Virus record (IMG/VR): IMGVR_UViG_3300003320_000766
Direction: 5' to 3' (one strand)
DNA from: a virus
Length of the DNA stretch: 64,000 nt
In this document: positions 1 to 64,000 of the stretch, one piece after another
How positions within the stretch are numbered: position 1 is the stretch's first letter
Layout of the letters: each line of letters begins with the position of its first letter
Translations under genes and position numbers: made by a program
Notes under the pieces: generated by a model
What the model saw: the letters and a program-made list of their open reading frames with translations, nothing else
Databases searched by the model: none
What the model was told of the DNA's origin: nothing

Positions 1-16
1 TGTAGAACGAAGAGAT

Positions 17-97
17 ATGAGCCTATTCGAATTCATTCACCTAATTATATCCTTCGTTAGCTGGATGGCTATAATCTATCTTTTCAACACTTACTAA
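17..97 (+). CDS. Short hydrophobic peptide (may be 5'-truncated by the window)
   Basis: Frame open from base 2; MSLFEFIHLIISFVSWMAIIYLFNTY then TAA at 95-97. Read manually. Confidence 0.35.
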   Translation: MSLFEFIHLIISFVSWMAIIYLFNTY

Positions 98-107
98 ATC
101 TAATTAC

Positions 108-299
108 ATGCCCAGAGAGCTTTCACGATTAGAATTATATTTAAAGCATGTGAACACCGATCTGAATTCTCTAAACATACAATTAAGCCACGAGTTCAGA
201 AATCAGAAACTTAATGCTCACATACGCAAAAGAATCAATTCCACCATCCATAACTTGGATAAAATCAAAATTAAATTAACCAATTACAAACAAGGTTAA
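108..299 (+). CDS. Hypothetical 63-aa basic helical protein
   Basis: ORF track; ends GGT TAA, which is the 5' strand of hammerhead 1. Confidence 0.6.
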   Translation: MPRELSRLELYLKHVNTDLNSLNIQLSHEFRNQKLNAHIRKRINSTIHNLDKIKIKLTNYKQG

Positions 300-340
300 C
301 TGACGAGCCCCACGGCGAAACCCGGAAACGGGTCTTAACC
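294..340 (+). ncRNA. Type I hammerhead ribozyme 1
   Basis: Stem I GGUUAA(294-299)/UUAACC(335-340); CUGACGA 300-306; stem II GCC-CCAC-GGC; GAAA 317-320; stem III CCCG-GAAA-CGGG; GUC triplet, predicted cleavage after C334. Confidence 0.88.
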
Positions 341-353
341 AAAACACATTCCA

Positions 354-635
354 ATGAACGAATTAGAAAAAATTTCTGTGCAATCAATCATGGAATTAAA
401 TACCGAAGCAACGGCTTTAAAAGGTGAGTTAGGGATGGCTGCTTACAGATACTACACAGAATTAGCCAAGATTGAAAAGGAACCAATCACAGAGAAGAAT
501 ACACAGTATACGAAAGATTATACGCAGAGACAACTCACCGAAAAATACCACAGAGAAGAACAGAATCTTAGTTCTCAGTATCGCAAGATAACGAGCAGGA
601 TTGAGGCTTTATGTAAAGCATTAATTGCAGGTTAA
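354..635 (+). CDS. Hypothetical 93-aa coiled-coil protein flanked by the two hammerheads
   Basis: ORF track; helical, charged; ends GGT TAA, the 5' strand of hammerhead 2. Confidence 0.7.
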   Translation: MNELEKISVQSIMELNTEATALKGELGMAAYRYYTELAKIEKEPITEKNTQYTKDYTQRQLTEKYHREEQNLSSQYRKITSRIEALCKALIAG

Positions 636-678
636 CTGATGAGGCAAGCGCCGAAACCAGCGAAAGCTGGTCTTAATC
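630..678 (+). ncRNA. Type I hammerhead ribozyme 2
   Basis: Stem I GGUUAA(630-635)/UUAAUC(673-678); CUGAUGA 636-642; stem II GGC-AAGC-GCC; GAAA 653-656; stem III CCAGC-GAAA-GCUGG; GUC triplet, predicted cleavage after C672. Confidence 0.9.
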
Positions 679-695
679 AAAACCACACGTCTATA

Positions 696-1799
696 ATGAA
701 CCACCTATTTAACTCCGACCCATACGGCGAAGTAATCTGCCGTTGGTTTACTCAACATTCCCCAGCTTCCATATCCCGCTCAAAGGAATGTACACTGGAA
801 ATCCTTTCAAGCCTTCTTATTGGCACCAAAGAAAATAGATACGGTCCTATTCCGGTGCCAGAGCACTTGGTAGTTATTCGCGAAACTATTCGCAAATCAA
901 TCGCCATGAACCTGCCGATTCCTATTCTTGTTCCATGGGGCGGCATCAAAGGGAACATGGAGGACCAGACATTGGATATTGCAGAAGTATCTGCGATCTT
1001 TCAGCTTCTACATTTAGACAAAACTATCCGAGAAATTTACGAACCGGGCCTTCTGATCAACGTCAGGATAGAAGACCTGGGGGCTGAATGGCTCTATCGG
1101 GAACTGTCAGTAAGCCGAAAAATCATCAATTACTCTTTATCTATGGAAAGGTTGATTGATAAGATTAAAGGCGAAACAGCAATCACTGGCATTTCAGAAA
1201 GTACGCTAATGCTTCCTGGAGATTATTTTTCATCCTCGATGGTTTATTCAAACCTATTGTTTGACATGATCAATCAACAAATTGAAAAACCAGAACGGGA
1301 TGTTAACGACATTGACGCGTATTGCACACTGGTAGAGATGGGATGGAAAGGTACTGTCCCTATTATACAAAGGGAATACTATATATCCCGCTATCGCAAT
1401 CTTTATCCGGATAAAACTGAAAAAGATTACATCCGTATGCTGGCAGATTATCTGGGAGGAGCCAAAGCCAGATACGATCTTAACGGAAGGGCAGAGCCTA
1501 CATCTGAGGTCGGTTCATATATCCAAATCACTTTCGTTCCACCTGTCCCAGGAGCACCCTCATCTATTTTTAACAATACCCTCTACTGGAGAAGTGTTCC
1601 TATGTCCCAATCCAGGAGCCATATTGCCCCCTGGAGAGCAAAGGGATATCTTAAGATAGGGGAAGAGACCGTTAAAGGCAAAATCACCAACTTTGGTGAC
1701 CCTGTTTTACAAGAATTGGTTCCATCCACCACTACTATCAGAACTGGTAATAGTCAACAAGACTTTGTAAAAATCAGCACTGACTACGTGATTGAATAA
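696..1799 (+). CDS. Dit1/PvcA (isonitrile/isocyanide synthase)-like protein, divergent
   Basis: PIPILVP..K...LDIAEVSAIFQLLHLDKTIREIYEPGLLINVRIED parallels the PvcA/IsnA pattern (LPAFP.KS..PD.AE..AL..L..L...I...Y.PG..I....D). C-terminal IQITFVP..APWR parallels RLSIHP..TPWH. Start moved from 639 to ATG 696 because 639 lies inside hammerhead 2. Confidence 0.65.
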   Translation: MNHLFNSDPYGEVICRWFTQHSPASISRSKECTLEILSSLLIGTKENRYGPIPVPEHLVVIRETIRKSIAMNLPIPILVPWGGIKGNMEDQTLDIAEVSAIFQLLHLDKTIREIYEPGLLINVRIEDLGAEWLYRELSVSRKIINYSLSMERLIDKIKGETAITGISESTLMLPGDYFSSSMVYSNLLFDMINQQIEKPERDVNDIDAYCTLVEMGWKGTVPIIQREYYISRYRNLYPDKTEKDYIRMLADYLGGAKARYDLNGRAEPTSEVGSYIQITFVPPVPGAPSSIFNNTLYWRSVPMSQSRSHIAPWRAKGYLKIGEETVKGKITNFGDPVLQELVPSTTTIRTGNSQQDFVKISTDYVIE

Positions 1800-1836
1800 T
1801 AAATTAAAAATATTTTTTTATCTCAATTAAATTACC

Positions 1837-1844
1837 AATCTTTG
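1837..1844 (+). promoter_or_regulatory. Possible Bacteroidota sigma-A -7 box (AATCTTTG, one mismatch)
   Basis: Near-match to TAnnTTTG in an AT-rich gap upstream of a terminated non-coding stretch. Confidence 0.35.
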
Positions 1845-1849
1845 TTAAG

Positions 1850-1969
1850 GCAAAGAGATAGACAAGTTTGTTCAATAGCTTTTTTCATAGGTATAGTAAT
1901 GTAGGTAATCCTACAACTCGAACATTCAGCTGCGAACCTAGCCGGTCTCTACTGGCTAGGTTTTTTTTT
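1850..1969 (+). ncRNA. Candidate small RNA
   Basis: Non-coding, between a promoter-like box and a strong terminator; contains UUUUUUCAUAGGU and the hairpin UGUAGG-UAAU-CCUACA. Confidence 0.35.
1935..1969 (+). terminator. Intrinsic terminator
   Basis: AACCTAGCCGG-tctcta-CTGGCTAGGTT stem followed by a T9 tract. Confidence 0.85.
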
Positions 1970-1995
1970 ATTTTAAAAATAATTTTAAGAGCAAA

Positions 1996-2760
1996 ATGAA
2001 AAGTGAAAATCTGTTTGGCATTAAATTTTCAGAAAATGTCGGCCAAATTAAGACACAAGTAATTAATCATATTAATGATCGAATGCTTAGCATTGATTTT
2101 ATCCCAGGTGGTGATCGTACAAACCTTGATAAACTCATGTCTGAAGAGGGGCTTAAACAATATTACATTACTCCAGATGTCATAAACATTTGCCAAAAAA
2201 TAAAAATTAGCAAGCCGTATAATTTAGATTGGATAAAAGCACCGCTGCATGTGAAAAAGCAGTATAATTTTGGTGATACTTTTTTCAGATTTCTATATGT
2301 CAATGGCAGCTATTTTGTCTTATCTTGTCATTCCTACAAAAACAACAAGGGGGGTGTAAGCATAAAAAACTATTTTATGCAGATAGACCTGGGCGCAAAA
2401 AAAATGCAGATTGCTGATGATGAATATGCCGAAACTGCTCTAAAGTTATTTTTACAATTACTTGCCTTTATAGAGTCAACAGAAATTGAAGAGGTAACTG
2501 TTACTCCAGGTAAATGGTCTCCCAAAGAAGAAAAAGAACAGCTTAAAAACCAAGCCGCCTTCCCTATTGTAATGGTAAAAACAAACTGGGTTAAAACTCT
2601 CATTCGAATGGAAGGTTTTGATGTCTCAGGACACATTCGCCTACAGCGCCATGGCCCTAACAATTCGCTGGTAAAATCTATCTGGATAAATCCATATACA
2701 AAAAAAGGATATACACTTAAAGCCGGAAAAATAAAAGAGGAGGAAAATAGTTATGAATAA
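1996..2760 (+). CDS. Hypothetical phage protein (254 aa)
   Basis: Long ORF; C-terminal VSGHIRLQRHGP..IWINPY motif of a kind common in uncharacterised phage proteins. Confidence 0.75.
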   Translation: MKSENLFGIKFSENVGQIKTQVINHINDRMLSIDFIPGGDRTNLDKLMSEEGLKQYYITPDVINICQKIKISKPYNLDWIKAPLHVKKQYNFGDTFFRFLYVNGSYFVLSCHSYKNNKGGVSIKNYFMQIDLGAKKMQIADDEYAETALKLFLQLLAFIESTEIEEVTVTPGKWSPKEEKEQLKNQAAFPIVMVKTNWVKTLIRMEGFDVSGHIRLQRHGPNNSLVKSIWINPYTKKGYTLKAGKIKEEENSYE

Positions 2761-3022
2761 ACCAGATAAAATAGAGGAGAAACCGGTAATAAGTCAAGAA
2801 ATAGTTTCTTTTCTTTCGGACCTAATCTTGCTGACTACATTCGCGAAAAGAAAAGGAGTAAGCAAAGATGCTGTATATTACAATATTCGTAATGGCAGAA
2901 TTAAGGAAGACGATTTGATTTGGATAGATATTTACCAGTACATTCGCTGGAGCCAATATAAGGACTTCAGCTTTAAAGACCATGCATTAAGTAAAACTTC
3001 TAAACGAGCAAGTAAACGGTAA
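2753..3022 (+). CDS. Helix-turn-helix DNA-binding protein
   Basis: LTTFAKRKGVSKDAVYYNIRNGRI, excisionase/MerR-like HTH pattern. Confidence 0.6.
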   Translation: MNKPDKIEEKPVISQEIVSFLSDLILLTTFAKRKGVSKDAVYYNIRNGRIKEDDLIWIDIYQYIRWSQYKDFSFKDHALSKTSKRASKR

Positions 3023-3025
3023 GCT

Positions 3026-3250
3026 ATGTCACTTGTTATATGCAATTCCATAGGAAGCATTGATCTTTGCAGAGGATGTGGTGCAGCGAAACCACATTTA
3101 CATGGCAGCTGTGAGCCTTGTCCAGTGAATAAAGAAGCTCACTGTATAGTGTGGTCCAATATTCCGTCTGATCATTTAACAACTCATAATTCAAATAATA
3201 ATTATCATGATGAAGCCAAGGAATGGGAAGGTGCTAATCCTTCCAAATAA
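3026..3250 (+). CDS. Small Cys/His-rich protein
   Basis: CRGC..PHLHGSCEPC..HC cluster. Confidence 0.55.
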   Translation: MSLVICNSIGSIDLCRGCGAAKPHLHGSCEPCPVNKEAHCIVWSNIPSDHLTTHNSNNNYHDEAKEWEGANPSK

Positions 3251-3512
3251 ACCAACAGAGGTAAGCAAAGGTGGGATAATTATCCCTGAAGCTGCTAAAA
3301 AGGATCAGGACAAAGGTAAAATAGTAGCTATCGGTGAAGACATAACAGATGTCTCTGTAGGAGACCACGTTCTATTTGCCAAGAACAATGTTACCCTCAT
3401 GTCGTATGAAGGAATAAATTATGTCATGGCAAATATTGATGACATAATGGGCGTAATTAATAATTATCAATCGCTCATCCCAAATAATCCTGATGCTCAA
3501 ATTCAAAAATAA
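3207..3512 (+). CDS. groES: Co-chaperonin GroES/Cpn10-like protein
   Basis: MKPRNGKVLI..SKGGIIIP (mobile loop)..GKIVAIG..VSVGDHVLF..DDIMGVI. Start may be 3210. Confidence 0.9.
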   Translation: MMKPRNGKVLILPNKPTEVSKGGIIIPEAAKKDQDKGKIVAIGEDITDVSVGDHVLFAKNNVTLMSYEGINYVMANIDDIMGVINNYQSLIPNNPDAQIQK

Positions 3513-3513
3513 T

Positions 3514-3624
3514 ATGAGACAAAAGAAAGTAATCAATCCTAACAAGCTTGAACTTTATTATAAAATAGGTATAGTGGCTTGTTTCATATTCGAATGTATA
3601 TATTTTGCTTTTTTCAGCAATTGA
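3514..3624 (+). CDS. 36-aa single-TM peptide
   Basis: Manually read ORF MRQKKVINPNKLELYYKIGIVACFIFECIYFAFFSN filling the gap. Confidence 0.5.
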   Translation: MRQKKVINPNKLELYYKIGIVACFIFECIYFAFFSN

Positions 3625-3635
3625 ATTTAAACCAC

Positions 3636-4139
3636 ATGGCTTATCCTTTAGAAACGATTGTTTCACTACTTGAATTTGTGGAAATATTTGAAGCGAATAA
3701 AGAATTAACCACAGATGGAGAGATGGCTTATAGCGTCTTACCAGATGTATTAACCCATCCAGTTTTTATCATTACTTATGATGACGTACTAAATGAAAAC
3801 ATTATTCTCCTGATAGAACCAGGAAGAGTGGCCCCATTTAGCCCACATGAATCATGGGAAGATTTGATGTTCCTCTTACCATTGATTCATAATCAAATAC
3901 ACACTTACCAAAATGCCTCTACTGATGCCGTACAAAGGCATACCACTAATTATTTCCACAATTTCATTTTATCCATAGAAAAGAATATTACCGTTAGCTA
4001 CAGCAAGACTGAATGCTGGAACAACTTAGTTAAACTGGAATCAGCTTTGTATGCAATAAAAATTTATTTTCCAACATTAAATAACAGCAGCAATGGAACT
4101 ACCGGGGATGGACAACAAAGCAATGAACCTATTCAATAG
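3636..4139 (+). CDS. Hypothetical protein
   Basis: ORF track 3579-4139; ATG 3636 preferred (no overlap, A-rich leader). Confidence 0.65.
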   Translation: MAYPLETIVSLLEFVEIFEANKELTTDGEMAYSVLPDVLTHPVFIITYDDVLNENIILLIEPGRVAPFSPHESWEDLMFLLPLIHNQIHTYQNASTDAVQRHTTNYFHNFILSIEKNITVSYSKTECWNNLVKLESALYAIKIYFPTLNNSSNGTTGDGQQSNEPIQ

Positions 4140-4410
4140 GACCAAGATTGAAGAAAACGGTCTTCCGGTAATTACAAATTTGGAATTCCGTATATCATGT
4201 GAACGTCTAAGATCAGGTGACATGTCGGCATATGATGAAACTATTACTAAATACACCCTAATTGATGGGCAGAAAAATCTTTTTATCTCATTGTATAAAA
4301 AGTTGGTCCCAGAGCAAGACGATTATGACGAATTCACTAAGAACTATATTGCCACATATAATTTATTTCCTCATCCAGACTCTCCAAATTATTCATCTTC
4401 TAATATTTGA
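4093..4410 (+). CDS. Hypothetical protein
   Basis: ORF track; packed in the co-directional run. Confidence 0.6.
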   Translation: MELPGMDNKAMNLFNRTKIEENGLPVITNLEFRISCERLRSGDMSAYDETITKYTLIDGQKNLFISLYKKLVPEQDDYDEFTKNYIATYNLFPHPDSPNYSSSNI

Positions 4411-4413
4411 CTG

Positions 4414-4839
4414 ATGAGTTATTATACATATTTCAAATTCAAAATAAAGCTTCGTAAAGATACCCCTTTAGAAGTCATACATATTCTGTGTAACTCTATT
4501 GATAACATAGATGATATGACTTACAAAAAAGTAAATCATTCTTTTTTTGATCAAAAAAGATGGATGACGCTATTTCACAAAAATGCCTTTTTTGAAGAAG
4601 AAGGATATCCATGCCTTAAAGTATTTCCTCACTCAGGAAATTATGAATTAAAATTGATTGGTGAAATCAATAACGGTTATGATGAAATTAATCTTTTTTG
4701 TGACTGGATTTCTCCATATGTGATGGGGCATAAGAAAAAGCGTTTTTTGGGGGAAAGCAAGGGAGAAGAACAAAAAACATGCATTAACCATTATGCCATA
4801 TATGATTCCATATCTAAAAGTTATTCTTATAAATATTGA
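4414..4839 (+). CDS. Hypothetical phage protein
   Basis: ORF track; packed operon. Confidence 0.7.
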   Translation: MSYYTYFKFKIKLRKDTPLEVIHILCNSIDNIDDMTYKKVNHSFFDQKRWMTLFHKNAFFEEEGYPCLKVFPHSGNYELKLIGEINNGYDEINLFCDWISPYVMGHKKKRFLGESKGEEQKTCINHYAIYDSISKSYSYKY

Positions 4840-4850
4840 ACTTATATTAT

Positions 4851-5252
4851 ATGGTACTTAAAGATAAAGTGTGTACGCGGGAACAAGCAATCCAATTAAT
4901 GAATCTTGGAATATTTCAACCACTAGAAAGTGAAGAGTGGCAACCAGGAGACATCTATAGTTCACTTACCTCATCTTCAGACGATGGTTATATTTTTATA
5001 TTAGGTCATCAAGAAGATTCTCCTTATAAAATTTATCACCCTGTCAAACTATATGATTGCGCCGAACTTGGGGCAATGCTTCTCTCTTATAACGAAGCCT
5101 ATTATACTAAAAACAACATGTGGGCATGTGGTGATCTACCTGGAGCATTTCCCACAGAAGCGCAAGCTAAGGCTAATAGGCTCATACAATTACTTTCGGA
5201 TGAAATCTTATCCGCAACCGAAATAAATCACCTATTTAATGACCGTAAATAA
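4851..5252 (+). CDS. Hypothetical phage protein
   Basis: VCTREQAIQLMNLG N-terminus; ATG 4851 preferred to the TTG start at 4836. Confidence 0.65.
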   Translation: MVLKDKVCTREQAIQLMNLGIFQPLESEEWQPGDIYSSLTSSSDDGYIFILGHQEDSPYKIYHPVKLYDCAELGAMLLSYNEAYYTKNNMWACGDLPGAFPTEAQAKANRLIQLLSDEILSATEINHLFNDRK

Positions 5253-5257
5253 ATACC

Positions 5258-5629
5258 ATGAAAGAAACGTCTAACATTCCAGTAGAAGATATACTCAAAA
5301 AAGCCTTAAATACCGACAGGCTCAGTTTTTCTTACCGTGAAGTAGTTATTCCAGCTATAAAAAAATGGAATTACGAAACTATTTCTTCACATCAAGCCCT
5401 CATTAGTTTACAAGAAAAGGAGATAAAAGACCTTAGAGAAGAATTGCTTTTAATGAGAAAAGAAAAGGAACATGTTCTCAGCACTCAAGGAATCCTATTT
5501 AGGATCGGCTCTATTAATCGTCCGTTTATATCTCTTTATATGAATGAGTGGATATTCTTCGTGGCAATTGCACTTATTGCAGCTACTTCGATGTACATCT
5601 TACTTAGTATAATCCTATGTTTACAATAA
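5258..5629 (+). CDS. Coiled-coil protein with C-terminal TM helix
   Basis: WIFFVAIALIAATSMYILLSIILC hydrophobic tail. Confidence 0.6.
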   Translation: MKETSNIPVEDILKKALNTDRLSFSYREVVIPAIKKWNYETISSHQALISLQEKEIKDLREELLLMRKEKEHVLSTQGILFRIGSINRPFISLYMNEWIFFVAIALIAATSMYILLSIILCLQ

Positions 5630-5970
5630 ACGAAACGTTTTGCATGTACACAGTGATTGGGTACTTAGCAATTGTAATCAGCACAATATTAGTTGCAATT
5701 TTTTCATGCTTAAACTTCAATAAAAAAATGAAAGTCCAACTTAAAATATTAGACACTGATAAATTCTTTTATGATTCACCAAATGCTGGAGAACCTTCTT
5801 GTCTCTGTAGCAGATGTGGCAAACAAATCCCTGAAGGAGAAAAAATCCTCAGAGTGGCTGTTGGTGCTGATGATATAAAAACAGGCACTGGACAAACTGT
5901 AGAAGATGCCGCCCATGGCTCTGAATTCAGGCTTTGTGAAACCTGTTTAAAAAACATTTCTCATAAATGA
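5617..5970 (+). CDS. Membrane-anchored zinc-finger protein
   Basis: N-terminal TM segment; CLCSRCG...LCETCL. Confidence 0.6.
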   Translation: MFTINETFCMYTVIGYLAIVISTILVAIFSCLNFNKKMKVQLKILDTDKFFYDSPNAGEPSCLCSRCGKQIPEGEKILRVAVGADDIKTGTGQTVEDAAHGSEFRLCETCLKNISHK

Positions 5971-6320
5971 ATTATAAAAGAAAGTCGCCTTGCAATAACT
6001 GCCCCTATAGGATAGATGCTCCTCTTAAATTATGGCATATAGAGGAATTTAAAAAGCTATTACATGCGGAAGGAACTACTCTCGGCAGGGTATATGGTTG
6101 TCACAAAAATGATAACCATGTCTGTGTTGGATGGCTAATAGATCAGGATAAAAGATATTTCCCATCTCTTTCTTTAAGAATTGATCTAAGCAGAAACAAT
6201 GTGGATAGATCGTACTTAAACAACTTGAAAAGTCCTGTTCCATTATACAACTCAATTCGAGAAATGGCATATGCCAATTACCCACAATTAAAACTTTTGA
6301 AAGATGGAAAATCTCAATAA
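5967..6320 (+). CDS. DUF6283-like Cys-rich protein
   Basis: PCNNCPYRIDAP..W..EEF..GCHK..VCVGW pattern recalled for this family. Confidence 0.55.
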   Translation: MNYKRKSPCNNCPYRIDAPLKLWHIEEFKKLLHAEGTTLGRVYGCHKNDNHVCVGWLIDQDKRYFPSLSLRIDLSRNNVDRSYLNNLKSPVPLYNSIREMAYANYPQLKLLKDGKSQ

Positions 6321-6618
6321 GGATACCTTTTGGGACAATTGCTATTTTCTTTATCCGAAATCCACTCAGAAATTCTGTAACTGGATTGATGAGTATAAAA
6401 AGAAAGTGGGCTGGACTACCTTGTTTAAAGAAGACGTGAAGTTTCATGATATCCCATTAGCCATGCAAACTGGTATTTGGTTAGAGTACATGCAGGAACA
6501 GGGCTGTTATATGGAAATAGACGTTATGGAATTTGATTTAGAGGATGATATATTAAACTGGATGTGTCAGGGTGAAATGGCGATTCAAAAACTAGAAGAT
6601 GGTGAAAAATTTAGTTGA
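6304..6618 (+). CDS. Hypothetical acidic protein
   Basis: ORF track. Confidence 0.6.
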   Translation: MENLNKDTFWDNCYFLYPKSTQKFCNWIDEYKKKVGWTTLFKEDVKFHDIPLAMQTGIWLEYMQEQGCYMEIDVMEFDLEDDILNWMCQGEMAIQKLEDGEKFS

Positions 6619-7000
6619 TGGACCACCTATAGGTATTTTAGTTACCTGGGGGAAAGATATGATTAAGGAAAAGGGAGGGCTTTTGGCTTTCCTCAGGTAT
6701 TTTGAGCAAGGCATGTATTCAGAGGATTTTGGCTGGCTCCATAAATGCAATCATAAACCAGCTCACGATATCCTCTATGTCTACATTGTCGTTTGTAATC
6801 AAATCCGCTATAAGCTCTATTACGGAGGATATCAAACTGGTCCTACCACAATTTATAATGGTGATGGTAGATCATGGAGCTCCTCACAGATAATTAATTG
6901 GCCACGTTTAGTATTGGCTGGACCTGTAGTAAAAGCTCCTTACAAAATTCCTCAGAAAGGCTTTCAAGGCTTTAGATACATATTTACTGAACCTTTTTAA
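6599..7000 (+). CDS. Hypothetical protein, possibly PUA/ASCH-like
   Basis: C-terminal PYKIPQKGFQGFRY resembles ASCH-type termini; weak. Confidence 0.45.
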   Translation: MVKNLVDGPPIGILVTWGKDMIKEKGGLLAFLRYFEQGMYSEDFGWLHKCNHKPAHDILYVYIVVCNQIRYKLYYGGYQTGPTTIYNGDGRSWSSSQIINWPRLVLAGPVVKAPYKIPQKGFQGFRYIFTEPF

Positions 7001-7015
7001 CTTAAACTTTCTTCT

Positions 7016-7231
7016 ATGGAAAAGAAAAAATGGCTACGCCTGACAACTCCTGATAATGAAGGCTACATAATTGGCGAAGCGAATGCCGATAATATTGTAG
7101 ACTCATTTACAGCAGTTGGACAATGGATTCAATCTGACATAGAAAGTGACCCGGATACAGACCCTGGGGATTATAGGATTGATTATGTAATGATGACCGA
7201 TGAAGAGGTAGAAAAACTTCCAGAACCATAA
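7016..7231 (+). CDS. Hypothetical acidic protein
   Basis: ORF track. Confidence 0.6.
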   Translation: MEKKKWLRLTTPDNEGYIIGEANADNIVDSFTAVGQWIQSDIESDPDTDPGDYRIDYVMMTDEEVEKLPEP

Positions 7232-7241
7232 ATAAAAGCAG

Positions 7242-7403
7242 ATGGAAGAATTAACTCATAGTAATGGAATACCGGATATTTTCTGGTTTTTTGTTGGAAT
7301 TGGTATAATGGTTTTTCTCTGCTGTGGCGGCAGGGCATGGGTATTATCGTCGAAACAAAAGCAACATGAAGAATCCACGGAAACAAGTAATAAAAAAACA
7401 TGA
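7242..7403 (+). CDS. 53-aa single-TM protein
   Basis: Manually read MEELTHSNGIPDIFWFFVGIGIMVFLCCGGRAWVLSSK... Confidence 0.5.
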   Translation: MEELTHSNGIPDIFWFFVGIGIMVFLCCGGRAWVLSSKQKQHEESTETSNKKT

Positions 7404-7605
7404 GTGGGAAAGCCATGTATACGGAAAATGCATTCACTGCAAAGTTCACAGATCACTTCAGGAAGCTTATTGGAATATAGGACGTAGATACATATACAGA
7501 GACGTAAACGGAATAATATTAGATAAGCTACCAAAATGTATTACTAGTAAAATACCAGCAGATGAAAGCACATCAAACAAAGACTCCTCTTTCAATGTAT
7601 TTTAG
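7366..7605 (+). CDS. HEW-CxxC-PxC zinc-finger paralog 1
   Basis: KHEWESHVYGKCIHC...LPKCIT; ATG 7366 preferred. Confidence 0.6.
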   Translation: MKNPRKQVIKKHEWESHVYGKCIHCKVHRSLQEAYWNIGRRYIYRDVNGIILDKLPKCITSKIPADESTSNKDSSFNVF

Positions 7606-7711
7606 AGGAACTCTATTTCGCAATATTGAATATAAGTTTGATCGGTTTTTCATTCCATATCGTAAGAATGGATATTGGTACGAAAGAACTTATAACATCA
7701 TTTTAAACTAA
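7562..7711 (+). CDS. 49-aa hypothetical aromatic-rich peptide
   Basis: Manually read MKAHQTKTPLSMYFRGTLFRNIEYKFDRFFIPYRKNGYWYERTYNIILN. Confidence 0.45.
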   Translation: MKAHQTKTPLSMYFRGTLFRNIEYKFDRFFIPYRKNGYWYERTYNIILN

Positions 7712-7724
7712 ATACATTTTCATT

Positions 7725-8207
7725 ATGACCAAAGAAGAACTTTTGAAGCAAATGGGCTTTAATGAATATAAGAAGGCTCAATTATCTTGTGAGGCTTGTG
7801 TAATAGAATCTTCTGACAAACAAGTAAAGCAAATGCCACGCCATACCTGTGGCTTAGATGGGCCAAACGATAACGATATGGAAAAAGAAAAAAATAATAC
7901 TCAGCAAGTAATCCAAAAAGATTCTAAAGCTGCATATAACGCTAAAGTACTTAAGACAGCGGAAGAACTGGCGAAGATAGAATATGAAGAAAGATCCACT
8001 GCCTTCTGTGATGAATTCACCTGGGACGCACTGGACCAGCATGCCCAGGAGGTGGCTATATCGGCTCAAATGAGAGCAGCTCACGCAATGATTGATAGAG
8101 AACTCAAGTCTTTTGAAGATGGATATCTGACAGCCGTCAATCATCTGAAAGGCGGTTATATGCCAGACTGGAAATCTACAGCGGCTAAGCGCGGACTTAT
8201 TCCATGA
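7725..8207 (+). CDS. Hypothetical protein
   Basis: ORF track; N-terminal CEAC..HTC. Confidence 0.65.
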   Translation: MTKEELLKQMGFNEYKKAQLSCEACVIESSDKQVKQMPRHTCGLDGPNDNDMEKEKNNTQQVIQKDSKAAYNAKVLKTAEELAKIEYEERSTAFCDEFTWDALDQHAQEVAISAQMRAAHAMIDRELKSFEDGYLTAVNHLKGGYMPDWKSTAAKRGLIP

Positions 8208-8215
8208 TACCAAAA

Positions 8216-8693
8216 CAGACAAACCACAGAAGATGAAATACGATAATTTAATTCAGGAAATTGCAGAACGATTTGCGCGAAGAAAAAATAATGCCTTCGA
8301 TTCTCTTCCAAGCTGGATAAAGAAAAGAAACATAAGCGCCCAAAAGATAAATGCTGAAATCGCAATGCAATTTGGATATGAAATGTTTCAAAAAGGATAT
8401 GTGTCGGCACATCTTAGAAGCGGCACTGATCCTTATGAATTCCTGCACATGGATGCTAGTTTAAACGGGATAATACCTAATGAAGATGGGACAGATAATA
8501 AATCAACATGAATTTAAGAATTTTGTTCACTCAGAGCTGGGTGTAAAAGAATTTCAATGTATTCATTGTGAATGCGTAGAAGTATGGGATGCGATAGAAG
8601 GTATTTTTTATAAGACGCATAAAGACGCGGGATATCCACTGCTTTCGTTGGAAGAAATGCCGCCATGTATAACCAGACAAACCACAGAAGATG
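8216..8693 (+). repeat. 20-bp exact direct repeat CAGACAAACCACAGAAGATG (8216-8235 and 8674-8693)
   Basis: Both copies end on the ATG of the next gene (8233, 8691). Confidence 0.85.
8233..8511 (+). CDS. Hypothetical protein
   Basis: ORF track. Confidence 0.6.
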   Translation: MKYDNLIQEIAERFARRKNNAFDSLPSWIKKRNISAQKINAEIAMQFGYEMFQKGYVSAHLRSGTDPYEFLHMDASLNGIIPNEDGTDNKST

Positions 8694-8704
8694 GAAAAAA
8701 ATAG
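8480..8704 (+). CDS. HEW-type zinc-finger paralog 2
   Basis: INQHEF..FQCIHCEC...MPPCITRQ. Confidence 0.6.
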   Translation: MKMGQIINQHEFKNFVHSELGVKEFQCIHCECVEVWDAIEGIFYKTHKDAGYPLLSLEEMPPCITRQTTEDGKK

Positions 8705-8939
8705 TAATCGTTTTACGCAAGCCATATTGAATTTAGATGGTACGCATGATGACTGGGATTTATACTTTGTAAAATTCTACGATGATGATAATGTCGTTGC
8801 TGTAAGGGCGGAAAATTCATCTAAGGCGGAGGTTTTGGCAATGGCAACGAGAATATTAGATGAAAAACCTTATGGGGTAGAAAGGGTGACTAATAATCAT
8901 ACTGGAGAATATTTCCCATCAATAGTTTCAATATACTAA
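8691..8939 (+). CDS. Hypothetical acidic protein
   Basis: ORF track. Confidence 0.6.
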   Translation: MEKNSNRFTQAILNLDGTHDDWDLYFVKFYDDDNVVAVRAENSSKAEVLAMATRILDEKPYGVERVTNNHTGEYFPSIVSIY

Positions 8940-8942
8940 ACT

Positions 8943-9155
8943 ATGGAACAGACAATAAACCCGCATGAGTGGCGGATGTTTAGACGAACCCGCATACTTG
9001 AAACAAAGAAATGTAATATATGCGGATGCAGGAAAATAAAAAGTCTGCTATTCCATCAACCTGTACACTATTCTTTAAATGGCGTCATTTTAACAGAAAA
9101 TCCGCCATGTATAAACAGACTACAGACAAAGGAGGCTGCAAACGATGCCACATGA
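8943..9155 (+). CDS. HEW-type zinc-finger paralog 3
   Basis: INPHEW..KKCNICGC...NPPCINR. Confidence 0.6.
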   Translation: MEQTINPHEWRMFRRTRILETKKCNICGCRKIKSLLFHQPVHYSLNGVILTENPPCINRLQTKEAANDAT

Positions 9156-9351
9156 ATGGGAAGAAACTGGAAAGTATATTTTTCCAAATGGAGAAACGAT
9201 CACATATTATCGATGTCCGCTATGCAGGAAGCATAAGAAAGAAGGTAGCGCAGTCGGTGGATGGGTAATGTATGAAGGCGATACAGATGGGATGGGAGAC
9301 CCAGGATGTAATCCGGAATCGACTGAAAAGTACGAAAGAGTCCCGGAATAA
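9145..9351 (+). CDS. HEW-type zinc-finger paralog 4
   Basis: PHEWE..YRCPLC...DPGCNP. Confidence 0.6.
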   Translation: MPHEWEETGKYIFPNGETITYYRCPLCRKHKKEGSAVGGWVMYEGDTDGMGDPGCNPESTEKYERVPE

Positions 9352-9379
9352 CCGAGACTCTTTACTAACGCTCTGTTTA

Positions 9380-9736
9380 TTAGATATAATTGATGTCCCA
9401 GTAAATAGAGTAATTACCCGGAACAATTGGGCTTTGTGGCTTCAATACTACGCAATACGTATACACGGCAGTAATAATAGCTGCACGACCCACCCAGTCA
9501 GAAGACCTACAGTATGGATTGGGATAAGGCCAAGGCAGACCATCACAGTCTTGCCATCCACAGTATCCCCCGGTATATGCCTGAGGATAAACAACATCGC
9601 CAACATGTGGAGTTCTTTTCTTTACATTGTTTTCTTTGATAACAGGAGCTTTCTTGATAGGTTTTGCCTCATGTGCGAATACAGTTAGTGTAATCAAGAT
9701 AGCACAAATGGCCAAAGCAATTTTGAAAATTTTCAT
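9380..9736 (-). CDS. Secreted Cys-containing protein (moron-like)
   Basis: Start ATG 9736: MKIFKIALAICAILITLTVFA signal peptide; four Cys in the mature part; own promoter. Confidence 0.7.
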   Translation of the reverse strand: MKIFKIALAICAILITLTVFAHEAKPIKKAPVIKENNVKKRTPHVGDVVYPQAYTGGYCGWQDCDGLPWPYPNPYCRSSDWVGRAAIITAVYTYCVVLKPQSPIVPGNYSIYWDINYI

Positions 9737-9774
9737 TTGTTTGGTTTTGGTTATTTGAAAAATGTTAACACTCG

Positions 9775-9782
9775 CAAAGCTA
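9775..9782 (-). promoter_or_regulatory. Bacteroidota sigma-A -7 box TAGCTTTG
   Basis: Exact TAnnTTTG about 40 nt upstream of the 9736 start, T-tract further upstream. Confidence 0.65.
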
Positions 9783-9847
9783 GATGCTATATCTCTTGTA
9801 AAAAAAGGGATTTTTCCTGTTTTTTTATCAATAAAATTTATATACAA

Positions 9848-10030
9848 ATGAATTATTACGTAGTTGTAAGCCAAACGAAACATCCTGATTATCCAATAGT
9901 TTCTGGATATAAGGTAGAAGCTCCCATACAGATAGATGCTGAACGAATAGCAAAAGAGCTATTTTGTATAGATACGGGCTATTTATTGCATGAGACTAAA
10001 ATCAACCACACAACTACAATCAAAAAATAA
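9848..10030 (+). CDS. Hypothetical 60-aa protein
   Basis: ORF track 9737-10030; ATG 9848 preferred. Confidence 0.55.
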   Translation: MNYYVVVSQTKHPDYPIVSGYKVEAPIQIDAERIAKELFCIDTGYLLHETKINHTTTIKK

Positions 10031-10039
10031 ATTATTTTT

Positions 10040-10336
10040 ATGGAAAATCAGAATATGGAAGACAAAGTTTATACTGTGCCTGGGCCTGATGGGAAGACAC
10101 CGATTTTTGTGAAAGAGTCTGAAATGACTCATGAACAAATCGGTTTTTACATAAAGAAGATGGTAGAAGTATACAATCAGTCCCCAATCCTTGCACGAGA
10201 TTATTTTACTAAGGGCCTAATAAGCTCTGTAGGGATTACAGAAGATGTACTTGCTGCTATTGGCCTTCAAATAGACTTGTCAGTGCCGGAAGGAGCCACA
10301 AAGCCACAAAGAGGAGCAAGTGGCCTTATAATATAA
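10040..10336 (+). CDS. Hypothetical protein
   Basis: ORF track; last gene before the terminator. Confidence 0.65.
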   Translation: MENQNMEDKVYTVPGPDGKTPIFVKESEMTHEQIGFYIKKMVEVYNQSPILARDYFTKGLISSVGITEDVLAAIGLQIDLSVPEGATKPQRGASGLII

Positions 10337-10366
10337 AAAAAGGAGACCAATTAAGGTCTCCTTTTT
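10337..10366. terminator. Bidirectional intrinsic terminator
   Basis: AAAAAGGAGACC-aattaa-GGTCTCCTTTTT at the convergence of the two transcription blocks. Confidence 0.85.
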
Positions 10367-10434
10367 CAAAGCAAGGAAGAGATGCAGACTGTGGCCTTTG
10401 AGCTCAGAGCACTTCGGGAAGCACATAAAGATAC

Positions 10435-10465
10435 AAAAAAGGAAGAAATTATTCTTCCTTTTTTT
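10435..10465. terminator. Second hairpin, likely terminator of the late operon
   Basis: AAAAAAGGAAGAA-atta-TTCTTCCTTTTTT about 60 nt downstream of the endolysin. Confidence 0.55.
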
Positions 10466-10522
10466 CTCAACAAATGGAACCGAAAAGACAAACTTGGCCT
10501 ATGCTATTAAGTCACTCAAATA

Positions 10523-11173
10523 TCATACCTCTTTAGAAGATACTATATCGAATGCTTTCTTAGCCCTTTCCCAATATTCCATCCTTTCTTTATATCCATT
10601 AAGCCCTCCATTTATCCGTTTCGTAAGATTTTTAAAATCCCCTTGGTCTGCCAATTCATTTAAATTATTTTTTTGCCAATAGAACATAGCAGATTGAACC
10701 GCTATCGTAGGAGTAGTGATATCGCCTGGACGTTCAAGAAGAATATTAGCGTCAGCATATATATGCTCGCTCAATTCTTTATAATTATCCTTTCCTGTCG
10801 TCTGGAATATTCCTCCCCCTCTATACTTGTATCCATCTCCACTTGCCTCTGGACCATTCCCCAATCTATTTGCATATACCCTATTACCAATTTTAGTTGG
10901 CTTTCCTATATATTGAAGGGCTATTTTAACAGATTGGAAATATTTTGGGAATATTTTCATCAATCTGGCACTATTAGTATACATTAAATTTTCACGAAAA
11001 CTAGTAAATCCCCCGCTTTCATGTGCGGCCTGAGCCAAAAATGCCGCCATTCTAACTGGTGTATTTATTTGATATTTTTCAGAATATTCATTTATCCAAA
11101 AGACAAGCTGATCACCCGTAGCAGCGCCCACACTTGGAGCAATGGCCTTCAACTGATTCTTAGTTATTTTCAT
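10523..11173 (-). CDS. Glycoside hydrolase family 19 endolysin
   Basis: AAFLAQAAHESGGF..EN; YRGGGIFQTTGKDNY; TKRINGGLNG. Confidence 0.92.
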   Translation of the reverse strand: MKITKNQLKAIAPSVGAATGDQLVFWINEYSEKYQINTPVRMAAFLAQAAHESGGFTSFRENLMYTNSARLMKIFPKYFQSVKIALQYIGKPTKIGNRVYANRLGNGPEASGDGYKYRGGGIFQTTGKDNYKELSEHIYADANILLERPGDITTPTIAVQSAMFYWQKNNLNELADQGDFKNLTKRINGGLNGYKERMEYWERAKKAFDIVSSKEV

Positions 11174-14100
11174 TTCTCTTCTTTTTTGAAATTAATTTGT
11201 CCTTTGAATTGTTTTTGAAGATCAGCTTTTGCTCTATCAGTAGCTCTTCTGGCTTTATATTCATCCGTCCATTTACTATCTTTCATCATCTGTAAATGAT
11301 ATTGACGTTGCTGGTTATAATATTCCAATTGTTCTCCAGTCCATTCTACTTCTTTATGATTAATCTTTATTTGCGGTTTGGAATTGGGATCATTCATTAA
11401 TCTCCAATAAGGGTCTCCTCTTTCTTTAGCTTTATTTCTATTCACCACCTGAGCTGCGGTATTTAAAATACGACGGGAATCGCCTTCAGCAAAGCCAAAT
11501 ATACTCGCTATATTATACATAGCCGTCATTGTCAATAACACTTTTTCCTGAGGCGTAGTAGCAACTACTTGGCCTTTTTTATTCGTATATGTGGTGAGAA
11601 CATTTTTCATATAATCCCAGTTATCCAAATTTGGATTAATGAGAATGTTAGCTCCTGGATACGCATTGGACCTATAATTAGGGTTATCTTTTATTCTATA
11701 AATAAATTCATCGTCTCCAATTGCTTTATTGATACCTTTTGCTACTAGATCAATTGAAAAATTACCAAGCAAGCCAAAGAACATATTCATAGCTGATTCA
11801 CTAATTACTTTATGCCAAAAATCTTCATCCTTCTTTGGTGGTGGTTCAACCCCTATTGCAGACAGCAATCCATACGCTAACGGTTTTATAACATATCCTG
11901 TTAATGCACCGCGAGCTGCCTGAAAAGCCAATTCTGCCACCATCCTTGAACCAATTGATCGTAATGCCGTTAATTTTTGATTCAACAAATTTTTATTCCT
12001 GTATCCATCTTTCCATGAAAGTGCATTTGTTGTAAGAGTTGCAATATCATTGGCCAACAATGCATTGTTATTCATATTGAATGAAGAGAACGGTAATAAT
12101 ATCGCGCGTGTTAAAGACCCACCACCAGAAGAACGTGCATAAAAATCTGACTGACTTGCCTTGGAATTAACGTTTAATCTGGCAGATGTCATTAATTGAG
12201 CATAATCCCTTGCTTCTCTATTTATGTTATCAGCTTCTTGTTTCCAATCTACTTCGTTGAAACTTTTAACTATCCCTTGCTTTTTAAGAGAAGAAACATA
12301 ATAAGACAACCATGCAACTTTAGCAGCCCATGTATCCGGCGCTTCAATCAAATGTGACAAAACATCCTGATCTTTCAATTCGGCATTTTTACCAACTCTA
12401 CTTAACGTATTTTTTATTTCACTTAATGCATGAGCATTCAACCATGCAGTTCCACCGAATGTATGACCACGCAATCCTATTTCTGATTGCTCAAATAATT
12501 TAGACAGATTTGCATTAGTTTCCTGGCCCTTAAAAATTGGTGGATATTTCAATAATGACTGTATAAATAACCCTGCATCCATGCCTAAATTAACCACTGT
12601 ATTTGCAATTATATCCGCTGGCTGTTTTATTAATTGTCCTACGGAAAAAAGCGCCATTCTTGCCCCTATTTTTGTGATTGCACCAGCAACATCTTGCGCA
12701 ATCACTTCAGCTGTTCCAGCATTCAATCCACGTTTACGTAATTTCATTTGGGCCTTTACCTGATTCTCTACATTCCTTGCCAATACCTTCATGTTTTGTG
12801 AACCAATTGCTTCTTTAAAACGACGATCTTCCAAAGCTTCCATGGCCTCCATTCTCGTTTTTAAAGTATATATGTCTTCTAACATGCTGGTAGCATTATA
12901 AATCTGAACATTATCGAAGTCATGATTTATTACACGCTTTCCAATACTTCTGCCTTCTGCATCTGTTACATCGATATTATTCAGATTATTAAAAGAATTC
13001 CTTTGCAATGATGCATTGGATGCCACATTCATATTTAATGGAGGAGTGAATCCAGATGATGCAATATTAGCTAAATCTCCTTCTGTGATATTAGTTTGCA
13101 ATGTTTTGTAACTATCTTTCATATAGTTATTAACATCATTAAATGGCCTATTCAATAGAGATTCGGATAGTTCACGAAATCTTTCTTTATGAGTATCGTA
13201 GAATGTTCTAAATAAATTATATACAGCCCTTTCTCCAGGAGATAAAATATCAGCTTTTTGCAAATCATCATATGATTTGATATTTTCAAAATATTTTTCG
13301 AAAATATCCTGCAAAGCAACTGCCTCTTCTCGATCAGACTGTTCATCGCTGTTAGACTTAATGGCTATATCCTGCATAACTATGCCTTTTCTTCTATCGA
13401 ACTCTTTTTGAGTTTCATCTTTATTGCCATAATTATTCTGAGCCAGATAGGCATATATTGATCTTTTGAAATTACTTTCATAAGTTCTTAACCCTTCTTC
13501 TTTATATTTTTTGTAAATGCCTTTTAAAGGTTGGATAACTGTTTTCTCCAATAATTGTTTAGCCTGGGCGTGTTGAGCTTTAAGATCACCCAATGCCGTT
13601 GCCTGATAAATCTGTCCAGCCACTTGCACGTCATTATTTGCTACTGCCAATGCAACAATGTCAGTTGAAGACAGCGCTTCCCTAAGAGCTCCCACATTAC
13701 TACTGAAAGCCTGTCTACTTATCGATTTCCCTGTTTTTTCAAAAAAATCCAGTATTCCTTTAGCTCTCTGTTGTCCTTTAAATTTTGCATCATAGGCTTC
13801 TACCATCGAAAAATCATTGTTCACAAGAATGTTATCAATGACATTTTTGAACGTTGATAATTCTTTATTACTCATATTATCAACATTCAACTCTAACATC
13901 GATTTCACCCATTCCTTTTGTTGCTCATTAGCATTAAAATCTGGTGCTTCTAATGCCAGAGATAAAAATGTCTTCCCTGCTTCTATAAGAGGCATTATTC
14001 TGTTTCTTATTTTACTGGTAGCCGGAGCGTTATTAACCGCTTTTATTTCATCATATATATCGTCAATAGATACATAATTACCACCTTCTTCTACTTGCCT

Positions 14101-17100
14101 TTCAAAGGCCAACATAGCCTGCCTTAAAGCCTTTAACTCATTTGCCTTTCCATCCAAAGATAATTCCCTACTTCCCATGACAGCATCGACAATTGTATTA
14201 AATTCCTCTCTATTTAGAAAATTGCTAACTCTATATTCAGTATTATTTTCCAGGGCCAGCGTCACGGTATTTATATATCTATCCTTAAGATCATTTGCTC
14301 TTTCTCTTAAGGCAATTTGTCTTTGGGTATCGATAAAATTAATAATGTCATCATCGCTTTCAACCAATATATCCTTTCCCTCTAAAGAATTTACTACATT
14401 ACTTAGCATAGCATTAAAGCGTAAAACCTCTTGGATTTGTAGAGGATTTACAGCTTTCAACGCCTTTAAAACTGAGGTTCCCAAAACTTTGCTTTTCCGA
14501 TTCAAATTAGCCGTCAAAACAGAATTTGATTTAATTAACGTTCCGAGCCTGGATTGCAATGCTTTAATACTTTGAAGAGTCCCTGCTACAGAGCTATTAT
14601 CAATTAACTTCTGTAGGAAGTTAGAGAAATCCTCTAATCCTTCTTCATTACGAATATTACTTACGGTCTTCCCCATGTTGATAAGGTCACGCTCTGTAAA
14701 CGTACCTGAACTCAACAAATCGGAGTCATATAAATTCTTCAAAATGCTTCGTACCTCCTCCTGCACCGATCTCATTTCTTGTAGTGATGCTTGATATCCT
14801 AATTTACTGCCCCTCTCCATAAATGCCAATTGCCTGCGCAGCAAAGACATCTCAGTTGCAGTAACCATTTTTGGATTATTTTGCCTCAAATTTTTCAATA
14901 TCGAATTGGCAGTTACTTTATTATCATTTGAAGATATCATCTCCTTTAATACTGCCACATATGTATCAAGTTCAAGTTCATCCAGACCCAGCTCTGAATT
15001 AAATTCTTTTAATCCCATATCAGGATTATTTTTTAACAACTCCAACCCCTGGGTTAATTTTCTAATACCGAGTCTTAATTCCCTGGCCTGAGCACGTGCA
15101 TCTGAAGCACTTTCAGGAGTATTATTTTGTTCTGCTTCGGTGATCTTCTTTTGCTCCCAAGCTCTTAGCCTTTTCAAATATTGTTTATAAGTTTCTCCTT
15201 CTTGTTTTAATGGAGCCGGATCATCGGAAGCAACCTGCCACGCGCGTCTCATATGCTCGTTAATCGTCTCTCCAATTTTTGAAGCGAATTCCTCCAAAGA
15301 CCTCACACCTTGGGCGATATAAATTTTTGCCATCTGGATATAATTGGCAATAATTCTTGCATCAGCCCTTGCATTTGCTTCAGGACTTATACCTAAAACA
15401 TTTTTTCTTTTTTGTTCCCTAAGCGCAGCATTTTCTTTGGCCATTGCCTTGATATACGCTTTCTCTGCTTCTCTTTGTTGATTTTTAGCCGATTCATAAA
15501 ATTTTTTACGGGCCTGATATTCAGCTGACCTTTTATCTTTTACAGCTTCCAGATCAGCCTTCCTTTTAGCAACTAAATTATTTGCCTCATTCAGTTTAAT
15601 CACAGCTTGTCCAACATCACTTATTGGCCTGCTGGCTGGCTCGGCTTGGCTATTTTCAGGCGTAAGCTGACTCCCTTCTGCTTGAGCAGCCTTGGCTCCT
15701 TTATATATGGAGATAAGCTCGTTTTTGGAATATTGATTTATCCTACCGCGAACAGCGTTATTAGGGTCCGCATCCAAGATTCCATTATATAGATCACCCA
15801 TGGACATTTGTTCAATATCCTTGTTTTCCTGATCTGTTAATCCACCAGTTTCAGATACAGGTGTTCCTTCTTCCTGTTCAATATACACGAGAGGATTAAA
15901 GTCTTCTTCAGAGGAAGGAGTAGCTACCTCCTCGCTAGTCTGAGGGGTAGCCTGCTCCTCTGTGGTTGTTACGCCTTTTTCTTCTTGGCCCGTTCCTTCA
16001 CTGAGAACGCTATTGCCAATGCCTGTTTCTGCGGTTTGCCCGCTTTCATTTCCGCTTGGACGTTCTTGCTGAACGCCTCCTTGCTGCTCGATTTGATTAG
16101 TGGCATTTTCGTTTTGATTTACTGGTGAGACAATAGGAGCCGCCTCAGTAGCCTGTAATTGATCTGCCGCAGGCGGTGCCGTTTCATTAACTGTAGTAAC
16201 ACCTTCTGTAGGTGAAGTCTCCTGAACAGGTTGTTCATTTGAAATGTTTTCGTTAATACTATTCTTTTCTCTGAGGTCTGCCCAATATTTGGTATCTAAG
16301 TCAGCATATCTGGTTGCATCTTCATCAGAAATATTTGAACCATAATTTCCTTTGCTAATAAATTCTTGTGCAGTTATTTTCCCATCTAAATAGTCATACG
16401 CATTTTGAGCCTGTATTTTAGCATCTTTTAGCGCTTTTTCCTCATTCTCCCGCGCCCACTCCCTTCCATATTCCGTCATTGATGGATTAGCTTTTATATA
16501 ATCATCAATTGTCACATTATCAATCACAAACTGGGTAACAGGGGTATTACCTTTATCTTTCTGCTGGGATGATGTCGGCTGATTTTCCTCTACAGTAGAT
16601 ACTTCTGGAGCCTCTTTATTTACTGGAGTACGCTGAACAGGACGTAAGTCTTTTGCTATTTCTTCACCAGTGAAATCCTCACGAGTCCCATCTGGAAATT
16701 CCAGGGTATATATACCCTTATTTTCTGAAATTACTTTTACCTCTCCTATTCCAGGAGATTCCAATGTAGAGCCTACTGCATATGCAACCGTTGGAGCAGG
16801 CGCTTGTTCTTGGCTCGTTGCCTCTGTGGTCTGCACATTCTCTCCACTTCCTTGAATATTTTCTGAACTTTGCGTCTCGTTTGCGGAAGATATTTCTCCA
16901 CCTTCAGGCGTACTTGTAGATTGTGCTGTAGTTTGAGTATTTTCTTCTTCTCTAACATTTGTATTTTCATTTGCGGAAGGCTTTCTCATGGAGCCTTCCA
17001 ATATTTTGTCGTTTGCAATATAATATTCGTTCTGCCGGTCTTCCAACTGCGCTCTTCGCCTACTACCTTCAGGTAATGCTTCTGCCTGATTTTTATATGC

Positions 17101-20022
17101 GCGTGCTTGAGCTTCATTGAACGCGTATTGCACCTTTTCTTCTGAATTCATTTCAGTACCGTCATTCATTGCAGGCAGATCATTTATAATATTCTGCATG
17201 GTATTGATCATTTGAATACGACGATTCCCTTCTTCTTGAGACAATCCACCATCTTGTATGAGCTGATTTATCTCCCCCCTCATCACATCTGCGTATAAGC
17301 CCGCCTGATAGAAGGCTTCCCGTTGTAGCTTATTATTCACCCTCACATTACTAAAACCAGCACTTGCTCCCCATGGAGCCATACCTATCATAGTAGCCCA
17401 TGCCGCCTGTTGAACTCTTTGCTGCAAAGAATTCATTTCATCCTGGTTCATGTTATGCAATGCATCGATTCCATATTCACCATAAGCAGCAAATATTTCC
17501 TCCATTGTTTCCATACCAGTATTCTTTAAATATCCCTTTCCAAAAGCACGCGCAGCCTGACCGAAACGTTTAGCCCTACTTAAAGCTGATTCTGTTACAA
17601 TCTGAGATAATCCCCCTACTCCTCCTAATGATCTTTTAACAATCTCAACATCGGGGCTTATTGTTTCGCTAATGGCATTCACTAAAGCAATCTCATTTGC
17701 ATAGGATTGCGCCTCTTCTTCACTCTTTCCATCTTGAATTGCCTGAAAATATGCGGGCTGATAAGCTGTTGCATATGTAGAGCCCATTATTGACCCTAGA
17801 TTTACAATTTTACTTCTTATAGCCAGAGACGTTTGGTTTAATCCCGCTCCCAAATTAACTGCGCCTGAAAGGGCTGCACCACCACCATCCACACCAGCTG
17901 CCGTTAATGCTTCAATTCCTTCTGTTGTCGCAGCCGCTTCTCCAGCGATTGCTGCACCTCTTAATCCAAGTGCAGCGCGTCCAGCACCTGCGGTTAAATA
18001 TGTTAATGCACCCTGATAAATTATTTGCGTACCTACATCACCAAGCTGATTACCAATAGCACCAAATGACCAGTTTTGCTTTCCTGCGTTTGGATTTTCA
18101 ACATATCTTATCCTTTCTTGATTTGCCTCTAAATAATCGGCGATTGCTTTTGATTTTTCCTCATCAGCCATATCGCTGTACTTAATAGCCTTTATAGTTT
18201 CGTAATCCTGGTCATTAAAATTCAATTTATATAATGGCTCAATTGCAGCACTCGCTGCTGGTTGATACATTTCTTCTTGCTGTTGTTCCCCACGCCGTAA
18301 AGTCCTGAAATAATTTCGGCTACGGCCAATACCAAGTTCAGTTAATCCTGCCATGTTGGATAATCCTTCACCTGTATTAGCCAACATCCACTTAAACCTA
18401 TCTCCTAATTCTGCGATAGTTTTAGTAAAAATATTTCCTCCCTTTAAATCGTTCTGTAGAATATCCTTTACCATTCTCTCTCTTGATAGACTTGCATAAT
18501 CAGGATATTTTTTCTGAATATTTACATCAATAGATTGTGCATCTGCTGTTAATTTGCTATATTCTTGAATTACTGGATTAGATGCATATTCTTCCTGCTT
18601 CTGCTGCAATTGTTGTTGCAATGCCATTCTTTGATCATAAGATGTTGCGTCCTGTATAGCTTGTGTAATATTTGAAATTTGCGTCCTATAATCAGTATCA
18701 ATATTTTTTTTCTCAGGAAGTAAAGCTTGCGCACGCTGATTAATAGCCATACCATTTAATTCAATCCCCTTTTTATCTAATTGATACATCATGTATTGAT
18801 AGTCACGGTTTGTAGTATCATAAGCTTTCAAACCAAACAATTCTGGATAAGCAGCCTTTGACAACTCCATTCTCATTTGACCATACATTTCAGGATTATT
18901 TTCCTTAAAATATGTCAATCCGCTATACTGATTTGGGGATACTTTACTTTTTACTGGTTTTCCAGCAAACGATAGATCGTTTTCATATTCTTCTTTTATT
19001 TGGGGATTAGTAATCGAATATTGTTGTGCCGACATAGCATCGATCAGCATATTTAATCGAGCCTTTTCCTGACGCAAAGGAGCTACTTCCTTATCGTATT
19101 GATCGTTTATTCCGTCCCACATTCCAAAGCTTAGGGCTTCTACAGCCCTGTAGTCTATAAGAGGACTTCTTTTAACTTTCTTTTCGCCATCTTCAGTTCG
19201 TTCAGTATAGCTATACTGATTTTTCAATTTATGATCATTATATCCATAAATTGAATTAACTACATCACGGAGGGTTTTATAATCTTTATTTGCTAATGCT
19301 TCATCCACAAATGAACGAGCATCATCTATTTGGGGAATACCTTTTTCTTTTAATGATTTAACTGTTTTCTCCCTGATTTCTGTAGCCAAGTCAGTACCTT
19401 CTGGAGACGGTATTGATTCATCTGCATACCATTTACCATCTTTTTCCATCCATTTTGCCCTTCCCTGATATACTAAATCTGCTCCCTGCACCTTATGCTC
19501 ATGTTCATATATATCTGGTGTATTTGAAGCAATGAAATCGATAAGACTATCTTTTTCCTTTTGTTCATCTGTTATTGGGCGTTGGGATATATTTGCTGCT
19601 AACTCTTTTTGCTTATCGGGGCTCAGTACATATCCATTACTACGTGCGAAATCAGACCGTTGCCGTGTATTAAGATGAGCAGTTGCACCCAGGCTTTCAG
19701 CTCCCCAATTAGGGTTTCCTGACTCGTCTAATGCCCAAACAGAAGTAATCGCCTGGGGTGTACTCTGAGTAGAACTCCCAGGATTTGTACCAAGCCCAGA
19801 ATCTTGCACCCCACCATCTTTTTTTTTTACCTCTTCATTATCCGGCCCTATCGCTTGCACAAACGAATCATATGTTCCCAGGATGGAGCCAAATTGACTA
19901 TATATACCTTTTCGATACGCTTCATCAGTGCTAATAGCAGTTTTGAATCCCTCATAACTACCCAAATTAGCTTGCTTACTTAACCTTTCATATAATCCTT
20001 CAATATATACTTCGTCTGGCAT
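11170..20022 (-). CDS. Giant ejection/internal virion (cargo) protein, 2950 aa
   Basis: Position after nozzle and two smaller cargo genes; helical, with Gly/Ala hydrophobic segments and acidic low-complexity linkers; no DFDxD polymerase motif seen. Confidence 0.7.
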   Translation of the reverse strand: MPDEVYIEGLYERLSKQANLGSYEGFKTAISTDEAYRKGIYSQFGSILGTYDSFVQAIGPDNEEVKKKDGGVQDSGLGTNPGSSTQSTPQAITSVWALDESGNPNWGAESLGATAHLNTRQRSDFARSNGYVLSPDKQKELAANISQRPITDEQKEKDSLIDFIASNTPDIYEHEHKVQGADLVYQGRAKWMEKDGKWYADESIPSPEGTDLATEIREKTVKSLKEKGIPQIDDARSFVDEALANKDYKTLRDVVNSIYGYNDHKLKNQYSYTERTEDGEKKVKRSPLIDYRAVEALSFGMWDGINDQYDKEVAPLRQEKARLNMLIDAMSAQQYSITNPQIKEEYENDLSFAGKPVKSKVSPNQYSGLTYFKENNPEMYGQMRMELSKAAYPELFGLKAYDTTNRDYQYMMYQLDKKGIELNGMAINQRAQALLPEKKNIDTDYRTQISNITQAIQDATSYDQRMALQQQLQQKQEEYASNPVIQEYSKLTADAQSIDVNIQKKYPDYASLSRERMVKDILQNDLKGGNIFTKTIAELGDRFKWMLANTGEGLSNMAGLTELGIGRSRNYFRTLRRGEQQQEEMYQPAASAAIEPLYKLNFNDQDYETIKAIKYSDMADEEKSKAIADYLEANQERIRYVENPNAGKQNWSFGAIGNQLGDVGTQIIYQGALTYLTAGAGRAALGLRGAAIAGEAAATTEGIEALTAAGVDGGGAALSGAVNLGAGLNQTSLAIRSKIVNLGSIMGSTYATAYQPAYFQAIQDGKSEEEAQSYANEIALVNAISETISPDVEIVKRSLGGVGGLSQIVTESALSRAKRFGQAARAFGKGYLKNTGMETMEEIFAAYGEYGIDALHNMNQDEMNSLQQRVQQAAWATMIGMAPWGASAGFSNVRVNNKLQREAFYQAGLYADVMRGEINQLIQDGGLSQEEGNRRIQMINTMQNIINDLPAMNDGTEMNSEEKVQYAFNEAQARAYKNQAEALPEGSRRRAQLEDRQNEYYIANDKILEGSMRKPSANENTNVREEENTQTTAQSTSTPEGGEISSANETQSSENIQGSGENVQTTEATSQEQAPAPTVAYAVGSTLESPGIGEVKVISENKGIYTLEFPDGTREDFTGEEIAKDLRPVQRTPVNKEAPEVSTVEENQPTSSQQKDKGNTPVTQFVIDNVTIDDYIKANPSMTEYGREWARENEEKALKDAKIQAQNAYDYLDGKITAQEFISKGNYGSNISDEDATRYADLDTKYWADLREKNSINENISNEQPVQETSPTEGVTTVNETAPPAADQLQATEAAPIVSPVNQNENATNQIEQQGGVQQERPSGNESGQTAETGIGNSVLSEGTGQEEKGVTTTEEQATPQTSEEVATPSSEEDFNPLVYIEQEEGTPVSETGGLTDQENKDIEQMSMGDLYNGILDADPNNAVRGRINQYSKNELISIYKGAKAAQAEGSQLTPENSQAEPASRPISDVGQAVIKLNEANNLVAKRKADLEAVKDKRSAEYQARKKFYESAKNQQREAEKAYIKAMAKENAALREQKRKNVLGISPEANARADARIIANYIQMAKIYIAQGVRSLEEFASKIGETINEHMRRAWQVASDDPAPLKQEGETYKQYLKRLRAWEQKKITEAEQNNTPESASDARAQARELRLGIRKLTQGLELLKNNPDMGLKEFNSELGLDELELDTYVAVLKEMISSNDNKVTANSILKNLRQNNPKMVTATEMSLLRRQLAFMERGSKLGYQASLQEMRSVQEEVRSILKNLYDSDLLSSGTFTERDLINMGKTVSNIRNEEGLEDFSNFLQKLIDNSSVAGTLQSIKALQSRLGTLIKSNSVLTANLNRKSKVLGTSVLKALKAVNPLQIQEVLRFNAMLSNVVNSLEGKDILVESDDDIINFIDTQRQIALRERANDLKDRYINTVTLALENNTEYRVSNFLNREEFNTIVDAVMGSRELSLDGKANELKALRQAMLAFERQVEEGGNYVSIDDIYDEIKAVNNAPATSKIRNRIMPLIEAGKTFLSLALEAPDFNANEQQKEWVKSMLELNVDNMSNKELSTFKNVIDNILVNNDFSMVEAYDAKFKGQQRAKGILDFFEKTGKSISRQAFSSNVGALREALSSTDIVALAVANNDVQVAGQIYQATALGDLKAQHAQAKQLLEKTVIQPLKGIYKKYKEEGLRTYESNFKRSIYAYLAQNNYGNKDETQKEFDRRKGIVMQDIAIKSNSDEQSDREEAVALQDIFEKYFENIKSYDDLQKADILSPGERAVYNLFRTFYDTHKERFRELSESLLNRPFNDVNNYMKDSYKTLQTNITEGDLANIASSGFTPPLNMNVASNASLQRNSFNNLNNIDVTDAEGRSIGKRVINHDFDNVQIYNATSMLEDIYTLKTRMEAMEALEDRRFKEAIGSQNMKVLARNVENQVKAQMKLRKRGLNAGTAEVIAQDVAGAITKIGARMALFSVGQLIKQPADIIANTVVNLGMDAGLFIQSLLKYPPIFKGQETNANLSKLFEQSEIGLRGHTFGGTAWLNAHALSEIKNTLSRVGKNAELKDQDVLSHLIEAPDTWAAKVAWLSYYVSSLKKQGIVKSFNEVDWKQEADNINREARDYAQLMTSARLNVNSKASQSDFYARSSGGGSLTRAILLPFSSFNMNNNALLANDIATLTTNALSWKDGYRNKNLLNQKLTALRSIGSRMVAELAFQAARGALTGYVIKPLAYGLLSAIGVEPPPKKDEDFWHKVISESAMNMFFGLLGNFSIDLVAKGINKAIGDDEFIYRIKDNPNYRSNAYPGANILINPNLDNWDYMKNVLTTYTNKKGQVVATTPQEKVLLTMTAMYNIASIFGFAEGDSRRILNTAAQVVNRNKAKERGDPYWRLMNDPNSKPQIKINHKEVEWTGEQLEYYNQQRQYHLQMMKDSKWTDEYKARRATDRAKADLQKQFKGQINFKKEEK

Positions 20023-20027
20023 ATAAA

Positions 20028-21746
20028 TTATTTTTTCTTATTTTTCTGTTTTAAATATTCATCTGCATTCAAAATAAATTGTCCCGTAGACGCATTTGTA
20101 GGTACGGTGGATTGAACTGGAGAAGCGGAAACGCCAACAGGAAGCGATGGAGTAGCACCGGCATTAGCACTTCCCATTGAATTTGGATTGGCTAATTGTG
20201 GAACATTTCCTAATTCTTCATATGATGGATTTACTTTACCAGTAAGCTGCTTCATCAATCGTGATTTAGCGCCACCTAATTTAATTGCATTCTTCTCTCC
20301 TGCAATATTGTTTAACACCTGGAAGTGTTCTGCATATGGTAATACTAAATCTTTTGAAGTCCCTGTTTCCTCATCATTATATCTAATAATCACTTTTCTT
20401 GCATTTGGGTCCTGCTCATTAGTAACCCAAGCTCTGTCAGGACGAAGATAATTATCTCGCTCTATTTCCTTTCCCGTTTCTTCGTCATATACTTTCCGTG
20501 TTTTACCAGGGATAGAGTATGCATTCATCAGCCATGCATCTAAAGCAACTGGGACCCCCTGTTTCGGAGTACTTGTTTCTTTAGACAACCCATAACTACT
20601 TTGAAACTGTCCAATGTTTTCATATATTTTAGAGTTATCTTTTGCAGTAGTTGGTGGAATCCTTTCTATTTGTGCATTTTGCATATCAGGAGCACCAAAT
20701 ACAGACCTTTGCCTAACTGCGATTTCCGCTCCAAGATTGTCCCAATCTTTATCATCAAATTTTTTCTGGAATTCGAAATTTCTTCTCTGTTCTGCTGCTT
20801 GTTGAGCTATCTCACGCATCCTTAATTTATGCTGCTGCTCATTTAATGCAAATTGATTTTCATCAGCAGTTTCACTTGAACTGTTTTGATTTTTCAATGG
20901 CAGATAAACATTATCAATTGCATATTGCTCAACATCATAAGTTCCATCTGGACGTTGATATCTTGCTTTTGCTTCGGGAGTAAGTGAGTTGAATTGCCTT
21001 CCTACCGCGTCCAATATAGGTCGATCATATTCATCCGTACTTTTAAGCATGGCTCTAACCGCGTCCTTATAGGCTTGTTCTTGGTACTGGGTGCGCTCTG
21101 TTTTAGTAATAAATTTACCGGTTGTTTCTTGTTCAATGGTTTTTTGCAAAGCAGCTGCATTGGCTAACTCAGAAATTTCTTTTTGTTTAAGATCATATGC
21201 AGGAACAAAATCTATCACGTCAGATGGGTCTCTCACTCCAAGTTCACTATCATTAAATTTTCTTATTTTAGATAAAGACTCCGGCGTATTAAATCCCTTA
21301 TGTTGCTTTAAAAAATTAACCGCTTCATTACGCATTAACAAATCTTGCTTACTGGCTGCAATTTTTCCACGAAGCGCAGCTTCCTTTGCTTTCAACTGCT
21401 CCCACCTTTCTCGATTAAGCATTGGATTGGCAACAATATCATAATTATTGCTTAAATCCTTAATGAGAGAAACATATTCCGGCATTATAGATTTATAATC
21501 GTTCTCCATAATACCACTTATATCTAGCTCATTAAATGATTTGAGATTATTTTCAAGGTTTTTCTGATACATTTCTAATGCATACTTATTTGCCTGCGCT
21601 TTTGCTAAAGCGGCATTTTGTATCACTTGAACGCCTTGATAATCAGCTGGCAATTGGGCCAAGTTGCCACTTACGCCTGCTGTTCCAGCTCCAATAGCTG
21701 GATTACCACCGATGCTGGCTATTTCGCCTAATCCTGGTTCTGCCAT
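20028..21746 (-). CDS. Ejection/internal virion protein, 572 aa
   Basis: Gly/Ala-rich N-terminus, helical body, synteny. Confidence 0.6.
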   Translation of the reverse strand: MAEPGLGEIASIGGNPAIGAGTAGVSGNLAQLPADYQGVQVIQNAALAKAQANKYALEMYQKNLENNLKSFNELDISGIMENDYKSIMPEYVSLIKDLSNNYDIVANPMLNRERWEQLKAKEAALRGKIAASKQDLLMRNEAVNFLKQHKGFNTPESLSKIRKFNDSELGVRDPSDVIDFVPAYDLKQKEISELANAAALQKTIEQETTGKFITKTERTQYQEQAYKDAVRAMLKSTDEYDRPILDAVGRQFNSLTPEAKARYQRPDGTYDVEQYAIDNVYLPLKNQNSSSETADENQFALNEQQHKLRMREIAQQAAEQRRNFEFQKKFDDKDWDNLGAEIAVRQRSVFGAPDMQNAQIERIPPTTAKDNSKIYENIGQFQSSYGLSKETSTPKQGVPVALDAWLMNAYSIPGKTRKVYDEETGKEIERDNYLRPDRAWVTNEQDPNARKVIIRYNDEETGTSKDLVLPYAEHFQVLNNIAGEKNAIKLGGAKSRLMKQLTGKVNPSYEELGNVPQLANPNSMGSANAGATPSLPVGVSASPVQSTVPTNASTGQFILNADEYLKQKNKKK

Positions 21747-21757
21747 TTTATAACTTT

Positions 21758-22594
21758 TTAGCCAATGTAACCAACACGGTTATAATTAGGACCATTTAAT
21801 AATCTCGCCCTAATATAATCTTTGTAAGGGCTATTGTCATAATCTCTCATTAGATTTTCAAATTCTGGATCAGTCTGTGCGTCATTAATTGCTCCAATGG
21901 GAGCCAGATTATATGCATTGATCAATGCTGGTGAAGTTACATTTGATGAAGCCATAGTAGAGGGCGCACTTACTGTTGCATTGGGTAAAACAGTTTGAAT
22001 ACCTGTCTTACTACCAGCGCCTACCCCTCCTCCATAATTATATGAACTTGATGCTGCCGCAATAGAAGAACCAACTTGGCTTATTCCACTGTAAAGATTT
22101 TCCGTTCCTGTTTTTTGTAATGCAGCCGCCGTTGCCGCCGTATCTTTATATGGTTCATATTTATTCAACGACCATTGCATGGTCTTCTGTCCTGCCAAAT
22201 CCTTGTTTCGGTCTATTAAATATCTGATGTTAGCATTTTTCATTTCAGCATCAGTTGCCGCAACTTGTGCAAGTGATCTGTTATAATTATCAACAGCTGA
22301 AGAAATGGAATTGACGTTTCCTCCGGCTTGTAGAAGACCGTCAACACTAACGCTTAACCCACGTTCAGCATTTGTAGTATAATAATCCAGAGCCTGTTCT
22401 GTCAATCCTCTTTGCGCCATATTAGCGGCCAAATCCTGATTATTATAATATTCATCCTGAACTGTATAATCTGGCCTGACATTATTTGCAGCTAACCTAC
22501 GTCCTTCTTTTGCCTGCTTTGCACCATGGATAGCTTTAGCTGCTCCAGCAGCAGCCATAATACCAGCACCAATTAGTAATAAAGGGATTGGCAT
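21758..22594 (-). CDS. Small ejection (pilot-like) protein
   Basis: MPIPLLLIGAGIMAAAGAAKAI hydrophobic N-terminus typical of podovirus pilot proteins. Confidence 0.65.
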   Translation of the reverse strand: MPIPLLLIGAGIMAAAGAAKAIHGAKQAKEGRRLAANNVRPDYTVQDEYYNNQDLAANMAQRGLTEQALDYYTTNAERGLSVSVDGLLQAGGNVNSISSAVDNYNRSLAQVAATDAEMKNANIRYLIDRNKDLAGQKTMQWSLNKYEPYKDTAATAAALQKTGTENLYSGISQVGSSIAAASSSYNYGGGVGAGSKTGIQTVLPNATVSAPSTMASSNVTSPALINAYNLAPIGAINDAQTDPEFENLMRDYDNSPYKDYIRARLLNGPNYNRVGYIG

Positions 22595-22624
22595 ATATTG
22601 AATTTAAGATTAAAGTTAATGTTT

Positions 22625-22915
22625 TTACACGCTAAAATCATATCCCTCATTGAGCGAATTTGAAATTAATTTCAACACCTCCTCTTTCTGATTATTAAAA
22701 TGGGGACGAATTCCATAGACAACATTTTCACTATTTAACTGCACGTAATACCCCATTAACGTACCGTCAGTTGCCTCTATCCTAAAAAACCTCGCATCTC
22801 CATTCTTCATATAGTCACTCACACGCTTGGTGTACTCATCACGCTCCTGCTGACTCTTCTCAGCATAACAAGCCATTACTATTCGTCGATAATTAGATTC
22901 CCATATCTGTCTCAT
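22625..22915 (-). CDS. Small protein, possibly degenerate GNAT-like
   Basis: FRIEATDGTLMGYY..YGIRPHF; located between nozzle and cargo genes. Confidence 0.4.
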   Translation of the reverse strand: MRQIWESNYRRIVMACYAEKSQQERDEYTKRVSDYMKNGDARFFRIEATDGTLMGYYVQLNSENVVYGIRPHFNNQKEEVLKLISNSLNEGYDFSV

Positions 22916-22921
22916 GTGTTT

Positions 22922-25900
22922 TTATTTTTCGCTTCTTTCAGAACCGATTAAGCGTGTCCAGATATTATTCAACTCATTATATGCTGATTTTTTCCTTGGG
23001 TCTCTGACTAATCGCATCTTAACCCATGTTCCAAACATTCTTTTACCATCAAATAGCATTGATCTGTATTTTTTGTCGTCAACAGGGAAAGAATTCATAT
23101 CACACAAAATCTCTGCATAATATACTCCCTCTTTGTTTACGAAATAAGCTAACGGGAGATAGCTGAAACTATCACCTTCTTTCGTTGTGATCATATCTAT
23201 AAAGTATGACAACCCAGTACTTTCTACAGTAATGCTTTGGAATGTTTTTATTTTTGAGGGGTCAAAGTTTTCTACAATAGTTAATACTTGATCTATCTCT
23301 ATTCCATAAAAAGTATTGAAAGTTGATGTGGTAGTAGTATTATGGAAATATGGTATTCCATTCATAAATGTTACCAGCTCTTCTCCTGTTACACTATGTC
23401 GTAGAATTCCATATCCCTCTGGTGTAAAGCCCTCCCATCTCATCCACCTTTGTTCCGCTAAGTTAAAAGTGAACGTCTCTTGATGACTTATTTTGATTTC
23501 TCTTTCATTGTTTGTATAATGATAAGGCGACTCCGACAACCCTCTTCTCGGTCTAAAAGTAATCATATACTCTCCGTGCTTTACATCTTTCCCGGCCACA
23601 ATTTCTATTAGGTTTTCCAAATATTCTTTGCCCGGTTGAAGAGAGTTATTGTGCTGGGATACATATCTGAATTTTTCAGTAAAATATCCTGAATTTTGGA
23701 TTTCGGCTATACCAGAAGCGGTACGATAATCCATAGCGATAACATTGTTGTTTTTTCTATCAGCCCAAAAAGCCACCCCATCATCATCATATACAATCGT
23801 AGAATTATCTTCAAATTCACATCCGTAGTTAGCCCCTATTTTTTGATGAGGGTCAGACAAATTATTGTCCAAATTTGTTTGAACTAATCCCTGAGCATTC
23901 ACACGTAAGAAATTCATATTATAATCTGTCAAGAACCAGTTATTTTGGCAAATGAAAACTATAATACTCCTTTCGGCATGTACACTTACTATCCCTCCAA
24001 ACTCTTGCCCTTTGAAATCCTTCCTATTCTTTGCTCTAAATGTCCCCAGGCCATTCACCCTTCCTTCATTTACAAAATCATCTGATTTAATTGTATCATT
24101 TCCATACCATTTTTGCTCTGCTTGAGGGTCAATCGTACTGACTCTACCCGCACTTGTACATTGATTCCCCCAAAAATCTGTTATTGATTGAGATTCGAAT
24201 GGATGTGCCAACGTTTTAGCTGTACAGTCCTTAGGTCTAATTATCCTGTTTTGATAATATGTATCCCATGTCTCAAATATCCCCCCAGTAACTCCATTCA
24301 TTAGCATGCCATTTTCAACAGGATAGGTTCCACATATTTCATAATACAGTTCTTTGTTCTCGCATTTATGGGGACGCATTATCTCAATCCAGAAAGCACA
24401 TTTATCCTTCAGTTTATCCATTCTTTTATCATATTCAATAATAAAAGATTTTCCATCAGGTTGATCTTCGCCCTCGTTCACTTGTTGTCCTTCTGTAGTC
24501 TCGTTAAAATCTGTTCCTAAAATAGGATAATCCATGAATGAATTATCGGCATCGACTTTAAACAAATTGCCATTACCATCGTCATATATCCTCAGGATAT
24601 CGCCAGCTACAAATTGATACCCCACAGTAGTAGCAAAATTATTTTCTTTATTAAAATCCAATAATGACTGAACCGTTATTTTAACTCTGACAGCTTCATC
24701 TGAAGTAGTAACCTCTTCCCCTCTTGCATTTAGGAATTGTATCTTATCTCCTACCCATTGAATGTAAGAAGCCAAGTTTAAATTAGATGTTATATAAAAT
24801 GAGATATAGCGTATATATTGGGGAAGCCTAAATTCGTCATTAACTTTCCAGCTAATTACGGAAGGAGCAAATACACCTGTTTCTAAAAATGTAGGTACAT
24901 CGATATACGTTATATTATTAGCAAATGTTTGTCTTCCTGCTCCATCATGACCGACAATAGCTATTCCATATCTACCACCGCCTTTTAAGCCCCTATTTGC
25001 CGTATTAATGTACTTTGCTGTAAGGGAAATATTAATTGGATAAATTCTTTCGCCAGGACAAGAACAAGATATAGGATGTTGGTATGGAAATGTAGGTAAA
25101 CATTTACAATCCATACCAACCAATGGACAACCTCCCAGCGAATTAAATATAATTCTATCGCTTGCCTGATCACGAATATTTCCCCTGTGAACTTTTAATG
25201 TAAATTCACCTTCACCATTTGTTATAGTGGCATTTCCCCTGGTCACCACCACGCTGATTCCGCTAATGCCATTACCATCCGAATCCACTACCTTTCCTTT
25301 TACTCTCACTTCATTACAAAGCTTATAACTTCCTTTCGAACCTTTAATCGAAATATTTTGGTCAAATTGTTTTTTACCTCTCGGCCTTTTACCTGCCGTT
25401 GTTGTAAGGAAAGGATTGCTTCTGGTCGTCATTTGGCATTCATATTCTCCCCAAAACACGACCTCGGCATTATTGGCTCCTCCTCGCTGAACCGACATCC
25501 AATAAAATCCATTATGATCTGTAAAAATACCTCCTCTGATTGTCTGTGGAAAACCTTCAGTAACTACATATTGCAGCAGTTCAATTCCCTTTGCATCTAC
25601 TTCATCAGTATCTGTAATATATCCCTGAAACCACTTTTCCCTATCTACATCAATCAAAAATGGCGGCATGAAATCAAGCACCAGTTTATTATAATCTTTG
25701 AAAGTATCTACGTCTCCATCACAAGCGTTAATCACTATTTCTTTTGTGGTGAAATCCGTTCTACTTGGAGCCCACTCATTTCCGATGGTTCCTATATTGG
25801 CCTGTCCATAAATGAAAGTTGATGTTTGTTGATAATTAACATCAGTCACCTTCACTTTATGTGAAGCGACTCTAAATATATAAGTCCCTGCTGGCACTAC

Positions 25901-27484
25901 GAATTCATACCTTTGTACATAGTATCCTCCATCTCTAAATGTATTTGAAATAGCATTTTTCACATTCTGGTCATACCATTCCAAAGTATCCATTTTTTCC
26001 ATATTCCCATTCTTATCTACCCGGTATTGCTGGCCAATTACAGCATATGGAGTACCTGCCAAGTATCCGATCAATCCCTGGTTATTTTCTATAATCCCAT
26101 CTGGACATGGGTAATCCAATGAATTACCACCATAGTTAGTTGCAAATCCACGAGGAAGCGCTAATCGTCCATCTTCCTTATCTTCAAACTTAGTGATAGG
26201 TACGCCTTGAATAGTTGTATAGACCCGTATTGTAACCGTTTTCAAGGTACACGAAGCGGAACTGGTATCAGGATTGTCTACTTTAATGATAATATTTTTA
26301 AGTGTTTCACAGTCCAAATTGTCATATCCATATAGATTATCGCACAACAAAATACTATCTCCGACAGCGGTTAAGGCATAACTCACAATGGGCATATCTG
26401 TTTGCACTCTTAATGTAGAATCTTCTGGTGAGAAAATAGCACATTCTTTATCACCACAATAAGTATAGGTGAATGTATTTGTTTCACCGTCAAATCGTGG
26501 AAGAGTTACTTCCCTTTCATATATTTTACCGGATTCGCATTTATTATATTTGTCAATAGTATCGTATAGATAAAAATCGCCGCCGCAGTTCCTAAACAAA
26601 ATTCTTATTTTTTCAACCAGTGGATTCCCTGCTTCCATGGTTATATCAACACATCTTGGATTATTGGTATTAAGATCAGTACAGCCACCTGCATTTACGA
26701 TAGTATTTATACTATAAGGAGAAAGGGTAGATGCTCTTCCATCAGTATATAAAAATTGATATGCGAACTGAATACTTTTGTTTCTAAGATTATTGTTCTT
26801 GCCAGCATCGCTTTTTTGAAATGGTAATTGCTTAACTACTGGACATTTCATTGGTGGTACAACTGCCCAGTTTATCAAATCACATTTATTTCGATGTGGC
26901 GCAACAGGAGTATAATAGGGAAACTTTTCTGCATCAAAACCATCTGTTTCAATTGAATTAAGTACATCAATCCAGCGATGCCAATTAAGGCCATCGACAA
27001 ATTTCAAGTATATAGATTTCACGGTTTTGTTCCCACTATTATCTACATCATAAACTACATGAACCGATACTCTGTTATCCAATGTAAATTTAGGGTCCAG
27101 GCTAAAATTTAGACATGCTCCTATATATATTATATCTACCTTTTGTGTATTACCGGACAATCTGTATATGCCATGCAGATTGTTCGAGTTCCAATTAAAC
27201 CAGTACATTTCATTTAACTCCTGGCATTCATACACGCCGATTCTTTTGTTTTTACCAGCTGGAAGTAATAATGTAGGCGCTGCATTTACATTTGCCCTTA
27301 TAGGAGTACCAATACCAAAATTGCTACCCTCAGTCGGAGTGTCCGATGAACCAGTAGCAATTTCTAAATTTTTATTAACGCTTATACGGTATCCTTTAAT
27401 ATATGCCGCCTCATCTTCTTTTAATACAGCTTCATCAGGGTCTGTAGCAACATATAGTGGTTTTCTTTTTTTTAACTGCTGCAT
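22922..27484 (-). CDS. Tail stabilization/nozzle (muzzle) protein, crAss-like
   Basis: 1520 aa, beta-rich; C-terminal GKRMFGTWVKMRL matches the crAss-like nozzle ending; synteny. Confidence 0.75.
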   Translation of the reverse strand: MQQLKKRKPLYVATDPDEAVLKEDEAAYIKGYRISVNKNLEIATGSSDTPTEGSNFGIGTPIRANVNAAPTLLLPAGKNKRIGVYECQELNEMYWFNWNSNNLHGIYRLSGNTQKVDIIYIGACLNFSLDPKFTLDNRVSVHVVYDVDNSGNKTVKSIYLKFVDGLNWHRWIDVLNSIETDGFDAEKFPYYTPVAPHRNKCDLINWAVVPPMKCPVVKQLPFQKSDAGKNNNLRNKSIQFAYQFLYTDGRASTLSPYSINTIVNAGGCTDLNTNNPRCVDITMEAGNPLVEKIRILFRNCGGDFYLYDTIDKYNKCESGKIYEREVTLPRFDGETNTFTYTYCGDKECAIFSPEDSTLRVQTDMPIVSYALTAVGDSILLCDNLYGYDNLDCETLKNIIIKVDNPDTSSASCTLKTVTIRVYTTIQGVPITKFEDKEDGRLALPRGFATNYGGNSLDYPCPDGIIENNQGLIGYLAGTPYAVIGQQYRVDKNGNMEKMDTLEWYDQNVKNAISNTFRDGGYYVQRYEFVVPAGTYIFRVASHKVKVTDVNYQQTSTFIYGQANIGTIGNEWAPSRTDFTTKEIVINACDGDVDTFKDYNKLVLDFMPPFLIDVDREKWFQGYITDTDEVDAKGIELLQYVVTEGFPQTIRGGIFTDHNGFYWMSVQRGGANNAEVVFWGEYECQMTTRSNPFLTTTAGKRPRGKKQFDQNISIKGSKGSYKLCNEVRVKGKVVDSDGNGISGISVVVTRGNATITNGEGEFTLKVHRGNIRDQASDRIIFNSLGGCPLVGMDCKCLPTFPYQHPISCSCPGERIYPINISLTAKYINTANRGLKGGGRYGIAIVGHDGAGRQTFANNITYIDVPTFLETGVFAPSVISWKVNDEFRLPQYIRYISFYITSNLNLASYIQWVGDKIQFLNARGEEVTTSDEAVRVKITVQSLLDFNKENNFATTVGYQFVAGDILRIYDDGNGNLFKVDADNSFMDYPILGTDFNETTEGQQVNEGEDQPDGKSFIIEYDKRMDKLKDKCAFWIEIMRPHKCENKELYYEICGTYPVENGMLMNGVTGGIFETWDTYYQNRIIRPKDCTAKTLAHPFESQSITDFWGNQCTSAGRVSTIDPQAEQKWYGNDTIKSDDFVNEGRVNGLGTFRAKNRKDFKGQEFGGIVSVHAERSIIVFICQNNWFLTDYNMNFLRVNAQGLVQTNLDNNLSDPHQKIGANYGCEFEDNSTIVYDDDGVAFWADRKNNNVIAMDYRTASGIAEIQNSGYFTEKFRYVSQHNNSLQPGKEYLENLIEIVAGKDVKHGEYMITFRPRRGLSESPYHYTNNEREIKISHQETFTFNLAEQRWMRWEGFTPEGYGILRHSVTGEELVTFMNGIPYFHNTTTTSTFNTFYGIEIDQVLTIVENFDPSKIKTFQSITVESTGLSYFIDMITTKEGDSFSYLPLAYFVNKEGVYYAEILCDMNSFPVDDKKYRSMLFDGKRMFGTWVKMRLVRDPRKKSAYNELNNIWTRLIGSERSEK

Positions 27485-27485
27485 A

Positions 27486-28520
27486 TTAAACCATTCTGCG
27501 TTTTGGACTAATTGTTCCTAAAAATTTCTTTAAAGAAAGGCGGTTTAAGATTCTGAATATATTTATTTTTTCAGCTTCATATAGACGTTCGAACTGTATT
27601 TGCCTTCTTTGTTGCGCAAGTGCGCTATATCCTGTTACTTTTTCAAAAGGTATACCTTGTAACATTACCCCATAAATTATTCCCATCCTGGCGATTACCG
27701 GCACTCTAATATCCCCTCCGTTTGAGTTAACATAATAACGTAAAAGAACGTGATCATATTTAAATTCAGAATCGAAAGTGATTCTATCTGAAAAATTCTC
27801 ATATCCATAAGTAAGTGGCGAACTGCAATATTTTGTTAAATCACAACCACATTCGACAGCAAATAAATTAGGACCGCAGCATTCATTAAGCTTATCTATA
27901 TTCGGTTGACAATTTTTAACACATCCACATTCTTCTGTTTCCAGCTTACAGATAAATTCTTTTTTTTCCTGTAACGTGGTAGATACAATTTCTCCATCTG
28001 CATATTCCGTAACAGGTATGCTATATTCATGATAGTAATCTCCATTGGGATAAATAGTCTTTCGAGAATATGTGTCAAATTGCTGCATTGTTCCATTCGG
28101 CATTGGTGCAGAAACTTTACCATATACAACTTCGTAATTTTTTACTTGACCACACAACTCATTATTGCAACCACATTTACAACCACAATGTCTTCCAGCC
28201 GATACATCTACAAAATCCTCAGTAATATTATTGTTTATGTCCAATGGTATAATTCTTCCATTTTCATCCACTATAGATATGGAAGATAATAGTAGAAAAT
28301 CACTTGGCAATTTAATTGAATTTGTTTGCTTATCCACTTCCATCAAATATCGCTTCGTCCATCGTATACTCATAAGATTTAAATCTCTGTATACATCTTT
28401 GGCTATCGAAAAATACTTTCTAAATCCAACGCCACGATAGTCATCAACTCTATCTAAGATAGATTGAACCACTTCAGCCAAGGATTCTGTGGCCATTATA
28501 GGACGGTTATTATCACTCAT
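27486..28520 (-). CDS. Tail tubular/ring protein, Cys-rich
   Basis: Directly upstream of the nozzle; LPSDFLLLSSI ring-protein-like segment; three Cys clusters. Confidence 0.55.
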   Translation of the reverse strand: MSDNNRPIMATESLAEVVQSILDRVDDYRGVGFRKYFSIAKDVYRDLNLMSIRWTKRYLMEVDKQTNSIKLPSDFLLLSSISIVDENGRIIPLDINNNITEDFVDVSAGRHCGCKCGCNNELCGQVKNYEVVYGKVSAPMPNGTMQQFDTYSRKTIYPNGDYYHEYSIPVTEYADGEIVSTTLQEKKEFICKLETEECGCVKNCQPNIDKLNECCGPNLFAVECGCDLTKYCSSPLTYGYENFSDRITFDSEFKYDHVLLRYYVNSNGGDIRVPVIARMGIIYGVMLQGIPFEKVTGYSALAQQRRQIQFERLYEAEKINIFRILNRLSLKKFLGTISPKRRMV

Positions 28521-28532
28521 TTTCTTTAAAAA

Positions 28533-28766
28533 TTAAAACAGGCTTGCAACATATTTACCTAATGCTTCATAATCCTTGGCTGCGGCCAGCTGCTGGACCA
28601 TATTCATATCCAAACTTTCCTTTACTGTATTCAACTTGTCTTCATCCGCAGCCTTTTCTTCAGAATCAGATGCTGTTTCTGCATTTTCGTATTCTTCCTG
28701 TAAGGACGCTGCTGGCTGGCTCGGCTGGGCTGCACCGACTTCTTGATATGTTTTTTGTAGGTCCAT
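28533..28766 (-). CDS. Hypothetical acidic 77-aa protein
   Basis: ORF track. Confidence 0.55.
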   Translation of the reverse strand: MDLQKTYQEVGAAQPSQPAASLQEEYENAETASDSEEKAADEDKLNTVKESLDMNMVQQLAAAKDYEALGKYVASLF

Positions 28767-28798
28767 TTGAAATTATTTTTTATTGTACCTATATAAAT

Positions 28799-28832
28799 TA
28801 GGGTAAATTGTTTATGAAACAAATTTACCCTA
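28799..28832 (-). terminator. AT-rich hairpin, possible terminator/attenuator
   Basis: TAGGGTAAATTGTTT-atg-AAACAAATTTACCCTA with one bulge, intergenic. Confidence 0.45.
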
Positions 28833-28851
28833 AAAATCTTATTTATGTCAA

Positions 28852-30708
28852 CTAAATGTTAACTGTTACCTGCGTGTTGGCACTAGCTGTAGCACCGTTG
28901 TTATCCACTACACTAAGCTTAAACACATATACCCCAGCGATTAATCCAGTTACCTGTGTTGTCAGCTGATTCGGTGACAGAATTTGAGACCCGGTAGTTA
29001 TATCTACCGGACCGGTAGCCAGCGTATGTCGGTATCCCTGTGTAACCGAACCGGAATTAGGCTGATAATAATTATTCGTATTTAAATTGGCTAATGCCAT
29101 AGTCAAGTACTGTACGTTATTGCTTTTTGTCACAATCGTATTGTAATCGTAATCCTGCGGGTTTTCAGTGTATATATAATAGGAATCGTAGTTATCTTGC
29201 CCGGCATTATTTCGTGGCGCTGCCAAGATATTATTCTGGGTAATCACTTGAAGGTTATCTGGCCCTCCCACTCCTGGGGTGCCTACACTTCCCTTATTGT
29301 ATTGTCCGTTTACCCTTAAAAGTGCGCCAGTAGGCCCATTTTTAACGAAAGTATTATTGCTTACAGTGATCTGGGCGGGATTGATCATTGTAATGTTATC
29401 TCCTATTACTCCAGCAAATGAAGCCATATCACCAGTAGCGCCACTCGCATCAACATTATAACAGAGATTGTTATGGAAAATATGTCCATCACCTTGACCA
29501 TAGAATTGCAGAAATTCACCCCATGCATCATGGAAAATGTTATCGTGAACATTAAATTCTTCTGATCTACCTCCGATCAGCATACCGCCATTATGCGCTC
29601 CATTTTGCTTTTGCGCCCAGCTGGTCACTTCATTTTGATAAATCTCTGCACCCTTTGTAGCGGATACCTGCAATGCGTCCTGACCCACTCTACGCACTAA
29701 GCAGTGGCTAATTTTAACATCCTGTATCTTCCTGGCTTGTTTATATCTGCTGGAATCAGGAACGGCGGTATATGGACCCGGATAATATGGTGCGTTAGGA
29801 TTCGCAAGAATATCCCAGTATTGGGAAGTGTGTCCAATGTAAAAAGCCTCATTATAGCAATCCTGCACGATTATACTGTCAAAATACATATATCCCAAAT
29901 AATTGCTACCATTCCACCATGTTGTTGAATCTCCAGCCAAGGGCTCAGTTTTTCCAACTATGGAAGTGCCTCCATTATTTACTGTCATTTGCACTACTTG
30001 CAAAAATTCACTCTTATTATCAAAAGACAAATTTCGATATGCGGTTTTATAGGGTTCGGATTCACCATTTGGTATATTCATATTGTTGCAGCCATTGATA
30101 ATAAAATTACTTGTGCTGGTTCCTGCAATAACAAAATACCGTGAATCATTTGAGGCTATTGCATATGATGGTGAACCATCTGCTGCCCAAGTAGGATTTC
30201 CCACTGTTGTGACTTGTCCAACTGGATTTCGAATTACGATTGGATTATTGGCTGAACCGACCAAATTATTTATGGTTACTGATCTGAAATTACCATCCAA
30301 TACAATCAGATCACCAGCAGTATAAGAACTGCCATTAATCACTAAATCACCATTGCCTGATGGGGTTAATGTAAAAGTTCTTGTCGGTTGCCAGTTACTC
30401 GGAGTAAAGCCAGAACCAACTACTTCTTGTGGACCTGAAAGCTTTGACCATGTTTTTGATGCAATAGTTCCATCTGGGTCAGAAGCAGTACCAGTTAAGG
30501 TCGCAGTACTACTAGTCACTGTTTGATTAGCCCCAGCATCTACCAATGGAGATTGATTGGGGGTTCCCAAATTATCCAATAATGTCTTCAGGTCTTCTAT
30601 GGTAAGTTCCACAAATCCATTACCAGAAGAGTTAACCCTTAAGAACACATTGGGTGTGTAAGTAGTTTTTCCAGTTCCTCCTAATGACACAGGTAATTTA
30701 GATGGCAT
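28852..30708 (-). CDS. Fibre/spike protein: PKD domain split by a parallel beta-helix
   Basis: LPVSLGGTG fibre motif; NQSPLVDAGANQ..SGP and GSQIL..VYVFKLSVVDNNGATASANTQVTV are two halves of a PKD domain around about 480 aa of beta-helix-like repeats. Confidence 0.7.
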   Translation of the reverse strand: MPSKLPVSLGGTGKTTYTPNVFLRVNSSGNGFVELTIEDLKTLLDNLGTPNQSPLVDAGANQTVTSSTATLTGTASDPDGTIASKTWSKLSGPQEVVGSGFTPSNWQPTRTFTLTPSGNGDLVINGSSYTAGDLIVLDGNFRSVTINNLVGSANNPIVIRNPVGQVTTVGNPTWAADGSPSYAIASNDSRYFVIAGTSTSNFIINGCNNMNIPNGESEPYKTAYRNLSFDNKSEFLQVVQMTVNNGGTSIVGKTEPLAGDSTTWWNGSNYLGYMYFDSIIVQDCYNEAFYIGHTSQYWDILANPNAPYYPGPYTAVPDSSRYKQARKIQDVKISHCLVRRVGQDALQVSATKGAEIYQNEVTSWAQKQNGAHNGGMLIGGRSEEFNVHDNIFHDAWGEFLQFYGQGDGHIFHNNLCYNVDASGATGDMASFAGVIGDNITMINPAQITVSNNTFVKNGPTGALLRVNGQYNKGSVGTPGVGGPDNLQVITQNNILAAPRNNAGQDNYDSYYIYTENPQDYDYNTIVTKSNNVQYLTMALANLNTNNYYQPNSGSVTQGYRHTLATGPVDITTGSQILSPNQLTTQVTGLIAGVYVFKLSVVDNNGATASANTQVTVNI

Positions 30709-30727
30709 AGTATGAATTTTAAAAATG

Positions 30728-33025
30728 TTAAGCTAATAGTGGAATCCTGGACCAAGTAGTGGAAGAATCTTTGACATACAATATTCCTCCTGTCGTTATT
30801 GATTTGCAAAGTATCATTGAGAAAACTGGCACTCCTGGATAAGCGGTGTTTAATGCAGCATCAGTTTGCTCCGTTGTAAAATCATCTCTTACCGCTTTAG
30901 TTTCAGCAGAAGCTACGCCCGATTTAAAAGCAAATTTTACTATATATTTTGTGCCAGTAAATTGAACTCCAATGATATCGTTCAATCCAGTGATGGGATA
31001 TGTAGTGGCTCCATCAATAGTTACAATACCCCCCGAAACCACTACATTTAATGTATTGGCAGCAGCAGTTTTCTTTATAAAAAATACTTTCCCTTTTGAT
31101 GGTGCTGACGGTAGTGTGGCAGTTAAATTTGCATTTGTCGTGTCAAACAAAATAGTTTCATCAGCTACTGAAAAAGTATAACTATTGGGTTTGGCAACAT
31201 CTTCTATTTTTGAGATAAACCAGTCATCATTTGGTTGTGTTCCTACCCCACGAACAGGGGGAGCCCATAAAGAATATACTCTCATATTTCCAGTATCGGT
31301 ATATTCAGTGATATGAGCATTTGAACCTCCTGTAGTTCGCTTAGTCACAGTAAATGCAGTATTGTTGCTTGGGCCTCCATGCTGTTCTATATAATAACCT
31401 GCTGTTCCAAGCGCAGTAGACTCTTTCCAACAACGTTTTCTTACATCGCCATAACTTGCTCCTTGAATATGACAATTAGTAATTGTCATCACAGCCCCAT
31501 CATCTACTGATGCCAATTGTTGATTAACTAAAGCATCTTCCAGAAATCTACAACCTTCCAATGTCAAAGCACCATTAGTAGTTTTTTGCTTAACTAATAC
31601 CCCTTGGTCCTGTGCGATATATTTATGATTTCCGCCAGAATTAGAATAGCCAAGGAATATACCATTTATCACTTTTATACCGTATGGTGTACCTCCAACG
31701 CCTGCTGAGATAACAGTGTCATCAATGAATATAGGATTAACAGTATTTTCAAAATAAGGATTCAATATATTAACTCCAATAGCTCCTACTACGTATATCC
31801 CATATGCATGCCCCTGTAAACAAGCGCCTATTAATGTAATCGCGGCACCTCCGTTTATATACACACCGTATCCAGGGAAACCACTTGTATAAATAGCTGA
31901 GAGTACAACTGCATTTACACCAATATCACAATGTATGGTTTTAGTATTCAATACACCATTAATACCTTCGAACCGTAAATTATTCAGGACTCCATCGTAT
32001 AGTCTATTTAAATACAGGAACGCACTGGTTGCGGTACAACCTTCGAATAAGAGAGTATCTACCGTAAATGTTGTTAAACCAGAAAGGATTATCCCATAGT
32101 TGAAAGTTCCTTTTACTGTGATGTTTTTCAATGATAGCTTTCTTTCATAGGTGGTAGACCCTACGGTATTAAAAGCTACTACTGAAGCAGTAGAATCCGT
32201 ACAATTGAATGTGAAGTTTTGTAATCTGTTCCCAGGATTTAATGACACTCCTGCTACATTATAAGTAGCGTTTTCTCCATCAATGTCATAGTCTACATAG
32301 CTTAATAAAATTGAATTGAGTCGTGTGGTATAATTGGTAGATACATTTTTTTTTAATCCGAACCATGATGTATATAGCGTTTGGCCATCCCATTTTCTTT
32401 TCAATCTTCCTATAGTTCGCCCAGGCACTTGAAAAATCAATCCGCTATCTGGTGTTTCTGTAGAAGTAGCATCCCAATATAACATGCCTCCTCCTCCATC
32501 TCCAGGCACCTCATATCCAAGTAAATTGACCCCCTTTTCAATGTCGGTAAATGATGAAAATTGTGATACACTGTTTGCTATATTAGGTGTTCCGTCTTCA
32601 CCGGGTAAACCTTGATCACCCTGATCACCTTTATCGCCTTTATCTCCTTTTGCTCCTGGGGTTCCTGGATTTCCAGGCACGCCTTGCGGACCTTGAAGGC
32701 CAGGGCTACCTGCTGCTCCTGTATCACCTTTATCTCCTTTATCTCCTTTGGGGCCAATTAATGAAACCCCTGTTGGCCATACACCTGCTGCTTTCGGACC
32801 ATATAATGTCCACGATGTTCTATTGAGATAATAAGCTCCATCTGCTCCAAGAGAATTTTGTGGCGCTGTTGTTCCTGATAAAATAGAACCAGAACTAATA
32901 TTTAGATAGGTTGCTATTTGAGTTAACAAAGCTCTCATCACGCTTTCCGTGATATCTCTGGTAGTATTATCATGAAGCTTGGATTCTATATCCTGAATGA
33001 GTGCATTAAAATTGGAATAGGACAT
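30728..33025 (-). CDS. Collagen-linked tailspike with pectin-lyase-like beta-helix
   Basis: About 19 Gly-X-Y triplets; [11 protein letters not shown] tailspike motif; beta-helix body; fibre C-terminal module. Confidence 0.8.
32585..32757 (-). repeat. Collagen-like Gly-X-Y repeat
   Basis: [25 protein letters not shown]...GEDGTP. Confidence 0.9.
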
Positions 33026-33051
33026 GGCGTTTTTATTTTATAATACAAAGT

Positions 33052-33696
33052 CTATGCGTTCAATTGAGCAGCTGATAACTTAGTCTTTAGCATATCATCG
33101 ATATTTGGATTTTGATCTTTTGTTTTATCAATCGGTAAAGTGATCGTTCTTAATGCTTCTCTCCATACTAATTGACAAACCTTGAAAGAAATATTGTCTG
33201 GGATGATTGAATTCTCTTCATTCAAAGCCAAAAATGATTTTACTTTTTTGGCCCAATCCGGCAGATTTAATAATTTAACCCTATTCCCGTAAGGAATATA
33301 ATATGAAGCGCCAGAATCGTCTCTACAAATTGCACTTTCACTACCTGGAGGACTAGGATATAGTTGTAAACAATTAGCATTATTTTCTTCTGACAACGGA
33401 GTAATACTATATATTCCCGCATTGTCAGGCAGCGACAACACTTCTCCTGGTATATCTATAAATTTATCGCCAAATTCATCTTCCTTAATAGGTAGCACAT
33501 ATGGCTTTATCATCGAGTTTAGAGTAGAACTAAACCCCTCAGCAGTTTCCAGTTTATACAAATCGTATAACAGCGCTCCTTTGGCCATATGAACCATTTG
33601 TAAGAAATCTTCATATTCCAATTTCTTACTTCCTTCTTTCACATGGCCATTACTGTATACTTCCAAAATTACTGTCGCTACTATTTTTGCTGTCAT
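33052..33696 (-). CDS. Putative neck/ring protein
   Basis: 214 aa in the tail module; IDIPGEVLSLP segment resembles crAss-like ring proteins. Confidence 0.45.
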   Translation of the reverse strand: MTAKIVATVILEVYSNGHVKEGSKKLEYEDFLQMVHMAKGALLYDLYKLETAEGFSSTLNSMIKPYVLPIKEDEFGDKFIDIPGEVLSLPDNAGIYSITPLSEENNANCLQLYPSPPGSESAICRDDSGASYYIPYGNRVKLLNLPDWAKKVKSFLALNEENSIIPDNISFKVCQLVWREALRTITLPIDKTKDQNPNIDDMLKTKLSAAQLNA

Positions 33697-34346
33697 TGCA
33701 CTTTATTAAAAAGATAAACGTTTACCCAACTTAATGCGAAACAAAATGGTATCCAAATAATAAGCTGCCATACATCAAATCCCCATACCATACAGTTTGC
33801 TAACCAAAATAGAATTGTTCCCCAGAAACTGGCCATACATTTTATGCATTGAACGATTGGTTTTCTAATGTATTTTGAATATTTGTAGACTGGATATTCT
33901 TCAGAAAGAGTAAATATTATTTCTGTTTCCGTATCAGTTCTAATATCAATGACGATATCCTTACTTTTAAAGTAATCTTTTGTCCATAATTGCCATGCAT
34001 CCATCAATCTTTTTGCTGGTATCTCTCCCGCATTTCTGAATACAATAAAATATTTATTTTCATCTACTGTTACCGATGGAGCGCTAGGAAACATTTTTTG
34101 TATAGTGAACAATAACTCCAACAACTGATCTCCTTTAAATGGAATAAAATAGCTGCTTTTTTTCTTTGTTAGCCATTTATTAAAAAAATAAAACACCATT
34201 TCTCCCCGGTCCATTTCTGTTCCATCTGGAGCTGTAACGGTTTCACCACGAGTGGTAATATAGATGCCATTAATTACCATGGCAGAAAATATTAGTAATC
34301 CACTATACCACAAAAACATTTCTATAAAATCTACATGTGCTTCCAT
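33693..34346 (-). CDS. Multi-TM membrane protein with CxxC (DUF1360-like)
   Basis: Three hydrophobic segments; KPIVQCIKCMASFWG. Confidence 0.55.
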   Translation of the reverse strand: MEAHVDFIEMFLWYSGLLIFSAMVINGIYITTRGETVTAPDGTEMDRGEMVFYFFNKWLTKKKSSYFIPFKGDQLLELLFTIQKMFPSAPSVTVDENKYFIVFRNAGEIPAKRLMDAWQLWTKDYFKSKDIVIDIRTDTETEIIFTLSEEYPVYKYSKYIRKPIVQCIKCMASFWGTILFWLANCMVWGFDVWQLIIWIPFCFALSWVNVYLFNKVQ

Positions 34347-34347
34347 A

Positions 34348-35133
34348 TTAAAATATTCCTGCTTTTTTAAGTTCTAAAACACCATCTCTTAATTCTCCAT
34401 CACGAGTGTATATTGAATAAAGAGTGGTTATACCTTTAACTAGATATTGAAACGCATTTTTAGTCCATTCACTTTCTACACTGTTTTCCGGTGAAAATAC
34501 ATAGGTATCATCTGGATTATTCCTATATCCATACTGATATTCTTTTGGCATTTTTAGATAACGAATATCAACATTGGGTACTTCATAAGGACATATTTTT
34601 ATCCCCTCTTCCTCAAACAAACATCCAATTGGCTTTTCCAATGTTGGAAATTTATAGGGATGTTGAGTTCTACTGTCCCATTCAGATTGATCAACCAGAT
34701 TCACAGATTGGCTTTTACATTTTCCTCTGGCCACCTTCTCCTGTATTTGTTTTAAAGATGGGGCCAACGGGTCACCTGGGAGATCACATGAATTAATATC
34801 CTCATCCTCTTTTTCTTTTTTTTCTTCTCCAGCACAAGGACTGGAAAAATCAGAAGTTACATATATGGAAATGCCTAGCAAATTCCGCATATCTTCTGGA
34901 ATTTTTATCATTCCTCCAGTAACAGCTATTGATTGAGTTTTCATAAACGGTCTACCCAAATCAACTATTTTTTGAGTTGTTGGGTAAAGAGATGCGATTT
35001 CGTCCAACAGATAGTCTGTAACTAATCTGAAATGAGACTCAAAAACACGAGGAGGATATGACTGATTTTGCTCTTTATTGCCCTGAGACAATACTGCTTT
35101 AAGCACCATATCCATTGTAGCTAATGAAGACAT
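34348..35133 (-). CDS. Putative neck/ring (adaptor) protein
   Basis: ATG 35133 preferred; C-terminal IRYLKMP typical of adaptor proteins. Confidence 0.5.
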   Translation of the reverse strand: MSSLATMDMVLKAVLSQGNKEQNQSYPPRVFESHFRLVTDYLLDEIASLYPTTQKIVDLGRPFMKTQSIAVTGGMIKIPEDMRNLLGISIYVTSDFSSPCAGEEKKEKEDEDINSCDLPGDPLAPSLKQIQEKVARGKCKSQSVNLVDQSEWDSRTQHPYKFPTLEKPIGCLFEEEGIKICPYEVPNVDIRYLKMPKEYQYGYRNNPDDTYVFSPENSVESEWTKNAFQYLVKGITTLYSIYTRDGELRDGVLELKKAGIF

Positions 35134-35135
35134 AA

Positions 35136-35444
35136 TTAACCGTTTGATACACTTCCTACAATTGCTGTGATATCTGGACAAGGATTAGCCCCTGTAGTAA
35201 TATTAAGAGTTATACCTGAGCCACCGCAGTTGTTGCTTATTTTTATGGTATAAGATGTAGAGTACGATAATCCTGTGATGGTATATGGAGAGACTAATAC
35301 TCCATTAGGCTGTATTTGTACATTATTCGAATCCAGTATATAACTGGTATCTGGTTGCCCTTGTACCTTATGAAATACAGAAACTGTTTGATTAACAGCC
35401 GGTGTATTATTCCAGGTAATTGATGTGATTGTATACGAAGGCAT
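35136..35444 (-). CDS. FN3-like small virion protein
   Basis: TITSITW..YTITGLSYSTSYTIKISNNCGG..PCPDITAIVG. Confidence 0.65.
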   Translation of the reverse strand: MPSYTITSITWNNTPAVNQTVSVFHKVQGQPDTSYILDSNNVQIQPNGVLVSPYTITGLSYSTSYTIKISNNCGGSGITLNITTGANPCPDITAIVGSVSNG

Positions 35445-35454
35445 AAAATTTATT

Positions 35455-36495
35455 TTAAGGAATAACAGATGTTGTTTCTATTTTTTTACACACATAATTA
35501 CCAGAACCACCAGATGTATCCAATATATATCCTGCTGGGCAGGTGGCAATATCAATAGTCGTTCCTATATAGGTGGATGATCTGAATAAATAATTCAGAT
35601 CATTTATGGCTACTGCATTCACTATTTCTGTAGGTGTATTTTCTATAACTACTATGCAGGCCATATCACTTACAGAACCATCGCTTGTCGCCTGAAAGTT
35701 GATGTAGTTCGGTCCTGAAACTATATTTATTGGGAAAATATGTAACAAGTTAAAGTTACCTGTATCAGAGGCATTTGTTTTTTGAGCAACCAGATTGTCA
35801 TTTACTCTTATAGCAAATACATTATCTGCCGCTGCGCACACATATACAACTTTGGCTACTGGAGAATTAATTACAAATGTAAACTGTAATACTTTTCCTG
35901 CTGTTAAGCCATCTTTAACCCCATCGCAATCACTATCAATCCAGACACCATCTCTATTTACTGCCGATGCTGGCAAATTTGGCGCTCCAGTTAAACTACC
36001 GGCAGGACTACCCGCCCAAAAATTTGATGTAAGATGAGTGAAATTGGAATTATTTAAATCAACATCATAATTAAATGCTGACCAAAATTTAGCGCCATCG
36101 CCTCCGTATTCTGGGGACAAACGTGAACTGGCTATACAAAATCCAGTTGATTCTACTGTAGGCGTAGTGGTCAGTTCTCTATAACAATAAGTATGATCCG
36201 GAGATAAAGTCCATCCAGCTGGACAAGTTGGTGGAGGGGTAACAAACGCCTGTAAATCTCCTGTTCCACCACAATTGTTTACAGCTTTTACAGTATAACT
36301 TGTCTCATTAGCCAATCCAGTAATATTAACCGGCGCTGCCAATGTACCATCTGGATTTATTACTACTGAATTGGAAATTAATGTATAATTAGCGGGTATA
36401 TCCGCAGCTGATGTCAGCCTGTAACTAATAGTGCATGTTTGGGCCACTGATGGTGCCAATGTCCAGGTTACGCTTGTAATTGTTATTTTAGCCAT
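35455..36495 (-). CDS. FN3-like protein with inserted carbohydrate-binding-like (PA14-like) domain
   Basis: MAKITITSVTW..ITGLANETSYTVKAVNNCGG; AADNVFAIRVNDNLV; CPAGW/CPAGY motifs bracket the insert. Confidence 0.6.
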   Translation of the reverse strand: MAKITITSVTWTLAPSVAQTCTISYRLTSAADIPANYTLISNSVVINPDGTLAAPVNITGLANETSYTVKAVNNCGGTGDLQAFVTPPPTCPAGWTLSPDHTYCYRELTTTPTVESTGFCIASSRLSPEYGGDGAKFWSAFNYDVDLNNSNFTHLTSNFWAGSPAGSLTGAPNLPASAVNRDGVWIDSDCDGVKDGLTAGKVLQFTFVINSPVAKVVYVCAAADNVFAIRVNDNLVAQKTNASDTGNFNLLHIFPINIVSGPNYINFQATSDGSVSDMACIVVIENTPTEIVNAVAINDLNYLFRSSTYIGTTIDIATCPAGYILDTSGGSGNYVCKKIETTSVIP

Positions 36496-36815
36496 AGTTA
36501 AGAGTTGAATCCGGTTGAAAAACCCAATGTAAATCCAGCGGTATCTGGATTCTCTGAGCTAAATTCTTGATCGGCAAAATATCCACCACAGCTACTTATC
36601 ACCCGAACCGTATAGCTTTCTGTTAAATCTAATCCATCTATTACCACTGGAATAATAAAGCTCCCATCAATGTCAGCCAATGTATTTGTAGACACTATCA
36701 CATAATTTTCGTCAATATCCAAATCGCTTGTTTTTCTATATTTAACAGCAACTACCTTTGCTTCCTGAATACTCTCAGTCCAAGAAATCCCGTAGATTGT
36801 TATTTTAGCCATAGT
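36479..36815. repeat. 20-bp direct repeat ATTGTTATTTTAGCCATAGT (36479-36498, 36796-36815)
   Basis: Exact copies covering the start codons of two paralogs. Confidence 0.8.
36498..36812 (-). CDS. FN3-like small virion protein
   Basis: MAKITIYGISW..IDGLDLTESYTVRVISSCGG..GFTLGFSTGF; ATG 36812. Confidence 0.65.
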   Translation of the reverse strand: MAKITIYGISWTESIQEAKVVAVKYRKTSDLDIDENYVIVSTNTLADIDGSFIIPVVIDGLDLTESYTVRVISSCGGYFADQEFSSENPDTAGFTLGFSTGFNS

Positions 36816-36862
36816 CAAAAATAATTTGTTTTTTGATAGGTTTACTCAATTATTTCGCACAA

Positions 36863-37468
36863 TTATCTCTTCCTGTTTATATATTTGTAAATAAAAAACA
36901 AAAGAATAAACACTATCACAGAAATCGTTATTGCACCTGCAAAGTTGAATCTAAAAATATCCTTTTTTGTTGTCTTATTTTTTTCTGTGATAATATCAGA
37001 AACCTTCTTTGTCTCTTCACTTTTGCCCCTTTCAGTTGTTACTGTTTTTTTCCCTACAGCAACATTGATTGTCTTAGGTTTATTTATTGATTTAGTTTGA
37101 ACATCATATCCAATTACTCTACCCAAACTATCTCTTTTACTTTTGATGATGGTCTCTATTTTTTGTGAAATAGTTTCTATTATTTGCGAATAAGCTGTCG
37201 TATCAGTATTTAAAAAGGCTCCTTTAGCATTCAAAGTATCTCCGCGAACAAACACTTCTTTCTCACCAATTTCTTCTACATTAGTTATTTTTTCATACTC
37301 AACTGATTTACTGGAGGTGTCTATTTTTTCCTCGTGAATCGATTTTCTGGTTTGAGACTTTTTTAAAAAGGAACATGAGGTAATACAACCAAAAAGAAAT
37401 AATAAAACAAAACTGGCCGCAATTCTACTTGAAAAGCACGGCCAGTTGAAATTAATTTTAATATACAT
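36863..37468 (-). CDS. Unimolecular spanin (u-spanin) candidate
   Basis: N-terminal lipoprotein signal (FLFGC/ITSC) plus C-terminal TM helix and basic tail; located in the lysis cassette. Confidence 0.7.
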   Translation of the reverse strand: MYIKINFNWPCFSSRIAASFVLLFLFGCITSCSFLKKSQTRKSIHEEKIDTSSKSVEYEKITNVEEIGEKEVFVRGDTLNAKGAFLNTDTTAYSQIIETISQKIETIIKSKRDSLGRVIGYDVQTKSINKPKTINVAVGKKTVTTERGKSEETKKVSDIITEKNKTTKKDIFRFNFAGAITISVIVFILLFFIYKYINRKR

Positions 37469-37478
37469 CTGCTTGTTT

Positions 37479-37868
37479 TTAGAATCTTTTTATTCTATTA
37501 CTATCTATCGTATCATACAATGTGTCTCCATTTGGATACACATAATACCTCCAGTATACCTTATATCCGTCTCCCTTTACAGGAAACCATTGATCAATTC
37601 TACCTGTAATCCTTCTCTTGAACTTTTGATTATATATTGAATCGATAATAGGTGTAACACTGTCTTGTTTCATCTTCACCTTATACACTTCATCTTTTAA
37701 CACCCTTACAAAACTATCAACAACAGGAGCAGCAGTAGACTCCACTATTTGTTTCAATAAAACACTATCCGGAATAGTGTCAGGACATGTGGGACATATA
37801 TTTATTCTTGTCGAAGCCCCACTAAAGTTTACCCAAAAAAATATAATAAGAAACACACTATTTTTCAT
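37479..37868 (-). CDS. Exported protein in lysis cassette
   Basis: MKNSVFLIIFFWVNFSGA signal-like N-terminus. Confidence 0.55.
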   Translation of the reverse strand: MKNSVFLIIFFWVNFSGASTRINICPTCPDTIPDSVLLKQIVESTAAPVVDSFVRVLKDEVYKVKMKQDSVTPIIDSIYNQKFKRRITGRIDQWFPVKGDGYKVYWRYYVYPNGDTLYDTIDSNRIKRF

Positions 37869-38191
37869 ATTGTTTTTTTTAAGGTATCTGCCTTAATAGA
37901 CAGAGTATCTACTGATTTCTTATACTCTCTAACATCTTGTATGATAGGAGCGGTGCGTTCCTTCAAATTTTCTTTCAAATATTCGTTTACCATCCCCCTT
38001 AGTTCTTCTTCCCTTTTTTCAGACCGTTCCCGTTCCCGATCCTTATCCTTTACTCTTGAAAATATGCAGTTCAATAAAATGAGCAACAAAATAGATGCCG
38101 TAGCCCAACCTCCTTTTAACCCCCAAAGAAATATTTGTGGCCGCTTCCCTCGTGGTATATTATGATCGTCCATTTCTTGTCTTAACGACAT
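37865..38191 (-). CDS. Single-TM coiled-coil protein (holin/antiholin-like)
   Basis: GGWATASILLLILLNCIF then a charged helix. Confidence 0.55.
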   Translation of the reverse strand: MSLRQEMDDHNIPRGKRPQIFLWGLKGGWATASILLLILLNCIFSRVKDKDRERERSEKREEELRGMVNEYLKENLKERTAPIIQDVREYKKSVDTLSIKADTLKKTI

Positions 38192-38194
38192 CAG

Positions 38195-38632
38195 CTACCG
38201 GTTTTTTTTCTTGGTTAATAGGATGGGTTTTATTTTCATAAACAGCACGATCATGGGCCTCCAAAACCTAATATCAAAGATATACAATCGTTTGCTTAAA
38301 TATGTAAAAATTTTATCTAACCATAATTCTTCTTTAAACACCAAAATAGCACACACCCCTGCCGTTATATATTCATTATACCCTCCCCCCAATGGTGTTC
38401 CAAACCACTCATCCAACATGTCTATGCTGTGGAAGCTAAGCAACACCCATGCAATTTTTTTAAGCCAATAATCTGATGTGATCATGCCTAATTTCAAAAT
38501 AGCGGCAGCAAGCAAAACATCTTTTAATGTCATACCCCACATAAAAAAATCCTCCCAAGTCACTTTCCATATCTGGTAGGCAACAAGGGAGGTGAACAAA
38601 GCAGAAATACAAAGTATCCTAGCAGATTTCAT
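38195..38632 (-). CDS. Multi-TM membrane protein (holin candidate)
   Basis: About 4 hydrophobic segments, basic C-terminus. Confidence 0.5.
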   Translation of the reverse strand: MKSARILCISALFTSLVAYQIWKVTWEDFFMWGMTLKDVLLAAAILKLGMITSDYWLKKIAWVLLSFHSIDMLDEWFGTPLGGGYNEYITAGVCAILVFKEELWLDKIFTYLSKRLYIFDIRFWRPMIVLFMKIKPILLTKKKNR

Positions 38633-38639
38633 TAAGAAT

Positions 38640-38759
38640 TTATCTTGGATGTCGTGGCCGATCTCCTATTTCCGAAAGTATTTTCGCAGCAGTTCGCGAT
38701 TTACTCCCTTTAAATAAAATAGATATAGAGGCCCTAATGCGTAATAAGAAATTTTTCAT
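38640..38759 (-). CDS. 39-aa basic peptide in lysis cassette
   Basis: Manually read MKNFLLRIRASISILFKGSKSRTAAKILSEIGDRPRHPR; fills the gap exactly. Confidence 0.45.
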   Translation of the reverse strand: MKNFLLRIRASISILFKGSKSRTAAKILSEIGDRPRHPR

Positions 38760-38761
38760 GG

Positions 38762-39004
38762 TTATCTTTTTAATTGATCTTCATTTATATCTACACCTAT
38801 CATTCGGGATAATCCCCAAACAACAAAGTCTAACCCTTTTAAATAAGCACCGATTCTAACTTTCATGTTATCTGGTATACCTGGGTCCGATACAATAATC
38901 ATAGTTGCTGCGGTGGTCAATAAAAATACGACACGAAAGGTCCATGTCGCCCACATAGGTGTTGGCTTCTGAATACTAATTACTGTTTTTGTTTCTTCGT
39001 TCAT
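38762..39004 (-). CDS. Small 2-TM protein (holin candidate)
   Basis: 80 aa, two hydrophobic helices, first gene after the fibre. Confidence 0.55.
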   Translation of the reverse strand: MNEETKTVISIQKPTPMWATWTFRVVFLLTTAATMIIVSDPGIPDNMKVRIGAYLKGLDFVVWGLSRMIGVDINEDQLKR

Positions 39005-39018
39005 ATAAAAGGTTTTTA

Positions 39019-42000
39019 TTAGTCTATTTTACTCATTACATACCACACTCCAGGCGATAAACATTTGATACGCACAGCAGACCATTGATTGGTCAATACA
39101 AAGCCGGATGTAGAACCATCTATTGTTCCACTACTTGTTACTAACACCGTGATTGTTGCAGCTGCACTATTTATTTTTTTAAATTCAAATTCTCTACCAG
39201 CTTCTCCGGCAGGTATGGTAAGGGTAATATTGCTGGTGTTATTACAAATAAAAGTATGTTCATCACTACCGCCTACGCTTGCAGTAGCAGTTACTTGTTT
39301 GATGCCAGTTCCTGATCTTCCTGTGTTTATTATAGAAGTAACTGTTAATGCAGTACCTGTTATATCACCCGAAGAACCCGCCTGGAATGTTCCGTTAGCA
39401 TTAATAAATAATGTACCTCTTATTCCGCCGTTTACATCTAACGGATAAGTAGGCACCATATTCAAACCTATACTATTATTAAATCTAAAGTATGGACTTC
39501 CGCTACCTGTTAGTGAGAATGTAGTATTGCCAGTATTACCTGTAACAATGCCCATATAATTTGATGCATCATAAGCATTTCTGAATTGTTCAGTAGTAGA
39601 TGTTGCTGTAACCTTTCCAGTATTTATGCCAAGCGTTGTAGTATTACCTGCGGTTACCACCTGATCTAATGTTGGAGTTGTTGGTGTAAAATATTCCAAT
39701 GCAGTTGCTCCTGAGTTTACCCTTATTTGCTGTAAAGACGTGCCAATAGTACTTAACCCAGTTCCTCCGCGAGCTATGGGAAATATACCACTGGTTATTT
39801 TGGCAGCATCTAAATTAGGGATATCTGTAGTGACTATACTACGATATTCGGGCTTACCAGCTGGTCCAGCCACCCTAAATTGCCCAAATACTCCTGGAGT
39901 TAGCGCCGCAATATTTCCAGTCGCACTATCTCTATAATATTCATTGTATTTTACATCACTCCCGAAATTAAATCTTACAGTGCCATTAAATATTGTAGTT
40001 CCGTCATTTCTTAATGTTCCTAAGTTTAGGATATCAGCTGTTTGTGGGGACCCAGCATATGCTGCGCTGTTTCTTATAAAGTTTCCTTTAACAGTGTTGC
40101 TATCATATCTGGCCAACACTAGGCTTTCTTTTGCCAAATATTCCCAGATGGCTCCATTTGTTATTGCGGCTTTATCTACATCTGTGTCGTACACAAGAGC
40201 ACCTTTTACCCTTCTTATACCGGTATTAGGAAGTGTACTGGTCGTATAATTTGCTAATACTGTTGGTATTCTTAATCTTATTACTCCAGTCAGGCTATCT
40301 CCCACATATAAATCTTGTACAGTTGTACTGTTTGTTGCAGATATTCTGGCTATTGCCGCATTATATGTTATAGTAAAGGGTGGTATAGCGTACCCGCTCG
40401 TTCCAGCAGAAAATCCTACACTTGATGTTGTTAAGCCATTATTTGCGATTGAAAACACTTCGTTTGAACCAATCGTAGGACCATTCTGTACACTTACTAT
40501 TTTCCCTAAGCTACCTGTATATGAAACTTCTGGATAAATAATTAATCCCTTGGTGATAGAACTATTTAATGCTCTTAATCCTATTAAATAAGAGCCAGTT
40601 AAAGATGTATTTGCCGCACCACCTCGCGTTACTTTTGATATTACAGTATCGACATTTCCTACTGTTGCATTTATTGTAGGTGTATTTACACTTTTATCTG
40701 CATATACTCCGCTGGTGAAAAATGTTTCGATATCGTAATATTGTGTTGCTGGACGTAACGCACTAAACCAAGCAGATTGACCTTGCGTTTGTGTCAAACT
40801 TCCAGTAGGCGTATTCATTAGAAGTATAGGAGTAGCCCCATATTTCAAGGCCGTATCCTTCATCCATTTTAAATTATCTAACCATTGTTGCTGACTGACT
40901 TTGCCATCGACATCTGTTCCGGCTGCGTATGGGTCTGTACTACTAAAATTCCATGTGGTATTAGTATTATCACCAACAAAACTGGAACTATTCGCATCAT
41001 TTATATAAAATTCTATGTAAACAAATTTTGGATTATATGTTGTTAACCACGATTTGAAAAAATATTTTCCCCAGGCGCTCGTCATACCTCCGCGACCCAC
41101 GTTGATAATATCGCTTGCATTTCCTCCATCAGCAACCCATCTGGCCTTAAATCGTTCAGGAGATGATCTGAAAAACACGCCGCCATTCAAGTAATGCTGT
41201 GTCCAACTATCTCCCACAAATAATATTTTTCCCCCCGTGTATACCTTTGAAATGGTGTCCAAATCTGTTTGATACCATACAGTTGTACCAACGCGAATAG
41301 CAGTATTTTGAACATCCCCGGTTACTACTCGTAATGTTCCTGTAGACGCTCCACTATAATTATATGTTAATTTCTGAACACCACCACGAACTGTATCAGT
41401 GCGTTTTAAAACGCCATCCAGATAAAATAACACTTTTGCAAACCCAGGTAAGTTTCTATTAACACCAATCCACGTTTCCAGGTAACCATTTTTCTTTCCC
41501 AGATTAACTTGCCATTCTCCTCCTCTATCAGCAACGCCACCTTGTTGAATTATTAAATGCATGGTGGCGCGTTGAGAGTAATTTATAGTAGTAGTAGTTA
41601 TAGAAAATAGCTGAGGAATCGTTGTAGACGGAATAAAGCCTCCTTGTGTAGCGCCATTTATTGCTGTAAATGGAACAGCTGGATTATCCTCCGGATAAAA
41701 TGAGTAAAGTTTATAGTCTTTAGATGATAAGTTTTTATGATAATCATAAATATTATCGGCATATCCCCTATATCCATAATCGGTCATGTGCTGCCCTTGA
41801 TAGGAGCTCCACATGAATTTTATTGTATCATTGACTAAATTATATTTGAGGGGTCTATCTATATCGTATACATTTCCTGCTTGTCTAACAACCAGAAAGC
41901 TAAAATAATGATTGCCTGTTTTATCGAATGCAGCCGCAGCATAAAATGGAGTAAAATCAGCTGTTCCCGTACCTCCAGTTACTGTAAAAGTAGTATCTCC

Positions 42001-42627
42001 TGCGTTACCATTTACGATTAAATATTTTAGGTCTGGATTTGTGATGTTGGGAATATCTGCTGATATGGCATAATCCCATGCCTGTATCCAACTGGCTGTA
42101 AGTTTTCCGGTCGGACTAAGCACATAGCGTTGATCACTCTCACCCTTAATGTAATAATCCATGTTAATGGGAGATTCTACATCATTGGTATTTGTAAAAT
42201 ATAGTGTATCGTTTGATCTTCTTACAGACTTTAATGCCAGTTGTACATATCGTTGATCACTTTCCGCTTTACTATAGTAATCCATTTTAACAGGAGATTC
42301 TACATCATTTGTATTTTTGAAATACAATGTGTCATTTGATCTCCTCACTGATTTCAAAGCCAACTGAGGATCACTATTTATTCTTTTCCATGCATATACG
42401 TCTTTAATATATAATCCATCATTCGGCTTATATATTATGGCCCCTATTGAATCCATATTACTGTATCCAACAGAGCCGGTAGTATCCCTTATGGGAATAT
42501 TTAATGAGATTTTGGCACGTAGTCTTTGGTTATCAAAATTGCCTTGGGGTTGCCAATTAACATTTTGACCCATAATAAAATTTGATAGGAGAAGAAAACT
42601 CCAAAATAAAATGATCTGCTTTCTCAT
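39019..42627 (-). CDS. Large fibre-like protein with Sec signal peptide and SGNH/GDSL esterase domain
   Basis: ATG 42627 MRKQIILFWSFLLLSNFIMG/Q; FVGDSW, VGRGG and EFYINDA SGNH blocks; FPIARGGTG fibre motif; fibre C-terminal module. Confidence 0.7.
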   Translation of the reverse strand: MRKQIILFWSFLLLSNFIMGQNVNWQPQGNFDNQRLRAKISLNIPIRDTTGSVGYSNMDSIGAIIYKPNDGLYIKDVYAWKRINSDPQLALKSVRRSNDTLYFKNTNDVESPVKMDYYSKAESDQRYVQLALKSVRRSNDTLYFTNTNDVESPINMDYYIKGESDQRYVLSPTGKLTASWIQAWDYAISADIPNITNPDLKYLIVNGNAGDTTFTVTGGTGTADFTPFYAAAAFDKTGNHYFSFLVVRQAGNVYDIDRPLKYNLVNDTIKFMWSSYQGQHMTDYGYRGYADNIYDYHKNLSSKDYKLYSFYPEDNPAVPFTAINGATQGGFIPSTTIPQLFSITTTTINYSQRATMHLIIQQGGVADRGGEWQVNLGKKNGYLETWIGVNRNLPGFAKVLFYLDGVLKRTDTVRGGVQKLTYNYSGASTGTLRVVTGDVQNTAIRVGTTVWYQTDLDTISKVYTGGKILFVGDSWTQHYLNGGVFFRSSPERFKARWVADGGNASDIINVGRGGMTSAWGKYFFKSWLTTYNPKFVYIEFYINDANSSSFVGDNTNTTWNFSSTDPYAAGTDVDGKVSQQQWLDNLKWMKDTALKYGATPILLMNTPTGSLTQTQGQSAWFSALRPATQYYDIETFFTSGVYADKSVNTPTINATVGNVDTVISKVTRGGAANTSLTGSYLIGLRALNSSITKGLIIYPEVSYTGSLGKIVSVQNGPTIGSNEVFSIANNGLTTSSVGFSAGTSGYAIPPFTITYNAAIARISATNSTTVQDLYVGDSLTGVIRLRIPTVLANYTTSTLPNTGIRRVKGALVYDTDVDKAAITNGAIWEYLAKESLVLARYDSNTVKGNFIRNSAAYAGSPQTADILNLGTLRNDGTTIFNGTVRFNFGSDVKYNEYYRDSATGNIAALTPGVFGQFRVAGPAGKPEYRSIVTTDIPNLDAAKITSGIFPIARGGTGLSTIGTSLQQIRVNSGATALEYFTPTTPTLDQVVTAGNTTTLGINTGKVTATSTTEQFRNAYDASNYMGIVTGNTGNTTFSLTGSGSPYFRFNNSIGLNMVPTYPLDVNGGIRGTLFINANGTFQAGSSGDITGTALTVTSIINTGRSGTGIKQVTATASVGGSDEHTFICNNTSNITLTIPAGEAGREFEFKKINSAAATITVLVTSSGTIDGSTSGFVLTNQWSAVRIKCLSPGVWYVMSKID
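42121..42366 (-). repeat. Tandem 123-bp (41-aa) duplication
   Basis: QLALKSVRRSNDTLYF.NTNDVESP..MDYY.K.ESDQRYV twice (42244-42366, 42121-42243) with many synonymous changes. Confidence 0.9.
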
Positions 42628-43301
42628 TGATTTTTGTATGATGTGAGAGATGTATACCAAGTACTTCCGTCAAGTCTTTTACTTTCTCCGATATTACTTG
42701 GCATATCGGTTAAATTATTAAATCGTATAATTACGTTCAAAGGATATTGAAATGATAACGGATAATTGGTGTTTAAGAACTCATTATTTATGTCTCCACT
42801 TTCTATTGGATCATCATTTTCTACGACAATTAAAGATGAAGAAGTAATTCCATCATTGAAATACATAATTATTGGTTGCGGAAATATTTCTGTCCAGATG
42901 ATCAGATTACCTCCTTCTCTCAGTTGGCTTGCGGTTCCATTTACATTAATAAATGTAATGTTAGTATTCCACACATGATCATTAGTAGCTCTTACATATA
43001 TCAGCAATTTATTTCCAGGACGTACTGCTGAAGGAAAGGTCATTGTTCTATCTACAGAAATGCTGTCGCAAACTATTATGGAATCTTGTATATCATTCAT
43101 TCCAGATATTGACTGAAATTCCACCGCGTAATTAGCGTCATTTGTACGAACAGCTTTATAAAAATCGAGTATTCTTCTATAGAAGAAATCTGCTGTATCA
43201 GTACTTACTTGCCTAACATCTGTTTCTGATATCTCTCTGGATGAGTTGTTAGGATACTTAGCTATTATGTCAGCGATTAGCTCCTGGTAATTATCGTACA
43301 T
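42624..43301 (-). CDS. Virion protein with fibre-anchor N-terminus
   Basis: LIADIIAKYPNNSSREISETDVR resembles the N-terminus of the 765-aa tailspike. Confidence 0.55.
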   Translation of the reverse strand: MYDNYQELIADIIAKYPNNSSREISETDVRQVSTDTADFFYRRILDFYKAVRTNDANYAVEFQSISGMNDIQDSIIVCDSISVDRTMTFPSAVRPGNKLLIYVRATNDHVWNTNITFINVNGTASQLREGGNLIIWTEIFPQPIIMYFNDGITSSSLIVVENDDPIESGDINNEFLNTNYPLSFQYPLNVIIRFNNLTDMPSNIGESKRLDGSTWYTSLTSYKNQ

Positions 43302-43316
43302 CTGAAATTATTTTTA

Positions 43317-44132
43317 TTAATTCGCAGCAACTTCAATACTTTCTGTATCGCCTAAGTTATCTTGGCCAACTCCACAGATATTATATACAGTAACTTGATA
43401 ATTATACACGACACTTCCTCGTGGTAATGGTATATCCACATGACCAGAAGTTACAGCCTGAGTCAAAGTACTATTTGTATTCGTAGTGGTATTATTTATA
43501 TATACTTTGACAGTGGAAGTATATCCTCCAAGAACAAACCTCATTGTTCTTTCTTGAGAAGTTAGTGATATTTGTGAAACATCTTGTATTGAAGGAGCTC
43601 CGCATATACTTGGATCACTTACTTCTACCAATACCTCACTCATAAAATCACTTATCCATTCTGTATCTATATTACAGATAGATGCTATGGTGAATGTATA
43701 ATCGCCATAATTATTTGGAGGTATCGGAATCGTTAATTGATTGGTCTGATCAGCAACATAATCAGTTTGCGAAGAACCGCCGTTAGGATAACTTATTTTC
43801 AGCCTGAATCTTCCTACAGTAGTTGGTAATGAATATTGAACTATAAAGTTTCCACTCTGTCTGTATACATTTAATCCCAAAGGTGGTTTACACGGTCTCG
43901 AATAAAAAATGGCACTATTTTCTGATTCACTTCCATCCGCACAAATAGTTACGACATATACTTCATAGGTATATGCATCTATCCCAATGATAGAGGTTTC
44001 TGTATATGCACCCGGAGTTGCATTTATTTCTTGGCCTCCAGCCCAAGGATCATTAGTTCCCTTCTTTCGATAGTAAACTTTATATTTTGGAGCGCCGGTA
44101 TTTGTAATTTTTATTAATAGACTGGTAGCCAT
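43317..44132 (-). CDS. Tandem FN3/Ig-like virion protein
   Basis: ATG 44132; YKVYYRKKG..YEVYVVTIC and two further beta-sandwich repeats. Confidence 0.6.
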   Translation of the reverse strand: MATSLLIKITNTGAPKYKVYYRKKGTNDPWAGGQEINATPGAYTETSIIGIDAYTYEVYVVTICADGSESENSAIFYSRPCKPPLGLNVYRQSGNFIVQYSLPTTVGRFRLKISYPNGGSSQTDYVADQTNQLTIPIPPNNYGDYTFTIASICNIDTEWISDFMSEVLVEVSDPSICGAPSIQDVSQISLTSQERTMRFVLGGYTSTVKVYINNTTTNTNSTLTQAVTSGHVDIPLPRGSVVYNYQVTVYNICGVGQDNLGDTESIEVAAN

Positions 44133-44136
44133 AAAA

Positions 44137-46206
44137 TTAGTTTGTAAATGAGCCAGATATTGTTGATATGCCAGGACAAGGTTCAATAAGTTCTACCTCA
44201 GCAAATGTTACTGGGCTACAAACGAACGTCACACATTTATTTCTCAATTCGCAGAACATATTTATCAACTCCTCATCATTAGTAGTTGTCATATATTCTA
44301 AGAATGCTCGTGCAAAATCCGCCCTGGACCACATACCGCACTTTCCATTTCTCGTTCCCAATAAAGCATCATCTACTTTGATAGCATCTGTTGCAACAAA
44401 AATATTTTTTATTGTTGAACAATTTATAGCCATCAATGACTTGAGACTATTCAAGGAAGTGCAATAAGCGTCAAGGAAAGCCGTCATCAATTGGCTCTGT
44501 GTAGTTGCGGTACTGCCTGTTATCGTAGATACCGCCTTTGTTTTAATATCTCCGGCATTATCTACATAGCATATATTATATGACTTACTCAGTTTTACCT
44601 GAGAATCGTCCAGATCACATAAATAATCTATAATAGCTTGTAATATTTGAAGTAATCCCAAGCAAATTTTAGGGACTTGGCGTATAATATTTTCACCATT
44701 AAAGACAAATGTCATGGTGCCAATAACATGTGTCTGATTTTCGCTTGTTATCACTGTTTTTACAGGACTTGATGTAGAATCATAAAATGCATCAAAAGTC
44801 CCTTTATTCAATCCATTGAGCCAAGATTTAATAGATGCCCCATTTCGTATACCCAATCCTGTAGGCGCTGCATATGTGATACCGTCTATTATAATATTTA
44901 ATACTGTTTTGCTGGCATCAGTAGCATTTTCGGATAATTGATATGTACAATCAGTTGAATCAATAATACACTTACCATCTAATCCGGAAAAATCAAGAGG
45001 AGATTCCTCTATCAAGGAATTGAATATATTTTTTAGCGTAGGGGAATTCTTTATTTCATTTAATATGTCACCTGTAAGAAGGTTTTTGTTAATCTCTACA
45101 CTATATGTAATGGCACAGTCAGTTTCCTTTCCAGAAACCACAAAAGCTTGATCTCCTGTGTCCGCATTAACAACAGTGACGGCTTTAGTTTTAATTTTCC
45201 AAATACCGCCTTCTAAAGTTGTAGTAGTAGCGCATACTCCGTCTAATACAACAGGATCAAATGACGTTATGATAGCTTTAGGTTCAATTGATTCTGCACC
45301 ATCACAATTACAACTACAATTTAATTTCTCTGCAATGTCCTCTATCAGATCACCTGCGTTTTTCCCACATTTCTCCATTGATAAAGCCAGCACTAATGGT
45401 AATGCTACTTCATTTAATTTTTGCTTAGCATCTCGTCCCTGGATAGTAGTGGGGTCTTTTTCAACAACCGACTGTAGCTTTTCTATACAGCAAAGTATAT
45501 CGCAAATATTTGTATTACAATTAACAGTGAATTTTTTAGTAGATGAATAAGAAATGTTTACGAATACATTGTCTCCCAAATCGTATAATGAAACCGACTT
45601 ATTCCTTACAATATAATCTCCTGTATAAATTTTTCCGCTACCGATAATCTCAAACGGGGTATAAGTAAAGGCTACTTGAGCCAATGTTCCCTGTGGATAA
45701 TAAAGCACTCCATTTTTAATGGTACTGATAGGATAAAGTCCTTTATAAGAAAAGTTAGTATTTTCTACGATGGTTAATTTAGGGATTGTGCAGTCGGCTT
45801 GGTAATCAAATATCCCTGGAACAATGCCATTTTTTATTCCTTTTGGAGAACAAATTTCTTTCGTTACTTCTACGGAGTAATCATGACCATCGGCTTCACG
45901 CAATACTCCTTTTATTATATACCATCCATATTGGGAAGGTGAATTACTTAGTTGAACTTCATATGTAAGCTGTCCCGCCCCGATCTGCGTTGGAGATATG
46001 TCTGTATTAGGAAAATCAACTAAAGATAATGGAACGCCACTAGGGTCTATAACGGAAAAATTAATTCCTACAATAGCGGTTCCACCCCCAGGCTTGAATA
46101 TAGTTAGATTGGAGATATCCAAAATCAACTTGGCATTCTCCAAATCAAAGGTAGCCCTAAATCCAAATTGGAGAACATTCGTTGTATTTATTGTAGCAGG
46201 ATTCAT
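44137..46206 (-). CDS. Cys-rich structural protein
   Basis: ATG 46206; about 24 Cys; ends PCPGISTISGSF like the 35136 gene. Confidence 0.6.
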   Translation of the reverse strand: MNPATINTTNVLQFGFRATFDLENAKLILDISNLTIFKPGGGTAIVGINFSVIDPSGVPLSLVDFPNTDISPTQIGAGQLTYEVQLSNSPSQYGWYIIKGVLREADGHDYSVEVTKEICSPKGIKNGIVPGIFDYQADCTIPKLTIVENTNFSYKGLYPISTIKNGVLYYPQGTLAQVAFTYTPFEIIGSGKIYTGDYIVRNKSVSLYDLGDNVFVNISYSSTKKFTVNCNTNICDILCCIEKLQSVVEKDPTTIQGRDAKQKLNEVALPLVLALSMEKCGKNAGDLIEDIAEKLNCSCNCDGAESIEPKAIITSFDPVVLDGVCATTTTLEGGIWKIKTKAVTVVNADTGDQAFVVSGKETDCAITYSVEINKNLLTGDILNEIKNSPTLKNIFNSLIEESPLDFSGLDGKCIIDSTDCTYQLSENATDASKTVLNIIIDGITYAAPTGLGIRNGASIKSWLNGLNKGTFDAFYDSTSSPVKTVITSENQTHVIGTMTFVFNGENIIRQVPKICLGLLQILQAIIDYLCDLDDSQVKLSKSYNICYVDNAGDIKTKAVSTITGSTATTQSQLMTAFLDAYCTSLNSLKSLMAINCSTIKNIFVATDAIKVDDALLGTRNGKCGMWSRADFARAFLEYMTTTNDEELINMFCELRNKCVTFVCSPVTFAEVELIEPCPGISTISGSFTN

Positions 46207-46219
46207 GTCATTGATATTT

Positions 46220-46263
46220 AGAAAGAAAGGCATAAGCAAGAAATTGCTCTTACCTATGCCTTC
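46220..46263 (-). terminator. Hairpin with U-rich tail
   Basis: GAAGGCATA..AGCAA-tttc-TTGCT-TATGCCTTTCTTTC on the - strand. Confidence 0.45.
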
Positions 46264-46320
46264 TTTTACTTTGAAACGGAGAGTTGTTGGAGGTTGAAGC
46301 CAACTTCTTTAAAATAATGG

Positions 46321-46371
46321 TTATTTGCCTCCGCAGCTGCCGCAACCATTACCATGATTAATCTGTTTCAT
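46321..46371 (-). CDS. 16-aa CxxC micropeptide MKQINHGNGCGSCGGK
   Basis: Manually read; A-rich leader like other genes in this genome. Confidence 0.4.
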   Translation of the reverse strand: MKQINHGNGCGSCGGK

Positions 46372-46427
46372 GTGTGCTTTTTTTAACGTTAAAAAAAGAG
46401 GTTCTTATTAGGACTGGGTGGATTAGG

Positions 46428-47249
46428 TTATACTGTTGATCGTTTACCAACGATTAATTGCGCTTGGTTTACTACCGTAGTAGTAAGCCTTACTTTACCA
46501 GCGTTGGATGTGTATGTACCCTTTGCACTGTAGTTTGCATTACCAGTTGCAGCTGTAACCAAAGCAGCAACGGTAGCTCCGGCCAATGTAGGCGTAATTT
46601 GAACACCATCAGCGATTAAATCTAATGTCAGCTCTTCGTTAGCTCCCAACGTTGGAGGCGTATTGGAGTCAAACACTTTGCTGGTCTCGCCAGTTTTTGT
46701 ATCTCCCGATCTGAATACGGGCTCGTAATAAGCAGAAAAAGTATAAGTAGAAGTACTTGTTCCGGAATTATATCCCGTCCGAGTTACGGTTCCAGGAATG
46801 GCATATCCCATATAATCTAACATCACTCGTTGCACATCATATAATGTGTTGTTATCCACGCGAGTAAATGTATATGTTGCTGCAACAAGATCAGCAGTTG
46901 ATGGGAAAGTGCCATTATACCGGCCCGCAATGGCATCAGGCACCGTACCGCAACACGCGTTACATGCGCTTTTAATATCATCGACAGCTGCTGCATCCAG
47001 CAGAACGCCGCCACCGCCTTTAAAAGAAACAAAAACTCCTTGCAGGGTGCCTGGTTTTGTCGGTGATGGAGCTTGCATGGTCATCCCATACATGCTATCT
47101 GTTTCTCCACAACAGCCCCTTTCAGGAACCAGCCATGCGTCTACAGGCGTACCGCCGTCCAGATCATCACAATTAAAATTTATGTCGCAACCATTAGCAA
47201 AGAAGTCTCCATTTTGCCATAGTTTCTTGCCAGTGATAATGTTACCCAT
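46428..47249 (-). CDS. Putative auxiliary capsid/decoration protein
   Basis: Beta-rich, two genes downstream of the capsid gene. Confidence 0.45.
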   Translation of the reverse strand: MGNIITGKKLWQNGDFFANGCDINFNCDDLDGGTPVDAWLVPERGCCGETDSMYGMTMQAPSPTKPGTLQGVFVSFKGGGGVLLDAAAVDDIKSACNACCGTVPDAIAGRYNGTFPSTADLVAATYTFTRVDNNTLYDVQRVMLDYMGYAIPGTVTRTGYNSGTSTSTYTFSAYYEPVFRSGDTKTGETSKVFDSNTPPTLGANEELTLDLIADGVQITPTLAGATVAALVTAATGNANYSAKGTYTSNAGKVRLTTTVVNQAQLIVGKRSTV

Positions 47250-47285
47250 TTTTACAGGAATTTAAAAAGTTGAAAATTATTTTCT

Positions 47286-48215
47286 TTAAGACAGCTCTTT
47301 TTCCCTGGTGGTGATAGCGGCCTTAATTTTTGTTATTGCGTCGTAAATAGCAGGTTCGAGCGCACTGTGAATTACTTCCACCAGCTTTTCATGCCCATTG
47401 ACATTTTTGTCCAATCCGCTGATAATAGGTTTATCGGTGGTAGTCAATATAACATCTCCGGGAGAACCAAGATTGAGTAATTGAAGATCATTGGCTCTTA
47501 CCAGTACACGCTGTACCTCTTGATGATATTCTTCTATTGTTTTAAGGAACAAGGACGGATTTTTCTTTACAGAAGCTATAAGTTCCTGTAGAATTATCTT
47601 ATCCTGTTTTTGCGGGTCAATACCATAAATCTCGGCAAATACGCGAAGTCGTTTCGCATTGTCTTTGATGGACATTACGATATCCAGCGCGTTATATAGT
47701 ATATCTGTTTCTGAAAGTTCTTTTGAGACAACCTTTTCCTGATCATATTCCTCAAACGCTTTATCAGTAAGCGTTGGGTTACATGATTTTGAATCAGTGT
47801 TCATAGAATGAATCTTCAACAGCTGTACCAATGATGCCTGCGTAACAGGGTCGAAATTATTCAACCCGTTATGAAGATCAATCATGTATTCGGATTCGGT
47901 GGGAAACAATTTGCGTGAATCCTGATATTGCTTATCAATGGATTTACAAGCGGATAATGCTCTCACTTCAATTATTTCTCCGCCTTCTGCTCCCCATTCC
48001 AAAAATGTTACTTCACCAGTAGGTTTACCATCTTTACCAAGTGTGCGTTTACCCCAGGCTTTCGTATAATTTGGAACACTTACAAGACCTAATACTGATA
48101 CTGCTTTTTCGGTAGGTCCTTTTGGCAAACCAGTTTTTTTATCCAACTGGCCAACTTCAATTTCCTGTGGTTCAGATATACCAACCTTAATTGTATAATA
48201 CTTTTCCGTTCCCAT
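47286..48215 (-). CDS. Conserved post-capsid protein of crAss-like phages (function unknown)
   Basis: Synteny directly after the major capsid protein. Confidence 0.5.
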   Translation of the reverse strand: MGTEKYYTIKVGISEPQEIEVGQLDKKTGLPKGPTEKAVSVLGLVSVPNYTKAWGKRTLGKDGKPTGEVTFLEWGAEGGEIIEVRALSACKSIDKQYQDSRKLFPTESEYMIDLHNGLNNFDPVTQASLVQLLKIHSMNTDSKSCNPTLTDKAFEEYDQEKVVSKELSETDILYNALDIVMSIKDNAKRLRVFAEIYGIDPQKQDKIILQELIASVKKNPSLFLKTIEEYHQEVQRVLVRANDLQLLNLGSPGDVILTTTDKPIISGLDKNVNGHEKLVEVIHSALEPAIYDAITKIKAAITTREKELS

Positions 48216-48230
48216 AGTATGTGTATTTTA

Positions 48231-48258
48231 AATCCGGCATTTCTTCAAATGCCGGATT
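48231..48258 (-). terminator. Hairpin terminator after capsid gene
   Basis: AATCCGGCATTT-gaag-AAATGCCGGATT perfect 12-bp stem. Confidence 0.7.
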
Positions 48259-48264
48259 ATATTG

Positions 48265-49701
48265 TTAACATTGAACTTTTTGCAGCAATCCTAATTTGGA
48301 TGGGCAATGAATTTCCAGGCCGAATTCATCTTTCATAAACACCTGATAATTGCGACATCCTTGTTCACGAAAGTCATAAGACCATACATTCTTTTGCTTA
48401 GCTGGTTCACAACCTTCCTGTACTGCGTATGTAACCGCAGGGACAACATTGCCCAATGTATCTTTAAACTTACAGGCTGGCATGATAACCGCAAAGTTCG
48501 ACTGCATGTTGCCATAACGATATGCCTCAAGCGCATCAAGCAAGAAGGTAGCGAATTTAAAACCAAATGCTTCGAATTTTTTAAATTGAAACCATTTGAA
48601 ATCCATTACACCACCACCGCCATTGCCGAATAAACTGAAAATATGTTCCTGTTTATTTGCAGCGATCATATTAGCGATTGCTTCTGACCAGTCCATCTCA
48701 AACCCCTGATCATTCAGAAACAACCATTCGGTGCAACCATTTACCTTCCGGCCATTACGTATCATACCGAAAATGATCTGCTTCAGGGATGTTCCGCTGG
48801 ATGGGTCATAGAATTTGTTATACATACCTGACTTACGGGCTGTAGGAACAAGACCATCTACCCCCATCTGTTTCACATCATCTCTTTGTCCCCATAAAGT
48901 TTCAATCACCCTGGAATCAATCCAGTCAACCATCAATTTATCCATCAATACTGAGGGACAAAAATGGTCTACCATCTTCCCGGTTTTTGGATTGAGACCT
49001 TTAAGGATAGTAAACTCCACATCATAGGCGTAGCCATCCAACTCATCCTCTCTTACGCAGTAAGATTTTTCCCATTTCTGGACATATGCTTTACGCAGAT
49101 TTGGAGGGTTTAATAGGAATGCTTCAGAAACAATACAATTCGGGTCATTCTTAATGTACATCCGAAGCGGATTTACTAGCAAGGTATAGGTATCAAGCTG
49201 TGTCAGATCAACAACTTCTCCATTGATACCGCGCACAGTAATGGTAGTTGCCCCGGTGACTGATCTGTTGACATCTTCGATATCAACAGCTTGACCATTT
49301 TTTTCTTTTATATAAGCGCGATAGCCCTTTTGTGCGCCAGTGAATTTGCCATTTTGGCTATGACTACCTGCGGTCAAAGTTAAAACTACTGTTTGACCTG
49401 GGCCGGATGCTGCTGCCGCTTTTTTGACAGATAATGTAATCTGTGCATCCTGACAATATTCAGTCCAGTAAAAAGGATTCGTTTTAACAGTACGCTTGTC
49501 TGCACCCAGGCTGGCCTGTAATTGTGCAAACAGCCCTTCGACAGAGGTCTGATTATAACACAGTACTGTTCCCTGTCTTAAGTCAGGTCTTAACGCAATT
49601 TGCGCCAGTGGATCATAAAATGGTAGGGTGGATTGACCTGAAAGACATTCGTCTATAGAAAATGTTCCAGCAGAACAGGTAAAAGAAGCTGCCATTGTCA
49701 A
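48265..49701 (-). CDS. Major capsid protein (crAss-like)
   Basis: 478 aa after scaffold and portal; size, synteny, downstream hairpin; ETLWGQR..GLVP segment. Confidence 0.8.
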   Translation of the reverse strand: MTMAASFTCSAGTFSIDECLSGQSTLPFYDPLAQIALRPDLRQGTVLCYNQTSVEGLFAQLQASLGADKRTVKTNPFYWTEYCQDAQITLSVKKAAAASGPGQTVVLTLTAGSHSQNGKFTGAQKGYRAYIKEKNGQAVDIEDVNRSVTGATTITVRGINGEVVDLTQLDTYTLLVNPLRMYIKNDPNCIVSEAFLLNPPNLRKAYVQKWEKSYCVREDELDGYAYDVEFTILKGLNPKTGKMVDHFCPSVLMDKLMVDWIDSRVIETLWGQRDDVKQMGVDGLVPTARKSGMYNKFYDPSSGTSLKQIIFGMIRNGRKVNGCTEWLFLNDQGFEMDWSEAIANMIAANKQEHIFSLFGNGGGGVMDFKWFQFKKFEAFGFKFATFLLDALEAYRYGNMQSNFAVIMPACKFKDTLGNVVPAVTYAVQEGCEPAKQKNVWSYDFREQGCRNYQVFMKDEFGLEIHCPSKLGLLQKVQC

Positions 49702-49715
49702 ATGATGTTTTAATG

Positions 49716-50915
49716 TTAGTAGTTTCTACCTCCTGGGAATGCCTTCTTTATTTTAGCCATATCCGCAGGGGTCAGTTCCGTTTCTGATACGGTTGTATTG
49801 GTGATAAGAGCAGGGTCTACAAATGGAGCTTTAGCCCCAACGCCACCTTTCTTTGTGCCAATATCCATAGCAGTTTTAATCGCCGTGTTTACAATATCTT
49901 CATGATACTTCAACCGGATGAAATTCTTAACCAAATCATTCATCCTTTTGGATGCCTCTGGGCCTCCTTTTTGAACAAAAAAGTCAAGATTTTGGTCATT
50001 CACAAGGTAGCTTTCTACTTCCTTTAAATCGACTTTGTCTAAGGAATAAACCACTTTGTTTTCACCATCTATGTCAAAAGTCATTTCCTTTGGAAGCGAC
50101 TTTAATACATCGTTTTTTATTACCGCTTTAAATTGCGAAACATTGTTAACAAATGTTTGCTTTTTTTCATACTGCGTTTTTACATCATTCCATTTATCTT
50201 CATAATCACCTCGCAGATTGGCGGCTGTCTTTTCGATTATTTTTTGAGCTTGGTCTTTTACACGGCTATTTTCTGAATTGATGTGGAACATTTCATCAAA
50301 TTCATATTTGGCTTCTGCATCCAAATCCTTGTCTTTGAAATCAGGATTATCTTTATTTTCAGCAATCCAATTCCTTTTGAACTCCCGAAAAACTAATTCC
50401 TGGTCGGTAAGACCCTTCACGTTTTCCATTTCCACAAATTCTTCTGGTGTCATATCCAGATTCCTTACCGCAAATTCTTGTACTGAGGCTTTAAAAACGT
50501 CCTCATTTCTTTTCTGTTGCTCTGGCGTTAATTGTGCTGGTGGATTGAGCTTTTGTTCCAGCTCCTCGACTGTTTGTAAATTAAACTTCTTAAGCAAATC
50601 ATCTATCGCTGCTTTTTTAACAGTTTCAGCATCTACAGTAGCCTGTTCAGTTGCCGTAGAATTATTTGTAGTTGTATTTGCTATTTCGGTAGTGGTTGCA
50701 CCAGCGGTAGCTGAAGGTTCTTTTGAAGCTGTGGTTGTTTCTGCTACACTATTTGCCTTAGCCTCCGCCCCTTTATTTTCCTCAGCAGATTGATTAGAAT
50801 TATTTTCATTTGCTACAGTAGTTCCATCAGTAGCTGTATTTGTCTCATTTGTTGATGGAGCGCCTTCAACCTGCACCCCTTCAGCTTTTTCAGAAGCATA
50901 ATTAATTAATGACAT
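49716..50915 (-). CDS. Capsid scaffolding protein
   Basis: ATG 50915; acidic low-complexity N-terminus, helical body, directly upstream of the capsid gene. Confidence 0.7.
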   Translation of the reverse strand: MSLINYASEKAEGVQVEGAPSTNETNTATDGTTVANENNSNQSAEENKGAEAKANSVAETTTASKEPSATAGATTTEIANTTTNNSTATEQATVDAETVKKAAIDDLLKKFNLQTVEELEQKLNPPAQLTPEQQKRNEDVFKASVQEFAVRNLDMTPEEFVEMENVKGLTDQELVFREFKRNWIAENKDNPDFKDKDLDAEAKYEFDEMFHINSENSRVKDQAQKIIEKTAANLRGDYEDKWNDVKTQYEKKQTFVNNVSQFKAVIKNDVLKSLPKEMTFDIDGENKVVYSLDKVDLKEVESYLVNDQNLDFFVQKGGPEASKRMNDLVKNFIRLKYHEDIVNTAIKTAMDIGTKKGGVGAKAPFVDPALITNTTVSETELTPADMAKIKKAFPGGRNY

Positions 50916-50930
50916 CTCCGTAGTTTTAAA

Positions 50931-50938
50931 CAAAACTA
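50931..50938 (-). promoter_or_regulatory. Sigma-A -7 box TAGTTTTG for scaffold/capsid operon
   Basis: Exact TAnnTTTG 16 nt upstream of the start, inside a small palindrome. Confidence 0.5.
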
Positions 50939-50959
50939 CATTTTGTTAAATATGTTTTT

Positions 50960-50967
50960 TATATTCG
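50960..50967 (+). promoter_or_regulatory. Divergent -7-like box TATATTCG
   Basis: One-mismatch TAnnTTTG variant upstream of ATG 50988. Confidence 0.35.
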
Positions 50968-50987
50968 TTAAAGAATTTACACAAATT

Positions 50988-51284
50988 ATGCGGGATAAAA
51001 ATACTGATAAGAATCCTATCCTTTACGAAATTGATGGCATTCCTATACGAGCCGTTAATAGAATATATTTACAATATGATGATCGTATATACGCTAATAT
51101 TGTTAAAGCCTCTCTTCAATACAATGTTTCAATTAATGAACTATTACGCATCATGTCCTCTCCATGTCAAATATGCGGGAACGATAAAATTGTTATTCCT
51201 CTGAATATCATAACTCATAAGGTAGGAAAAAGCGGACGTAAAATAAAAGACTTTCATAAACCAAAGGATAATCAAAATGGATAA
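50988..51284 (+). CDS. Hypothetical 98-aa protein with CxxC
   Basis: ATG 50988 preferred; PCQICGN. Confidence 0.55.
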   Translation: MRDKNTDKNPILYEIDGIPIRAVNRIYLQYDDRIYANIVKASLQYNVSINELLRIMSSPCQICGNDKIVIPLNIITHKVGKSGRKIKDFHKPKDNQNG

Positions 51285-51921
51285 GGTTTTAAAATTAATT
51301 TCTAAACTGTATAAAGAACTTACTAAAGACTGGAGTGTTGAACTCAAAAAAATAAATATTTATGAGGATGTGAATGAGATTTATTCCAAACATGATACTT
51401 ATCATGCGAATTGCATTTTATCTTTTATCGTTTTTGCATATCATCGCGAATCACAATGGCTAGAATTACACAAAGACCGGCTGGAAAATAAAACTAAAAT
51501 CATGAGAACTATTGTTGGTGACTGGGCAATGTCTGATGAGGCTTTTAGTGAAACTGTAAAGGGGAATAACAGTGCTTCTAACACTGTAATAACTTGGCTC
51601 TTAGATTATCAAAAAGATTGGAGATGGAAACAGATTGAATTAGATTTTAGTTATCATGCCCAAATAAGAGACATGACTAAGAATATCAAACCAGAAGAAG
51701 ATGCAAAAGATGCCTTAAACAAAGGTAAATGTATAGAAGAAGCACTTAAACGGAGACGGCAAGGAGAAGCACTATTGAAGGAAATTCAACAAGAATATAT
51801 GATACTTGACACCATTGCTAAACAGGAAAATAAACCGGAGCCTACTAAAGACATCAAAGGAATAATGAGTTGGGAAGATCGAATCCGTGATAAAAATAAA
51901 AATAAAGAACAAAAAAATTAA
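51277..51921 (+). CDS. Helical protein, terminase small subunit candidate
   Basis: CILSFIVFAYHRES resembles the putative TerS of crAss-like phages as recalled; no other TerS candidate adjoins terL. Confidence 0.35.
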   Translation: MDKVLKLISKLYKELTKDWSVELKKINIYEDVNEIYSKHDTYHANCILSFIVFAYHRESQWLELHKDRLENKTKIMRTIVGDWAMSDEAFSETVKGNNSASNTVITWLLDYQKDWRWKQIELDFSYHAQIRDMTKNIKPEEDAKDALNKGKCIEEALKRRRQGEALLKEIQQEYMILDTIAKQENKPEPTKDIKGIMSWEDRIRDKNKNKEQKN

Positions 51922-51943
51922 AGGCTCCTAAAAAGGAGCCTTT
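51920..51943. terminator. Bidirectional terminator
   Basis: AAAGGCTCC-taaaaa-GGAGCCTTT between convergent genes. Confidence 0.75.
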
Positions 51944-51998
51944 GTAATTTTAACACGTCTAATAAATTATTTTTAAACTGCATTACAAATATAGATAA

Positions 51999-54488
51999 TT
52001 ATATTAAAGGAGCTTGTTGTTCCGCATTAGTTTTTATCTGATTAACGGCCACCTCTTGCTCTATTCGATTATCCTTTATTTTATCTTTTTGTTCTAACTG
52101 ACTCATTGTTTTCAATCTTGTCTCAAATTCCAATAATTTAGCATCAAGCCTATTCTCTACCTCCATCACTTTTAATTGATTTTGGAATGTTGTTTGAAGC
52201 TTATTTTGTTCAATTTGATTTTGAGCATTGAGTAATTGCATCTGATAATTTCTTTCATTTTCACGCTCTTCCATCATTTGCTTTCTTCTTTGCTTAGCTT
52301 TCAATCTCAAGATAGCATACTTATATTTCACATTATTTATAAATGTTAATTCGAGGGCATCAACGGGGTCCATCAAGCCATTTGGCGCTGTTGATGCTTC
52401 CAAAGCAAACTGATTAAGAAACGCATTAGCTTCCTGGGTATTGGCCATATCTACAGTTAATCCAAGGTTTCTAAGGGGTATTCCATCAATAGCTTCGAGA
52501 GCATAACTCTGTGCCATTCCCACTATATCCCTAAATTCTTGAAGACGCCTGCTATTTTTTTCAGCAACGATTTCTTTAAAATAATATAGCATTCGCTTGC
52601 CCAATTCGGTATATCCATCTATGAAGGCTTTTTGTATATAATAAGTAGAATCGTCCGATGCTTCTAATGCTTTTTCTATTCCTCCTAATGCCTGACGTGG
52701 CTTCGGGGCCTGACCACTACTAATATCATTCTTACCAAGGCACTGCATCAATAATTGGTATATTTGAAAGATCATTGTTAATCTCTCCATTGCAGACGCT
52801 AAATGACCAGTTTTAATTTCAGTAAAAGGAGGTATAGGTTTCCCATCCTTTGTAAACATTTTACCCCATCCATAACCCGTTTGTTTTAACTTTCGTATTA
52901 CCTCCGTTATATTATCCTTTCCTTCGCGCTGACCTTCATCAAGAAGTTGGAGAGATTCAGTTATAATCTCTTCATTAAACCACTGACCATGCGGCATTGC
53001 ATTTGCTAGATCATTTTGAAATTGTTGCCAAAGAAGGTCAATCTTTCCCATAAATCGATCTTCAATTTCTGCCCAAGAAGGCTCCTCTGACTTCCATAAA
53101 ATCAATGATGATTTAGAGTATTGTTTATCTTCACCATCCCTTACCTGATCCTGAAGCGGACCAAAATCATAAATGTATTTTGCCTGATCTTCGAATGAAG
53201 TAGACGCAACATCAGAACTTCCCATGCCATGAATTGGGATGTAATACATTTTATACCAACAATTGTAATGTCGCTCTTCACGCTTACTATCAGTATAAGG
53301 AGATTCTTTTGGTGGAATCCATTTAGAATCCATTTTGTTATATCGAAAATTACCCCTAAAATATCCTTCTCCGTATACTTCCATGTTTTGCGTTTCCCAT
53401 TCAGTATATCCTATCCTAATTAGAGCACCGTCACGTTGAAGACTTGAGCATCGATCCCACTGGAGTCCATGTCCCGTAGAGCCATATCCATTATGGCGAT
53501 TTAACTCGAAAATATCTCGCAATTCTTGCTCCGATCTGTTAGCACCAAACATCCTTACAAAGTCGCCGAAAGTAATATTATATTCAATATACCAATGCGT
53601 GTGGTCACTTCCATCTAGTTTTTTGAATTTACTTACTTTAACATCATTTAAATCCAACACTTCAATGACTGGCTCTCCGGTAGTTTTACTTGTATACCAC
53701 CTAAAGGCATATCGATTAAAATTTATAAGATCACTGAGAATTTGTTCGCGTAGTATTTGAAATTTATTAGTCGTAAGATAATATTCAATTCCCAGCTCTA
53801 TAGCTATTTCCGCTCCATCTTTATGGATATAAGTGTTATATAAACTAATCCCCTCATTATCATCAATACTTGCTTTTATACTATCTATAATACTCGTTGT
53901 TCTATCAGCATTTTGAACCATTCCTTTCTTTGATCCAGTTTGCGACGCAGCCCCCTGGCCAGCTGCAAGTTTTTCGGCATATTTAAATGGATCTTCGTCA
54001 GGTCGCAGCTGGGGAATTCCTAATTCTTTATTTATTGAATTGACAAATTCAATAAACATCTTTCTTCCCAACATTTTAGAGTTTTCTTTTTGTCTCGTTG
54101 TTTGTGCATATTCATCAGCTGCACGGACTTGATGTGATATGGGAAGCTGATCTAATTTTGCTTTTTGAATTCTTCTCAAATGCAGGTAAATAGGATTCCC
54201 TTTCCAATCCGCAGAAAAATAATCCGCTGTACCACCTGTTCCATCAGGCATTTTGGGGTCAATAATATCTATGAGGGCCTGTTTATCTATTTTGCCTTTG
54301 TCTTTATCCCTAAACTTAGCAATTGTTTCAGAATCAACAAGTTTATAAGAAACCGTTTTATTAAAATAAAGCACCTGCGCTGCCCATAGCTTGTCCTTTT
54401 GTTCAATAGGTATATAGTGAAGGTAATCATAATAGGTATACCGATTAGAAGCAGATGGCTCTATAGTAGATGTGATTACTCCTGACAT
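51999..54488 (-). CDS. Portal protein (crAss-like)
   Basis: 829 aa between the terminase block and scaffold; Gln-rich C-terminal coiled coil. Confidence 0.82.
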   Translation of the reverse strand: MSGVITSTIEPSASNRYTYYDYLHYIPIEQKDKLWAAQVLYFNKTVSYKLVDSETIAKFRDKDKGKIDKQALIDIIDPKMPDGTGGTADYFSADWKGNPIYLHLRRIQKAKLDQLPISHQVRAADEYAQTTRQKENSKMLGRKMFIEFVNSINKELGIPQLRPDEDPFKYAEKLAAGQGAASQTGSKKGMVQNADRTTSIIDSIKASIDDNEGISLYNTYIHKDGAEIAIELGIEYYLTTNKFQILREQILSDLINFNRYAFRWYTSKTTGEPVIEVLDLNDVKVSKFKKLDGSDHTHWYIEYNITFGDFVRMFGANRSEQELRDIFELNRHNGYGSTGHGLQWDRCSSLQRDGALIRIGYTEWETQNMEVYGEGYFRGNFRYNKMDSKWIPPKESPYTDSKREERHYNCWYKMYYIPIHGMGSSDVASTSFEDQAKYIYDFGPLQDQVRDGEDKQYSKSSLILWKSEEPSWAEIEDRFMGKIDLLWQQFQNDLANAMPHGQWFNEEIITESLQLLDEGQREGKDNITEVIRKLKQTGYGWGKMFTKDGKPIPPFTEIKTGHLASAMERLTMIFQIYQLLMQCLGKNDISSGQAPKPRQALGGIEKALEASDDSTYYIQKAFIDGYTELGKRMLYYFKEIVAEKNSRRLQEFRDIVGMAQSYALEAIDGIPLRNLGLTVDMANTQEANAFLNQFALEASTAPNGLMDPVDALELTFINNVKYKYAILRLKAKQRRKQMMEERENERNYQMQLLNAQNQIEQNKLQTTFQNQLKVMEVENRLDAKLLEFETRLKTMSQLEQKDKIKDNRIEQEVAVNQIKTNAEQQAPLI

Positions 54489-54503
54489 TTAAATCATTTT
54501 CAC

Positions 54504-54511
54504 CAAAAATA
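54504..54511 (-). promoter_or_regulatory. Sigma-A -7 box TATTTTTG upstream of portal
   Basis: Exact TAnnTTTG between an upstream terminator and the portal start. Confidence 0.5.
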
Positions 54512-54533
54512 CAAAAGAAAAGAGTAAAATATT

Positions 54534-54565
54534 ACAAAAAAAGGATGTGCTTCCAACACATCCTT
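54534..54565 (-). terminator. Intrinsic terminator
   Basis: AAGGATGTG-ttggaag-CACATCCTT followed by a T-tract. Confidence 0.75.
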
Positions 54566-54607
54566 AATACAACTTTGTGACTTGGCTAGTCCACTGGTAT
54601 TGTTCTG

Positions 54608-54943
54608 TTACAAAAATACTTTTTTTTCCTGAGGGCCACCAAATTGATCAATCAAAACATTACACCCGGCGGCATTATATGAATAATATTCATCTATTGA
54701 CATGCCAATAGACTGATAATATTTCTCGTACATTTTATCTATATTACATATATCTGGCCTATCGTCGTATACAGTACAGCCAACCCCTTCTTCATATTTG
54801 GAACAAACAATGCCATTAATCTGAAAGGGGAAGGCCCTAACTTCTTGCAGCAACGCATTGCCCTTAGACATATCGTTTCGCGCTTCAGTTATGAGCCTTC
54901 CTATGGATTTACAGCATATCCCACATTTAGTGCAAGGAAACAT
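54608..54943 (-). CDS. YkgJ/FliB-like CxxCxxCC cysteine-cluster protein
   Basis: FPCTKCGICC...C......GCTVYDDRPDIC. Confidence 0.85.
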   Translation of the reverse strand: MFPCTKCGICCKSIGRLITEARNDMSKGNALLQEVRAFPFQINGIVCSKYEEGVGCTVYDDRPDICNIDKMYEKYYQSIGMSIDEYYSYNAAGCNVLIDQFGGPQEKKVFL

Positions 54944-55810
54944 TTATTCTTTAGGATTACCAAGTGAAATTAATTCCGCTTCCTCAACCTCTCCACGAAA
55001 ATACCCAAACAACACTCTAAACTCAGCTTGTTTCCAATCTGGATAGAATCCCATCAAATGAGACTCAAATCGGGACATTTGACTAAGCATATAAGCCTGG
55101 GACCCCTTTTCCAGAACGCCAACGTCCTTAACTTTCACTTTTTTACCCGTACTGGCTGCTTCCTTAATTATTTCTTTTCTTTTATTTTCGTTTTTCACCT
55201 TTTTACTAAGAACTATCGCAGCTGATGGACTCAACACACCGGTTTTTACCGCCATCTTGATGTCTTCCGGCCCCTTTGCCAACTTAAGGTAATCCTTCAC
55301 ATATGTCAAAGATTTACCTATCCGTTTGGCCACACTTTCTGGCGTATGCCCCAGATGAACTAATCTCATAAAAACATCAGCTGCCTCTATCGGCTCTAAA
55401 GCCTTATTATCCTGGGTGATGAACATTTTAAATAAACGCTCTTCCTCAGTAATTGATTTTGGATTGACAAAACACTCTACTGTCTTCACATCATGCCCAT
55501 TATCAATCAGCCATTGGTAAGCCCTATGCCTTCTATAACCATCATTAAGATATGCTACGATTTCCCCATCCACCTCAGCCACATCCACAATCAATGGGCT
55601 TTCTAATCCATTACTGAGAATAGATTTGGCTAATGCTTCAATATCGCCATATTCAATTCTGGCGTTGAATCCTGGACGTGGTCGAATCCTTTCAAAATCA
55701 AAGAAGAGGGTTTCTCTCCCTCTTCTTGTAGCCACCTCACGGGCTTTTCTTCCACTTAATACATTTTCTGCTGTAAGCTCGACGTGTTGATTAACTATTT
55801 TGTTCTCCAT
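54944..55810 (-). CDS. parB: ParB/Spo0J-like protein with CTPase motif and HTH
   Basis: ATG 55810; FNAR..DIEALAKSILSNGLESPL..DGYRRHRA; HTH TPESVAKRIGKSLTYVKDYLKL. Confidence 0.8.
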   Translation of the reverse strand: MENKIVNQHVELTAENVLSGRKAREVATRRGRETLFFDFERIRPRPGFNARIEYGDIEALAKSILSNGLESPLIVDVAEVDGEIVAYLNDGYRRHRAYQWLIDNGHDVKTVECFVNPKSITEEERLFKMFITQDNKALEPIEAADVFMRLVHLGHTPESVAKRIGKSLTYVKDYLKLAKGPEDIKMAVKTGVLSPSAAIVLSKKVKNENKRKEIIKEAASTGKKVKVKDVGVLEKGSQAYMLSQMSRFESHLMGFYPDWKQAEFRVLFGYFRGEVEEAELISLGNPKE

Positions 55811-55850
55811 TATTTCAAAGTGTTTTGACAAAAATAAAAATATTTTTTTA

Positions 55851-56606
55851 TTAATCAATGGCCAAAACATCAACAACGGCTATAACATCGAATTTTTTTT
55901 CAAAAACGGTCAATTCAAAATTACTTTCTTTTTCTGCTAAAACATAATCGCCTGATTTTAAACCTGTTTCAGGAGAAGAGAATAATACCCTTCTTTTAAT
56001 ATGAGTCGTTTCTTTGGCATTAAATCCGAATAACCCATTTGCTTGCACTGTTAGGTTACTGTTTTCCTGTTTGGGCTCACAAAAAATGAAATAATCATTT
56101 GGTATCAATTGACCATCGCGTATTACCCCTAATAACAATGAAATTTCATCTACATCTCCCTTTCTGGCGACAAATACATTTTTCTCTCCAGTATATTCCA
56201 TTTTAATTTTCTTCTCCCCTTGCGTCCCACCAATCTTTTTTTGTTGATAGTATGAAGTAACGACAATGTCTTTATCGTGTATACGAGACTGGCAAGGTAC
56301 ACTCACCACTTTATCATTTCCTTCCATGTACGCAACATATTCCGCGTCAGCATCCACTATATAATCTATTAAAGCGATATCGCCTATTTGAACATTTTTC
56401 ACTCCAGGAGACAATGCAATCACCTCTCCTACCTTTACACTGAGTTCGTATTTATCTACTTCTTCATATGAAGGAGCCTTTAAACACAATTTTATTTTTT
56501 CTCCAGTAGTAGTAATGATTTCTTTTTCCAGCAAATCAAGCTTGCTTTTTGCAGATAACTTTACAAGAATTCGAGGTATGCCTACTCCGTTTTTTGTTGT
56601 TTGCAT
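55851..56606 (-). CDS. Tandem double GroES-like protein
   Basis: Domain 1 GEVIALSP..VQIGDIALIDY; domain 2 IPNDYFIFCEP..LKSGDYVL..DVLAI. Confidence 0.65.
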   Translation of the reverse strand: MQTTKNGVGIPRILVKLSAKSKLDLLEKEIITTTGEKIKLCLKAPSYEEVDKYELSVKVGEVIALSPGVKNVQIGDIALIDYIVDADAEYVAYMEGNDKVVSVPCQSRIHDKDIVVTSYYQQKKIGGTQGEKKIKMEYTGEKNVFVARKGDVDEISLLLGVIRDGQLIPNDYFIFCEPKQENSNLTVQANGLFGFNAKETTHIKRRVLFSSPETGLKSGDYVLAEKESNFELTVFEKKFDVIAVVDVLAID

Positions 56607-56616
56607 ATGTTTATTT

Positions 56617-58602
56617 TTAGGTTCTTTTTGGTATCATAGCGCTCATCGCACTTTTTATGGCTTGATTTACTTGCGGAGTTACTAAAACATATTTTAATTT
56701 TGCAGCTCCTATAAAGGTCATTATCAATCCCATAACACAGTCAAATTTGGAACTTTTAGCCTTTTCAAAATCCTTCAATTGTTCAATCAATTCTTCAAAG
56801 ACAATTAGCTCCAACCAATCAATTCCTTCTTTAGGCTTTTTAATATATGCTTGAATAAGTTCTATTCCGTCTTTTATCACAGCCTGTGTTGTAAATGTAC
56901 CGTGAGCTCCTTGATCATCTGTCATTACAAAATCTGCCATTCCTCTTCCCCTAAACCAATCCCAGGTACTGGTTATCTGTCTCTCAGTATTTATTGGCCA
57001 TCCTAAAAAAAGACATAATAATCTTAATTGCTCATTAAAAAAATCTACGTCTTCGTCTCTCCCATACAACTGAAACATTAATTCATTTGCTCTTCCATTG
57101 TTCCAGTAGTCGAACTTCTGAAACCCATAAGCCGCATTCATACTTAAATGGTCTGACGTATTATCAGCTGTTCTTATAGGGTCATTTCCTATAACACCTT
57201 CAGGATTTAACGGCAACATCCATTTTTCAAGTCTTTTATTATACGTACAGCGATTAATTGTCTCTTTACTGGGCAGGTATTTAAATTTTATTATCCCTTT
57301 TTTATCGGGAATAAACTTAGCTCCTTCAGACGTAGGCTTCATAAAGCCTGGAGTATATAATTCTTTTGTTGCAGATAAAACAGTTATTTTTTTTGATTGG
57401 GCATCTAAGCGCATTCGTGAGAATGTACCGGATTCGCCAGCCGATGCCATAGCTTCTTCAGCAGTAAATGGATATTTTCTTACATGATAAAGATATTCCT
57501 TAGAAGATTCGCCATGTTCTGAAATAATGGAATTTCTTTTTGCCTGCAAGTATTCTTTAGCTGCATCCTGATCACATATACCGAATTTATCAATGAATTT
57601 TGCATATGCTACATATGCTGGTATAAAATATCTAAACAATCCACTTTTTGTTTCTCCGTATATATCTCTATCATTATAGTCGCTTTCCCCCCACAATTTA
57701 ATACCATCCTTTACCGCTTTATCATATGATTCATCATCCCCCATAGTAGCAAAAAGCGCGGCCTTTCCGACAATCTCGCCGCCAACTTGTAATGCCTCTT
57801 TTGTAATGTTCCAAGTATTATATACACTCGCTTTAGTCCATTTATATATTTCATCTAATATTACCAAATGCCATTTATGACCATCAAATGTTTTCGCTGT
57901 TGTAGATCGCGGACTTATCCATGATTTTAATCCTTCATCATCACTTCCAAAAAAATCTGTATCATCATCATTCTTTTTTACCTTAACCAGATTTTTTATA
58001 AATCTCATCTCTTTCTGAGGGACCTTGCCATTAGGTGTATAGATATCGGCCTTGACATATTTTGGACGAGACATATAGGATTCTGTCAATGGCCTAAACA
58101 TCGTCTCTATTGCTTTATCTTTATCTGTGGAAGCTAATCCTATATGCATACCCTCTTGTGACATAGCCTTTCTAATCGCACGAGATATGGCGATAGCAGT
58201 ATATCCATAACGACGTGGCTTGATAACTATTTCTCCATAACAATGCTCATCCCTGGCAACAATTTCTTGAAAATAAAAATCCAGGCGTTGGGCATCATAG
58301 AACTTGGGAGGGCCAGAGAAGTCGGGATAATTATTATATCTCAAAAAGTCGTAATGACCTCCTGTTAAATACACTGGTTCCCCATTCAAAAACATCCAAA
58401 CTCCTTCTTCTATCCTTCGGCGCTCTTCTTCAATGAAGAGTCCCTTTTCCATTGCAGTAGCATGTTTCATATCAGGCATTTTGGGTCTAACCCAATATTG
58501 CTCTGATTTCTTTTTGTCATAGAACAGGATTTCCTTCTCATTATTTGGCATTTTTGGAAGCTCAAACTTGTAACAATCCTGGATAGTTATTATTTCTCCC
58601 AT
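56617..58602 (-). CDS. terL: Terminase large subunit
   Basis: Walker A VIKPRRYGYT, Walker B LVILDE, nuclease VIGNDP and FDCVMG. Confidence 0.9.
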   Translation of the reverse strand: MGEIITIQDCYKFELPKMPNNEKEILFYDKKKSEQYWVRPKMPDMKHATAMEKGLFIEEERRRIEEGVWMFLNGEPVYLTGGHYDFLRYNNYPDFSGPPKFYDAQRLDFYFQEIVARDEHCYGEIVIKPRRYGYTAIAISRAIRKAMSQEGMHIGLASTDKDKAIETMFRPLTESYMSRPKYVKADIYTPNGKVPQKEMRFIKNLVKVKKNDDDTDFFGSDDEGLKSWISPRSTTAKTFDGHKWHLVILDEIYKWTKASVYNTWNITKEALQVGGEIVGKAALFATMGDDESYDKAVKDGIKLWGESDYNDRDIYGETKSGLFRYFIPAYVAYAKFIDKFGICDQDAAKEYLQAKRNSIISEHGESSKEYLYHVRKYPFTAEEAMASAGESGTFSRMRLDAQSKKITVLSATKELYTPGFMKPTSEGAKFIPDKKGIIKFKYLPSKETINRCTYNKRLEKWMLPLNPEGVIGNDPIRTADNTSDHLSMNAAYGFQKFDYWNNGRANELMFQLYGRDEDVDFFNEQLRLLCLFLGWPINTERQITSTWDWFRGRGMADFVMTDDQGAHGTFTTQAVIKDGIELIQAYIKKPKEGIDWLELIVFEELIEQLKDFEKAKSSKFDCVMGLIMTFIGAAKLKYVLVTPQVNQAIKSAMSAMIPKRT

Positions 58603-58653
58603 AAAAAAAGGATAAGCATATACAAGTTACAAAATAAACTTGCATATGCTTAT
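58603..58653 (-). terminator. 17-bp hairpin plus U7 abutting the terL start
   Basis: ATAAGCATATGCAAGTT-loop-AACTTGTATATGCTTAT-CC-TTTTTTT-ATG. Confidence 0.6.
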
Positions 58654-58679
58654 TAATCTACTCGGTTGGCTGAACTCTA

Positions 58680-58907
58680 TTATTTCCAGGTGGCTGCTTT
58701 AACGCCATTCATTTGAGCATCTACTACGAGCTCTATAGCGTGTTTGAAAAACCCTTTGGCATCTACATCGATGGTAAGCTGAGATTCTTCGTGTAAAGCG
58801 TCAATTAATGCTGCCGCTTTTTCTTTAATAGAATTAACGCTCTGTATTCCACTTGGATTAAATGAAAGACCAACGCGCTTCTGACCATAAGATAATGTTC
58901 CTTCCAT
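58680..58907 (-). CDS. Acb2/Tad1-like helical-hairpin protein (nucleotide-sponge candidate)
   Basis: GQKRVGLSFNPSG..VNSIKEKAAALID...AQMNGVKAATWK pattern recalled for this family. Confidence 0.55.
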   Translation of the reverse strand: MEGTLSYGQKRVGLSFNPSGIQSVNSIKEKAAALIDALHEESQLTIDVDAKGFFKHAIELVVDAQMNGVKAATWK

Positions 58908-58960
58908 GTTTTAATATTATTTTGAAATAAAATGCTAAAATAGCAAATATTTCAAATTAA

Positions 58961-59212
58961 TTACCGTGGAAGTTTATCCTCTATATAATTAACTATATCT
59001 TCAACTTTTTCGAAGTCCTCCATTACCTCATCCGGTATACTCATAGAAAAATCCACCTCTATTGCCATGATGATTTCTATTTGATCTAAAGAATCTGCAC
59101 CGAGATCATTTACAATATGAGACTCATATTTCACTTCTGACTCTTCGATGATCAATTTTTCCACAATTACTCGTCTTACTCGTTTAAAAATTTCATTTTT
59201 CTTAATGGGCAT
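58961..59212 (-). CDS. acpP: Acyl carrier protein
   Basis: DLGADSLD phosphopantetheine site; acidic 83 aa; SIPDE..VEDIVNYI. Confidence 0.92.
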   Translation of the reverse strand: MPIKKNEIFKRVRRVIVEKLIIEESEVKYESHIVNDLGADSLDQIEIIMAIEVDFSMSIPDEVMEDFEKVEDIVNYIEDKLPR

Positions 59213-59213
59213 A

Positions 59214-59588
59214 TTATATGAATTTTTTATGGTTTTCTTTATTGAATGAGAAGGATAACATCCAATTTTTAATATCCATAAATTCGCTTTTTATCGGTAA
59301 AACGCTAAAGTATGGATGTATTGTTTTTTGTTCACGGTAATAAAAAAGAAGGCTTTTCCATTCCTGTGGTTTAGTGTCCTTAATGACATCTTTTATTAAA
59401 ACGTCTGGATGTTGTTGATAATATATCCATATATCTGATTCTGCTTTTTCTTCTTCCACTTCAATTATCCCTTTGTTTCTGATAACATACATAGTTGCCA
59501 TGTAAGAAGCAGCATCATTAAATGGAATGGCATATTCATTAAATGAATCTCTGAATATTAAAGCTCTTTCTTCCATGTCAATTTTCAA
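59214..59588 (-). CDS. Hypothetical protein
   Basis: ORF track; start may be 59576. Confidence 0.6.
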   Translation of the reverse strand: MKIDMEERALIFRDSFNEYAIPFNDAASYMATMYVIRNKGIIEVEEEKAESDIWIYYQQHPDVLIKDVIKDTKPQEWKSLLFYYREQKTIHPYFSVLPIKSEFMDIKNWMLSFSFNKENHKKFI

Positions 59589-60456
59589 AGTTTACCAAGT
59601 AATTAACATCCATATCTACAGGATTACGGACCATTTTATTCCTATACAAGATATAAGAAAGATTGTCATTATACTGAGGGATTTCATGATATGAATTACC
59701 AATGGACAGATGGCATAGTGTATTGATAAATACACTATCCTGTTGATGAATAAAAGTGAGGAATTCTTGATGATCTGCATTCAAAATAAATTTCACCACA
59801 CGTGTATTAAAAAGAAAATTCCCCTGATGGATGATTTTATTTATATCCTGTAAGGAGTGAATACTATGATGATTCAGATCATTTTCTATCTGAGGAGCGA
59901 CCGATTTATTCATTAATATAGCATAATAAATGAAATATATGCTGGATGCTTGCACATTTTGTGCTTCCAACATTTTCTTAATCATTCTTTCATGGCTACC
60001 AGTAATATAAACATCATCCATCATAATTACCGTTTTCCCCTTTAGGAATACTGCATCCACATAAAAAGAATCATTTCCTATCAAATTCATTCTTTCTTCA
60101 GCAGACATTCCACCATAATCTTCCCGATAAGTAACCTTACGGTATATCCTGGCCTCTTCAACTACTGGCAGCTTTTTAAGCATCAAAGCATAATTCAATT
60201 TCTGAACGAAATAATCTTTCATTGCAAAAGTTGCCGTTGGAATAAATTGATAAGGACTACTGACAACTACTATTTGTCCCAAAGACTCCAGTTTATGTTC
60301 AATTCCTTCTAAAAATCCTTTTGCAAGATCAAATCCAAATTCTCTTGCTATATTTTTACATCCAAACTTAAATTTACTATAGTCAGATGCACTGAAAGAT
60401 AGTTTTGAGGTATCTGCACTAGTGATGTGATGTAGCCCATATCTGGTAGTGATCAT
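59578..60456 (-). CDS. Phosphoribosyltransferase-like protein (Ter-associated PRTase type)
   Basis: YSKFKFG; SSPYQFIPTA; PRPP-binding IMMDDVYITGSHE. Confidence 0.8.
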   Translation of the reverse strand: MITTRYGLHHITSADTSKLSFSASDYSKFKFGCKNIAREFGFDLAKGFLEGIEHKLESLGQIVVVSSPYQFIPTATFAMKDYFVQKLNYALMLKKLPVVEEARIYRKVTYREDYGGMSAEERMNLIGNDSFYVDAVFLKGKTVIMMDDVYITGSHERMIKKMLEAQNVQASSIYFIYYAILMNKSVAPQIENDLNHHSIHSLQDINKIIHQGNFLFNTRVVKFILNADHQEFLTFIHQQDSVFINTLCHLSIGNSYHEIPQYNDNLSYILYRNKMVRNPVDMDVNYLVNFEN

Positions 60457-61037
60457 AATTTTGTAATTATAGCGTTATACAAATTTTTATTCCATTTCGC
60501 ATCTTCCAAGGCATGATGTTCATTCTCTGGATCGGGACAACAAGTTTCTTTCCATTCTTTCGTTAAACCGCGCTCCCACATCATTTGTTTCAAATCAATA
60601 CAAAACATAGGAAATCCTATCGGTAGGTCCATCATAGTTCCAAATAAAGAACAAAATAATACCCAATCGTAGTCTGAGTAATATCCATATACTTCAATAC
60701 CATCAGGAGCTTTCCAATTTTTACCATCAGACACACAGCCAAAAAAGTTTAATATTTCTTTGCGGATAACAGTATTCGATTTCCAATAAGCTGCTTCTTT
60801 ATGCATCCTTGGAGAGTCGTCTGGCCAAGAAGCATATTTAGACGGCAGTTGTGATAGCACATTTTTATTGACCCACGCATTTGCATCCTTTATGTCAAAA
60901 TCCATACTAATTCCATAATATTCTCTCCCACTTTCATCAACCAAGCCAATACTAATAAGGTCTATAAAATGTCTTTTTTTGCCCAAAAAAGGCTTATGGA
61001 ATCCTTCTATAAATTCAGTATCGATAAAATACTTCAT
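60453..61037 (-). CDS. DEDDh 3'-5' exoribonuclease, Rv2179c-like
   Basis: FIDTEF; LISIGLV; YDWVLF; HHALEDAKWN. Confidence 0.85.
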   Translation of the reverse strand: MKYFIDTEFIEGFHKPFLGKKRHFIDLISIGLVDESGREYYGISMDFDIKDANAWVNKNVLSQLPSKYASWPDDSPRMHKEAAYWKSNTVIRKEILNFFGCVSDGKNWKAPDGIEVYGYYSDYDWVLFCSLFGTMMDLPIGFPMFCIDLKQMMWERGLTKEWKETCCPDPENEHHALEDAKWNKNLYNAIITKL

Positions 61038-61753
61038 GATGATATTTTTAGCATGTTATGAATGAATGAGAAATTTACCCCGTCTGATTTATCTCCAACC
61101 AATTGGCATGTCATACCATATATTGCAGCAGCTCCATCACACACTACAGAATCTCCTATATGGCATATTTCATTACGTGAAACGCCTTCTGATGTTTTTA
61201 TATACTGTACGTTGGTATACAGCATATCGTATATTTTTTTATTTGGTTTACTAATCCCCACCTCATCACTAAAGATTTCAAATGAAAAATACTTTTTCAT
61301 CCCTAACATGTCCAATGCTTTTCTTATAACATCTCCACTTATAAATCCAGTATTGGATAATATACTAATTGAGATATTATTCTCTTTGAGGAATTCCATC
61401 AACTCCCATATGCCTTTATCTGCTATTAATGGGAGGTCATTCAAGAAAATATTCGTTATCATATCTTGAATAAATCTTAAATCTAAATGCGCTGCATTCA
61501 TTTCATGTAAAGCAAATGCTAACATAAAATCAGATGATACTGCCTGTCCATCTATTTCAGCAATTGCGTCAAACCGTTTTGATACTTTACTCATAATATA
61601 TTCGATATCAGATACCGTCAATATTTTCCGATTAAACCCTGATTCTGAACTGGATCGAATAGCATGATGTAGATAATTGGCTCGATATTTTTTGAATTTA
61701 GGATTTGACTTAAATATGGTATTCCATATATCAAACGAAACATGTTTTATCAT
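61034..61753 (-). CDS. HAD-superfamily hydrolase
   Basis: SFDIWNT; LSNTG; SKPNKKIY; HIGDS..DG. Confidence 0.88.
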   Translation of the reverse strand: MIKHVSFDIWNTIFKSNPKFKKYRANYLHHAIRSSSESGFNRKILTVSDIEYIMSKVSKRFDAIAEIDGQAVSSDFMLAFALHEMNAAHLDLRFIQDMITNIFLNDLPLIADKGIWELMEFLKENNISISILSNTGFISGDVIRKALDMLGMKKYFSFEIFSDEVGISKPNKKIYDMLYTNVQYIKTSEGVSRNEICHIGDSVVCDGAAAIYGMTCQLVGDKSDGVNFSFIHNMLKISS

Positions 61754-61835
61754 ACTATAAATTTAGACGTGTGAAATATTTTAATAACTCATTCCGTGAA
61801 GACAGAATAAGATTTCATTATCTCAACAAAACCCG

Positions 61836-61877
61836 GTGAAAAGCAAGGAATCGAACCTTGATCAACCATTCTTTTCA
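61836..61877 (-). ncRNA. tRNA-like minihelix (acceptor stem + T-arm, no anticodon arm)
   Basis: UGAAAAG / AAUGGUUGAU / CAAGG-UUCGAUU-CCUUG / CUUUUCA-C. Confidence 0.5.
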
Positions 61878-61878
61878 A

Positions 61879-61906
61879 AAATAGGGCAGGAATTCCTGCC
61901 CTATTT
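61879..61906 (-). terminator. Perfect 28-bp palindrome, likely terminator
   Basis: AAATAGGGCAGGAATTCCTGCCCTATTT followed by TT on the - strand. Confidence 0.75.
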
Positions 61907-61932
61907 GCATTCTCAATTACAGTCACAAAATA

Positions 61933-62385
61933 TTATTTGATCTCAGGCCAGTCCCAGGAAAATTGTTCCGGGTCACTGTCTAAAGGCAGCGCTTGTCTGT
62001 TTGGTACATTTTTATAAACTTTCGGGGTTTCGTCACTTACATTGAACACACGCAGATTTAGCTCATTGTTTGGTAACACCTGCACAACCACTGCTGCATT
62101 CGTTTCAGCTCCTTCAGTACGTGCATATGTATCCGATACTCCAGGAAAGAATGTTACGATACGACCGACTGAAGCAGGCTTAATTGGAGCAGGAGCAGGA
62201 GTAGGAGCAGAAACGACATCTGGTGAATTTACCGGGCCAGTGGCGTTTGTGTCAGGTGGTATTGCGCCTTCAGATACTCCCTGATTTACATTTTGTTCGC
62301 TTGTTGTCCCAACGACGTTAGAAGGAGCATTTTGTTGATCAGTAGTTTGTGGTACTTGTTCCACACTTTGATTTTGTGTTTCCAT
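61933..62385 (-). CDS. Hypothetical phage protein with low-complexity N-terminus
   Basis: C-terminal PASVGRIVTF..AAVVVQV..LNLRVF..SWDWPE domain common in phages. Confidence 0.7.
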   Translation of the reverse strand: METQNQSVEQVPQTTDQQNAPSNVVGTTSEQNVNQGVSEGAIPPDTNATGPVNSPDVVSAPTPAPAPIKPASVGRIVTFFPGVSDTYARTEGAETNAAVVVQVLPNNELNLRVFNVSDETPKVYKNVPNRQALPLDSDPEQFSWDWPEIK

Positions 62386-62407
62386 TTTAAATTGTTTTTG
62401 AAATTGT

Positions 62408-62578
62408 TATGAGATAATACTGGGAGGGCCTGTCTGTATTTCCCTCCCAGATAAAGGGTATTCGACTGGGTTCAATCAGTCAATTTGCACGCCAATCATC
62501 TCATACATTAACATTTTGATTAAAAATGCTTCCTTCTACTGAATTCCACATAGACAGGAAGATAATCTATCTGGAATT
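62408..62578 (-). ncRNA. Candidate structured RNA in TerD-downstream intergenic region
   Basis: 11-bp closing stem, two internal hairpins, and an upstream hairpin whose loop is complementary to an internal loop. Confidence 0.4.
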
Positions 62579-62600
62579 ATTACATAGGATATATAATCCG

Positions 62601-63152
62601 TTATTGATATCTGGAAATAAAGCTTTCCATTGAGATACGTTCGCCAACCCCATCTCCTTTGAATTTCCACTCACCGTCTTTTTTATACAGCTCGCCGAAA
62701 ACAACAAGCGTTTCTACAGAATAGTCTTCTGTAAGATCGTATTTTGCAATTTCTTCATTCGTTTGTTGATTATACAAACGAATGAAAGCATTTTTTACTT
62801 GACCGAAATTCTGTCCAGAATAGGAGTTAACCACAAACAGAACCTTAGTAGTTCCTTCTGGAAGTGTGTTGAGATTTACAGATATTGTTTCATCATCACC
62901 ATCACCTTCCCCTGTTAAATTATCTCCGGAATGGACAACTGAACCATCAGGAGACTTAAGGTTCCTGAAATAAACGAAATTCTTTTCCTGCGCCAGCTTA
63001 TCTTGTTCATTCAATATTAATGCGCTTGCATCCAGGTCTATCTTTTTTCCAGATGCGACCGCATCCCATCCCAGTCCTAAAGATGCTATGACTAGCCCAG
63101 CAGCTTCTTTACTCAGGTTGATGTTCTGCCCTTTGATTAAATTGATGCTCAT
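62601..63152 (-). CDS. terD: TerD-family stress protein
   Basis: INLIKGQNINL..LGLGWD..DLDASA..SGDNLTGEGDGDDETI..GEWKF. Confidence 0.9.
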   Translation of the reverse strand: MSINLIKGQNINLSKEAAGLVIASLGLGWDAVASGKKIDLDASALILNEQDKLAQEKNFVYFRNLKSPDGSVVHSGDNLTGEGDGDDETISVNLNTLPEGTTKVLFVVNSYSGQNFGQVKNAFIRLYNQQTNEEIAKYDLTEDYSVETLVVFGELYKKDGEWKFKGDGVGERISMESFISRYQ

Positions 63153-63182
63153 TTTGCTTTTTTGTGTTTTGATTATATAATA

Positions 63183-63198
63183 TGTTCCACATGGAACG
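63183..63198. promoter_or_regulatory. parS-like site TGTTCCACATGGAACG
   Basis: Near-match to the parS consensus, intergenic. Confidence 0.65.
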
Positions 63199-63201
63199 TT
63201 T

Positions 63202-63627
63202 TTACTTTATATCTGAGGAGTCTGAATGATCACGCGAATCTCTTTTTCCAGCCTCAAGAATTGGAAGGTTAGCTTCTGTTGGCACATAAATTACCGCCTG
63301 CGGATTTTTCTCTATATTATCAATCCATAACCAATGCAGATACTCTGGATTTCCTTTCAAGGAAGAACCAATGATTTGATTCGATCTGGCTATTCCATGA
63401 GCCCGTATGGTATCTGCTGCGGCCAACATAGCAGCACTTTCCATTTTCGCCCTTGCTTCAGCTACAGCCACTTCTTTTGATGACTGAGCATGGGCCAGCT
63501 GAGCTTCGCCCTCTTTCCTTGCAGAATAAACACTATATTGTGGACAACCCCACATCATAAGTGAAATAATCAAAAGGATCGCTGACAACACTCTAATTCC
63601 TAAAGAAATAATATGTTTTGTTTCCAT
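63202..63627 (-). CDS. Membrane protein with SPFH/HflC-like coiled coil
   Basis: N-terminal TM; AEARAK..IRAHGIARSNQIIGSSL..EYL.WLWI..IYVPTEANLPILEA. Confidence 0.6.
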   Translation of the reverse strand: METKHIISLGIRVLSAILLIISLMMWGCPQYSVYSARKEGEAQLAHAQSSKEVAVAEARAKMESAAMLAAADTIRAHGIARSNQIIGSSLKGNPEYLHWLWIDNIEKNPQAVIYVPTEANLPILEAGKRDSRDHSDSSDIK

Positions 63628-63642
63628 TTTTGTGTATTAAAA

Positions 63643-63658
63643 TGTTCCACGTGGAACA
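63643..63658. promoter_or_regulatory. parS site TGTTCCACGTGGAACA
   Basis: Perfect palindrome (20 bp with flanks, 63641-63660) matching TGTTNCACGTGNAACA. Confidence 0.8.
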
Positions 63659-64000
63659 TTAGTAGCTGAATATTATTCTTTCCATTATCTTCAACACCAC
63701 CTCCCTTCCTTTAGGAGTAATGTAATACCTTGTACTTCTAACAGCCCCTCTGGTATCTAAATACCCCCGTCTCTTTAAATTAGTCAGGGCTACTCCCAAA
63801 GTGCGTGAGTTAGATGTATATGAATATTTATATTCCTCCAAATAAGCGCTTGGGGCATTTTCTCCTCTATAAAAAAACATGAGGGCATACCATTCTGCGG
63901 GATTAAGATTATAATCTGATGACATTCTTTTCTTATTCCCATCGTAATTAATAAGAAACTGAAGAATCCCATTCACCGATTCTCTAACCCGCTGAGCTCG
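63659..64000 (-). CDS. MarR-like winged-helix protein (5'-truncated by window)
   Basis: LNPAEWYALMFF..LGVALTNLKRRGYL..RYYITPKGREV; frame open to the window edge. Confidence 0.7.
   Translation of the reverse strand, partial: RAQRVRESVNGILQFLINYDGNKKRMSSDYNLNPAEWYALMFFYRGENAPSAYLEEYKYSYTSNSRTLGVALTNLKRRGYLDTRGAVRSTRYYITPKGREVVLKIMERIIFSY

Follow-up and report, generated by a model that had tools for sequence, protein, structure and literature searches.

Two type I hammerhead ribozymes with a shortened stem-loop II in the gene gaps of a phage locus, and the phage family to which they belong

The placement of hammerhead ribozymes between genes has been known in phages since 2011, when Perreault et al. 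(PLoS Comput Biol, PMC3088659) reported prophages in which single genes are flanked by multiple hammerheads and proposed that these process transcripts into single-gene mRNAs. In that study, clustered prophage hammerheads (three tandem arrangements) cleaved in vitro within native transcripts of about 2 kb, those of A. tumefaciens also cleaved in E. coli, and both circular products and regulated cleavage were raised as ideas. A 2019 review (PMC6765202) still regarded the function of phage hammerheads as open and called for more work, and a 2026 preprint (10.64898/2026.10.21.760802) reported a hammerhead cluster that falls below all six Rfam cut-offs. The locus discussed here lies near the start of a stretch of 64,000 nucleotides (hereafter, the window) from the IMG/VR virus record IMGVR_UViG_3300003320_000766. 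An earlier note, made from the letters of this DNA, had proposed that two type I hammerheads, here called HH1 and HH2, act there as cistron separators, and its remark that such ribozymes had already been reported in phage sequences is borne out by the work of Perreault et al. (PMC3088659).

The arrangement is compact, as two ribozymes, three genes on the same strand and a terminator-like hairpin following the third gene are accommodated in less than 2 kb. The two hammerheads were read from the sequence and with a descriptor scan, and the features of the locus are as follows, in window coordinates:

108-299, plus strand: open reading frame of the upstream cistron, 63 aa; the 5' strand of HH1 stem I consists of its final two codons, GGT and the stop TAA (297-299)
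294-340, plus strand: HH1, type I hammerhead
294-299 with 335-340, plus strand: HH1 stem I, GGUUAA with UUAACC, 6 bp
300-306 and 317-319, plus strand: HH1 core, CUGACGA and GAA
307-309 with 314-316, plus strand: HH1 stem II, GCC with GGC, 3 bp, loop CCAC
320-324 with 329-333, plus strand: HH1 stem III, A320-G324 with C329-U333, 5 bp, loop GAAA
334, plus strand: C17 of HH1; predicted cut between 334 and 335
335-353, plus strand: leader of the middle cistron, 19 nt, A/C-rich; begins with the 6 nt of the stem I 3' strand, followed by a conserved AA
354-635, plus strand: open reading frame of the middle cistron, 93 aa; its stop TAA (633-635) lies inside HH2 stem I
630-678, plus strand: HH2, type I hammerhead
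630-635 with 673-678, plus strand: HH2 stem I, GGUUAA with UUAAUC, 6 bp, one of them a G-U pair
636-642 and 653-655, plus strand: HH2 core, CUGAUGA and GAA
643-645 with 650-652, plus strand: HH2 stem II, GGC with GCC, 3 bp, loop AAGC
656-661 with 666-671, plus strand: HH2 stem III, A656-C661 with G666-U671, 6 bp, loop GAAA
672, plus strand: C17 of HH2; predicted cut between 672 and 673
673-695, plus strand: leader of the third cistron, 23 nt, A/C-rich
696-1799, plus strand: third cistron, 367 aa, with about 100 homologues on phage-like contigs
1934-1973, plus strand: terminator-like hairpin of 13 pairs (1934-1963) followed by a T-run, after the third gene

HH1 and HH2 are confirmed as genuine, complete hammerhead motifs. 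The invariant core (C3 U4 G5 A6 N7 G8 A9, G12 A13 A14, the A15.1-U16.1 pair and H17, which is not G) is complete in both, with all 13 invariant bases kept; the A15.1-U16.1 pair, which is included in the stem III counts of 5 and 6 bp given above, corresponds to A320-U333 in HH1 and A656-U671 in HH2, and H17 is C334 and C672, respectively. Stem II is closed by the G10.1-C11.1 pair (G307-C316 and G643-C652), and the three helices join at the core with a type I topology, where stem I is the open helix and loops close stems II and III. The order of the elements is also the same in the two copies, namely stem I 5' strand, core, hairpin II, GAAA, hairpin III, UC and stem I 3' strand, and stem I is flanked by A's in each of them (A293 and A341 in HH1, A629 and A679 in HH2). 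According to RNAfold, the hammerhead fold is the minimum free energy structure for HH1 and lies 0.4 kcal/mol above the minimum for HH2. When the whole window, which covers 64 kb of a 91.8-kb contig, was scanned on both strands (128 kb), the descriptor returned exactly two matches, HH1 and HH2, and no hammerhead appeared in 300 dinucleotide-preserving shuffles of the window under the strict descriptor; at the loose setting, such shuffles yielded 0.23 matches each.

What had initially been described at this locus can indeed be read in the sequence: the full core, the 3-bp stem II and the GAAA-capped stem III, the use of the last codon and stop (GGT TAA) as the 5' strand of stem I in both copies, and the position of the cuts 19 and 23 nt before the next ATG (354 and 696), followed by A/C-rich leaders that match the leader seen in the family described below. 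The statement that stems II and III differ between the copies and yet stay paired is right as far as pairing is concerned, but stem II should not be taken for a different helix, as it differs by a single flipped pair at the middle position (C-G to G-C); between the two stems III there is one double change, plus an extra pair.

Comparison with existing hammerhead models gave a divided result. At gathering thresholds, no Rfam model matched anywhere in the window. With relaxed thresholds, HH1 aligned to the RF00163 model (Hammerhead_1) over its full length (positions 1-45 of 45) with 18 bits and an E-value of 0.2, the gathering score being 34, and HH2 gave weak alignments to RF03152 (16.6 bits) and to the type III model RF00008 (15.4 bits). 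Such scores are better seen as a limit of the models than as evidence against the motif, because the ribozyme models of Rfam also had no match at gathering thresholds in five related loci (L121-L125), where all 14 canonical copies of L121 remained below threshold. On the contrary, R1, a covariance model built from 39 equal-length, independent phage hammerheads (alignment A1), recognized HH1 with 45.2 bits (E-value 6e-9) and HH2 with 56 bits (E-value 1e-11), and a search of the window with this model up to an E-value of 1 returned nothing beyond these two elements. The cmscan check suggested in the earlier note was therefore negative with Rfam, where all scores were below threshold, and positive with R1, and an abundant family of phage hammerheads appears to be missed by the current Rfam thresholds. 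Compensatory change is abundant in all three helices of the 39-member alignment underlying R1, with free covariation in stems II and III, even though the alignment's figure of 100% paired positions is circular, as the sample had been chosen for pairing.

The extent of this family became apparent from an exact-pattern scan of IMG/VR with a signature made of stem I (GGUUAA type), core and GUC, which matched at least 120 contigs, many with 2-5 copies, and from whose listed matches (loci L001-L120) 171 distinct elements were extracted. Among these 171 listed elements, the consensus reads A(-7) in 99%, G-G/A-U-U-A-A, CUGAYGA, GAAA, GUC, UUAAYC and AA; stem III varies freely in sequence, with a GNRA cap that is common to the family, HH1 and HH2, and stem-loop II is 13 nt long (4 bp with a U-N-A-N-U loop) in 151 of the 171. 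In most of the listed members the distance from the cut to the ATG is 19-27 nt, with a mode of 22, and identical blocks of 14 and 11 nt flank every cassette in the GGUUAA subfamily. A second scan, in which stem I was left free, added 77 further distinct type I elements from at least 120 loci, about 9 of 120 being shared with the GGUUAA scan. In this unbiased sample stem I sequences are diverse and the architecture is alike, with a 6-bp stem I in 56 of the 77 elements, A(-7) in 65, A(+7) in 58 and a 13-nt stem-loop II in 40; given this diversity, the GGUUAA form is to be regarded as one subfamily of a broader phage class. HH1 and HH2 carry the 6-bp stem I, A(-7) and A(+7), and the ATG lies 19 and 23 nt past their cuts; they are, in our opinion, genuine members of this large type I hammerhead family of tailed phages.

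Members of the family are located in the intergenic gaps of small, mostly early genes. In four whole virus records we counted 4 to 9 hammerheads each, confined to one region and to one strand, the coding one. Loci with arrays are common, and the extreme example is L121, a 59.6-kb contig (JGI 3300066489) with 14 type I hammerheads in 9 kb, occupying nearly every gap between small genes (region 194-6585). At another locus, L130 (21-1378), four hammerheads have a common stem I, GUCUAA, and a repeated leader (aatcaagtctaa...), and these ribozyme-plus-leader units look like recent duplications.

Against this background, the only unusual trait of HH1 and HH2 is their shortened second stem. Their stem-loop II measures 10 nt, with 3 bp closing a loop of 4 nt (CCAC in HH1 and AAGC in HH2), and has no U in the loop, a length found in no other of the 171 distinct elements listed, and none of the 77 elements in the unbiased sample has a stem-loop II of 11 nt or less. 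Scans of IMG/VR and of JGI metagenomes for the 10-nt form returned, among the matches listed, one other distinct element, which sits in two IMG/VR contigs (L127 and L128) and in one JGI metagenome contig (L240). In the family at large, position 9 of loop II and the base immediately following stem I on its 3' side vary together (U/A in 123 cases, G/A in 17, A/U in 7), and a U at position 5 of the loop accompanies A(-7) in 148 of 150. Such covariation suggests that loop II and the ends of stem I are in tertiary contact, a candidate explanation for the fixed combination of a 6-bp stem I and a 13-nt stem-loop II, and the loops CCAC and AAGC cannot make this contact in the same manner. The caution that no loop II tertiary partner was found, already voiced when the pair was first described, therefore holds and is sharpened by the comparison with the U-N-A-N-U loop of the family. 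Hammerheads that lack a contact between stem I and loop II need far more Mg2+ for fast cleavage than is free in cells. Cleavage of HH1 and HH2 in the cell is therefore plausible, although, with the 13-nt stem-loop II of the family missing, it would not necessarily be efficient at cellular Mg2+; the two are a rare derived form with a 10-nt stem-loop II and may cut more slowly than typical members. Comparing these short-stem copies with a canonical relative would offer a contrast able to show how much weight the tertiary contact carries for processing in cells.

With regard to the genes, a family search with the 63-aa upstream protein gave no match, and a homologue search with the 93-aa protein returned only itself. 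No convincing plus-strand promoter candidate was seen between the three genes. TAnnTTTG boxes, of the type used in Bacteroidota, occur 55 times in the window where about 82 would be expected, which is no enrichment, and for this reason neither host nor promoters were inferred from them. The hairpin after the third gene is the probable end of a transcription unit holding both ribozymes. Together, the lack of a convincing promoter between the genes and the terminator-like hairpin behind the last one are in line with the original proposal that the ribozymes are separators between cistrons of what appears to be a single transcription unit. The sequencing runs found to carry this stretch amount to one DNA run, from a root metagenome, with no RNA run listed.

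Our preferred reading, to which we assign a probability of roughly 0.68, is that HH1 and HH2 are phage-family type I hammerheads that cut one three-gene transcript into single-gene messages. The genes at 108-299, 354-635 and 696-1799 would be transcribed as one RNA ending at the hairpin (1934-1963), and each hammerhead, judging from its intact core and helices, would fold during synthesis and cut after C334 and C672, respectively. As stem I is the open helix, the body of the ribozyme would stay on the upstream piece, which would also retain its stop codon and finish in a pair of hairpins with a terminal 2',3'-cyclic phosphate; the downstream message would begin with a 5'-OH and six ribozyme bases, within an unstructured A-rich leader of 19-23 nt before the ATG. 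Each cistron would likely benefit from a stability of its own and from a freely accessible start site. The window also encodes a protein with an Rv2179c-like 3'-5' exoribonuclease domain (60453-61037, minus strand), whose neighbours are a ComF-like PRTase_3 protein (59578-60456) and a HAD hydrolase (61034-61753); a phage RNA exonuclease could bear on why messages would end in ribozyme hairpins.

The third cistron deserves a comment, as its start has been placed differently. The open reading frame call present in the protein database (386 aa, 639-1799) begins at the AUG at 639-641, which lies inside the HH2 core CUGAUGA. Because homologues of this protein are 360-377 aa long and a cut at 672/673 would sever the AUG at 639, the true start is very probably ATG 696 and the call from 639 is very probably wrong. 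Gene callers can, in fact, wrongly start genes at the AUG within CUGAUGA, which is worth bearing in mind when such loci are annotated. A Pfam search with the 367-aa protein gave no match, and a link to PvcA/Dit1 was considered and rejected, since only a distant homologue (P0091) reaches 24.6 bits on DIT1_PvcA, where the cut-off is 26.4. A homologue 49% identical to the 367-aa protein is encoded in L121, where a canonical hammerhead (3934-3984) directly precedes the homologous gene (ATG at 4001); the genes upstream of the hammerhead are unrelated in the two genomes. Four other contexts of the gene homologue (within L122-L126) showed no hammerhead, meaning that the ribozyme is dispensable for this gene: its position before the 367-aa gene is conserved in one relative and dispensable in others. 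A search of IMG/VR for related loci with the 367-aa protein found none, and blastn with window positions 1-8000 as query had no hit among 50,697 phage records. An exact 40-mer taken from the first bases of the window likewise occurs neither in IMG/VR nor in the JGI metagenomes. Both the window (3207-3512, plus strand) and L121 (8518-8772) carry a phage GroES (Cpn10) gene further downstream, past the ribozyme unit in the former and past the homologous region in the latter. L125, another carrier of the gene homologue, has a permuted tmRNA (62.9 bits) and a tRNA, at 3338-3641 and 1184-1256, and the virion module of the window includes open reading frames of 2950 aa (11170-20022, minus strand) and 1520 aa (22922-27484), the latter matching a generic virion structural PHROG only.

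The stop codon embedded in stem I had been seen as the material from which each ribozyme is built, and this calls for a distinction. That the stop lies in stem I is correct for both copies; the notion that the helix was made from the stop was rejected, as the stem I TAA is used by the upstream gene in 54 of 169 GGUUAA elements among the matches listed and the helix is conserved with or without such use. In the same listed sample, the upstream frame ends at the core UGA in 26 cases, with a TAG that overlaps stem I at its first G in 19 and elsewhere, mostly a few bases upstream, in 60, with no upstream frame of at least 40 codons in 10; frames able to use the ribozyme's own stops are over-represented (the three frames count roughly 76, 57 and 26). 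Of 74 elements in the unbiased sample, 38 have a stop that overlaps stem I or the core, and a stop triplet stands immediately 5' of C3 in 15 of 77. A search of related phages for the stop-embedded arrangement, proposed at the outset as a check, thus showed it to be common but not fixed, with about one third using the stem I TAA. An embedded stop is common and the arrangement in the window is typical of the family. As GGUUAA is conserved regardless of TAA use, genes seem to end in a pre-existing helix, in keeping with ordinary phage packing. A precisely placed ribosome gate is not indicated by these data, even though any terminating ribosome would transiently unfold the ribozyme.

Other explanations for the pair need to be weighed against processing into single-gene messages. 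The idea that a ribosome terminating on the stem I TAA holds the ribozyme unfolded, so that cutting reports on upstream translation, draws on the stop lying inside stem I in both HH1 and HH2, on a stop overlapping stem I or core in about half of the family and on the over-represented frames just mentioned; we nonetheless find it quite unlikely, as stops are found at positions between about -30 and +11, counted from C3, where a tuned gate should be precise, a stop overlapping the next element is ordinary phage compaction, and the ribozyme can fold before the first ribosome arrives. Alternatively, HH1 and HH2 might be weakened relics which, having lost three bases of stem-loop II and the tertiary contact, are too slow and serve only as gap filler or as 3'-end hairpins. 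Several traits fit such decay: among the 171 members listed, the 10-nt stem-loop II is confined to these two copies, the unbiased sample contains none shorter than 12 nt, the loop whose bases vary together with the flanks of stem I is missing, and HH2 has a weak stem I that is absent from its minimum free energy fold. Relics, on the other hand, would hardly be expected to keep every helix, the flanking A's and a core complete in its 13 invariant bases, the differences between the two copies are compensatory, and their common shape of 3 bp plus 4 nt looks selected; moreover, it is established in vitro that the catalytic core is still active when stem II is cut to 2-3 pairs. On balance decay is unlikely, yet we leave it some appreciable weight. 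The same short stem-loop II could also be a distinct working design and not decay, either for slow cutting conditional on Mg2+ or on upstream translation that times the 93-aa and 367-aa messages, or for excision of a 338-nt piece rejoined as a circular mRNA. Such a design is distinctly improbable in our estimate; if true, it would assign a phage hammerhead a definite role in regulation.

Two further readings concern the DNA and the fate of the excised segment. Hammerheads might act mainly as recombination linkers at the DNA level, for swapping cassettes of small genes, with RNA cleavage being secondary. The unrelated genes found upstream of the unit formed by the hammerhead and the 367-aa gene in the window and in L121, together with the identical 14-nt and 11-nt blocks around every cassette of the GGUUAA subfamily, are what such linkers would leave behind, but strict conservation of the catalytic bases and covariation in the helices are constraints at the RNA level, and the constant distance to the start codon likewise indicates an RNA function, which makes linkers a rather improbable account. 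As for the segment between the two cuts, double cleavage would free a 338-nt piece (335-672) that could be circularised through the reverse reaction or by a host RtcB-type ligase, giving an exonuclease-resistant circular message for the 93-aa protein in which the UUAACC 5' end and the GGUUAA of HH2 rebuild a hammerhead across the ends. The HH1 3' strand and the HH2 5' strand do form six Watson-Crick pairs, where the partner that HH2 has of its own contains a G-U; of 14 pairs of neighbouring hammerheads in the unbiased sample, 8 have compatible stems I, compared to 3% of random pairs, and the ends left by hammerhead cleavage are substrates of RtcB. Several arrays (L133, L142, L145 and L224), however, have incompatible neighbouring stems I, and because many arrays are incompatible, the compatibility seen elsewhere looks like shared descent; a family-wide need for matching neighbour ends was rejected on the same grounds. 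Hammerheads lacking the tertiary contact strongly favour cleavage over ligation, segment lengths between ribozymes show no pattern, no RNA ligase, RtcB or kinase family was matched by Pfam among the 27 window proteins scanned, and circular or spliced products were sought by Perreault et al. (PMC3088659) and none was found. We therefore attach very little credence to a circular message.

Processing of the transcript into single-gene messages remains the reading that we favour, and HH1 and HH2 are best described as a well-supported ribozyme pair, with the stop-codon and gating claims not supported as distinctive features. The locus would make a clean and easily testable case for phage hammerhead function, and the family comparison provides several handles for such work: the fixed 6-bp stem I with its flanking A's, the covarying position of loop II, the leader of about 22 nt, and a natural pair devoid of the family's loop.

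When set beside known systems, the closest likeness is to the prophage clusters of Perreault et al. (2011), which also have coding-strand hammerheads in the gaps between small genes and several of them per transcript, co-transcription being deduced in our case; the examples tested there are other sequences, whereas HH1 and HH2 are type I elements with a GGUUAA stem I and a shortened stem-loop II. HH1 agrees with the Hammerhead_1 model (RF00163) in topology, with an open stem I, in its core and in aligning over the full length of the model, and departs from it in scoring 18 bits against the gathering value of 34. RAGATH-1 (RF03152) has in common with HH2 a very short stem II, and HH2 aligns to its ribozyme part (model positions 27-76), but it reaches 16.6 bits where the gathering value is 56.3 and leaves model positions 1-26, the 5' extension, without a match. 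Retrozymes and viroid-like RNAs resemble the locus in that two hammerheads of the same orientation bracket a short RNA with rejoinable ends, but the RNA bracketed here is an ordinary cistron of a double-stranded DNA phage, and many arrays of the family have incompatible ends. With the phage family represented by R1, finally, the two copies share the 6-bp stem I, A(-7), the AA, the GGUUAA/UUAAYC strands, the GNRA-capped stem III and the 19-23-nt leader, and they differ from it in a stem-loop II that is 10 and not 13 nt long and does not carry the U's that covary with the flanks of stem I.

What the first reader, a model, noticed from the sequence alone, without database searches (positions are those of the whole stretch)
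335..672. Double cleavage would release a 338-nt protein-coding RNA that could circularise into an intact hammerhead
Seen in the sequence: cuts after C334 and C672 excise 335-672, which holds the whole 93-aa ORF and its leader. Joining the ends places hammerhead 2's GGUUAA against hammerhead 1's UUAACC, a perfect 6-bp stem I, so the circle would carry a complete ribozyme. Established: 5'-OH and cyclic-phosphate ends are substrates of RtcB-type ligases, and tandem hammerheads produce circles in retrozymes and viroid-like RNAs. Inference: a DNA phage may make a small circular mRNA, or this may be a captured retrozyme-like unit.
Basis: inference. Interest (0 to 1): 0.7.

Follow-up and report, generated by a model that had tools for sequence, protein, structure and literature searches.

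The report
Two hammerhead ribozymes flanking a phage gene
Two genuine-looking self-cutting hammerhead RNA motifs bracket a small orphan gene in an uncultured root-soil phage and most likely chop a three-gene message into single-gene messages, an arrangement known in phages since 2011; the idea that the released piece closes into a circle is geometrically sound but untested and has some evidence against it.

Summary
Two complete type I hammerheads lie at 294-340 (cut after C334) and 630-678 (cut after C672). The 338-nt piece between the cuts carries the 93-codon ORF. Its two ends can form a perfect 6-bp stem I.

That end-compatibility is not special to this unit. Both ribozymes belong to a widespread phage class with a nearly fixed stem I (GGUUAA/UUAACC). 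Members abut the upstream stop codon and cut about 20 nt before the next ATG. A related phage (L001) has 11 of them in 7 kb. In other phage type I arrays, neighbouring stems I are often incompatible.

With a strong terminator at 1934-1963, the best reading is ribozyme processing of a three-gene operon into single-gene mRNAs. Perreault et al. 2011 proposed this for prophages. They also raised circular products and detected none.

The predicted fold does bring the excised RNA's ends together, but it leaves the hammerhead intact, so a circle should re-cleave. Both copies lack the class's usual stem II and loop II. No retrozyme features were found, and no RNA data exist for this phage.

This scan has reported similar hammerhead arrays on other DNA. 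Verdict: a new member of a known kind. A circular mRNA remains a low-probability open option.

The parts
108..299 (+). Upstream 63-codon ORF. Its TAA stop (297-299) forms the last three bases of HH1's stem I 5' strand.
   Evidence: Codon-usage score is weak (-0.06 in frame against -0.66 and -0.28 off frame). No family match.
294..340 (+). Hammerhead 1, type I, with the predicted cut between C334 and U335.
   Evidence: Full canonical core and three helices. Class model R1 gives 51.4 bits, E 3.3e-12. Rfam RF00163 gives 18 bits, below its gathering score of 34.
335..672 (+). The 338-nt RNA released if both ribozymes cut: a 19-nt A-rich leader, the 93-codon ORF, and nearly all of HH2 at the 3' end.
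   Evidence: Sequence. In the predicted fold the 5' end pairs with 630-635 at P 0.61-0.97.
354..635 (+). The 93-codon orphan ORF. Its TAA stop (633-635) lies in HH2's stem I. The predicted protein is a two-helix antiparallel hairpin.
   Evidence: It has no relative among 5.8 billion clusters or 1.84 billion representatives. Codon usage is coding-like: +0.25 in frame against -0.61 and -0.43 off frame. An ORF this long arises by chance with P about 0.006. AlphaFold2 gives pLDDT 93.4 with helices 3-42 and 51-92. PDB matches are generic coiled coils only.
630..678 (+). Hammerhead 2, type I, with the predicted cut between C672 and U673.
   Evidence: Full canonical core and three helices. R1 gives 51.7 bits, E 2.5e-12. 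Its own stem I contains one G-U pair.
696..1799 (+). Downstream 367-codon gene, a member of a phage family related to PvcA/Dit1. The true start is probably ATG696, 23 nt after the cut, rather than ATG639, which lies inside the HH2 core.
   Evidence: About 100 homologues of 356-417 aa align over 82-100% of the 696-start protein. One of them carries PF05141.
1934..1973 (+). Intrinsic-terminator-like hairpin (13-bp stem followed by a T run) that would end the three-gene transcript.

Best explanation
The two motifs are intercistronic type I hammerheads in a three-gene phage operon: ORF63, HH1, ORF93, HH2, a PvcA-like gene, then a terminator. As the transcript is made, each ribozyme folds just behind the upstream stop codon and cuts itself about 20 nt before the next start codon. 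Each upstream message then ends in a compact three-way junction with a 2',3'-cyclic phosphate. Each downstream message starts with a 5'-OH and a short, A-rich leader without a Shine-Dalgarno sequence. The result would be three linear single-gene mRNAs whose stability and translation are uncoupled. Shown here: the motifs themselves, their class membership, their exact placement between ORFs, and the terminator. Inferred: that they cleave in vivo, and the effects on mRNA stability and translation.
For: Both sites have complete cores and all three helices. Chance expectation is 0.04 sites per 64 kb. In the class alignment of 70 copies, 13 of 16 pairs show compensatory changes. The class is widespread: at least 120 viral stretches and 27 genome stretches matched the pattern. 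A related phage carrying the homologous 367-aa gene has 11 copies in 7.1 kb, all on the coding strand. One lies directly before that gene, as HH2 does here. In the class, the distance from the cut to the next ATG peaks at 18-24 nt. The leaders are A-rich, and only 26 of 170 contain an SD-like motif. The upstream ORF ends inside the ribozyme or within 10 nt of it in 161 of 178 copies. Distances between neighbouring cuts are gene-sized and variable, 163-1730 nt with a median of 407. A 13-bp terminator hairpin follows the third gene. Perreault et al. 2011 showed that clustered prophage hammerheads cleave in vitro and in E. coli, and proposed processing into single-gene mRNAs (PMC3088659).
Against: There is no RNA evidence for this phage; the only run listed as holding it is a DNA library from a root metagenome. 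Both copies depart from the class. They have a 3-bp stem II and a 4-nt loop, whereas 194 of 201 class copies have a 4-5-bp stem II. They also lack two loop II residues found in at least 90% of class copies. They may therefore lack a tertiary contact and cut slowly at cellular Mg2+. Nearest-neighbour folding gives their own stems I low probability in the precursor, 0.05 and 0.005; that model ignores stabilisation by the hammerhead core. Six other sampled phages carrying the homologous gene (L002-L010) have no such ribozyme, so the element is dispensable. The biological benefit of such processing has never been demonstrated in any phage (PMC6765202).
Confidence: 0.68

Rival explanations
1. One reading: the excised 338-nt RNA is closed into a circle, or held as an end-paired closed loop. 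Closure would come either from the reverse reaction of the rebuilt hammerhead or from a host RtcB-type ligase. The product would be a circular mRNA for the 93-aa protein that resists exonucleases.
For: The geometry is correct. In the predicted ensemble of the excised RNA, the 5' UUAACC pairs with GGUUAA 630-635 at P 0.61-0.97, while stems II and III stay formed at P 0.88-1.0. This places the 5'-OH of U335 beside the cyclic phosphate of C672. The cross stem is stronger than HH2's own stem I: -4.1 against -1.5 kcal/mol as isolated duplexes. In the 5'-cleaved nascent RNA 335-685 the cross stem also wins, at P about 0.93. From established knowledge and the papers listed: RtcB joins such ends, and type I hammerhead retrozymes of animals give circles (PMC7229834). 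Perreault et al. noted that type I is the architecture that keeps the catalytic bulk attached to the cyclic-phosphate end.
Against: End-compatibility is a by-product of the class-wide fixed stem I. It is absent in many other phage type I arrays: 22 of 43 neighbouring pairs have 3 or fewer cross pairs, for example across the 7-copy array in L246. The circular MFE keeps an intact hammerhead, and no alternative fold hides it, so a circle should re-cleave. From my own knowledge, minimal hammerheads without tertiary contacts favour cleavage over ligation by about 100-fold, and these two copies lack the class loop II. ViennaRNA does not charge for closing a 290-nt loop, so the end-pairing probability is overestimated. 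Perreault et al. looked for circular products from prophage clusters and found none.
Confidence: 0.1
2. The two hammerheads are decaying or near-neutral remnants of a once larger array. They cut poorly or not at all in vivo, and the operon is expressed mainly as one polycistronic mRNA.
For: Only 2 copies are found in the window, against 11 in the related phage L001 and none in six other sampled relatives. Both copies lack the class's 4-5-bp stem II and its conserved loop II residues, and they score about 10-18 bits below the L001 copies. An upstream UUAACC at 276-281 is predicted to capture HH1's GGUUAA at P 0.63-0.94.
Against: Every core nucleotide needed for catalysis is intact in both copies, and all three helices are perfect, including GNRA-capped stems III. 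A neutral relic would be expected to have accumulated core or stem mismatches. The exact placement (stop codon within stem I, ATG 19 and 23 nt after the cut) is preserved. From my own knowledge, minimal hammerheads with a 3-4-bp stem II are active in vitro.
Confidence: 0.17
3. The 335-672 unit is a captured retrozyme-like or viroid-like mobile RNA element that happens to sit in a phage genome.
For: Only the bare layout supports this: two same-strand hammerheads about 340 nt apart, a size typical of such elements.
Against: The only direct repeats are the ribozymes plus about 5 nt, with no LTR-like or unit-length repeats. The insert has coding-like codon usage and a start codon at the class-typical distance. 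The predicted fold is not rod-like and does not sequester the ribozyme. The same ribozyme class sits between unrelated genes at variable spacing in many phages. Neither the unit nor its protein was found anywhere else.
Confidence: 0.03

Closest known systems
Clustered hammerhead ribozymes flanking single genes or short gene blocks in prophages (Perreault et al. 2011, PLoS Comput Biol, PMC3088659; examples from Clostridium scindens, Azorhizobium caulinodans and Agrobacterium tumefaciens)
   Same: Several same-strand hammerheads bracket individual small genes within a phage transcription unit. Those authors proposed processing into single-gene mRNAs and also raised circular or spliced products as a possibility.
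   Different: The present case is an uncultured lytic-looking phage of about 92 kb from a root metagenome. Its ribozymes belong to a subclass with a fixed stem I (GGUUAA/UUAACC) and a cut-to-ATG spacing of about 20 nt. I did not find that subclass described in the papers I read. Rfam's gathering scores miss it, both here and for all 11 copies in L001. No biochemistry exists for these copies.
Rfam RF00163, Hammerhead_1 (type I hammerhead)
   Same: It has the same core, the same open stem I and the same closed stems II and III. The alignment covers model positions 1-45 of 45.
   Different: The score is 18 bits against a gathering score of 34. The Rfam consensus shown has a different stem I and different stem lengths.
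Animal and plant retrozymes, and viroid-like circular RNAs with hammerheads (PMC7229834, PMC7761336)
   Same: Two hammerheads delimit a unit of a few hundred nucleotides. Its ends (5'-OH and 2',3'-cyclic phosphate) are ligase substrates, and joining them restores a hammerhead.
   Different: Those elements are repeated and non-coding. They fold into stable rods or branched structures that silence the ribozyme, and they are known as circles in vivo. Here the unit is single-copy, coding-like and not rod-like, and no circle has been observed.
Ribozymes placed just upstream of ORFs in RNA viruses (PMC13725137, NAR 2026)
   Same: A type I hammerhead fills a short intergenic region and cuts a few nucleotides before the next start codon (7 nt in PtFV1). 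It is proposed to produce a translatable downstream RNA.
   Different: Those cases involve eukaryotic hosts and RNA genomes, and the ribozymes have different tertiary features. That paper explicitly set aside DNA phage hits as already described.

Membership tests
Hammerhead ribozyme, type I | Conserved core: C3 U4 G5 A6 N7 G8 A9, G12 A13 A14, the A15.1-U16.1 pair, and H17 (not G) before the cut | tested here: met
   HH1 has CUGACGA at 300-306, GAA at 317-319, the A320-U333 pair and C334. HH2 has CUGAUGA at 636-642, GAA at 653-655, the A656-U671 pair and C672.
Hammerhead ribozyme, type I | Three helices around the core, with stem I open and stems II and III closed by loops, and G10.1-C11.1 closing stem II | tested here: met
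   Helix lengths for stems I, II and III are 6/3/5 bp in HH1 and 6/3/6 bp in HH2. The MFE of HH1 alone is the hammerhead fold.
Hammerhead ribozyme, type I | Helices supported by compensatory changes among relatives | tested here: met
   At class level, 13 of 16 pairs in 70 copies show double changes. Stems II and III covary freely. This phage has no close relatives, so the test applies to the class and not to these two loci alone.
Hammerhead ribozyme, type I | Reaches the curated Rfam gathering score | tested here: not met
   RF00163 gives 18 bits against 34. HH2 matches only RF03152 and RF00008 far below threshold. The same is true for all 11 copies in L001, so this reflects the models' training set.
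Hammerhead ribozyme, type I | [quoted passage not shown] | tested here: inconclusive
   The class has nearly invariant loop II residues and a 4-5-bp stem II. Both window copies have a 3-bp stem II with loops CCAC and AAGC. The flanking A residues at 293/341 and 629/679 are kept.
Hammerhead ribozyme, type I | Site-specific self-cleavage giving 2',3'-cyclic phosphate and 5'-OH ends | not testable with these tools
   No RNA run holds this sequence.
Clustered intercistronic phage hammerheads (Perreault 2011) | Two or more hammerheads on the coding strand, in the gaps that flank single genes of one co-directional block | tested here: met
   The ORFs 108-299, 354-635 and 696-1799 are all on the + strand. 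The ribozymes fill the two gaps, and a terminator lies at 1934-1963.
Retrozyme / viroid-like circular RNA | Unit-length or LTR-like direct repeats carrying the ribozymes, with multiple copies of the unit | tested here: not met
   The repeats cover only the ribozyme plus about 5 nt. No second copy of the unit or of its protein was found anywhere.
Retrozyme / viroid-like circular RNA | Non-coding RNA with a stable rod-like or branched fold that sequesters the ribozyme in the circle | tested here: not met
   The ORF is coding-like. The circular MFE keeps stems I, II and III of the hammerhead.
Retrozyme / viroid-like circular RNA | Covalently closed RNA detected, by junction reads or RNase R resistance | not testable with these tools
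   No RNA runs are available.

The most novel reading that the evidence does not exclude
After both cuts, the 338-nt message for the 93-aa protein pairs its 5' UUAACC with the GGUUAA of its own 3'-terminal hammerhead. It is then closed, reversibly by the ribozyme or stably by a host RtcB ligase, into a circular or end-locked mRNA. Because the whole GGUUAA class shares this stem I, every excised cistron in such arrays could do the same. Circular or closed-loop mRNAs would then be a routine product of these phages.
Probability: 0.08. Interest if true: 0.75.

Novelty: new member of a known kind. Interest (0 to 1): 0.3.

Why it matters
The purpose of the many hammerheads in phage genomes is still open (PMC6765202). 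This locus is a clean, minimal test case: two ribozymes, one small gene, one terminator. The class analysis adds concrete handles. One is a fixed stem I. Another is a spacing of about 20 nt to the next start codon, with SD-less leaders that I read as typical of Bacteroidota-type translation initiation. A third is that the ribozymes abut or absorb the upstream stop codon. Together these point to a compact module that ends one message and starts the next, and they make the processing-versus-circle question directly testable. If circles did form, this would be the first natural circular mRNA from a DNA phage. The evidence here makes that unlikely.

Tried and rejected
- **Rfam:** no hit at gathering score over the whole window; only sub-threshold hits.
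- **Near relatives of the locus:** blastn of 1-2000 against 50,697 phage records found nothing. Back-translated scans of IMG/VR with the 367-aa and 93-aa proteins also found nothing.
- **Whole genome and upstream DNA:** no whole genome is held for this window. The exact-sequence look-up of the 386-aa gene call failed, so DNA upstream of the window start could not be fetched.
- **RNA evidence:** no RNA holder is listed.
- **Circle junction:** the 24-mer spanning C672 to U335 is absent from metagenome contigs. The native HH2 25-mer is absent too, so that search had no power.
- **The 93-aa protein:** no Pfam or PHROG family, no homologue by word-indexed or full HMMER search, and only generic coiled-coil fold matches.
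- **Phage-encoded RNA ligase or RtcB:** about 35 window ORFs were scanned against Pfam, PHROGs or both, and no RNA ligase or RtcB family appeared. This is incomplete: many small ORFs and about 28 kb of the contig were not seen.
- **Bacteroidota-type promoter pattern:** no more matches than expected by chance, and none near the operon.
- **Homology of flanking genes:** the 93-aa and 63-aa ORFs do not match the genes at the same positions in L001.
- **Rejected idea:** that the perfect cross stem I reflects selection for circularisation. It follows from class-wide stem I conservation and is not required in other arrays.

Full report
**What is there**

Reading 1-1500 shows two complete type I hammerheads on the + strand.

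- **HH1 (294-340):** GGUUAA, CUGACGA, a 3-bp stem II (GCC/GGC, loop CCAC), GAA, a 5-bp stem III capped by GAAA, then U333, C334, and UUAACC.
- **HH2 (630-678):** the same plan with CUGAUGA, stem II GGC/GCC (loop AAGC), a 6-bp stem III capped by GAAA, then U671, C672, and UUAAUC.

Every core position needed for catalysis is present. The cuts fall after C334 and C672, so the piece between them is 335-672, which is 338 nt. It holds ATG354 to TAA633-635, a 93-codon ORF. Joining its ends sets GGUUAA(630-635) against UUAACC(335-340), six Watson-Crick pairs. HH2's own stem I has one G-U pair.

**Is it more than chance?**

A strict descriptor of my own asked for the core, at least 4 bp in stem I, at least 2 bp in stem II, at least 3 bp in stem III, the A15.1-U16.1 pair and a non-G at position 17.

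- It finds exactly these two sites in 64 kb on both strands.
- It finds a mean of 0.04 sites per 64-kb second-order Markov surrogate.
- Rfam does not report the sites at gathering score. With permissive settings RF00163 aligns end to end with HH1 at 18 bits against a gathering score of 34.

**The wider family**

The 367-aa protein encoded just after HH2 has about 100 homologues on phage-sized contigs. I fetched loci for seven of them.

- One locus, L001 (49% identical protein), carries 10 hammerheads by my descriptor and 11 by covariance model in 7.1 kb. All are on the coding strand. One lies directly before the homologous gene, as HH2 does here, and one lies directly after it.
- Nearly all have stem I GGUUAA/UUAACC.
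It also found 27 stretches in prokaryote assemblies, many of them Bacteroidota MAGs.
- An alignment of 70 copies shows stems II and III covarying freely, with 13 of 16 pairs carrying double changes.
- The covariance model built from that alignment (R1) finds exactly two sites in the window, at 51.4 and 51.7 bits. It finds 11 in L001 and none in the other relatives L002-L010. The two window copies were in the training alignment.

**How the class sits in genomes**

Across 213 copies in the pattern-selected loci plus the window and L001:

- The distance from the cut to the next ATG of an ORF of at least 40 codons peaks sharply at 18-24 nt. It is 19 and 23 nt here.
- The leaders are A-rich and G-poor. 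Only 26 of 170 hold an SD-like motif. From my own knowledge this fits Bacteroidota-type translation initiation.
- In 161 of 178 non-identical copies the upstream ORF ends within 10 nt of the ribozyme or inside it. In 59 the stop is the stem I TAA, as in both window copies. In 27 it is the core UGA.
- Distances between neighbouring cuts run from 163 to 1730 nt with a median of 407. They are gene-sized and variable, not a fixed unit length.

In the window a 13-bp terminator-like hairpin with a T run lies at 1934-1963, after the third gene. The local picture is a three-gene operon: ORF63, HH1, ORF93, HH2, a PvcA-like gene, then a terminator.

**What is already known**

Perreault et al. 2011 (PMC3088659) reported that multiple hammerheads often flank single genes or short gene blocks in prophages.

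- They showed that such clusters cleave in vitro and in E. coli.
- They proposed processing of long phage transcripts into single-gene or operon-length mRNAs.
- They also wrote that successive cleavage and ligation could yield spliced or circular RNAs, and that they could detect neither.

A 2019 review (PMC6765202) still calls the purpose undefined. My literature searches found no paper showing circles from phage hammerhead pairs. Earlier follow-ups in this scan reached the same 'known kind' verdict for similar arrays on other DNA.

**Testing the circle idea**

For:

- ViennaRNA predicts that the excised 338-nt RNA pairs its 5' UUAACC with GGUUAA 630-635 at P 0.61-0.97, with stems II and III intact. 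The two reactive ends would then meet in a hammerhead active site.
- In the 5'-cleaved nascent RNA the cross stem beats HH2's own stem I.

Against:

1. The compatibility follows from the class-wide fixed stem I. GGTTAA occurs in 177 of 213 copies and TTAACC in 162 of 213, so it is not a property of this unit.
2. A scan that did not specify stem I gave 103 type I hammerheads in 73 new viral loci (L158 onward) with very diverse stems I. Pooling those loci with the earlier ones, 43 neighbouring pairs did not both have the GRTTAA stem I. Of these, 22 shared 3 or fewer contiguous cross pairs. The 7-copy array of L246 is an example. End-compatibility is therefore not a general requirement of phage arrays.
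3. The circular MFE keeps the complete hammerhead, and no alternative fold hides it. Viroids and retrozymes are thought to survive as circles through such alternative folds.
4. Both window copies lack the class's 4-5-bp stem II and its nearly invariant loop II residues. That makes them look like minimal hammerheads. From my own knowledge, the internal equilibrium of minimal hammerheads strongly favours cleavage.
5. The folding model does not penalise closing a 290-nt loop, so the end-pairing probability is inflated.

No RNA data exist for this phage. No RtcB or other RNA ligase family turned up among the roughly 35 ORFs I scanned, but that coverage is incomplete.

**The retrozyme alternative**

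- The only direct repeats are the ribozymes plus about 5 nt.
- The insert has coding-like codon usage: +0.25 in frame against -0.61 and -0.43 off frame. A chance ORF of this length has P about 0.006.
- Neither the unit nor its protein occurs anywhere else.
- This alternative is rejected.

**The 93-aa protein**

It is an orphan. AlphaFold2 predicts it with high confidence from a single sequence as a two-helix antiparallel hairpin, pLDDT 93.4. Its PDB neighbours are generic coiled coils only. Its function is unknown. Small helical early proteins of phages are often host-takeover or anti-defence factors; that is speculation here.

**Verdict**

- The best explanation, at about 0.68, is ribozyme processing of a three-gene early operon into linear single-gene mRNAs. 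This is a new member of a known kind.
- The main rivals are weakly active relics (about 0.17) and a circular or end-locked mRNA (about 0.10).
- The most useful new points are at class level: a widespread GGUUAA-stem I subclass that Rfam thresholds miss, placed with near-constant spacing between the stop codon and the next start codon.

Noticed in passing
window 276-281: A third UUAACC copy (followed by AA, like the post-cleavage leaders) lies 12 nt upstream of HH1's GGUUAA, inside the end of ORF63. ViennaRNA pairs it with 294-299 at P 0.63-0.94, in competition with HH1's stem I. It could attenuate HH1 or could be chance.
   Followed up: partly
window 639-698: The longest ORF for the PvcA-like gene starts at ATG639, which lies inside HH2's CUGAUGA core. 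The database copy of this window's protein (P0001) is 386 aa, the length from that start. Most homologues are 360-380 aa long and align over 97-100% of the protein starting at ATG696, 23 nt after the cut.
   Followed up: yes
L001 271-5585 (JGI 3300066489, Ga0606648_0000165): Eleven type I hammerheads lie in 7.1 kb, in most of the gaps between small genes. Rfam reports none of them at gathering score, so this class is probably under-annotated in phage genomes.
   Followed up: yes
class alignment A1; loci L011-L157: The class features go beyond the core. An A directly before stem I is present in 97% of copies, and an A directly after it in 90%. Loop II is a 5-nt U-N-A-A/U-U in most copies. The cut-to-ATG spacing is 18-24 nt, with A-rich leaders lacking an SD sequence. 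Why the stem I sequence is fixed while stems II and III covary is unexplained.
   Followed up: partly
L010 399-470; L003 2338-2641; L004 575-878: In the closest relative (55% identical protein) a tRNA gene lies about 30 nt before the homologous gene, where this phage has HH2. A tRNA is another way to get an endonucleolytic cut between cistrons. Two other relatives carry a permuted tmRNA upstream of the gene.
   Followed up: no
L246 (IMG/VR locus), minus strand 924-5370: An array of seven type I hammerheads at gene-sized spacing has different, mostly mutually incompatible stems I. It is a useful contrast to the GGUUAA class.
   Followed up: partly
window 696-1799: The 367-aa gene belongs to a large family found on phage-sized contigs (about 100 homologues in this search). 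One member carries Pfam PF05141 (Dit1/PvcA, isonitrile synthase-like). In different relatives it is preceded by a hammerhead, a tRNA or a plain gap.
   Followed up: partly
window 4405-4438: Model R1 gives a weak hit here (13.5 bits, E 0.57) in a 21% GC stretch. It is probably chance.
   Followed up: no

Follow-up and report, generated by a model that had tools for sequence, protein, structure and literature searches.

What would a phage do with an enzyme of the kind that makes isonitriles? The question is raised by an open reading frame (ORF) at positions 696–1799 of a 64,000-nt viral sequence (the window, meaning the whole stretch of DNA that was analysed), which a sequence-only reading had assigned to a divergent clade of the PvcA/IsnA/Dit1 isonitrile synthases and placed directly behind a ribozyme. 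To our knowledge, isonitrile synthases have been described in no setting other than the secondary-metabolite clusters of bacteria and fungi, and the literature that was searched contained no publication on such enzymes in phages. The compounds made by the known enzymes serve as metal chelators and have roles in virulence and competition. The window comes from an uncultured phage. Its sequence is present in one sequencing run, a DNA root metagenome, its large terminase shares 27% identity with the terminases of Flavobacterium 'elemo' and Cellulophaga podophages, and it also has a GroES gene, genes for tail fibres and giant ORFs (2950 and 1520 aa).

The gene and its reading frame

According to the ORF list and its translation, the coding sequence (696–1799, + strand) begins with the ATG at 696, ends with the TAA stop codon at 1797–1799 and comprises 367 codons; the 367-aa product is referred to as P0001. 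A longer ORF starting from the ATG at 639 was rejected as an artefact, this ATG being the AUG within the hammerhead core CUGAUGA (636–642), and an exact look-up of the corresponding 386-aa form (P0002) gave no record. Since the homologues all begin at the position of 696, we regard 696 as the true start. On the opposite strand, a 68-aa ORF (752–958, − strand) looks 'conserved' in 14 loci; this minus-strand 'neighbour' cluster is an antisense shadow of the PIPILVPWG region of the sense gene and was discarded as an artefact.

The motifs on which the family assignment had been based were each found in the translation where they had been described: VPWGGIKG at 79–86, D94-I-A-E97, Y115-E-P-G118, E126-D127, IQITFVP at 276–282 and APWR at 311–314. 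The spacing string given with them lacks one residue between I121 and E126, an immaterial slip. The gene is real and intact. That it might be a spurious ORF or a pseudogene, for which only the missing annotation speaks, has negligible probability in view of the hundreds of full-length homologues and the confident predicted fold described below, and the conservation rules this reading out.

The product has the fold of the PvcA/IsnA/Dit1 enzymes

Taken alone, P0001 gave nothing useful in Pfam, PHROGs or NCBIfam, and phmmer of the single sequence against the PDB returned noise only. An AlphaFold model built on an alignment of 35 homologues reached a pLDDT of 93.7 and a pTM of 0.89. The best eight Foldseek matches of this model in the PDB were all PIsnA (9DH4, 9DHM) or PvcA (3E59), with E values from 2e-8 to 6e-7; the next class comprised TyrRS, TrpRS and cyclodipeptide synthases (CDPS) at E>1e-3. 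Among the AFDB Swiss-Prot models the best nine matches were AmbI1/2, fungal isocyanide synthases, Dit1, XnIsnA and PvcA, and the named matches among the AFDB clusters were nearly all DIT1/PvcA entries. In the ESM Atlas, PF05141 was present in 41–86% of the members of the nearest clusters. Thus the structure search that had been proposed with the original assignment returned the PvcA fold over the whole protein, and no other fold was assigned. The best AFDB-cluster match of all, above every canonical synthase, was A0A2N2W466, a 606-aa 'phosphoglycolate phosphatase' that matches through its residues 211–605 (E 3e-14). This cellular protein may be a fusion in which the phage-type domain is joined to a different one; should its N-terminal part be a phosphatase, the combination would suit a phosphorylated co-substrate.

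Profile comparisons agree with the structural ones. A profile of 82 diverse family members matched PIsnA (E 8e-5) and PvcA (E 2.4e-4) in hmmsearch, and hhalign aligned the phage family with five canonical synthases over 303 columns (probability 96.2%, E 1.5e-9). These five sequences, from Burkholderia, Streptomyces, Bacillus and Hymenobacter plasmids, were retrieved with a 40-aa stretch of PvcA as the tblastn query; a canonical PF05141 gene was found in none of 14 control genomes. Sub-threshold PF05141 matches occurred in 26 of 35 relatives, the best being P0092 with 24.6 bits against a gathering cut-off of 26.4, and the others scoring 13–22 bits. P0001 itself does not match PF05141 in Pfam at E<=1, nor does it match the NCBIfam model for L-tyrosine isonitrile synthase PvcA (NF045653), for which P0100 scored 11.5 bits against a cut-off of 600.

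It is thus nearly certain that P0001 has the PvcA/IsnA/Dit1 fold and belongs to this superfamily, while by its sequence the family to which it belongs is a separate sister family that lies outside PF05141 as curated. The family call of the sequence-only reading holds at the level of fold and profile homology; it does not extend to the curated PF05141 and NCBIfam thresholds, which the phage proteins fail to reach, or to the two canonical His residues, both of which are replaced (see below). Its description as a divergent clade without an Fe/2OG partner is supported.

Sequence identity between the phage protein and the IsnA-type synthases (PvcA of P. aeruginosa, 3E59; PIsnA, 9DH4, 9DHM and 9DHN; AmbI1/2; XnIsnA; PF05141) is 13–15%. 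Yeast Dit1, which makes N-formyl-tyrosine for the spore wall, is of the same superfamily; it is a longer eukaryotic protein and works with the P450 Dit2, whereas no Dit2-like partner stands at the phage gene. Dit1 provides the precedent for a PvcA-like enzyme yielding a product other than free isonitrile (PMC7345447).

A large family carried by phages

A word-indexed search yielded 101 full-length homologues of P0001 with 30–56% identity and E values down to 1e-123, all of them without names. When 1.84 billion cluster representatives were searched exhaustively with a profile, the family grew to 679 representatives (50% clusters) at E<=1e-3, 367 of them at E<=1e-30, almost all being single-domain proteins of 350–420 aa. 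Among 185,579 species genomes the family occurred once, in a Bacteroidota MAG (on a contig of 10 kb), and in IMG/VR it occurred at 17 loci, on contigs of 30–223 kb with a GC content of 30–58%. No match to the family was obtained in 50,697 GenBank phage genomes by tblastn with P0001, and 12 kb of the window had no match in GenBank phages by megablast. The viral structure library BFVD contained no PvcA-like fold at E<=1e-3. The family is, from these searches, large, unannotated and almost purely phage-borne.

In the 82 diverse members, whose mean column identity is 31%, seven residues are invariant (R48, K85, D94, Y146, E168, W313 and G317), and about 26 more positions, mostly charged or aromatic, are conserved to at least 90%. 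This pattern of conservation fits an enzyme active site.

Residues kept, lost and gained

Equivalent residues in the phage and canonical families were read from the hhalign columns, which are unreliable in the middle third of the protein (about 165–270). Four canonical motifs appear in altered form in the phage family: LPAFP.KS becomes VPWG[GS].K, SDG becomes ED, RLSIHPQ becomes IQ.xF.PP, and PWH becomes PWR. K85, in the loop that follows strand 1, occurs in all 82 sequences and is matched by the alignment to the Lys of LPxFPxK(S), while its flanks differ (PWG[GS]xK); the alteration of LPAFP.KS to VPWGGIKG that the sequence-only reading had pointed out is therefore as described at residues 79–86, with the Lys kept. 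The next helix (PDxxE) carries D94 (82/82) and E97 (77/82, the remaining 5 having Asp). The Y.PG motif is represented by Y115 (62/82), P117 (67/82) and G118 (80/82), and the mid-protein Tyr is kept as Y146. At the end of strand 2, E126 (79/82) and D127 (80/82) are found where the canonical S-D-G stands, the Asp of which is invariant in the five canonical sequences; hhalign introduces a 4-residue gap here, so that the exact equivalence is uncertain.

The main losses concern two His residues, both invariant in the five canonical sequences. The His of RLSIHPQ corresponds to position 281, which is variable in the phage family (V in 30, A in 13, T in 9 and C in 6 of the 82), and P0001 reads F-V-P-P there; the Arg of the canonical RLS is not conserved in the family either. 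The His of PWH corresponds to R314, an Arg in 81 of the 82 sequences, next to the fully conserved W313. The original assignment had named the absence of the catalytic and substrate-binding residues of PvcA, combined with the lack of a product, as an argument against itself, and for the residues the outcome is divided: K85, D94, E97, the PG pair and Y146 are kept, and both His are gone. In addition, the phage family has conserved elements of its own, namely the N-terminal R48-Y-G-P-x-P-x-P-E, which the IsnA-type enzymes do not have, together with E168, R299-T300, H309 and R314. Because we found no published list of catalytic residues, we infer the weight of these changes from the alignments.

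The gene stands alone

Canonical synthases normally have partner genes, and those on the plasmids adjoin TauD or P450 genes. The phage gene, in contrast to the IsnA-type genes, is phage-borne, lies outside a secondary-metabolite cluster and has no Fe/2OG partner. None of 57 window ORFs, a set that leaves out three giant ORFs, matched the TauD, 2OG-Fe(II) or cupin families of Pfam at E<=1e-4, which bears out the earlier observation, within this set, that no oxygenase is adjacent. Likewise, the Pfam-annotated flanks of six homologue loci contained no Fe/2OG oxygenase or cupin.

At the level of BLASTP, no conserved neighbour of the homologue was found in 25 loci, and across these loci the homologue stands alone without a conserved partner gene. 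A small neighbour of about 90 aa recurs in 4 of the 25, and the sole sizeable recurrent neighbour is a DUF7788 protein of 575–604 aa encoded downstream of the homologue in 5 of the 25 (at 12790–14517 in L012, and about +1400 from the homologue in L024–L027). Synteny of the window was seen only with its closest relative, L001, a JGI metagenome contig; the GroES/Cpn10 co-chaperonin gene of the window (3207–3512, + strand; PHROG 3e-16, Pfam 1e-16) is also found downstream of the homologue in L001.

Several other genes of the window were recorded on the way. Pfam matches among its ORFs include PRTase_3/ComF-like (5e-81), TerD (2e-63), a HAD hydrolase and an Rv2179c-like 3'-5' exoribonuclease, and further an acyl-carrier PP-binding domain, ParB HTH/KorB and DUF6283. 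The same phage that carries the synthase-like gene also carries a Ter-type 'nucleoside-like metabolite' module, most likely the block at 59–63.6 kb. ARAGORN identified a complete tRNA-Phe(GAA) at 61835–61909 (− strand); a '41-nt tRNA mimic without anticodon arm' at 61836–61877 falls inside it and is probably part of this ordinary tRNA gene.

Hammerhead motifs and the transcription unit

The gene is preceded by two small ORFs and two hammerhead motifs, all on the + strand. A 63-aa ORF (108–299), the first gene of a small transcription unit, is followed by hammerhead motif 1 (294–340, core 300–334, predicted cut after C334), whose minimum free-energy fold is an exact three-way junction. Then come a 93-aa ORF (354–635) and hammerhead motif 2 (630–678, core 636–672), a type I motif with an open stem I; neither ORF has a family match. 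The cut predicted for motif 2, after C672, leaves 23 nt to the ATG at 696, so that the sequence-only reading was correct in placing a ribozyme directly upstream of the gene. Downstream, 135 nt past the stop codon, a strong hairpin resembling an intrinsic terminator, with a 13-bp stem followed by a T run, is located at 1934–1973.

The ribozymes were called from their core nucleotides, stems and covariation. Both window motifs match every conserved core position, and the core of motif 2 is complete (C3–A9, G12–A14, the A15.1–U16.1 pair and C17). Its stems comprise 6 bp (I, GGUUAA/UUAAUC), 3 bp (II) and 6 bp (III), of which II and III fold as predicted. Stem I of the window motifs has the form GGUUAA/UUAA(C/U)C, its 5' strand including the TAA stop codon of the preceding ORF. 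The stems are minimal, and Rfam reported no hammerhead at the gathering score and none at E<=10 in positions 1–3000; the pattern had no matches in shuffled sequence. In L001, 17–18 minimal type I hammerheads were found within 13 kb, between nearly all small genes and also directly before and after the homologue, sharing a stem I of GGUUAA/UUAACC that overlaps the upstream stop codon. Over the 19 copies in the window and L001, stems II and III remain paired despite differing sequence, and stem I shows compensated changes (AGUUAG/CUAACU, GAUUAA/UUAAUC). This covariation is good comparative support for the predicted hammerheads.

According to this arrangement, the gene would come last in a short early unit made up of the 63-aa ORF, hammerhead 1, the 93-aa ORF, hammerhead 2, the enzyme gene and the terminator, and self-cleavage after C672 would give it a monocistronic mRNA of its own with an A-rich leader of 23 nt. 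A specific tie between ribozyme and enzyme, as the sequence-only reading had suggested, did not survive comparison: 21 of the 25 homologue loci have no hammerhead upstream of the homologue, and in L001 hammerheads separate nearly every gene. The upstream motif is present in the window, in L001 and, as a looser match, in L022 and L023; because it is upstream in only 4 of 25 loci, the ribozyme is a trait of certain phage lineages rather than of the gene. In L022 and L023, IMG/VR contigs of a distant lineage with a GC content of 58%, hammerhead-like motifs lie at 5885–5928 and 2506–2554, and one copy, about 70 nt upstream of the homologue, has a mismatch in stem II.

Type I hammerheads between (pro)phage genes were described by Perreault et al. 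2011, who proposed that they cut transcripts into single-gene mRNAs (PMC3088659). The window and L001 show the same arrangement as those arrays, from which they differ in the very short stems, the lack of an Rfam match and the almost fixed stem I that takes in the upstream stop codon. The hammerhead context is therefore a known kind of phage mRNA processing and provides no new link to the enzyme.

Proposed function and alternatives

The reading that we favour, with some reservation, is that P0001 is a stand-alone early phage enzyme performing chemistry between an amine and a carbonyl compound, a phosphosugar, that is related to the formation of isonitriles or N-formyl compounds. In this proposal the Rossmann-like cleft would take up two substrates, as in the related enzymes: a primary amine, for which an amino acid is the likeliest candidate, and a carbonyl co-substrate, for which the likeliest is a keto-sugar phosphate such as ribulose-5-phosphate. 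K85, D94, E97, E126, D127, Y146 and E168 are predicted to line the cleft, and R299, H309, W313 and R314 would belong to a C-terminal sheet above it. Imine coupling has been proposed for the IsnA enzymes, and the amine and the carbonyl would be joined through an imine here as well. The later steps, in which C-C bonds are cleaved, probably depart from the canonical ones, and the product with them, because one His is replaced by V/A and the other by Arg and new conserved residues are present. The product may be an isonitrile, an N-formyl compound like that of Dit1, or something different. The products put forward by the sequence-only reading (a metal-chelating metabolite, or a modified nucleotide, tRNA or protein) are speculative. 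On the pattern of its conserved residues, P0001 is quite likely an active enzyme; that it makes a true isonitrile is possible and, in our estimate, rather doubtful. The formamide of fdPreQ1 DNA was considered as a product and rejected, since the enzyme proposed for it, DpdN, is PurN-like and no 7-deazaguanine genes were found by Pfam among the 57 ORFs.

One alternative is that P0001 is a genuine L-Tyr or L-Trp isonitrile synthase with ribulose-5-phosphate as its co-substrate and the isonitrile amino acid itself as its product, with no oxygenase step following or with a host enzyme finishing the product. The whole PvcA fold is kept, K85, D94, E97, PG and Y146 are kept, and the ESM Atlas neighbours are annotated as PF05141, all of which speaks for this alternative. 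It is nonetheless unlikely, as both canonical His are replaced family-wide, the scores stay under the family thresholds, and a Fe/2OG partner is missing from the window and the six annotated flanks, with no conserved neighbour in the 25 loci. A drift to other chemistry of the Rossmann-like clan, that of the class I aaRS and the CDPS, for example aminoacyl-tRNA- or ATP-dependent amino-acid transfer, appears quite improbable: the structural scores of TyrRS/TrpRS and CDPS to the phage model are far below that of PvcA (Z of about 11 against 19–20), the P0001 sequence contains no HIGH or KMSKS motif, and its conserved motifs are shared with PvcA and not with the aaRS.

The loss of the canonical His and the position of a stand-alone gene among small early genes without known function would also suit a protein that catalyses nothing and instead acts as a binder or decoy, sequestering a metabolite or signal of the host that resembles an amino acid or a phosphosugar. 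We consider this very improbable, for R48, K85, D94, E126, D127, E168, R299 and R314 are kept at a mean identity of 31%, in the manner of an active site. The stand-alone amine–carbonyl enzyme remains our preferred reading, and phages probably use enzymes of the P0001 type for chemistry related to that of the isonitrile synthases.

Implications

The family described here represents a divergent and phage-specific variant of an enzyme type that is already known. Several hundred clusters with the PvcA fold, carried almost only on large phage contigs, standing alone and having a remodelled site, point to viral small-molecule chemistry in the course of infection. For enzymology, the exchanges in the active site of the family (His to Arg, His to Val/Ala, SDG to ED) are a variant supplied by nature on which the IsnA mechanism can be tested. 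A wider scenario, put forward tentatively and as less than likely, is that phages of Bacteroidota and other hosts carry a widespread isonitrile-synthase-like enzyme that stands alone and, early in infection, makes a reactive small molecule from a pentose phosphate and an amine of the host, and that this molecule acts on the host. If so, the compound would be a formamide, an isonitrile or a C-N product of a new kind, and it could, for example, bind metal centres or disable a defence or metabolic enzyme. For phage biology, the family provides a candidate host-takeover or counter-defence enzyme; it would, if this scenario is true, be the first virus-encoded member of isonitrile-synthase chemistry, and its product would form a new class among the auxiliary or counter-defence metabolites of phages.

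What the first reader, a model, noticed from the sequence alone, without database searches (positions are those of the whole stretch)
54944..63660. ParB plus two chromosome-type parS sites in a crAss-like phage
Seen in the sequence: a perfect TGTTCCACGTGGAACA (63643-63658) and a near-perfect copy (63183-63198), both intergenic and 460 bp apart, plus a ParB gene with G.RR.RA and HTH. No ParA is in the window. Established: this palindrome fits the conserved bacterial parS consensus bound by ParB, which can recruit SMC. Inference: the genome is kept or positioned as an episome (carrier state or phage-plasmid) through its own or the host's ParB. Alternatively the sites titrate host ParB or repress the adjacent ter-like operon.
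Basis: partly seen in the sequence, partly recalled or inferred. Interest (0 to 1): 0.7.

Follow-up and report, generated by a model that had tools for sequence, protein, structure and literature searches.

The report
Host-type centromere sites in a phage
An uncultured soil/root phage carries two copies of the exact DNA "centromere" site (parS) that bacteria use to segregate their chromosomes, but its own ParB-like protein lacks the residues known to read that site, so the phage most likely borrows the host's ParB, and the same borrowed site turns up in many other phage genomes that have no ParB at all.

Summary
A perfect TGTTCCACGTGGAACA lies at 63643-63658 and a 2-mismatch copy at 63183-63198. 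Both are intergenic and flank a lipoprotein gene. A ParB-family gene lies at 54944-55810(-), and no ParA is in the window.

The 16-mer is a common chromosomal parS, including in Bacteroidota. The weaker copy, and an orthologous copy in a related phage, differ only at positions that also vary in bacterial parS clusters.

The phage protein has the ParB fold (NTPase domain plus HTH). It lacks the ParA-binding peptide, R173 (invariable in parS-specific ParB variants), N178 and the GHAR motif. It sits in a clade-specific TerL-p251-ParB-CxxCxxCC-portal block.

The exact parS occurs in at least 120 IMG/VR contigs, against 2 and 3 for matched control palindromes. Of 32 long parS-bearing phage records, 31 encode no ParB.

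Best reading (about 0.5): these are "stolen" host centromere sites read by host ParB, for positioning or inheritance of phage DNA or for ParB titration. The phage ParB as reader remains possible (about 0.28). An episomal lifestyle and the "crAss-like" label are unproven. Earlier scan reports described orphan phage ParB-like proteins with their own palindromes, not host-type parS.

The parts
63643..63658 (.). parS-1: perfect chromosomal-type parS TGTTCCACGTGGAACA, the core of the 20-bp palindrome at 63641-63660. It lies between the stop of the wHTH gene and the start of the lipoprotein gene.
   Evidence: The exact 16-mer is widespread in bacterial chromosomes.
63183..63198 (.). parS-2: 2-mismatch copy (minus strand CGTTCCATGTGGAACA), between the lipoprotein stop and the TerD start. 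Its position is conserved in relative L002 (CGTTCCACGTGGAGCC plus an extra half-site).
   Evidence: The mismatches fall at the outer and central positions, the two positions most often varied in bacterial parS clusters.
54944..55810 (-). Orphan ParB-like gene (288 aa from the ATG at 55810; the ORF runs up to a TTG at 55876). It has a ParB NTPase fold with GYRRHRA and an HTH_ParB domain. It has no LG(R/K)GL ParA-binding peptide, L at the R173 position and SAAI in place of GHAR.
54608..54943 (-). CxxCxxCC (PF03692) zinc/iron-chelating-domain protein, always directly downstream of the ParB-like gene in this clade.
55851..56606 (-). p251, a conserved protein between TerL and ParB. By language-model features and Atlas structure it resembles viral proteins that partly carry Cpn10/GroES.
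56617..58602 (-). Terminase large subunit.
51999..54488 (-). 829-aa protein in the portal position (the Elemovirus layout is TerL-portal). It is conserved at 63% identity in L002.
   Evidence: It has no family hit of its own, so 'portal' is inferred from position.
63202..63627 (-). Lipoprotein gene (a fragment like the SPFH/HflC C-terminal part) flanked by the two parS sites.
62601..63152 (-). TerD-domain gene directly downstream of parS-2.
   Evidence: PF02342, E 1.7e-63.
63659..64000 (-). 3' part of a 266-aa clade-specific protein with a C-terminal winged-helix-like region (full length P0130). Its stop codon overlaps the parS-1 palindrome.

Best explanation
The two palindromes are genuine chromosome-type parS sites carried by a phage as 'stolen centromeres'. 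Their most likely reader is the host's canonical ParB, not the phage's own ParB-like protein.

Proposed mechanism:
- Host ParB-CTP dimers load at the two sites and slide over the neighbouring few kb. This step is established for canonical ParB and inferred here.
- Loading couples phage DNA to the host ParA/SMC machinery, so phage genomes are positioned or inherited in dividing infected cells (a carrier or episomal state).
- Once the phage has replicated to high copy number, the sites also drain ParB away from the host origin.
- Because each site sits 15-30 nt before a start codon, bound ParB may also damp the lipoprotein and TerD genes.

The phage ParB-like protein is an orphan NTPase-fold plus HTH protein inserted in the TerL-portal block of this phage clade. 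It has lost the parS-reading residues and the ParA-binding peptide, and probably has another, still unknown DNA target or role.
For: Shown:
1. The exact 16-mer is used in bacterial chromosomes of many phyla, including Bacteroidales, Chitinophaga (5 copies in 8 kb), Flavobacterium and Algibacter. About 20 of those 120 loci encode a ParB within 8 kb.
2. In these bacterial clusters, 57 of 63 one-mismatch variants change the outermost position (46) or the central position (11), against 0.14 variants expected by chance. The window's second site differs at exactly those two positions. The relative's site differs at the two outer positions plus position 14, a variant also seen in bacteria.
3. The site after the lipoprotein gene is conserved in L002, where TerL is 77% and ParB 54% identical and the flanking intergenic DNA does not align.
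4. Candidate-host-type ParBs (Flavobacterium soli, Chitinophaga solisilvae) are fully canonical: LGRGL/LGKGI, GERRLRA, ENxQR, GKxRS..N, GHxR. The phage protein has none of the parS-reading set. Q162 becomes P, R173 becomes L, N178 becomes D, G201 becomes S, H202 becomes A and R204 becomes I.
5. R173 is invariable among parS-specific ParB variants in a 160,000-variant screen (PMC7383237).
57 of 123 sites lie outside long ORFs.
7. In 32 long records, 15 of them at least 90% complete, only 1 encodes any ParB_N or HTH_ParB domain. Host-type parS in phages therefore usually works, if it works at all, without a phage ParB.
8. Relatives of the phage ParB have very different recognition helices. One subfamily (L014, L035) is associated with a different palindrome, TGTACACA..TGTGTACA.

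Established elsewhere: a mobile element with two copied parS sites uses another replicon's ParAB for its own stability and to displace that replicon (SGI1/IncC, PMC10954446).
Against: - No binding data exist.
- The host is unknown. Bacteroidota is inferred only from TerL relatives and the root/soil samples.
- KorB shows that ParB-family proteins can read DNA with residues outside the HTH, so loss of R173 and GHAR does not prove that the phage protein cannot bind parS.
- A ParB-like gene co-occurs with canonical parS in this clade and again in L035, a 32% relative with a perfect TGTTTCACGTGAAACA. By a rough estimate that is more than chance would give, which hints at a functional link.
- Nothing in the visible sequence shows an episomal lifestyle.
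- The IMG/VR count is a lower bound, and some of those contigs may contain host or plasmid DNA.
Confidence: 0.5

Rival explanations
1. The phage's own ParB-like protein reads the two sites. This would be a ParA-less phage ParB-parS module that condenses, positions or silences phage DNA, or that competes with host ParB for the same sites, using non-canonical contacts.
For: - The protein has the ParB NTPase fold, an intact GxRRxRA arginine patch and an HTH_ParB domain.
- The gene and a parS-like site are both kept in the relative L002/L397.
- L035 pairs a family member with a perfect canonical parS.
- Earlier scan reports describe orphan phage ParB/KorB-like proteins with their own dispersed palindromes.
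Against: - L stands at the position of R173, which is invariable in parS-specific variants. N178, H202 and R204 are also lost.
- Recognition helices in the family are highly diverse, which argues for diverse targets.
- 31 of 32 long parS-bearing phage records have no ParB at all.
- The gene lies 7.3 kb from the sites, inside the TerL-portal block, not beside them.
Confidence: 0.28
2. The palindromes are local expression signals, and the likeness to parS is coincidental. They could be operators for another regulator, such as the winged-helix protein encoded just upstream, or RNA hairpins acting as weak terminators or processing sites between cistrons.
For: - Each site sits between a stop codon and the next start.
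- Site 1 can form an 8-bp RNA hairpin followed by UUUU.
- The terminator scan flags site 2.
- The adjacent gene encodes a protein with a possible winged helix.
Against: - The hairpins are weak (-8.8 and -6.2 kcal/mol) beside this phage's real terminators (-17 to -20). For L002 the predicted fold pairs different bases.
- At most 16 of the 65,536 possible 16-bp palindromes fit the parS consensus.
- Site variation follows the bacterial parS spectrum.
- An extra direct half-site in L002 fits protein binding, not a hairpin.
Confidence: 0.08
3. The sites are functionless passengers, picked up with host-derived accessory genes (lipoprotein, TerD module) and not yet eroded.
For: The neighbouring genes (TerD, HAD, PRTase, ACP, lipoprotein) are accessory, bacterial-type genes.
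Against: - The lipoprotein gene occurs in many other phages without a parS.
- The site is conserved between phages whose surrounding intergenic DNA has diverged beyond alignment.
- One site is still a perfect 20-bp palindrome.
- The site is strongly enriched across phage contigs relative to controls.
Confidence: 0.07

Closest known systems
Chromosomal ParABS centromere sites (parS, TGTTNCACGTGNAACA; B. subtilis Spo0J, Caulobacter ParB)
   Same: The 16-bp sequence is identical. The sites are clustered within a few hundred bp. The same positions tolerate variation.
   Different: The sites sit on a phage genome, not near a chromosomal origin. No parA or canonical parB is linked, and no DnaA-box cluster lies nearby.
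SGI1 genomic island with two copied IncC-plasmid parS sites (PMC10954446)
   Same: A mobile element carries two copies of another replicon's centromere and no cognate ParAB. In SGI1 the sites bind the other replicon's ParB, stabilise the island and disturb the donor replicon.
   Different: Here the copied sites are those of the host chromosome and the carrier is a phage. Binding and any effect are untested. The phage also encodes a divergent ParB-like protein.
Prophage-plasmid partition systems (P1 ParAB-parS, N15 SopAB with dispersed centromeres)
   Same: A phage genome carries centromere-like palindromes and a ParB-family gene. In N15 the sites lie among expression signals.
   Different: P1 and N15 encode their own ParA and a ParB matched to element-specific sites. 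Here no ParA was found, the sites are host-type, and the ParB-like protein lacks the ParA-binding peptide and the parS-reading residues.
KorB-OB of plasmid RK2 and other orphan ParB-CTPase-fold proteins of mobile elements (PMC12704722)
   Same: The protein is an orphan ParB-fold plus HTH protein without ParA on a mobile element. The fold match to KorB is as good as to ParB or Noc. The sites lie just upstream of genes.
   Different: KorB reads its own OB operators and works with KorA. Here no cognate site for the phage protein has been identified, and the palindromes present are host parS.

Membership tests
Chromosome-type parS site | 16-bp palindrome fitting TGTTNCACGTGNAACA | tested here: met
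   0 and 2 mismatches. Chance expectation is 0.16 even at up to 3 mismatches.
Chromosome-type parS site | The same sequence is used in bacterial chromosomes in clusters and near parB | tested here: met
   at least 120 genome loci, many with 2-5 copies; about 20 of those loci have a ParB within 8 kb.
Chromosome-type parS site | Degenerate copies vary only where natural sites vary | tested here: met
   the outer and central positions account for 57 of 63 natural one-mismatch variants. The window's site 2 differs at exactly these positions.
Chromosome-type parS site | Specific binding by ParB and CTP-dependent loading | not testable with these tools
   Needs EMSA, BLI or ChIP.
Canonical chromosomal ParB (Spo0J/TIGR00180 type) | ParB N-terminal NTPase fold with a GxRRxRA arginine patch | tested here: met
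   GYRRHRA. Fold matches to ParB, Noc and KorB. Pfam ParB_N itself does not reach threshold.
Canonical chromosomal ParB (Spo0J/TIGR00180 type) | N-terminal ParA-activating peptide LG(R/K)GL | tested here: not met
   the alignment shows it present in Bacteroidota, Bacillus-type and Myxococcus-type ParBs and absent from all four phage-clade proteins.
Canonical chromosomal ParB (Spo0J/TIGR00180 type) | parS-reading residues Q162, R173, N178, G201, H202 and R204 (Caulobacter numbering) | tested here: not met
   the phage protein has P, L, D, S, A and I at these positions; only G170-K171-S172 is kept. The significance rests on PMC7383237.
Canonical chromosomal ParB (Spo0J/TIGR00180 type) | Box III ENLQR (CTP hydrolysis and gating) | tested here: not met
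   TQDNK stands in its place. Nucleotide binding and hydrolysis are therefore uncertain.
Canonical chromosomal ParB (Spo0J/TIGR00180 type) | C-terminal dimerisation domain of ParB type | tested here: inconclusive
   The C-terminal 70 aa do not align with canonical ParBs and are modelled as helices. No dedicated profile was run.
Phage-plasmid ParABS partition module (P1/N15 type) | Linked ParA ATPase | tested here: not met
   There is no deviant Walker A ORF in the window, and none is visible in 30 kb of relative L397/L002.
Phage-plasmid ParABS partition module (P1/N15 type) | Plasmid replication or lysogeny functions | tested here: inconclusive
   None was seen in the window or in L397. A more distant ParB-like relative, L007, has a Xer-type recombinase next to the gene.
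Crassvirales (crAss-like phages) | TerL, portal, MCP and giant RNA polymerase related to crAss-like phages | tested here: inconclusive
   The best TerL matches are Elemovirus and Cellulophaga phages at about 27%. The 2950-aa ORF and the putative capsid genes have no hits.
Stolen-centromere hijack (SGI1 type) | Sites identical to those of another replicon whose ParB the element does not itself encode | tested here: met
   The sites are identical to chromosomal parS. The element's own ParB-like protein is not of the parS-reading type.
Stolen-centromere hijack (SGI1 type) | Foreign ParB binds the sites, the element is stabilised and the donor disturbed | not testable with these tools
   Needs binding and stability assays.

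The most novel reading that the evidence does not exclude
Carrying the host chromosome's own parS is a widespread and so far undescribed phage strategy. Phages with no partition genes would load host ParB-CTP clamps, and through them ParA and SMC, onto viral DNA to position or inherit it, or to strip ParB from the host origin. In this phage clade the strategy is combined with an orphan ParB-like protein that has lost the parS-reading residues and may modulate or replace the host clamp.
Probability: 0.35. Interest if true: 0.8.

Novelty: new variant of a known kind. Interest (0 to 1): 0.62.

Why it matters
If host ParB does load on these sites, a phage without any partition genes could be positioned or inherited by the host's own chromosome-segregation machinery. 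That would give a concrete molecular handle on carrier-state, pseudolysogenic or phage-plasmid persistence, which is debated for crAss-like and other 'virulent' phages.

The survey suggests the phenomenon is general. There are at least 120 phage contigs with the exact site, against 2-3 for control palindromes, and nearly all lack a ParB. It is easy to test with existing ParB reagents.

The result also warns against reading every phage 'ParB' next to a parS-like site as a matched pair. Here the residues that define parS recognition are missing.

Tried and rejected
- Megablast of the region against cultured phages found nothing.
- ParB and TerL as single queries against IMG/VR found no relatives. 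TerL in species genomes found none.
- The window has no held genome, and Logan records cannot be searched whole. The window's own ParB is not indexed for contig look-up, so the remaining 27.8 kb of its 91.8-kb contig could not be read.
- The JGI 40,985-bp relative has no retrievable DNA.
- I looked for a repeated motif that could be the phage ParB's own site, using k-mer and palindrome scans of the window. No convincing candidate emerged.
- Terminator reading: rejected as the main explanation because the hairpins are weak and not conserved.
- 'parS travels with the lipoprotein gene as a cassette': rejected, because nine other contexts of that gene have no parS.
- 'ParB between TerL and portal is a general feature of the wider phage group': rejected, because 80 TerL relatives have neither a ParB nor a parS within 10 kb.
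- A DnaA-box cluster near the sites (an origin mimic, as in L035) is not present in the window.
- The structure model of the 266-aa winged-helix protein was too poor (pLDDT 55) to search with. The idea that it and the upstream SMC_N-like ATPase form a partition-like or kleisin-like pair stays untested.
- The literature search (open-access only) found no description of host-type parS in phage genomes.
Full report
THE OBSERVATION

The window holds exactly two matches to TGTTCCACGTGGAACA at up to three mismatches. One is perfect, at 63643-63658. The other is TGTTCCACATGGAACG at 63183-63198. Shuffles gave a mean of 0.16 matches, and none of 100 shuffles gave two. The perfect copy is the core of a 20-bp perfect palindrome at 63641-63660.

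Both sites lie in short gaps of a minus-strand gene row. The order is:
- a gene for a 266-aa protein with a possible C-terminal winged helix, whose TAA stop overlaps the palindrome;
- parS-1, ending 15 nt before the next ATG;
- a 141-aa lipoprotein gene (63202-63627);
- parS-2, which begins 3 nt after the lipoprotein stop and ends 30 nt before the next ATG;
- a TerD gene (62601-63152).

The ParB gene is real. It probably starts at the ATG at 55810, giving 288 aa. It contains GYRRHRA, hits HTH_ParB at E 1.9e-11, and its best solved relative is B. subtilis Spo0J. A model with pLDDT 76 matches Noc, KorB and ParB structures over both the N-terminal domain and the DNA-binding domain. No ParA-type Walker A motif is in the window.

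ARE THE SITES parS?

Five lines of evidence say yes.

Hits include Bacteroidales, Chitinophaga (five copies in 8 kb), Flavobacterium, Algibacter and Daejeonella, often as clusters. About 20 of these loci encode a ParB within 8 kb.

2. I tabulated the degenerate neighbours of the perfect sites in those bacterial loci. There were 63 one-mismatch sites, against 0.14 expected by chance. Of these, 46 change the outermost base and 11 the central CG. The window's second site differs from the perfect one at exactly these two positions. The site in the related phage differs at the two outer positions and at position 14, a variant that also occurs in bacteria. The phage sites are therefore under the same constraint as host sites.

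3. The relative L002/L397 has TerL 77% and ParB 54% identical to the window's. It keeps CGTTCCACGTGGAGCC, plus a third half-site, directly after the orthologous lipoprotein gene. The surrounding intergenic DNA cannot be aligned.

4. The RNA hairpins these sites could form are weak (-8.8 and -6.2 kcal/mol) next to the phage's real terminators (-17 to -20), and they are not conserved in L002.

5. The lipoprotein gene is a very widespread phage gene, with about 2000 homologues. Nine other contexts of it carry no parS, so the sites are not part of a gene cassette.

WHO READS THE SITES?

Canonical ParB contacts parS through Q162, G170, K171, S172, N178 and R204. Specificity comes from R173, T179, A184 and G201. 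In a 160,000-variant screen, parS-specific variants had an invariable R173 (PMC7383237).

I aligned the phage protein with two reference sets:
- ParBs encoded beside this very parS in bacteria;
- the chromosomal ParBs of Flavobacterium soli and Chitinophaga solisilvae, whose genomes carry the exact site.

In these alignments the GKS turn is kept. The other reading positions are changed: P at 162, L at 173, D at 178, Y at 179, K at 184, S at 201, and SAAI where all canonical proteins have GH(A/G)R. The phage protein also lacks the N-terminal LG(R/K)GL peptide that activates ParA, has TQDNK in place of ENLQR, and has an unrelated C-terminus.

Its relatives in metagenomes (56 loci) keep the GHRR patch but have very diverse recognition helices. 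One subgroup (L014, L035) is accompanied by a different palindrome, TGTACACA..TGTGTACA. These results argue that members of this family read their own varied sites, and that the window's protein is not a canonical parS reader. This is an inference from sequence. KorB shows that ParB-family proteins can use contacts outside the HTH, so binding is not excluded.

A WIDER PATTERN IN PHAGE GENOMES

Two palindromes of the same composition served as controls. One keeps the central CACGTG and occurs in 2 contigs. The other is the site read backwards and occurs in 3.

About half of the viral sites (57 of 123) lie outside long ORFs, several directly after terminators or paired with a second parS variant.

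Among 32 records of 30 kb or more, 15 were estimated at least 90% complete and many have terminal repeats. Only one of the 32 encodes a ParB_N or HTH_ParB domain anywhere. Most carry one site. A few carry two within 100-500 bp, as here. One carries the same CACATG variant as the window's second site.

Host-type parS in phage genomes is therefore common, and it normally comes without any phage ParB. A documented precedent for a copied centromere is SGI1. Its two IncC-type parS copies bind the helper plasmid's ParB, stabilise the island and expel the plasmid (PMC10954446). I found no paper describing host-chromosome parS in phage genomes. The crAssphage phage-plasmid study does not mention parS or ParB. 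The search covered open-access literature only.

THE PHAGE ParB-LIKE GENE IN CONTEXT

The block TerL, p251, ParB, CxxCxxCC, 829-aa protein is conserved in four members of the clade. It is absent from 80 more distant TerL relatives, which have neither a ParB nor a parS within 10 kb. In the nearest cultured phages (Elemovirus) the order is GroES, TerL, portal.

In more distant relatives the ParB-like gene sits in different company. In L008 it lies beside Dam and N6_N4 methyltransferases. In L007 it lies beside a Xer-type recombinase and a YqaJ exonuclease. The location between the packaging genes is therefore clade-specific and says little about function.

No ParA, replication initiator or integrase is visible in the window or in 30 kb of the relative. 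The last 27.8 kb of the window's contig could not be reached.

VERDICT

- The best mechanistic reading is that they are borrowed host centromeres read by host ParB, serving positioning or inheritance of phage DNA and/or titration of ParB, possibly with local silencing of the two downstream genes (about 0.5).
- Local regulatory signals or functionless passengers are unlikely (about 0.15 together).
- The episome inference and the 'crAss-like' label are unproven.
- The case is a new variant of known kinds (ParB-parS partition; stolen centromeres), with a plausible wider phenomenon behind it.

Noticed in passing
window 58961-63152 (minus strand): A Ter-type accessory module lies upstream of TerL: TerD (62601-63152), a HAD hydrolase (61034-61753), an Rv2179c-like 3'-5' exonuclease (60453-61037), a PRTase_3/ComF-like protein (59578-60456) and an acyl carrier protein (58961-59212). 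HAD, the exonuclease, PRTase and ACP are conserved in L002. PRTase is also in L008.
   Followed up: partly
window 63202-63627: The lipoprotein resembles the C-terminal part of SPFH/HflC proteins. It has about 2000 homologues at 65-92% identity on phage-like contigs from many contexts. Against L002 the mature part is 99% identical in protein but only about 85% in DNA, which indicates very strong purifying selection. Its function is unknown.
   Followed up: partly
L397 8564-10804 (the relative; corresponds to DNA just beyond window position 64000): A 475-aa ATPase with weak SMC_N/AAA_23 matches (phrog_1499, 93 representative homologues) is followed by the 267-aa winged-helix protein, the lipoprotein gene and the parS. 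The order ATPase, DNA-binding protein, palindrome recalls a partition cassette or an SMC-kleisin pair. The structure model of the 266-aa window-contig homologue (P0130) was too poor to test this.
   Followed up: partly
L035 3480-4260: An 840-bp non-coding region of another phage contig (49 kb, ParB-like relative at 32%) combines a perfect TGTTTCACGTGAAACA, two DnaA boxes (TGTGGATAA) and two copies of a TGTACACAtttGTGTACA palindrome. It looks like an origin built from host-type sites.
   Followed up: partly
IMG/VR loci L263-L382; records G003-G034: The exact host-type parS occurs in at least 120 viral contigs, against 2 and 3 for matched control palindromes. Several loci have two different parS variants side by side (L318, L349, L382). 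One record, G031 (81 kb, terminal repeats), has two perfect sites 500 bp apart.
   Followed up: partly
window 55851-56606: The 251-aa protein between TerL and ParB groups, by language-model features and Atlas structure, with viral proteins of which a quarter to a half carry a Cpn10/GroES domain. Elemovirus phages have a GroES gene directly upstream of TerL.
   Followed up: partly
window 11186, 22660, 37446 (also 22663): A 13-mer, TTGAAATTAATTT, recurs at or near gene junctions of the long minus-strand structural row. The copy at 22660 is a perfect 16-bp palindrome. It is a possible promoter or other expression signal.
   Followed up: no
window 58680-58907: A 75-aa protein gives a weak Pfam match to the Acb2/Tad1 hairpin domain (E 0.003, below threshold). 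A homologous domain call appears next to the lipoprotein gene in another phage, L385.
   Followed up: no
L007 6033-6860; L008 1478-2299 and 5154-5849: The closest ParB-like relatives outside the clade sit in different contexts. One lies beside a Xer-type tyrosine recombinase and a YqaJ exonuclease (L007). The other lies beside Dam and N6_N4 DNA methyltransferases (L008).
   Followed up: partly
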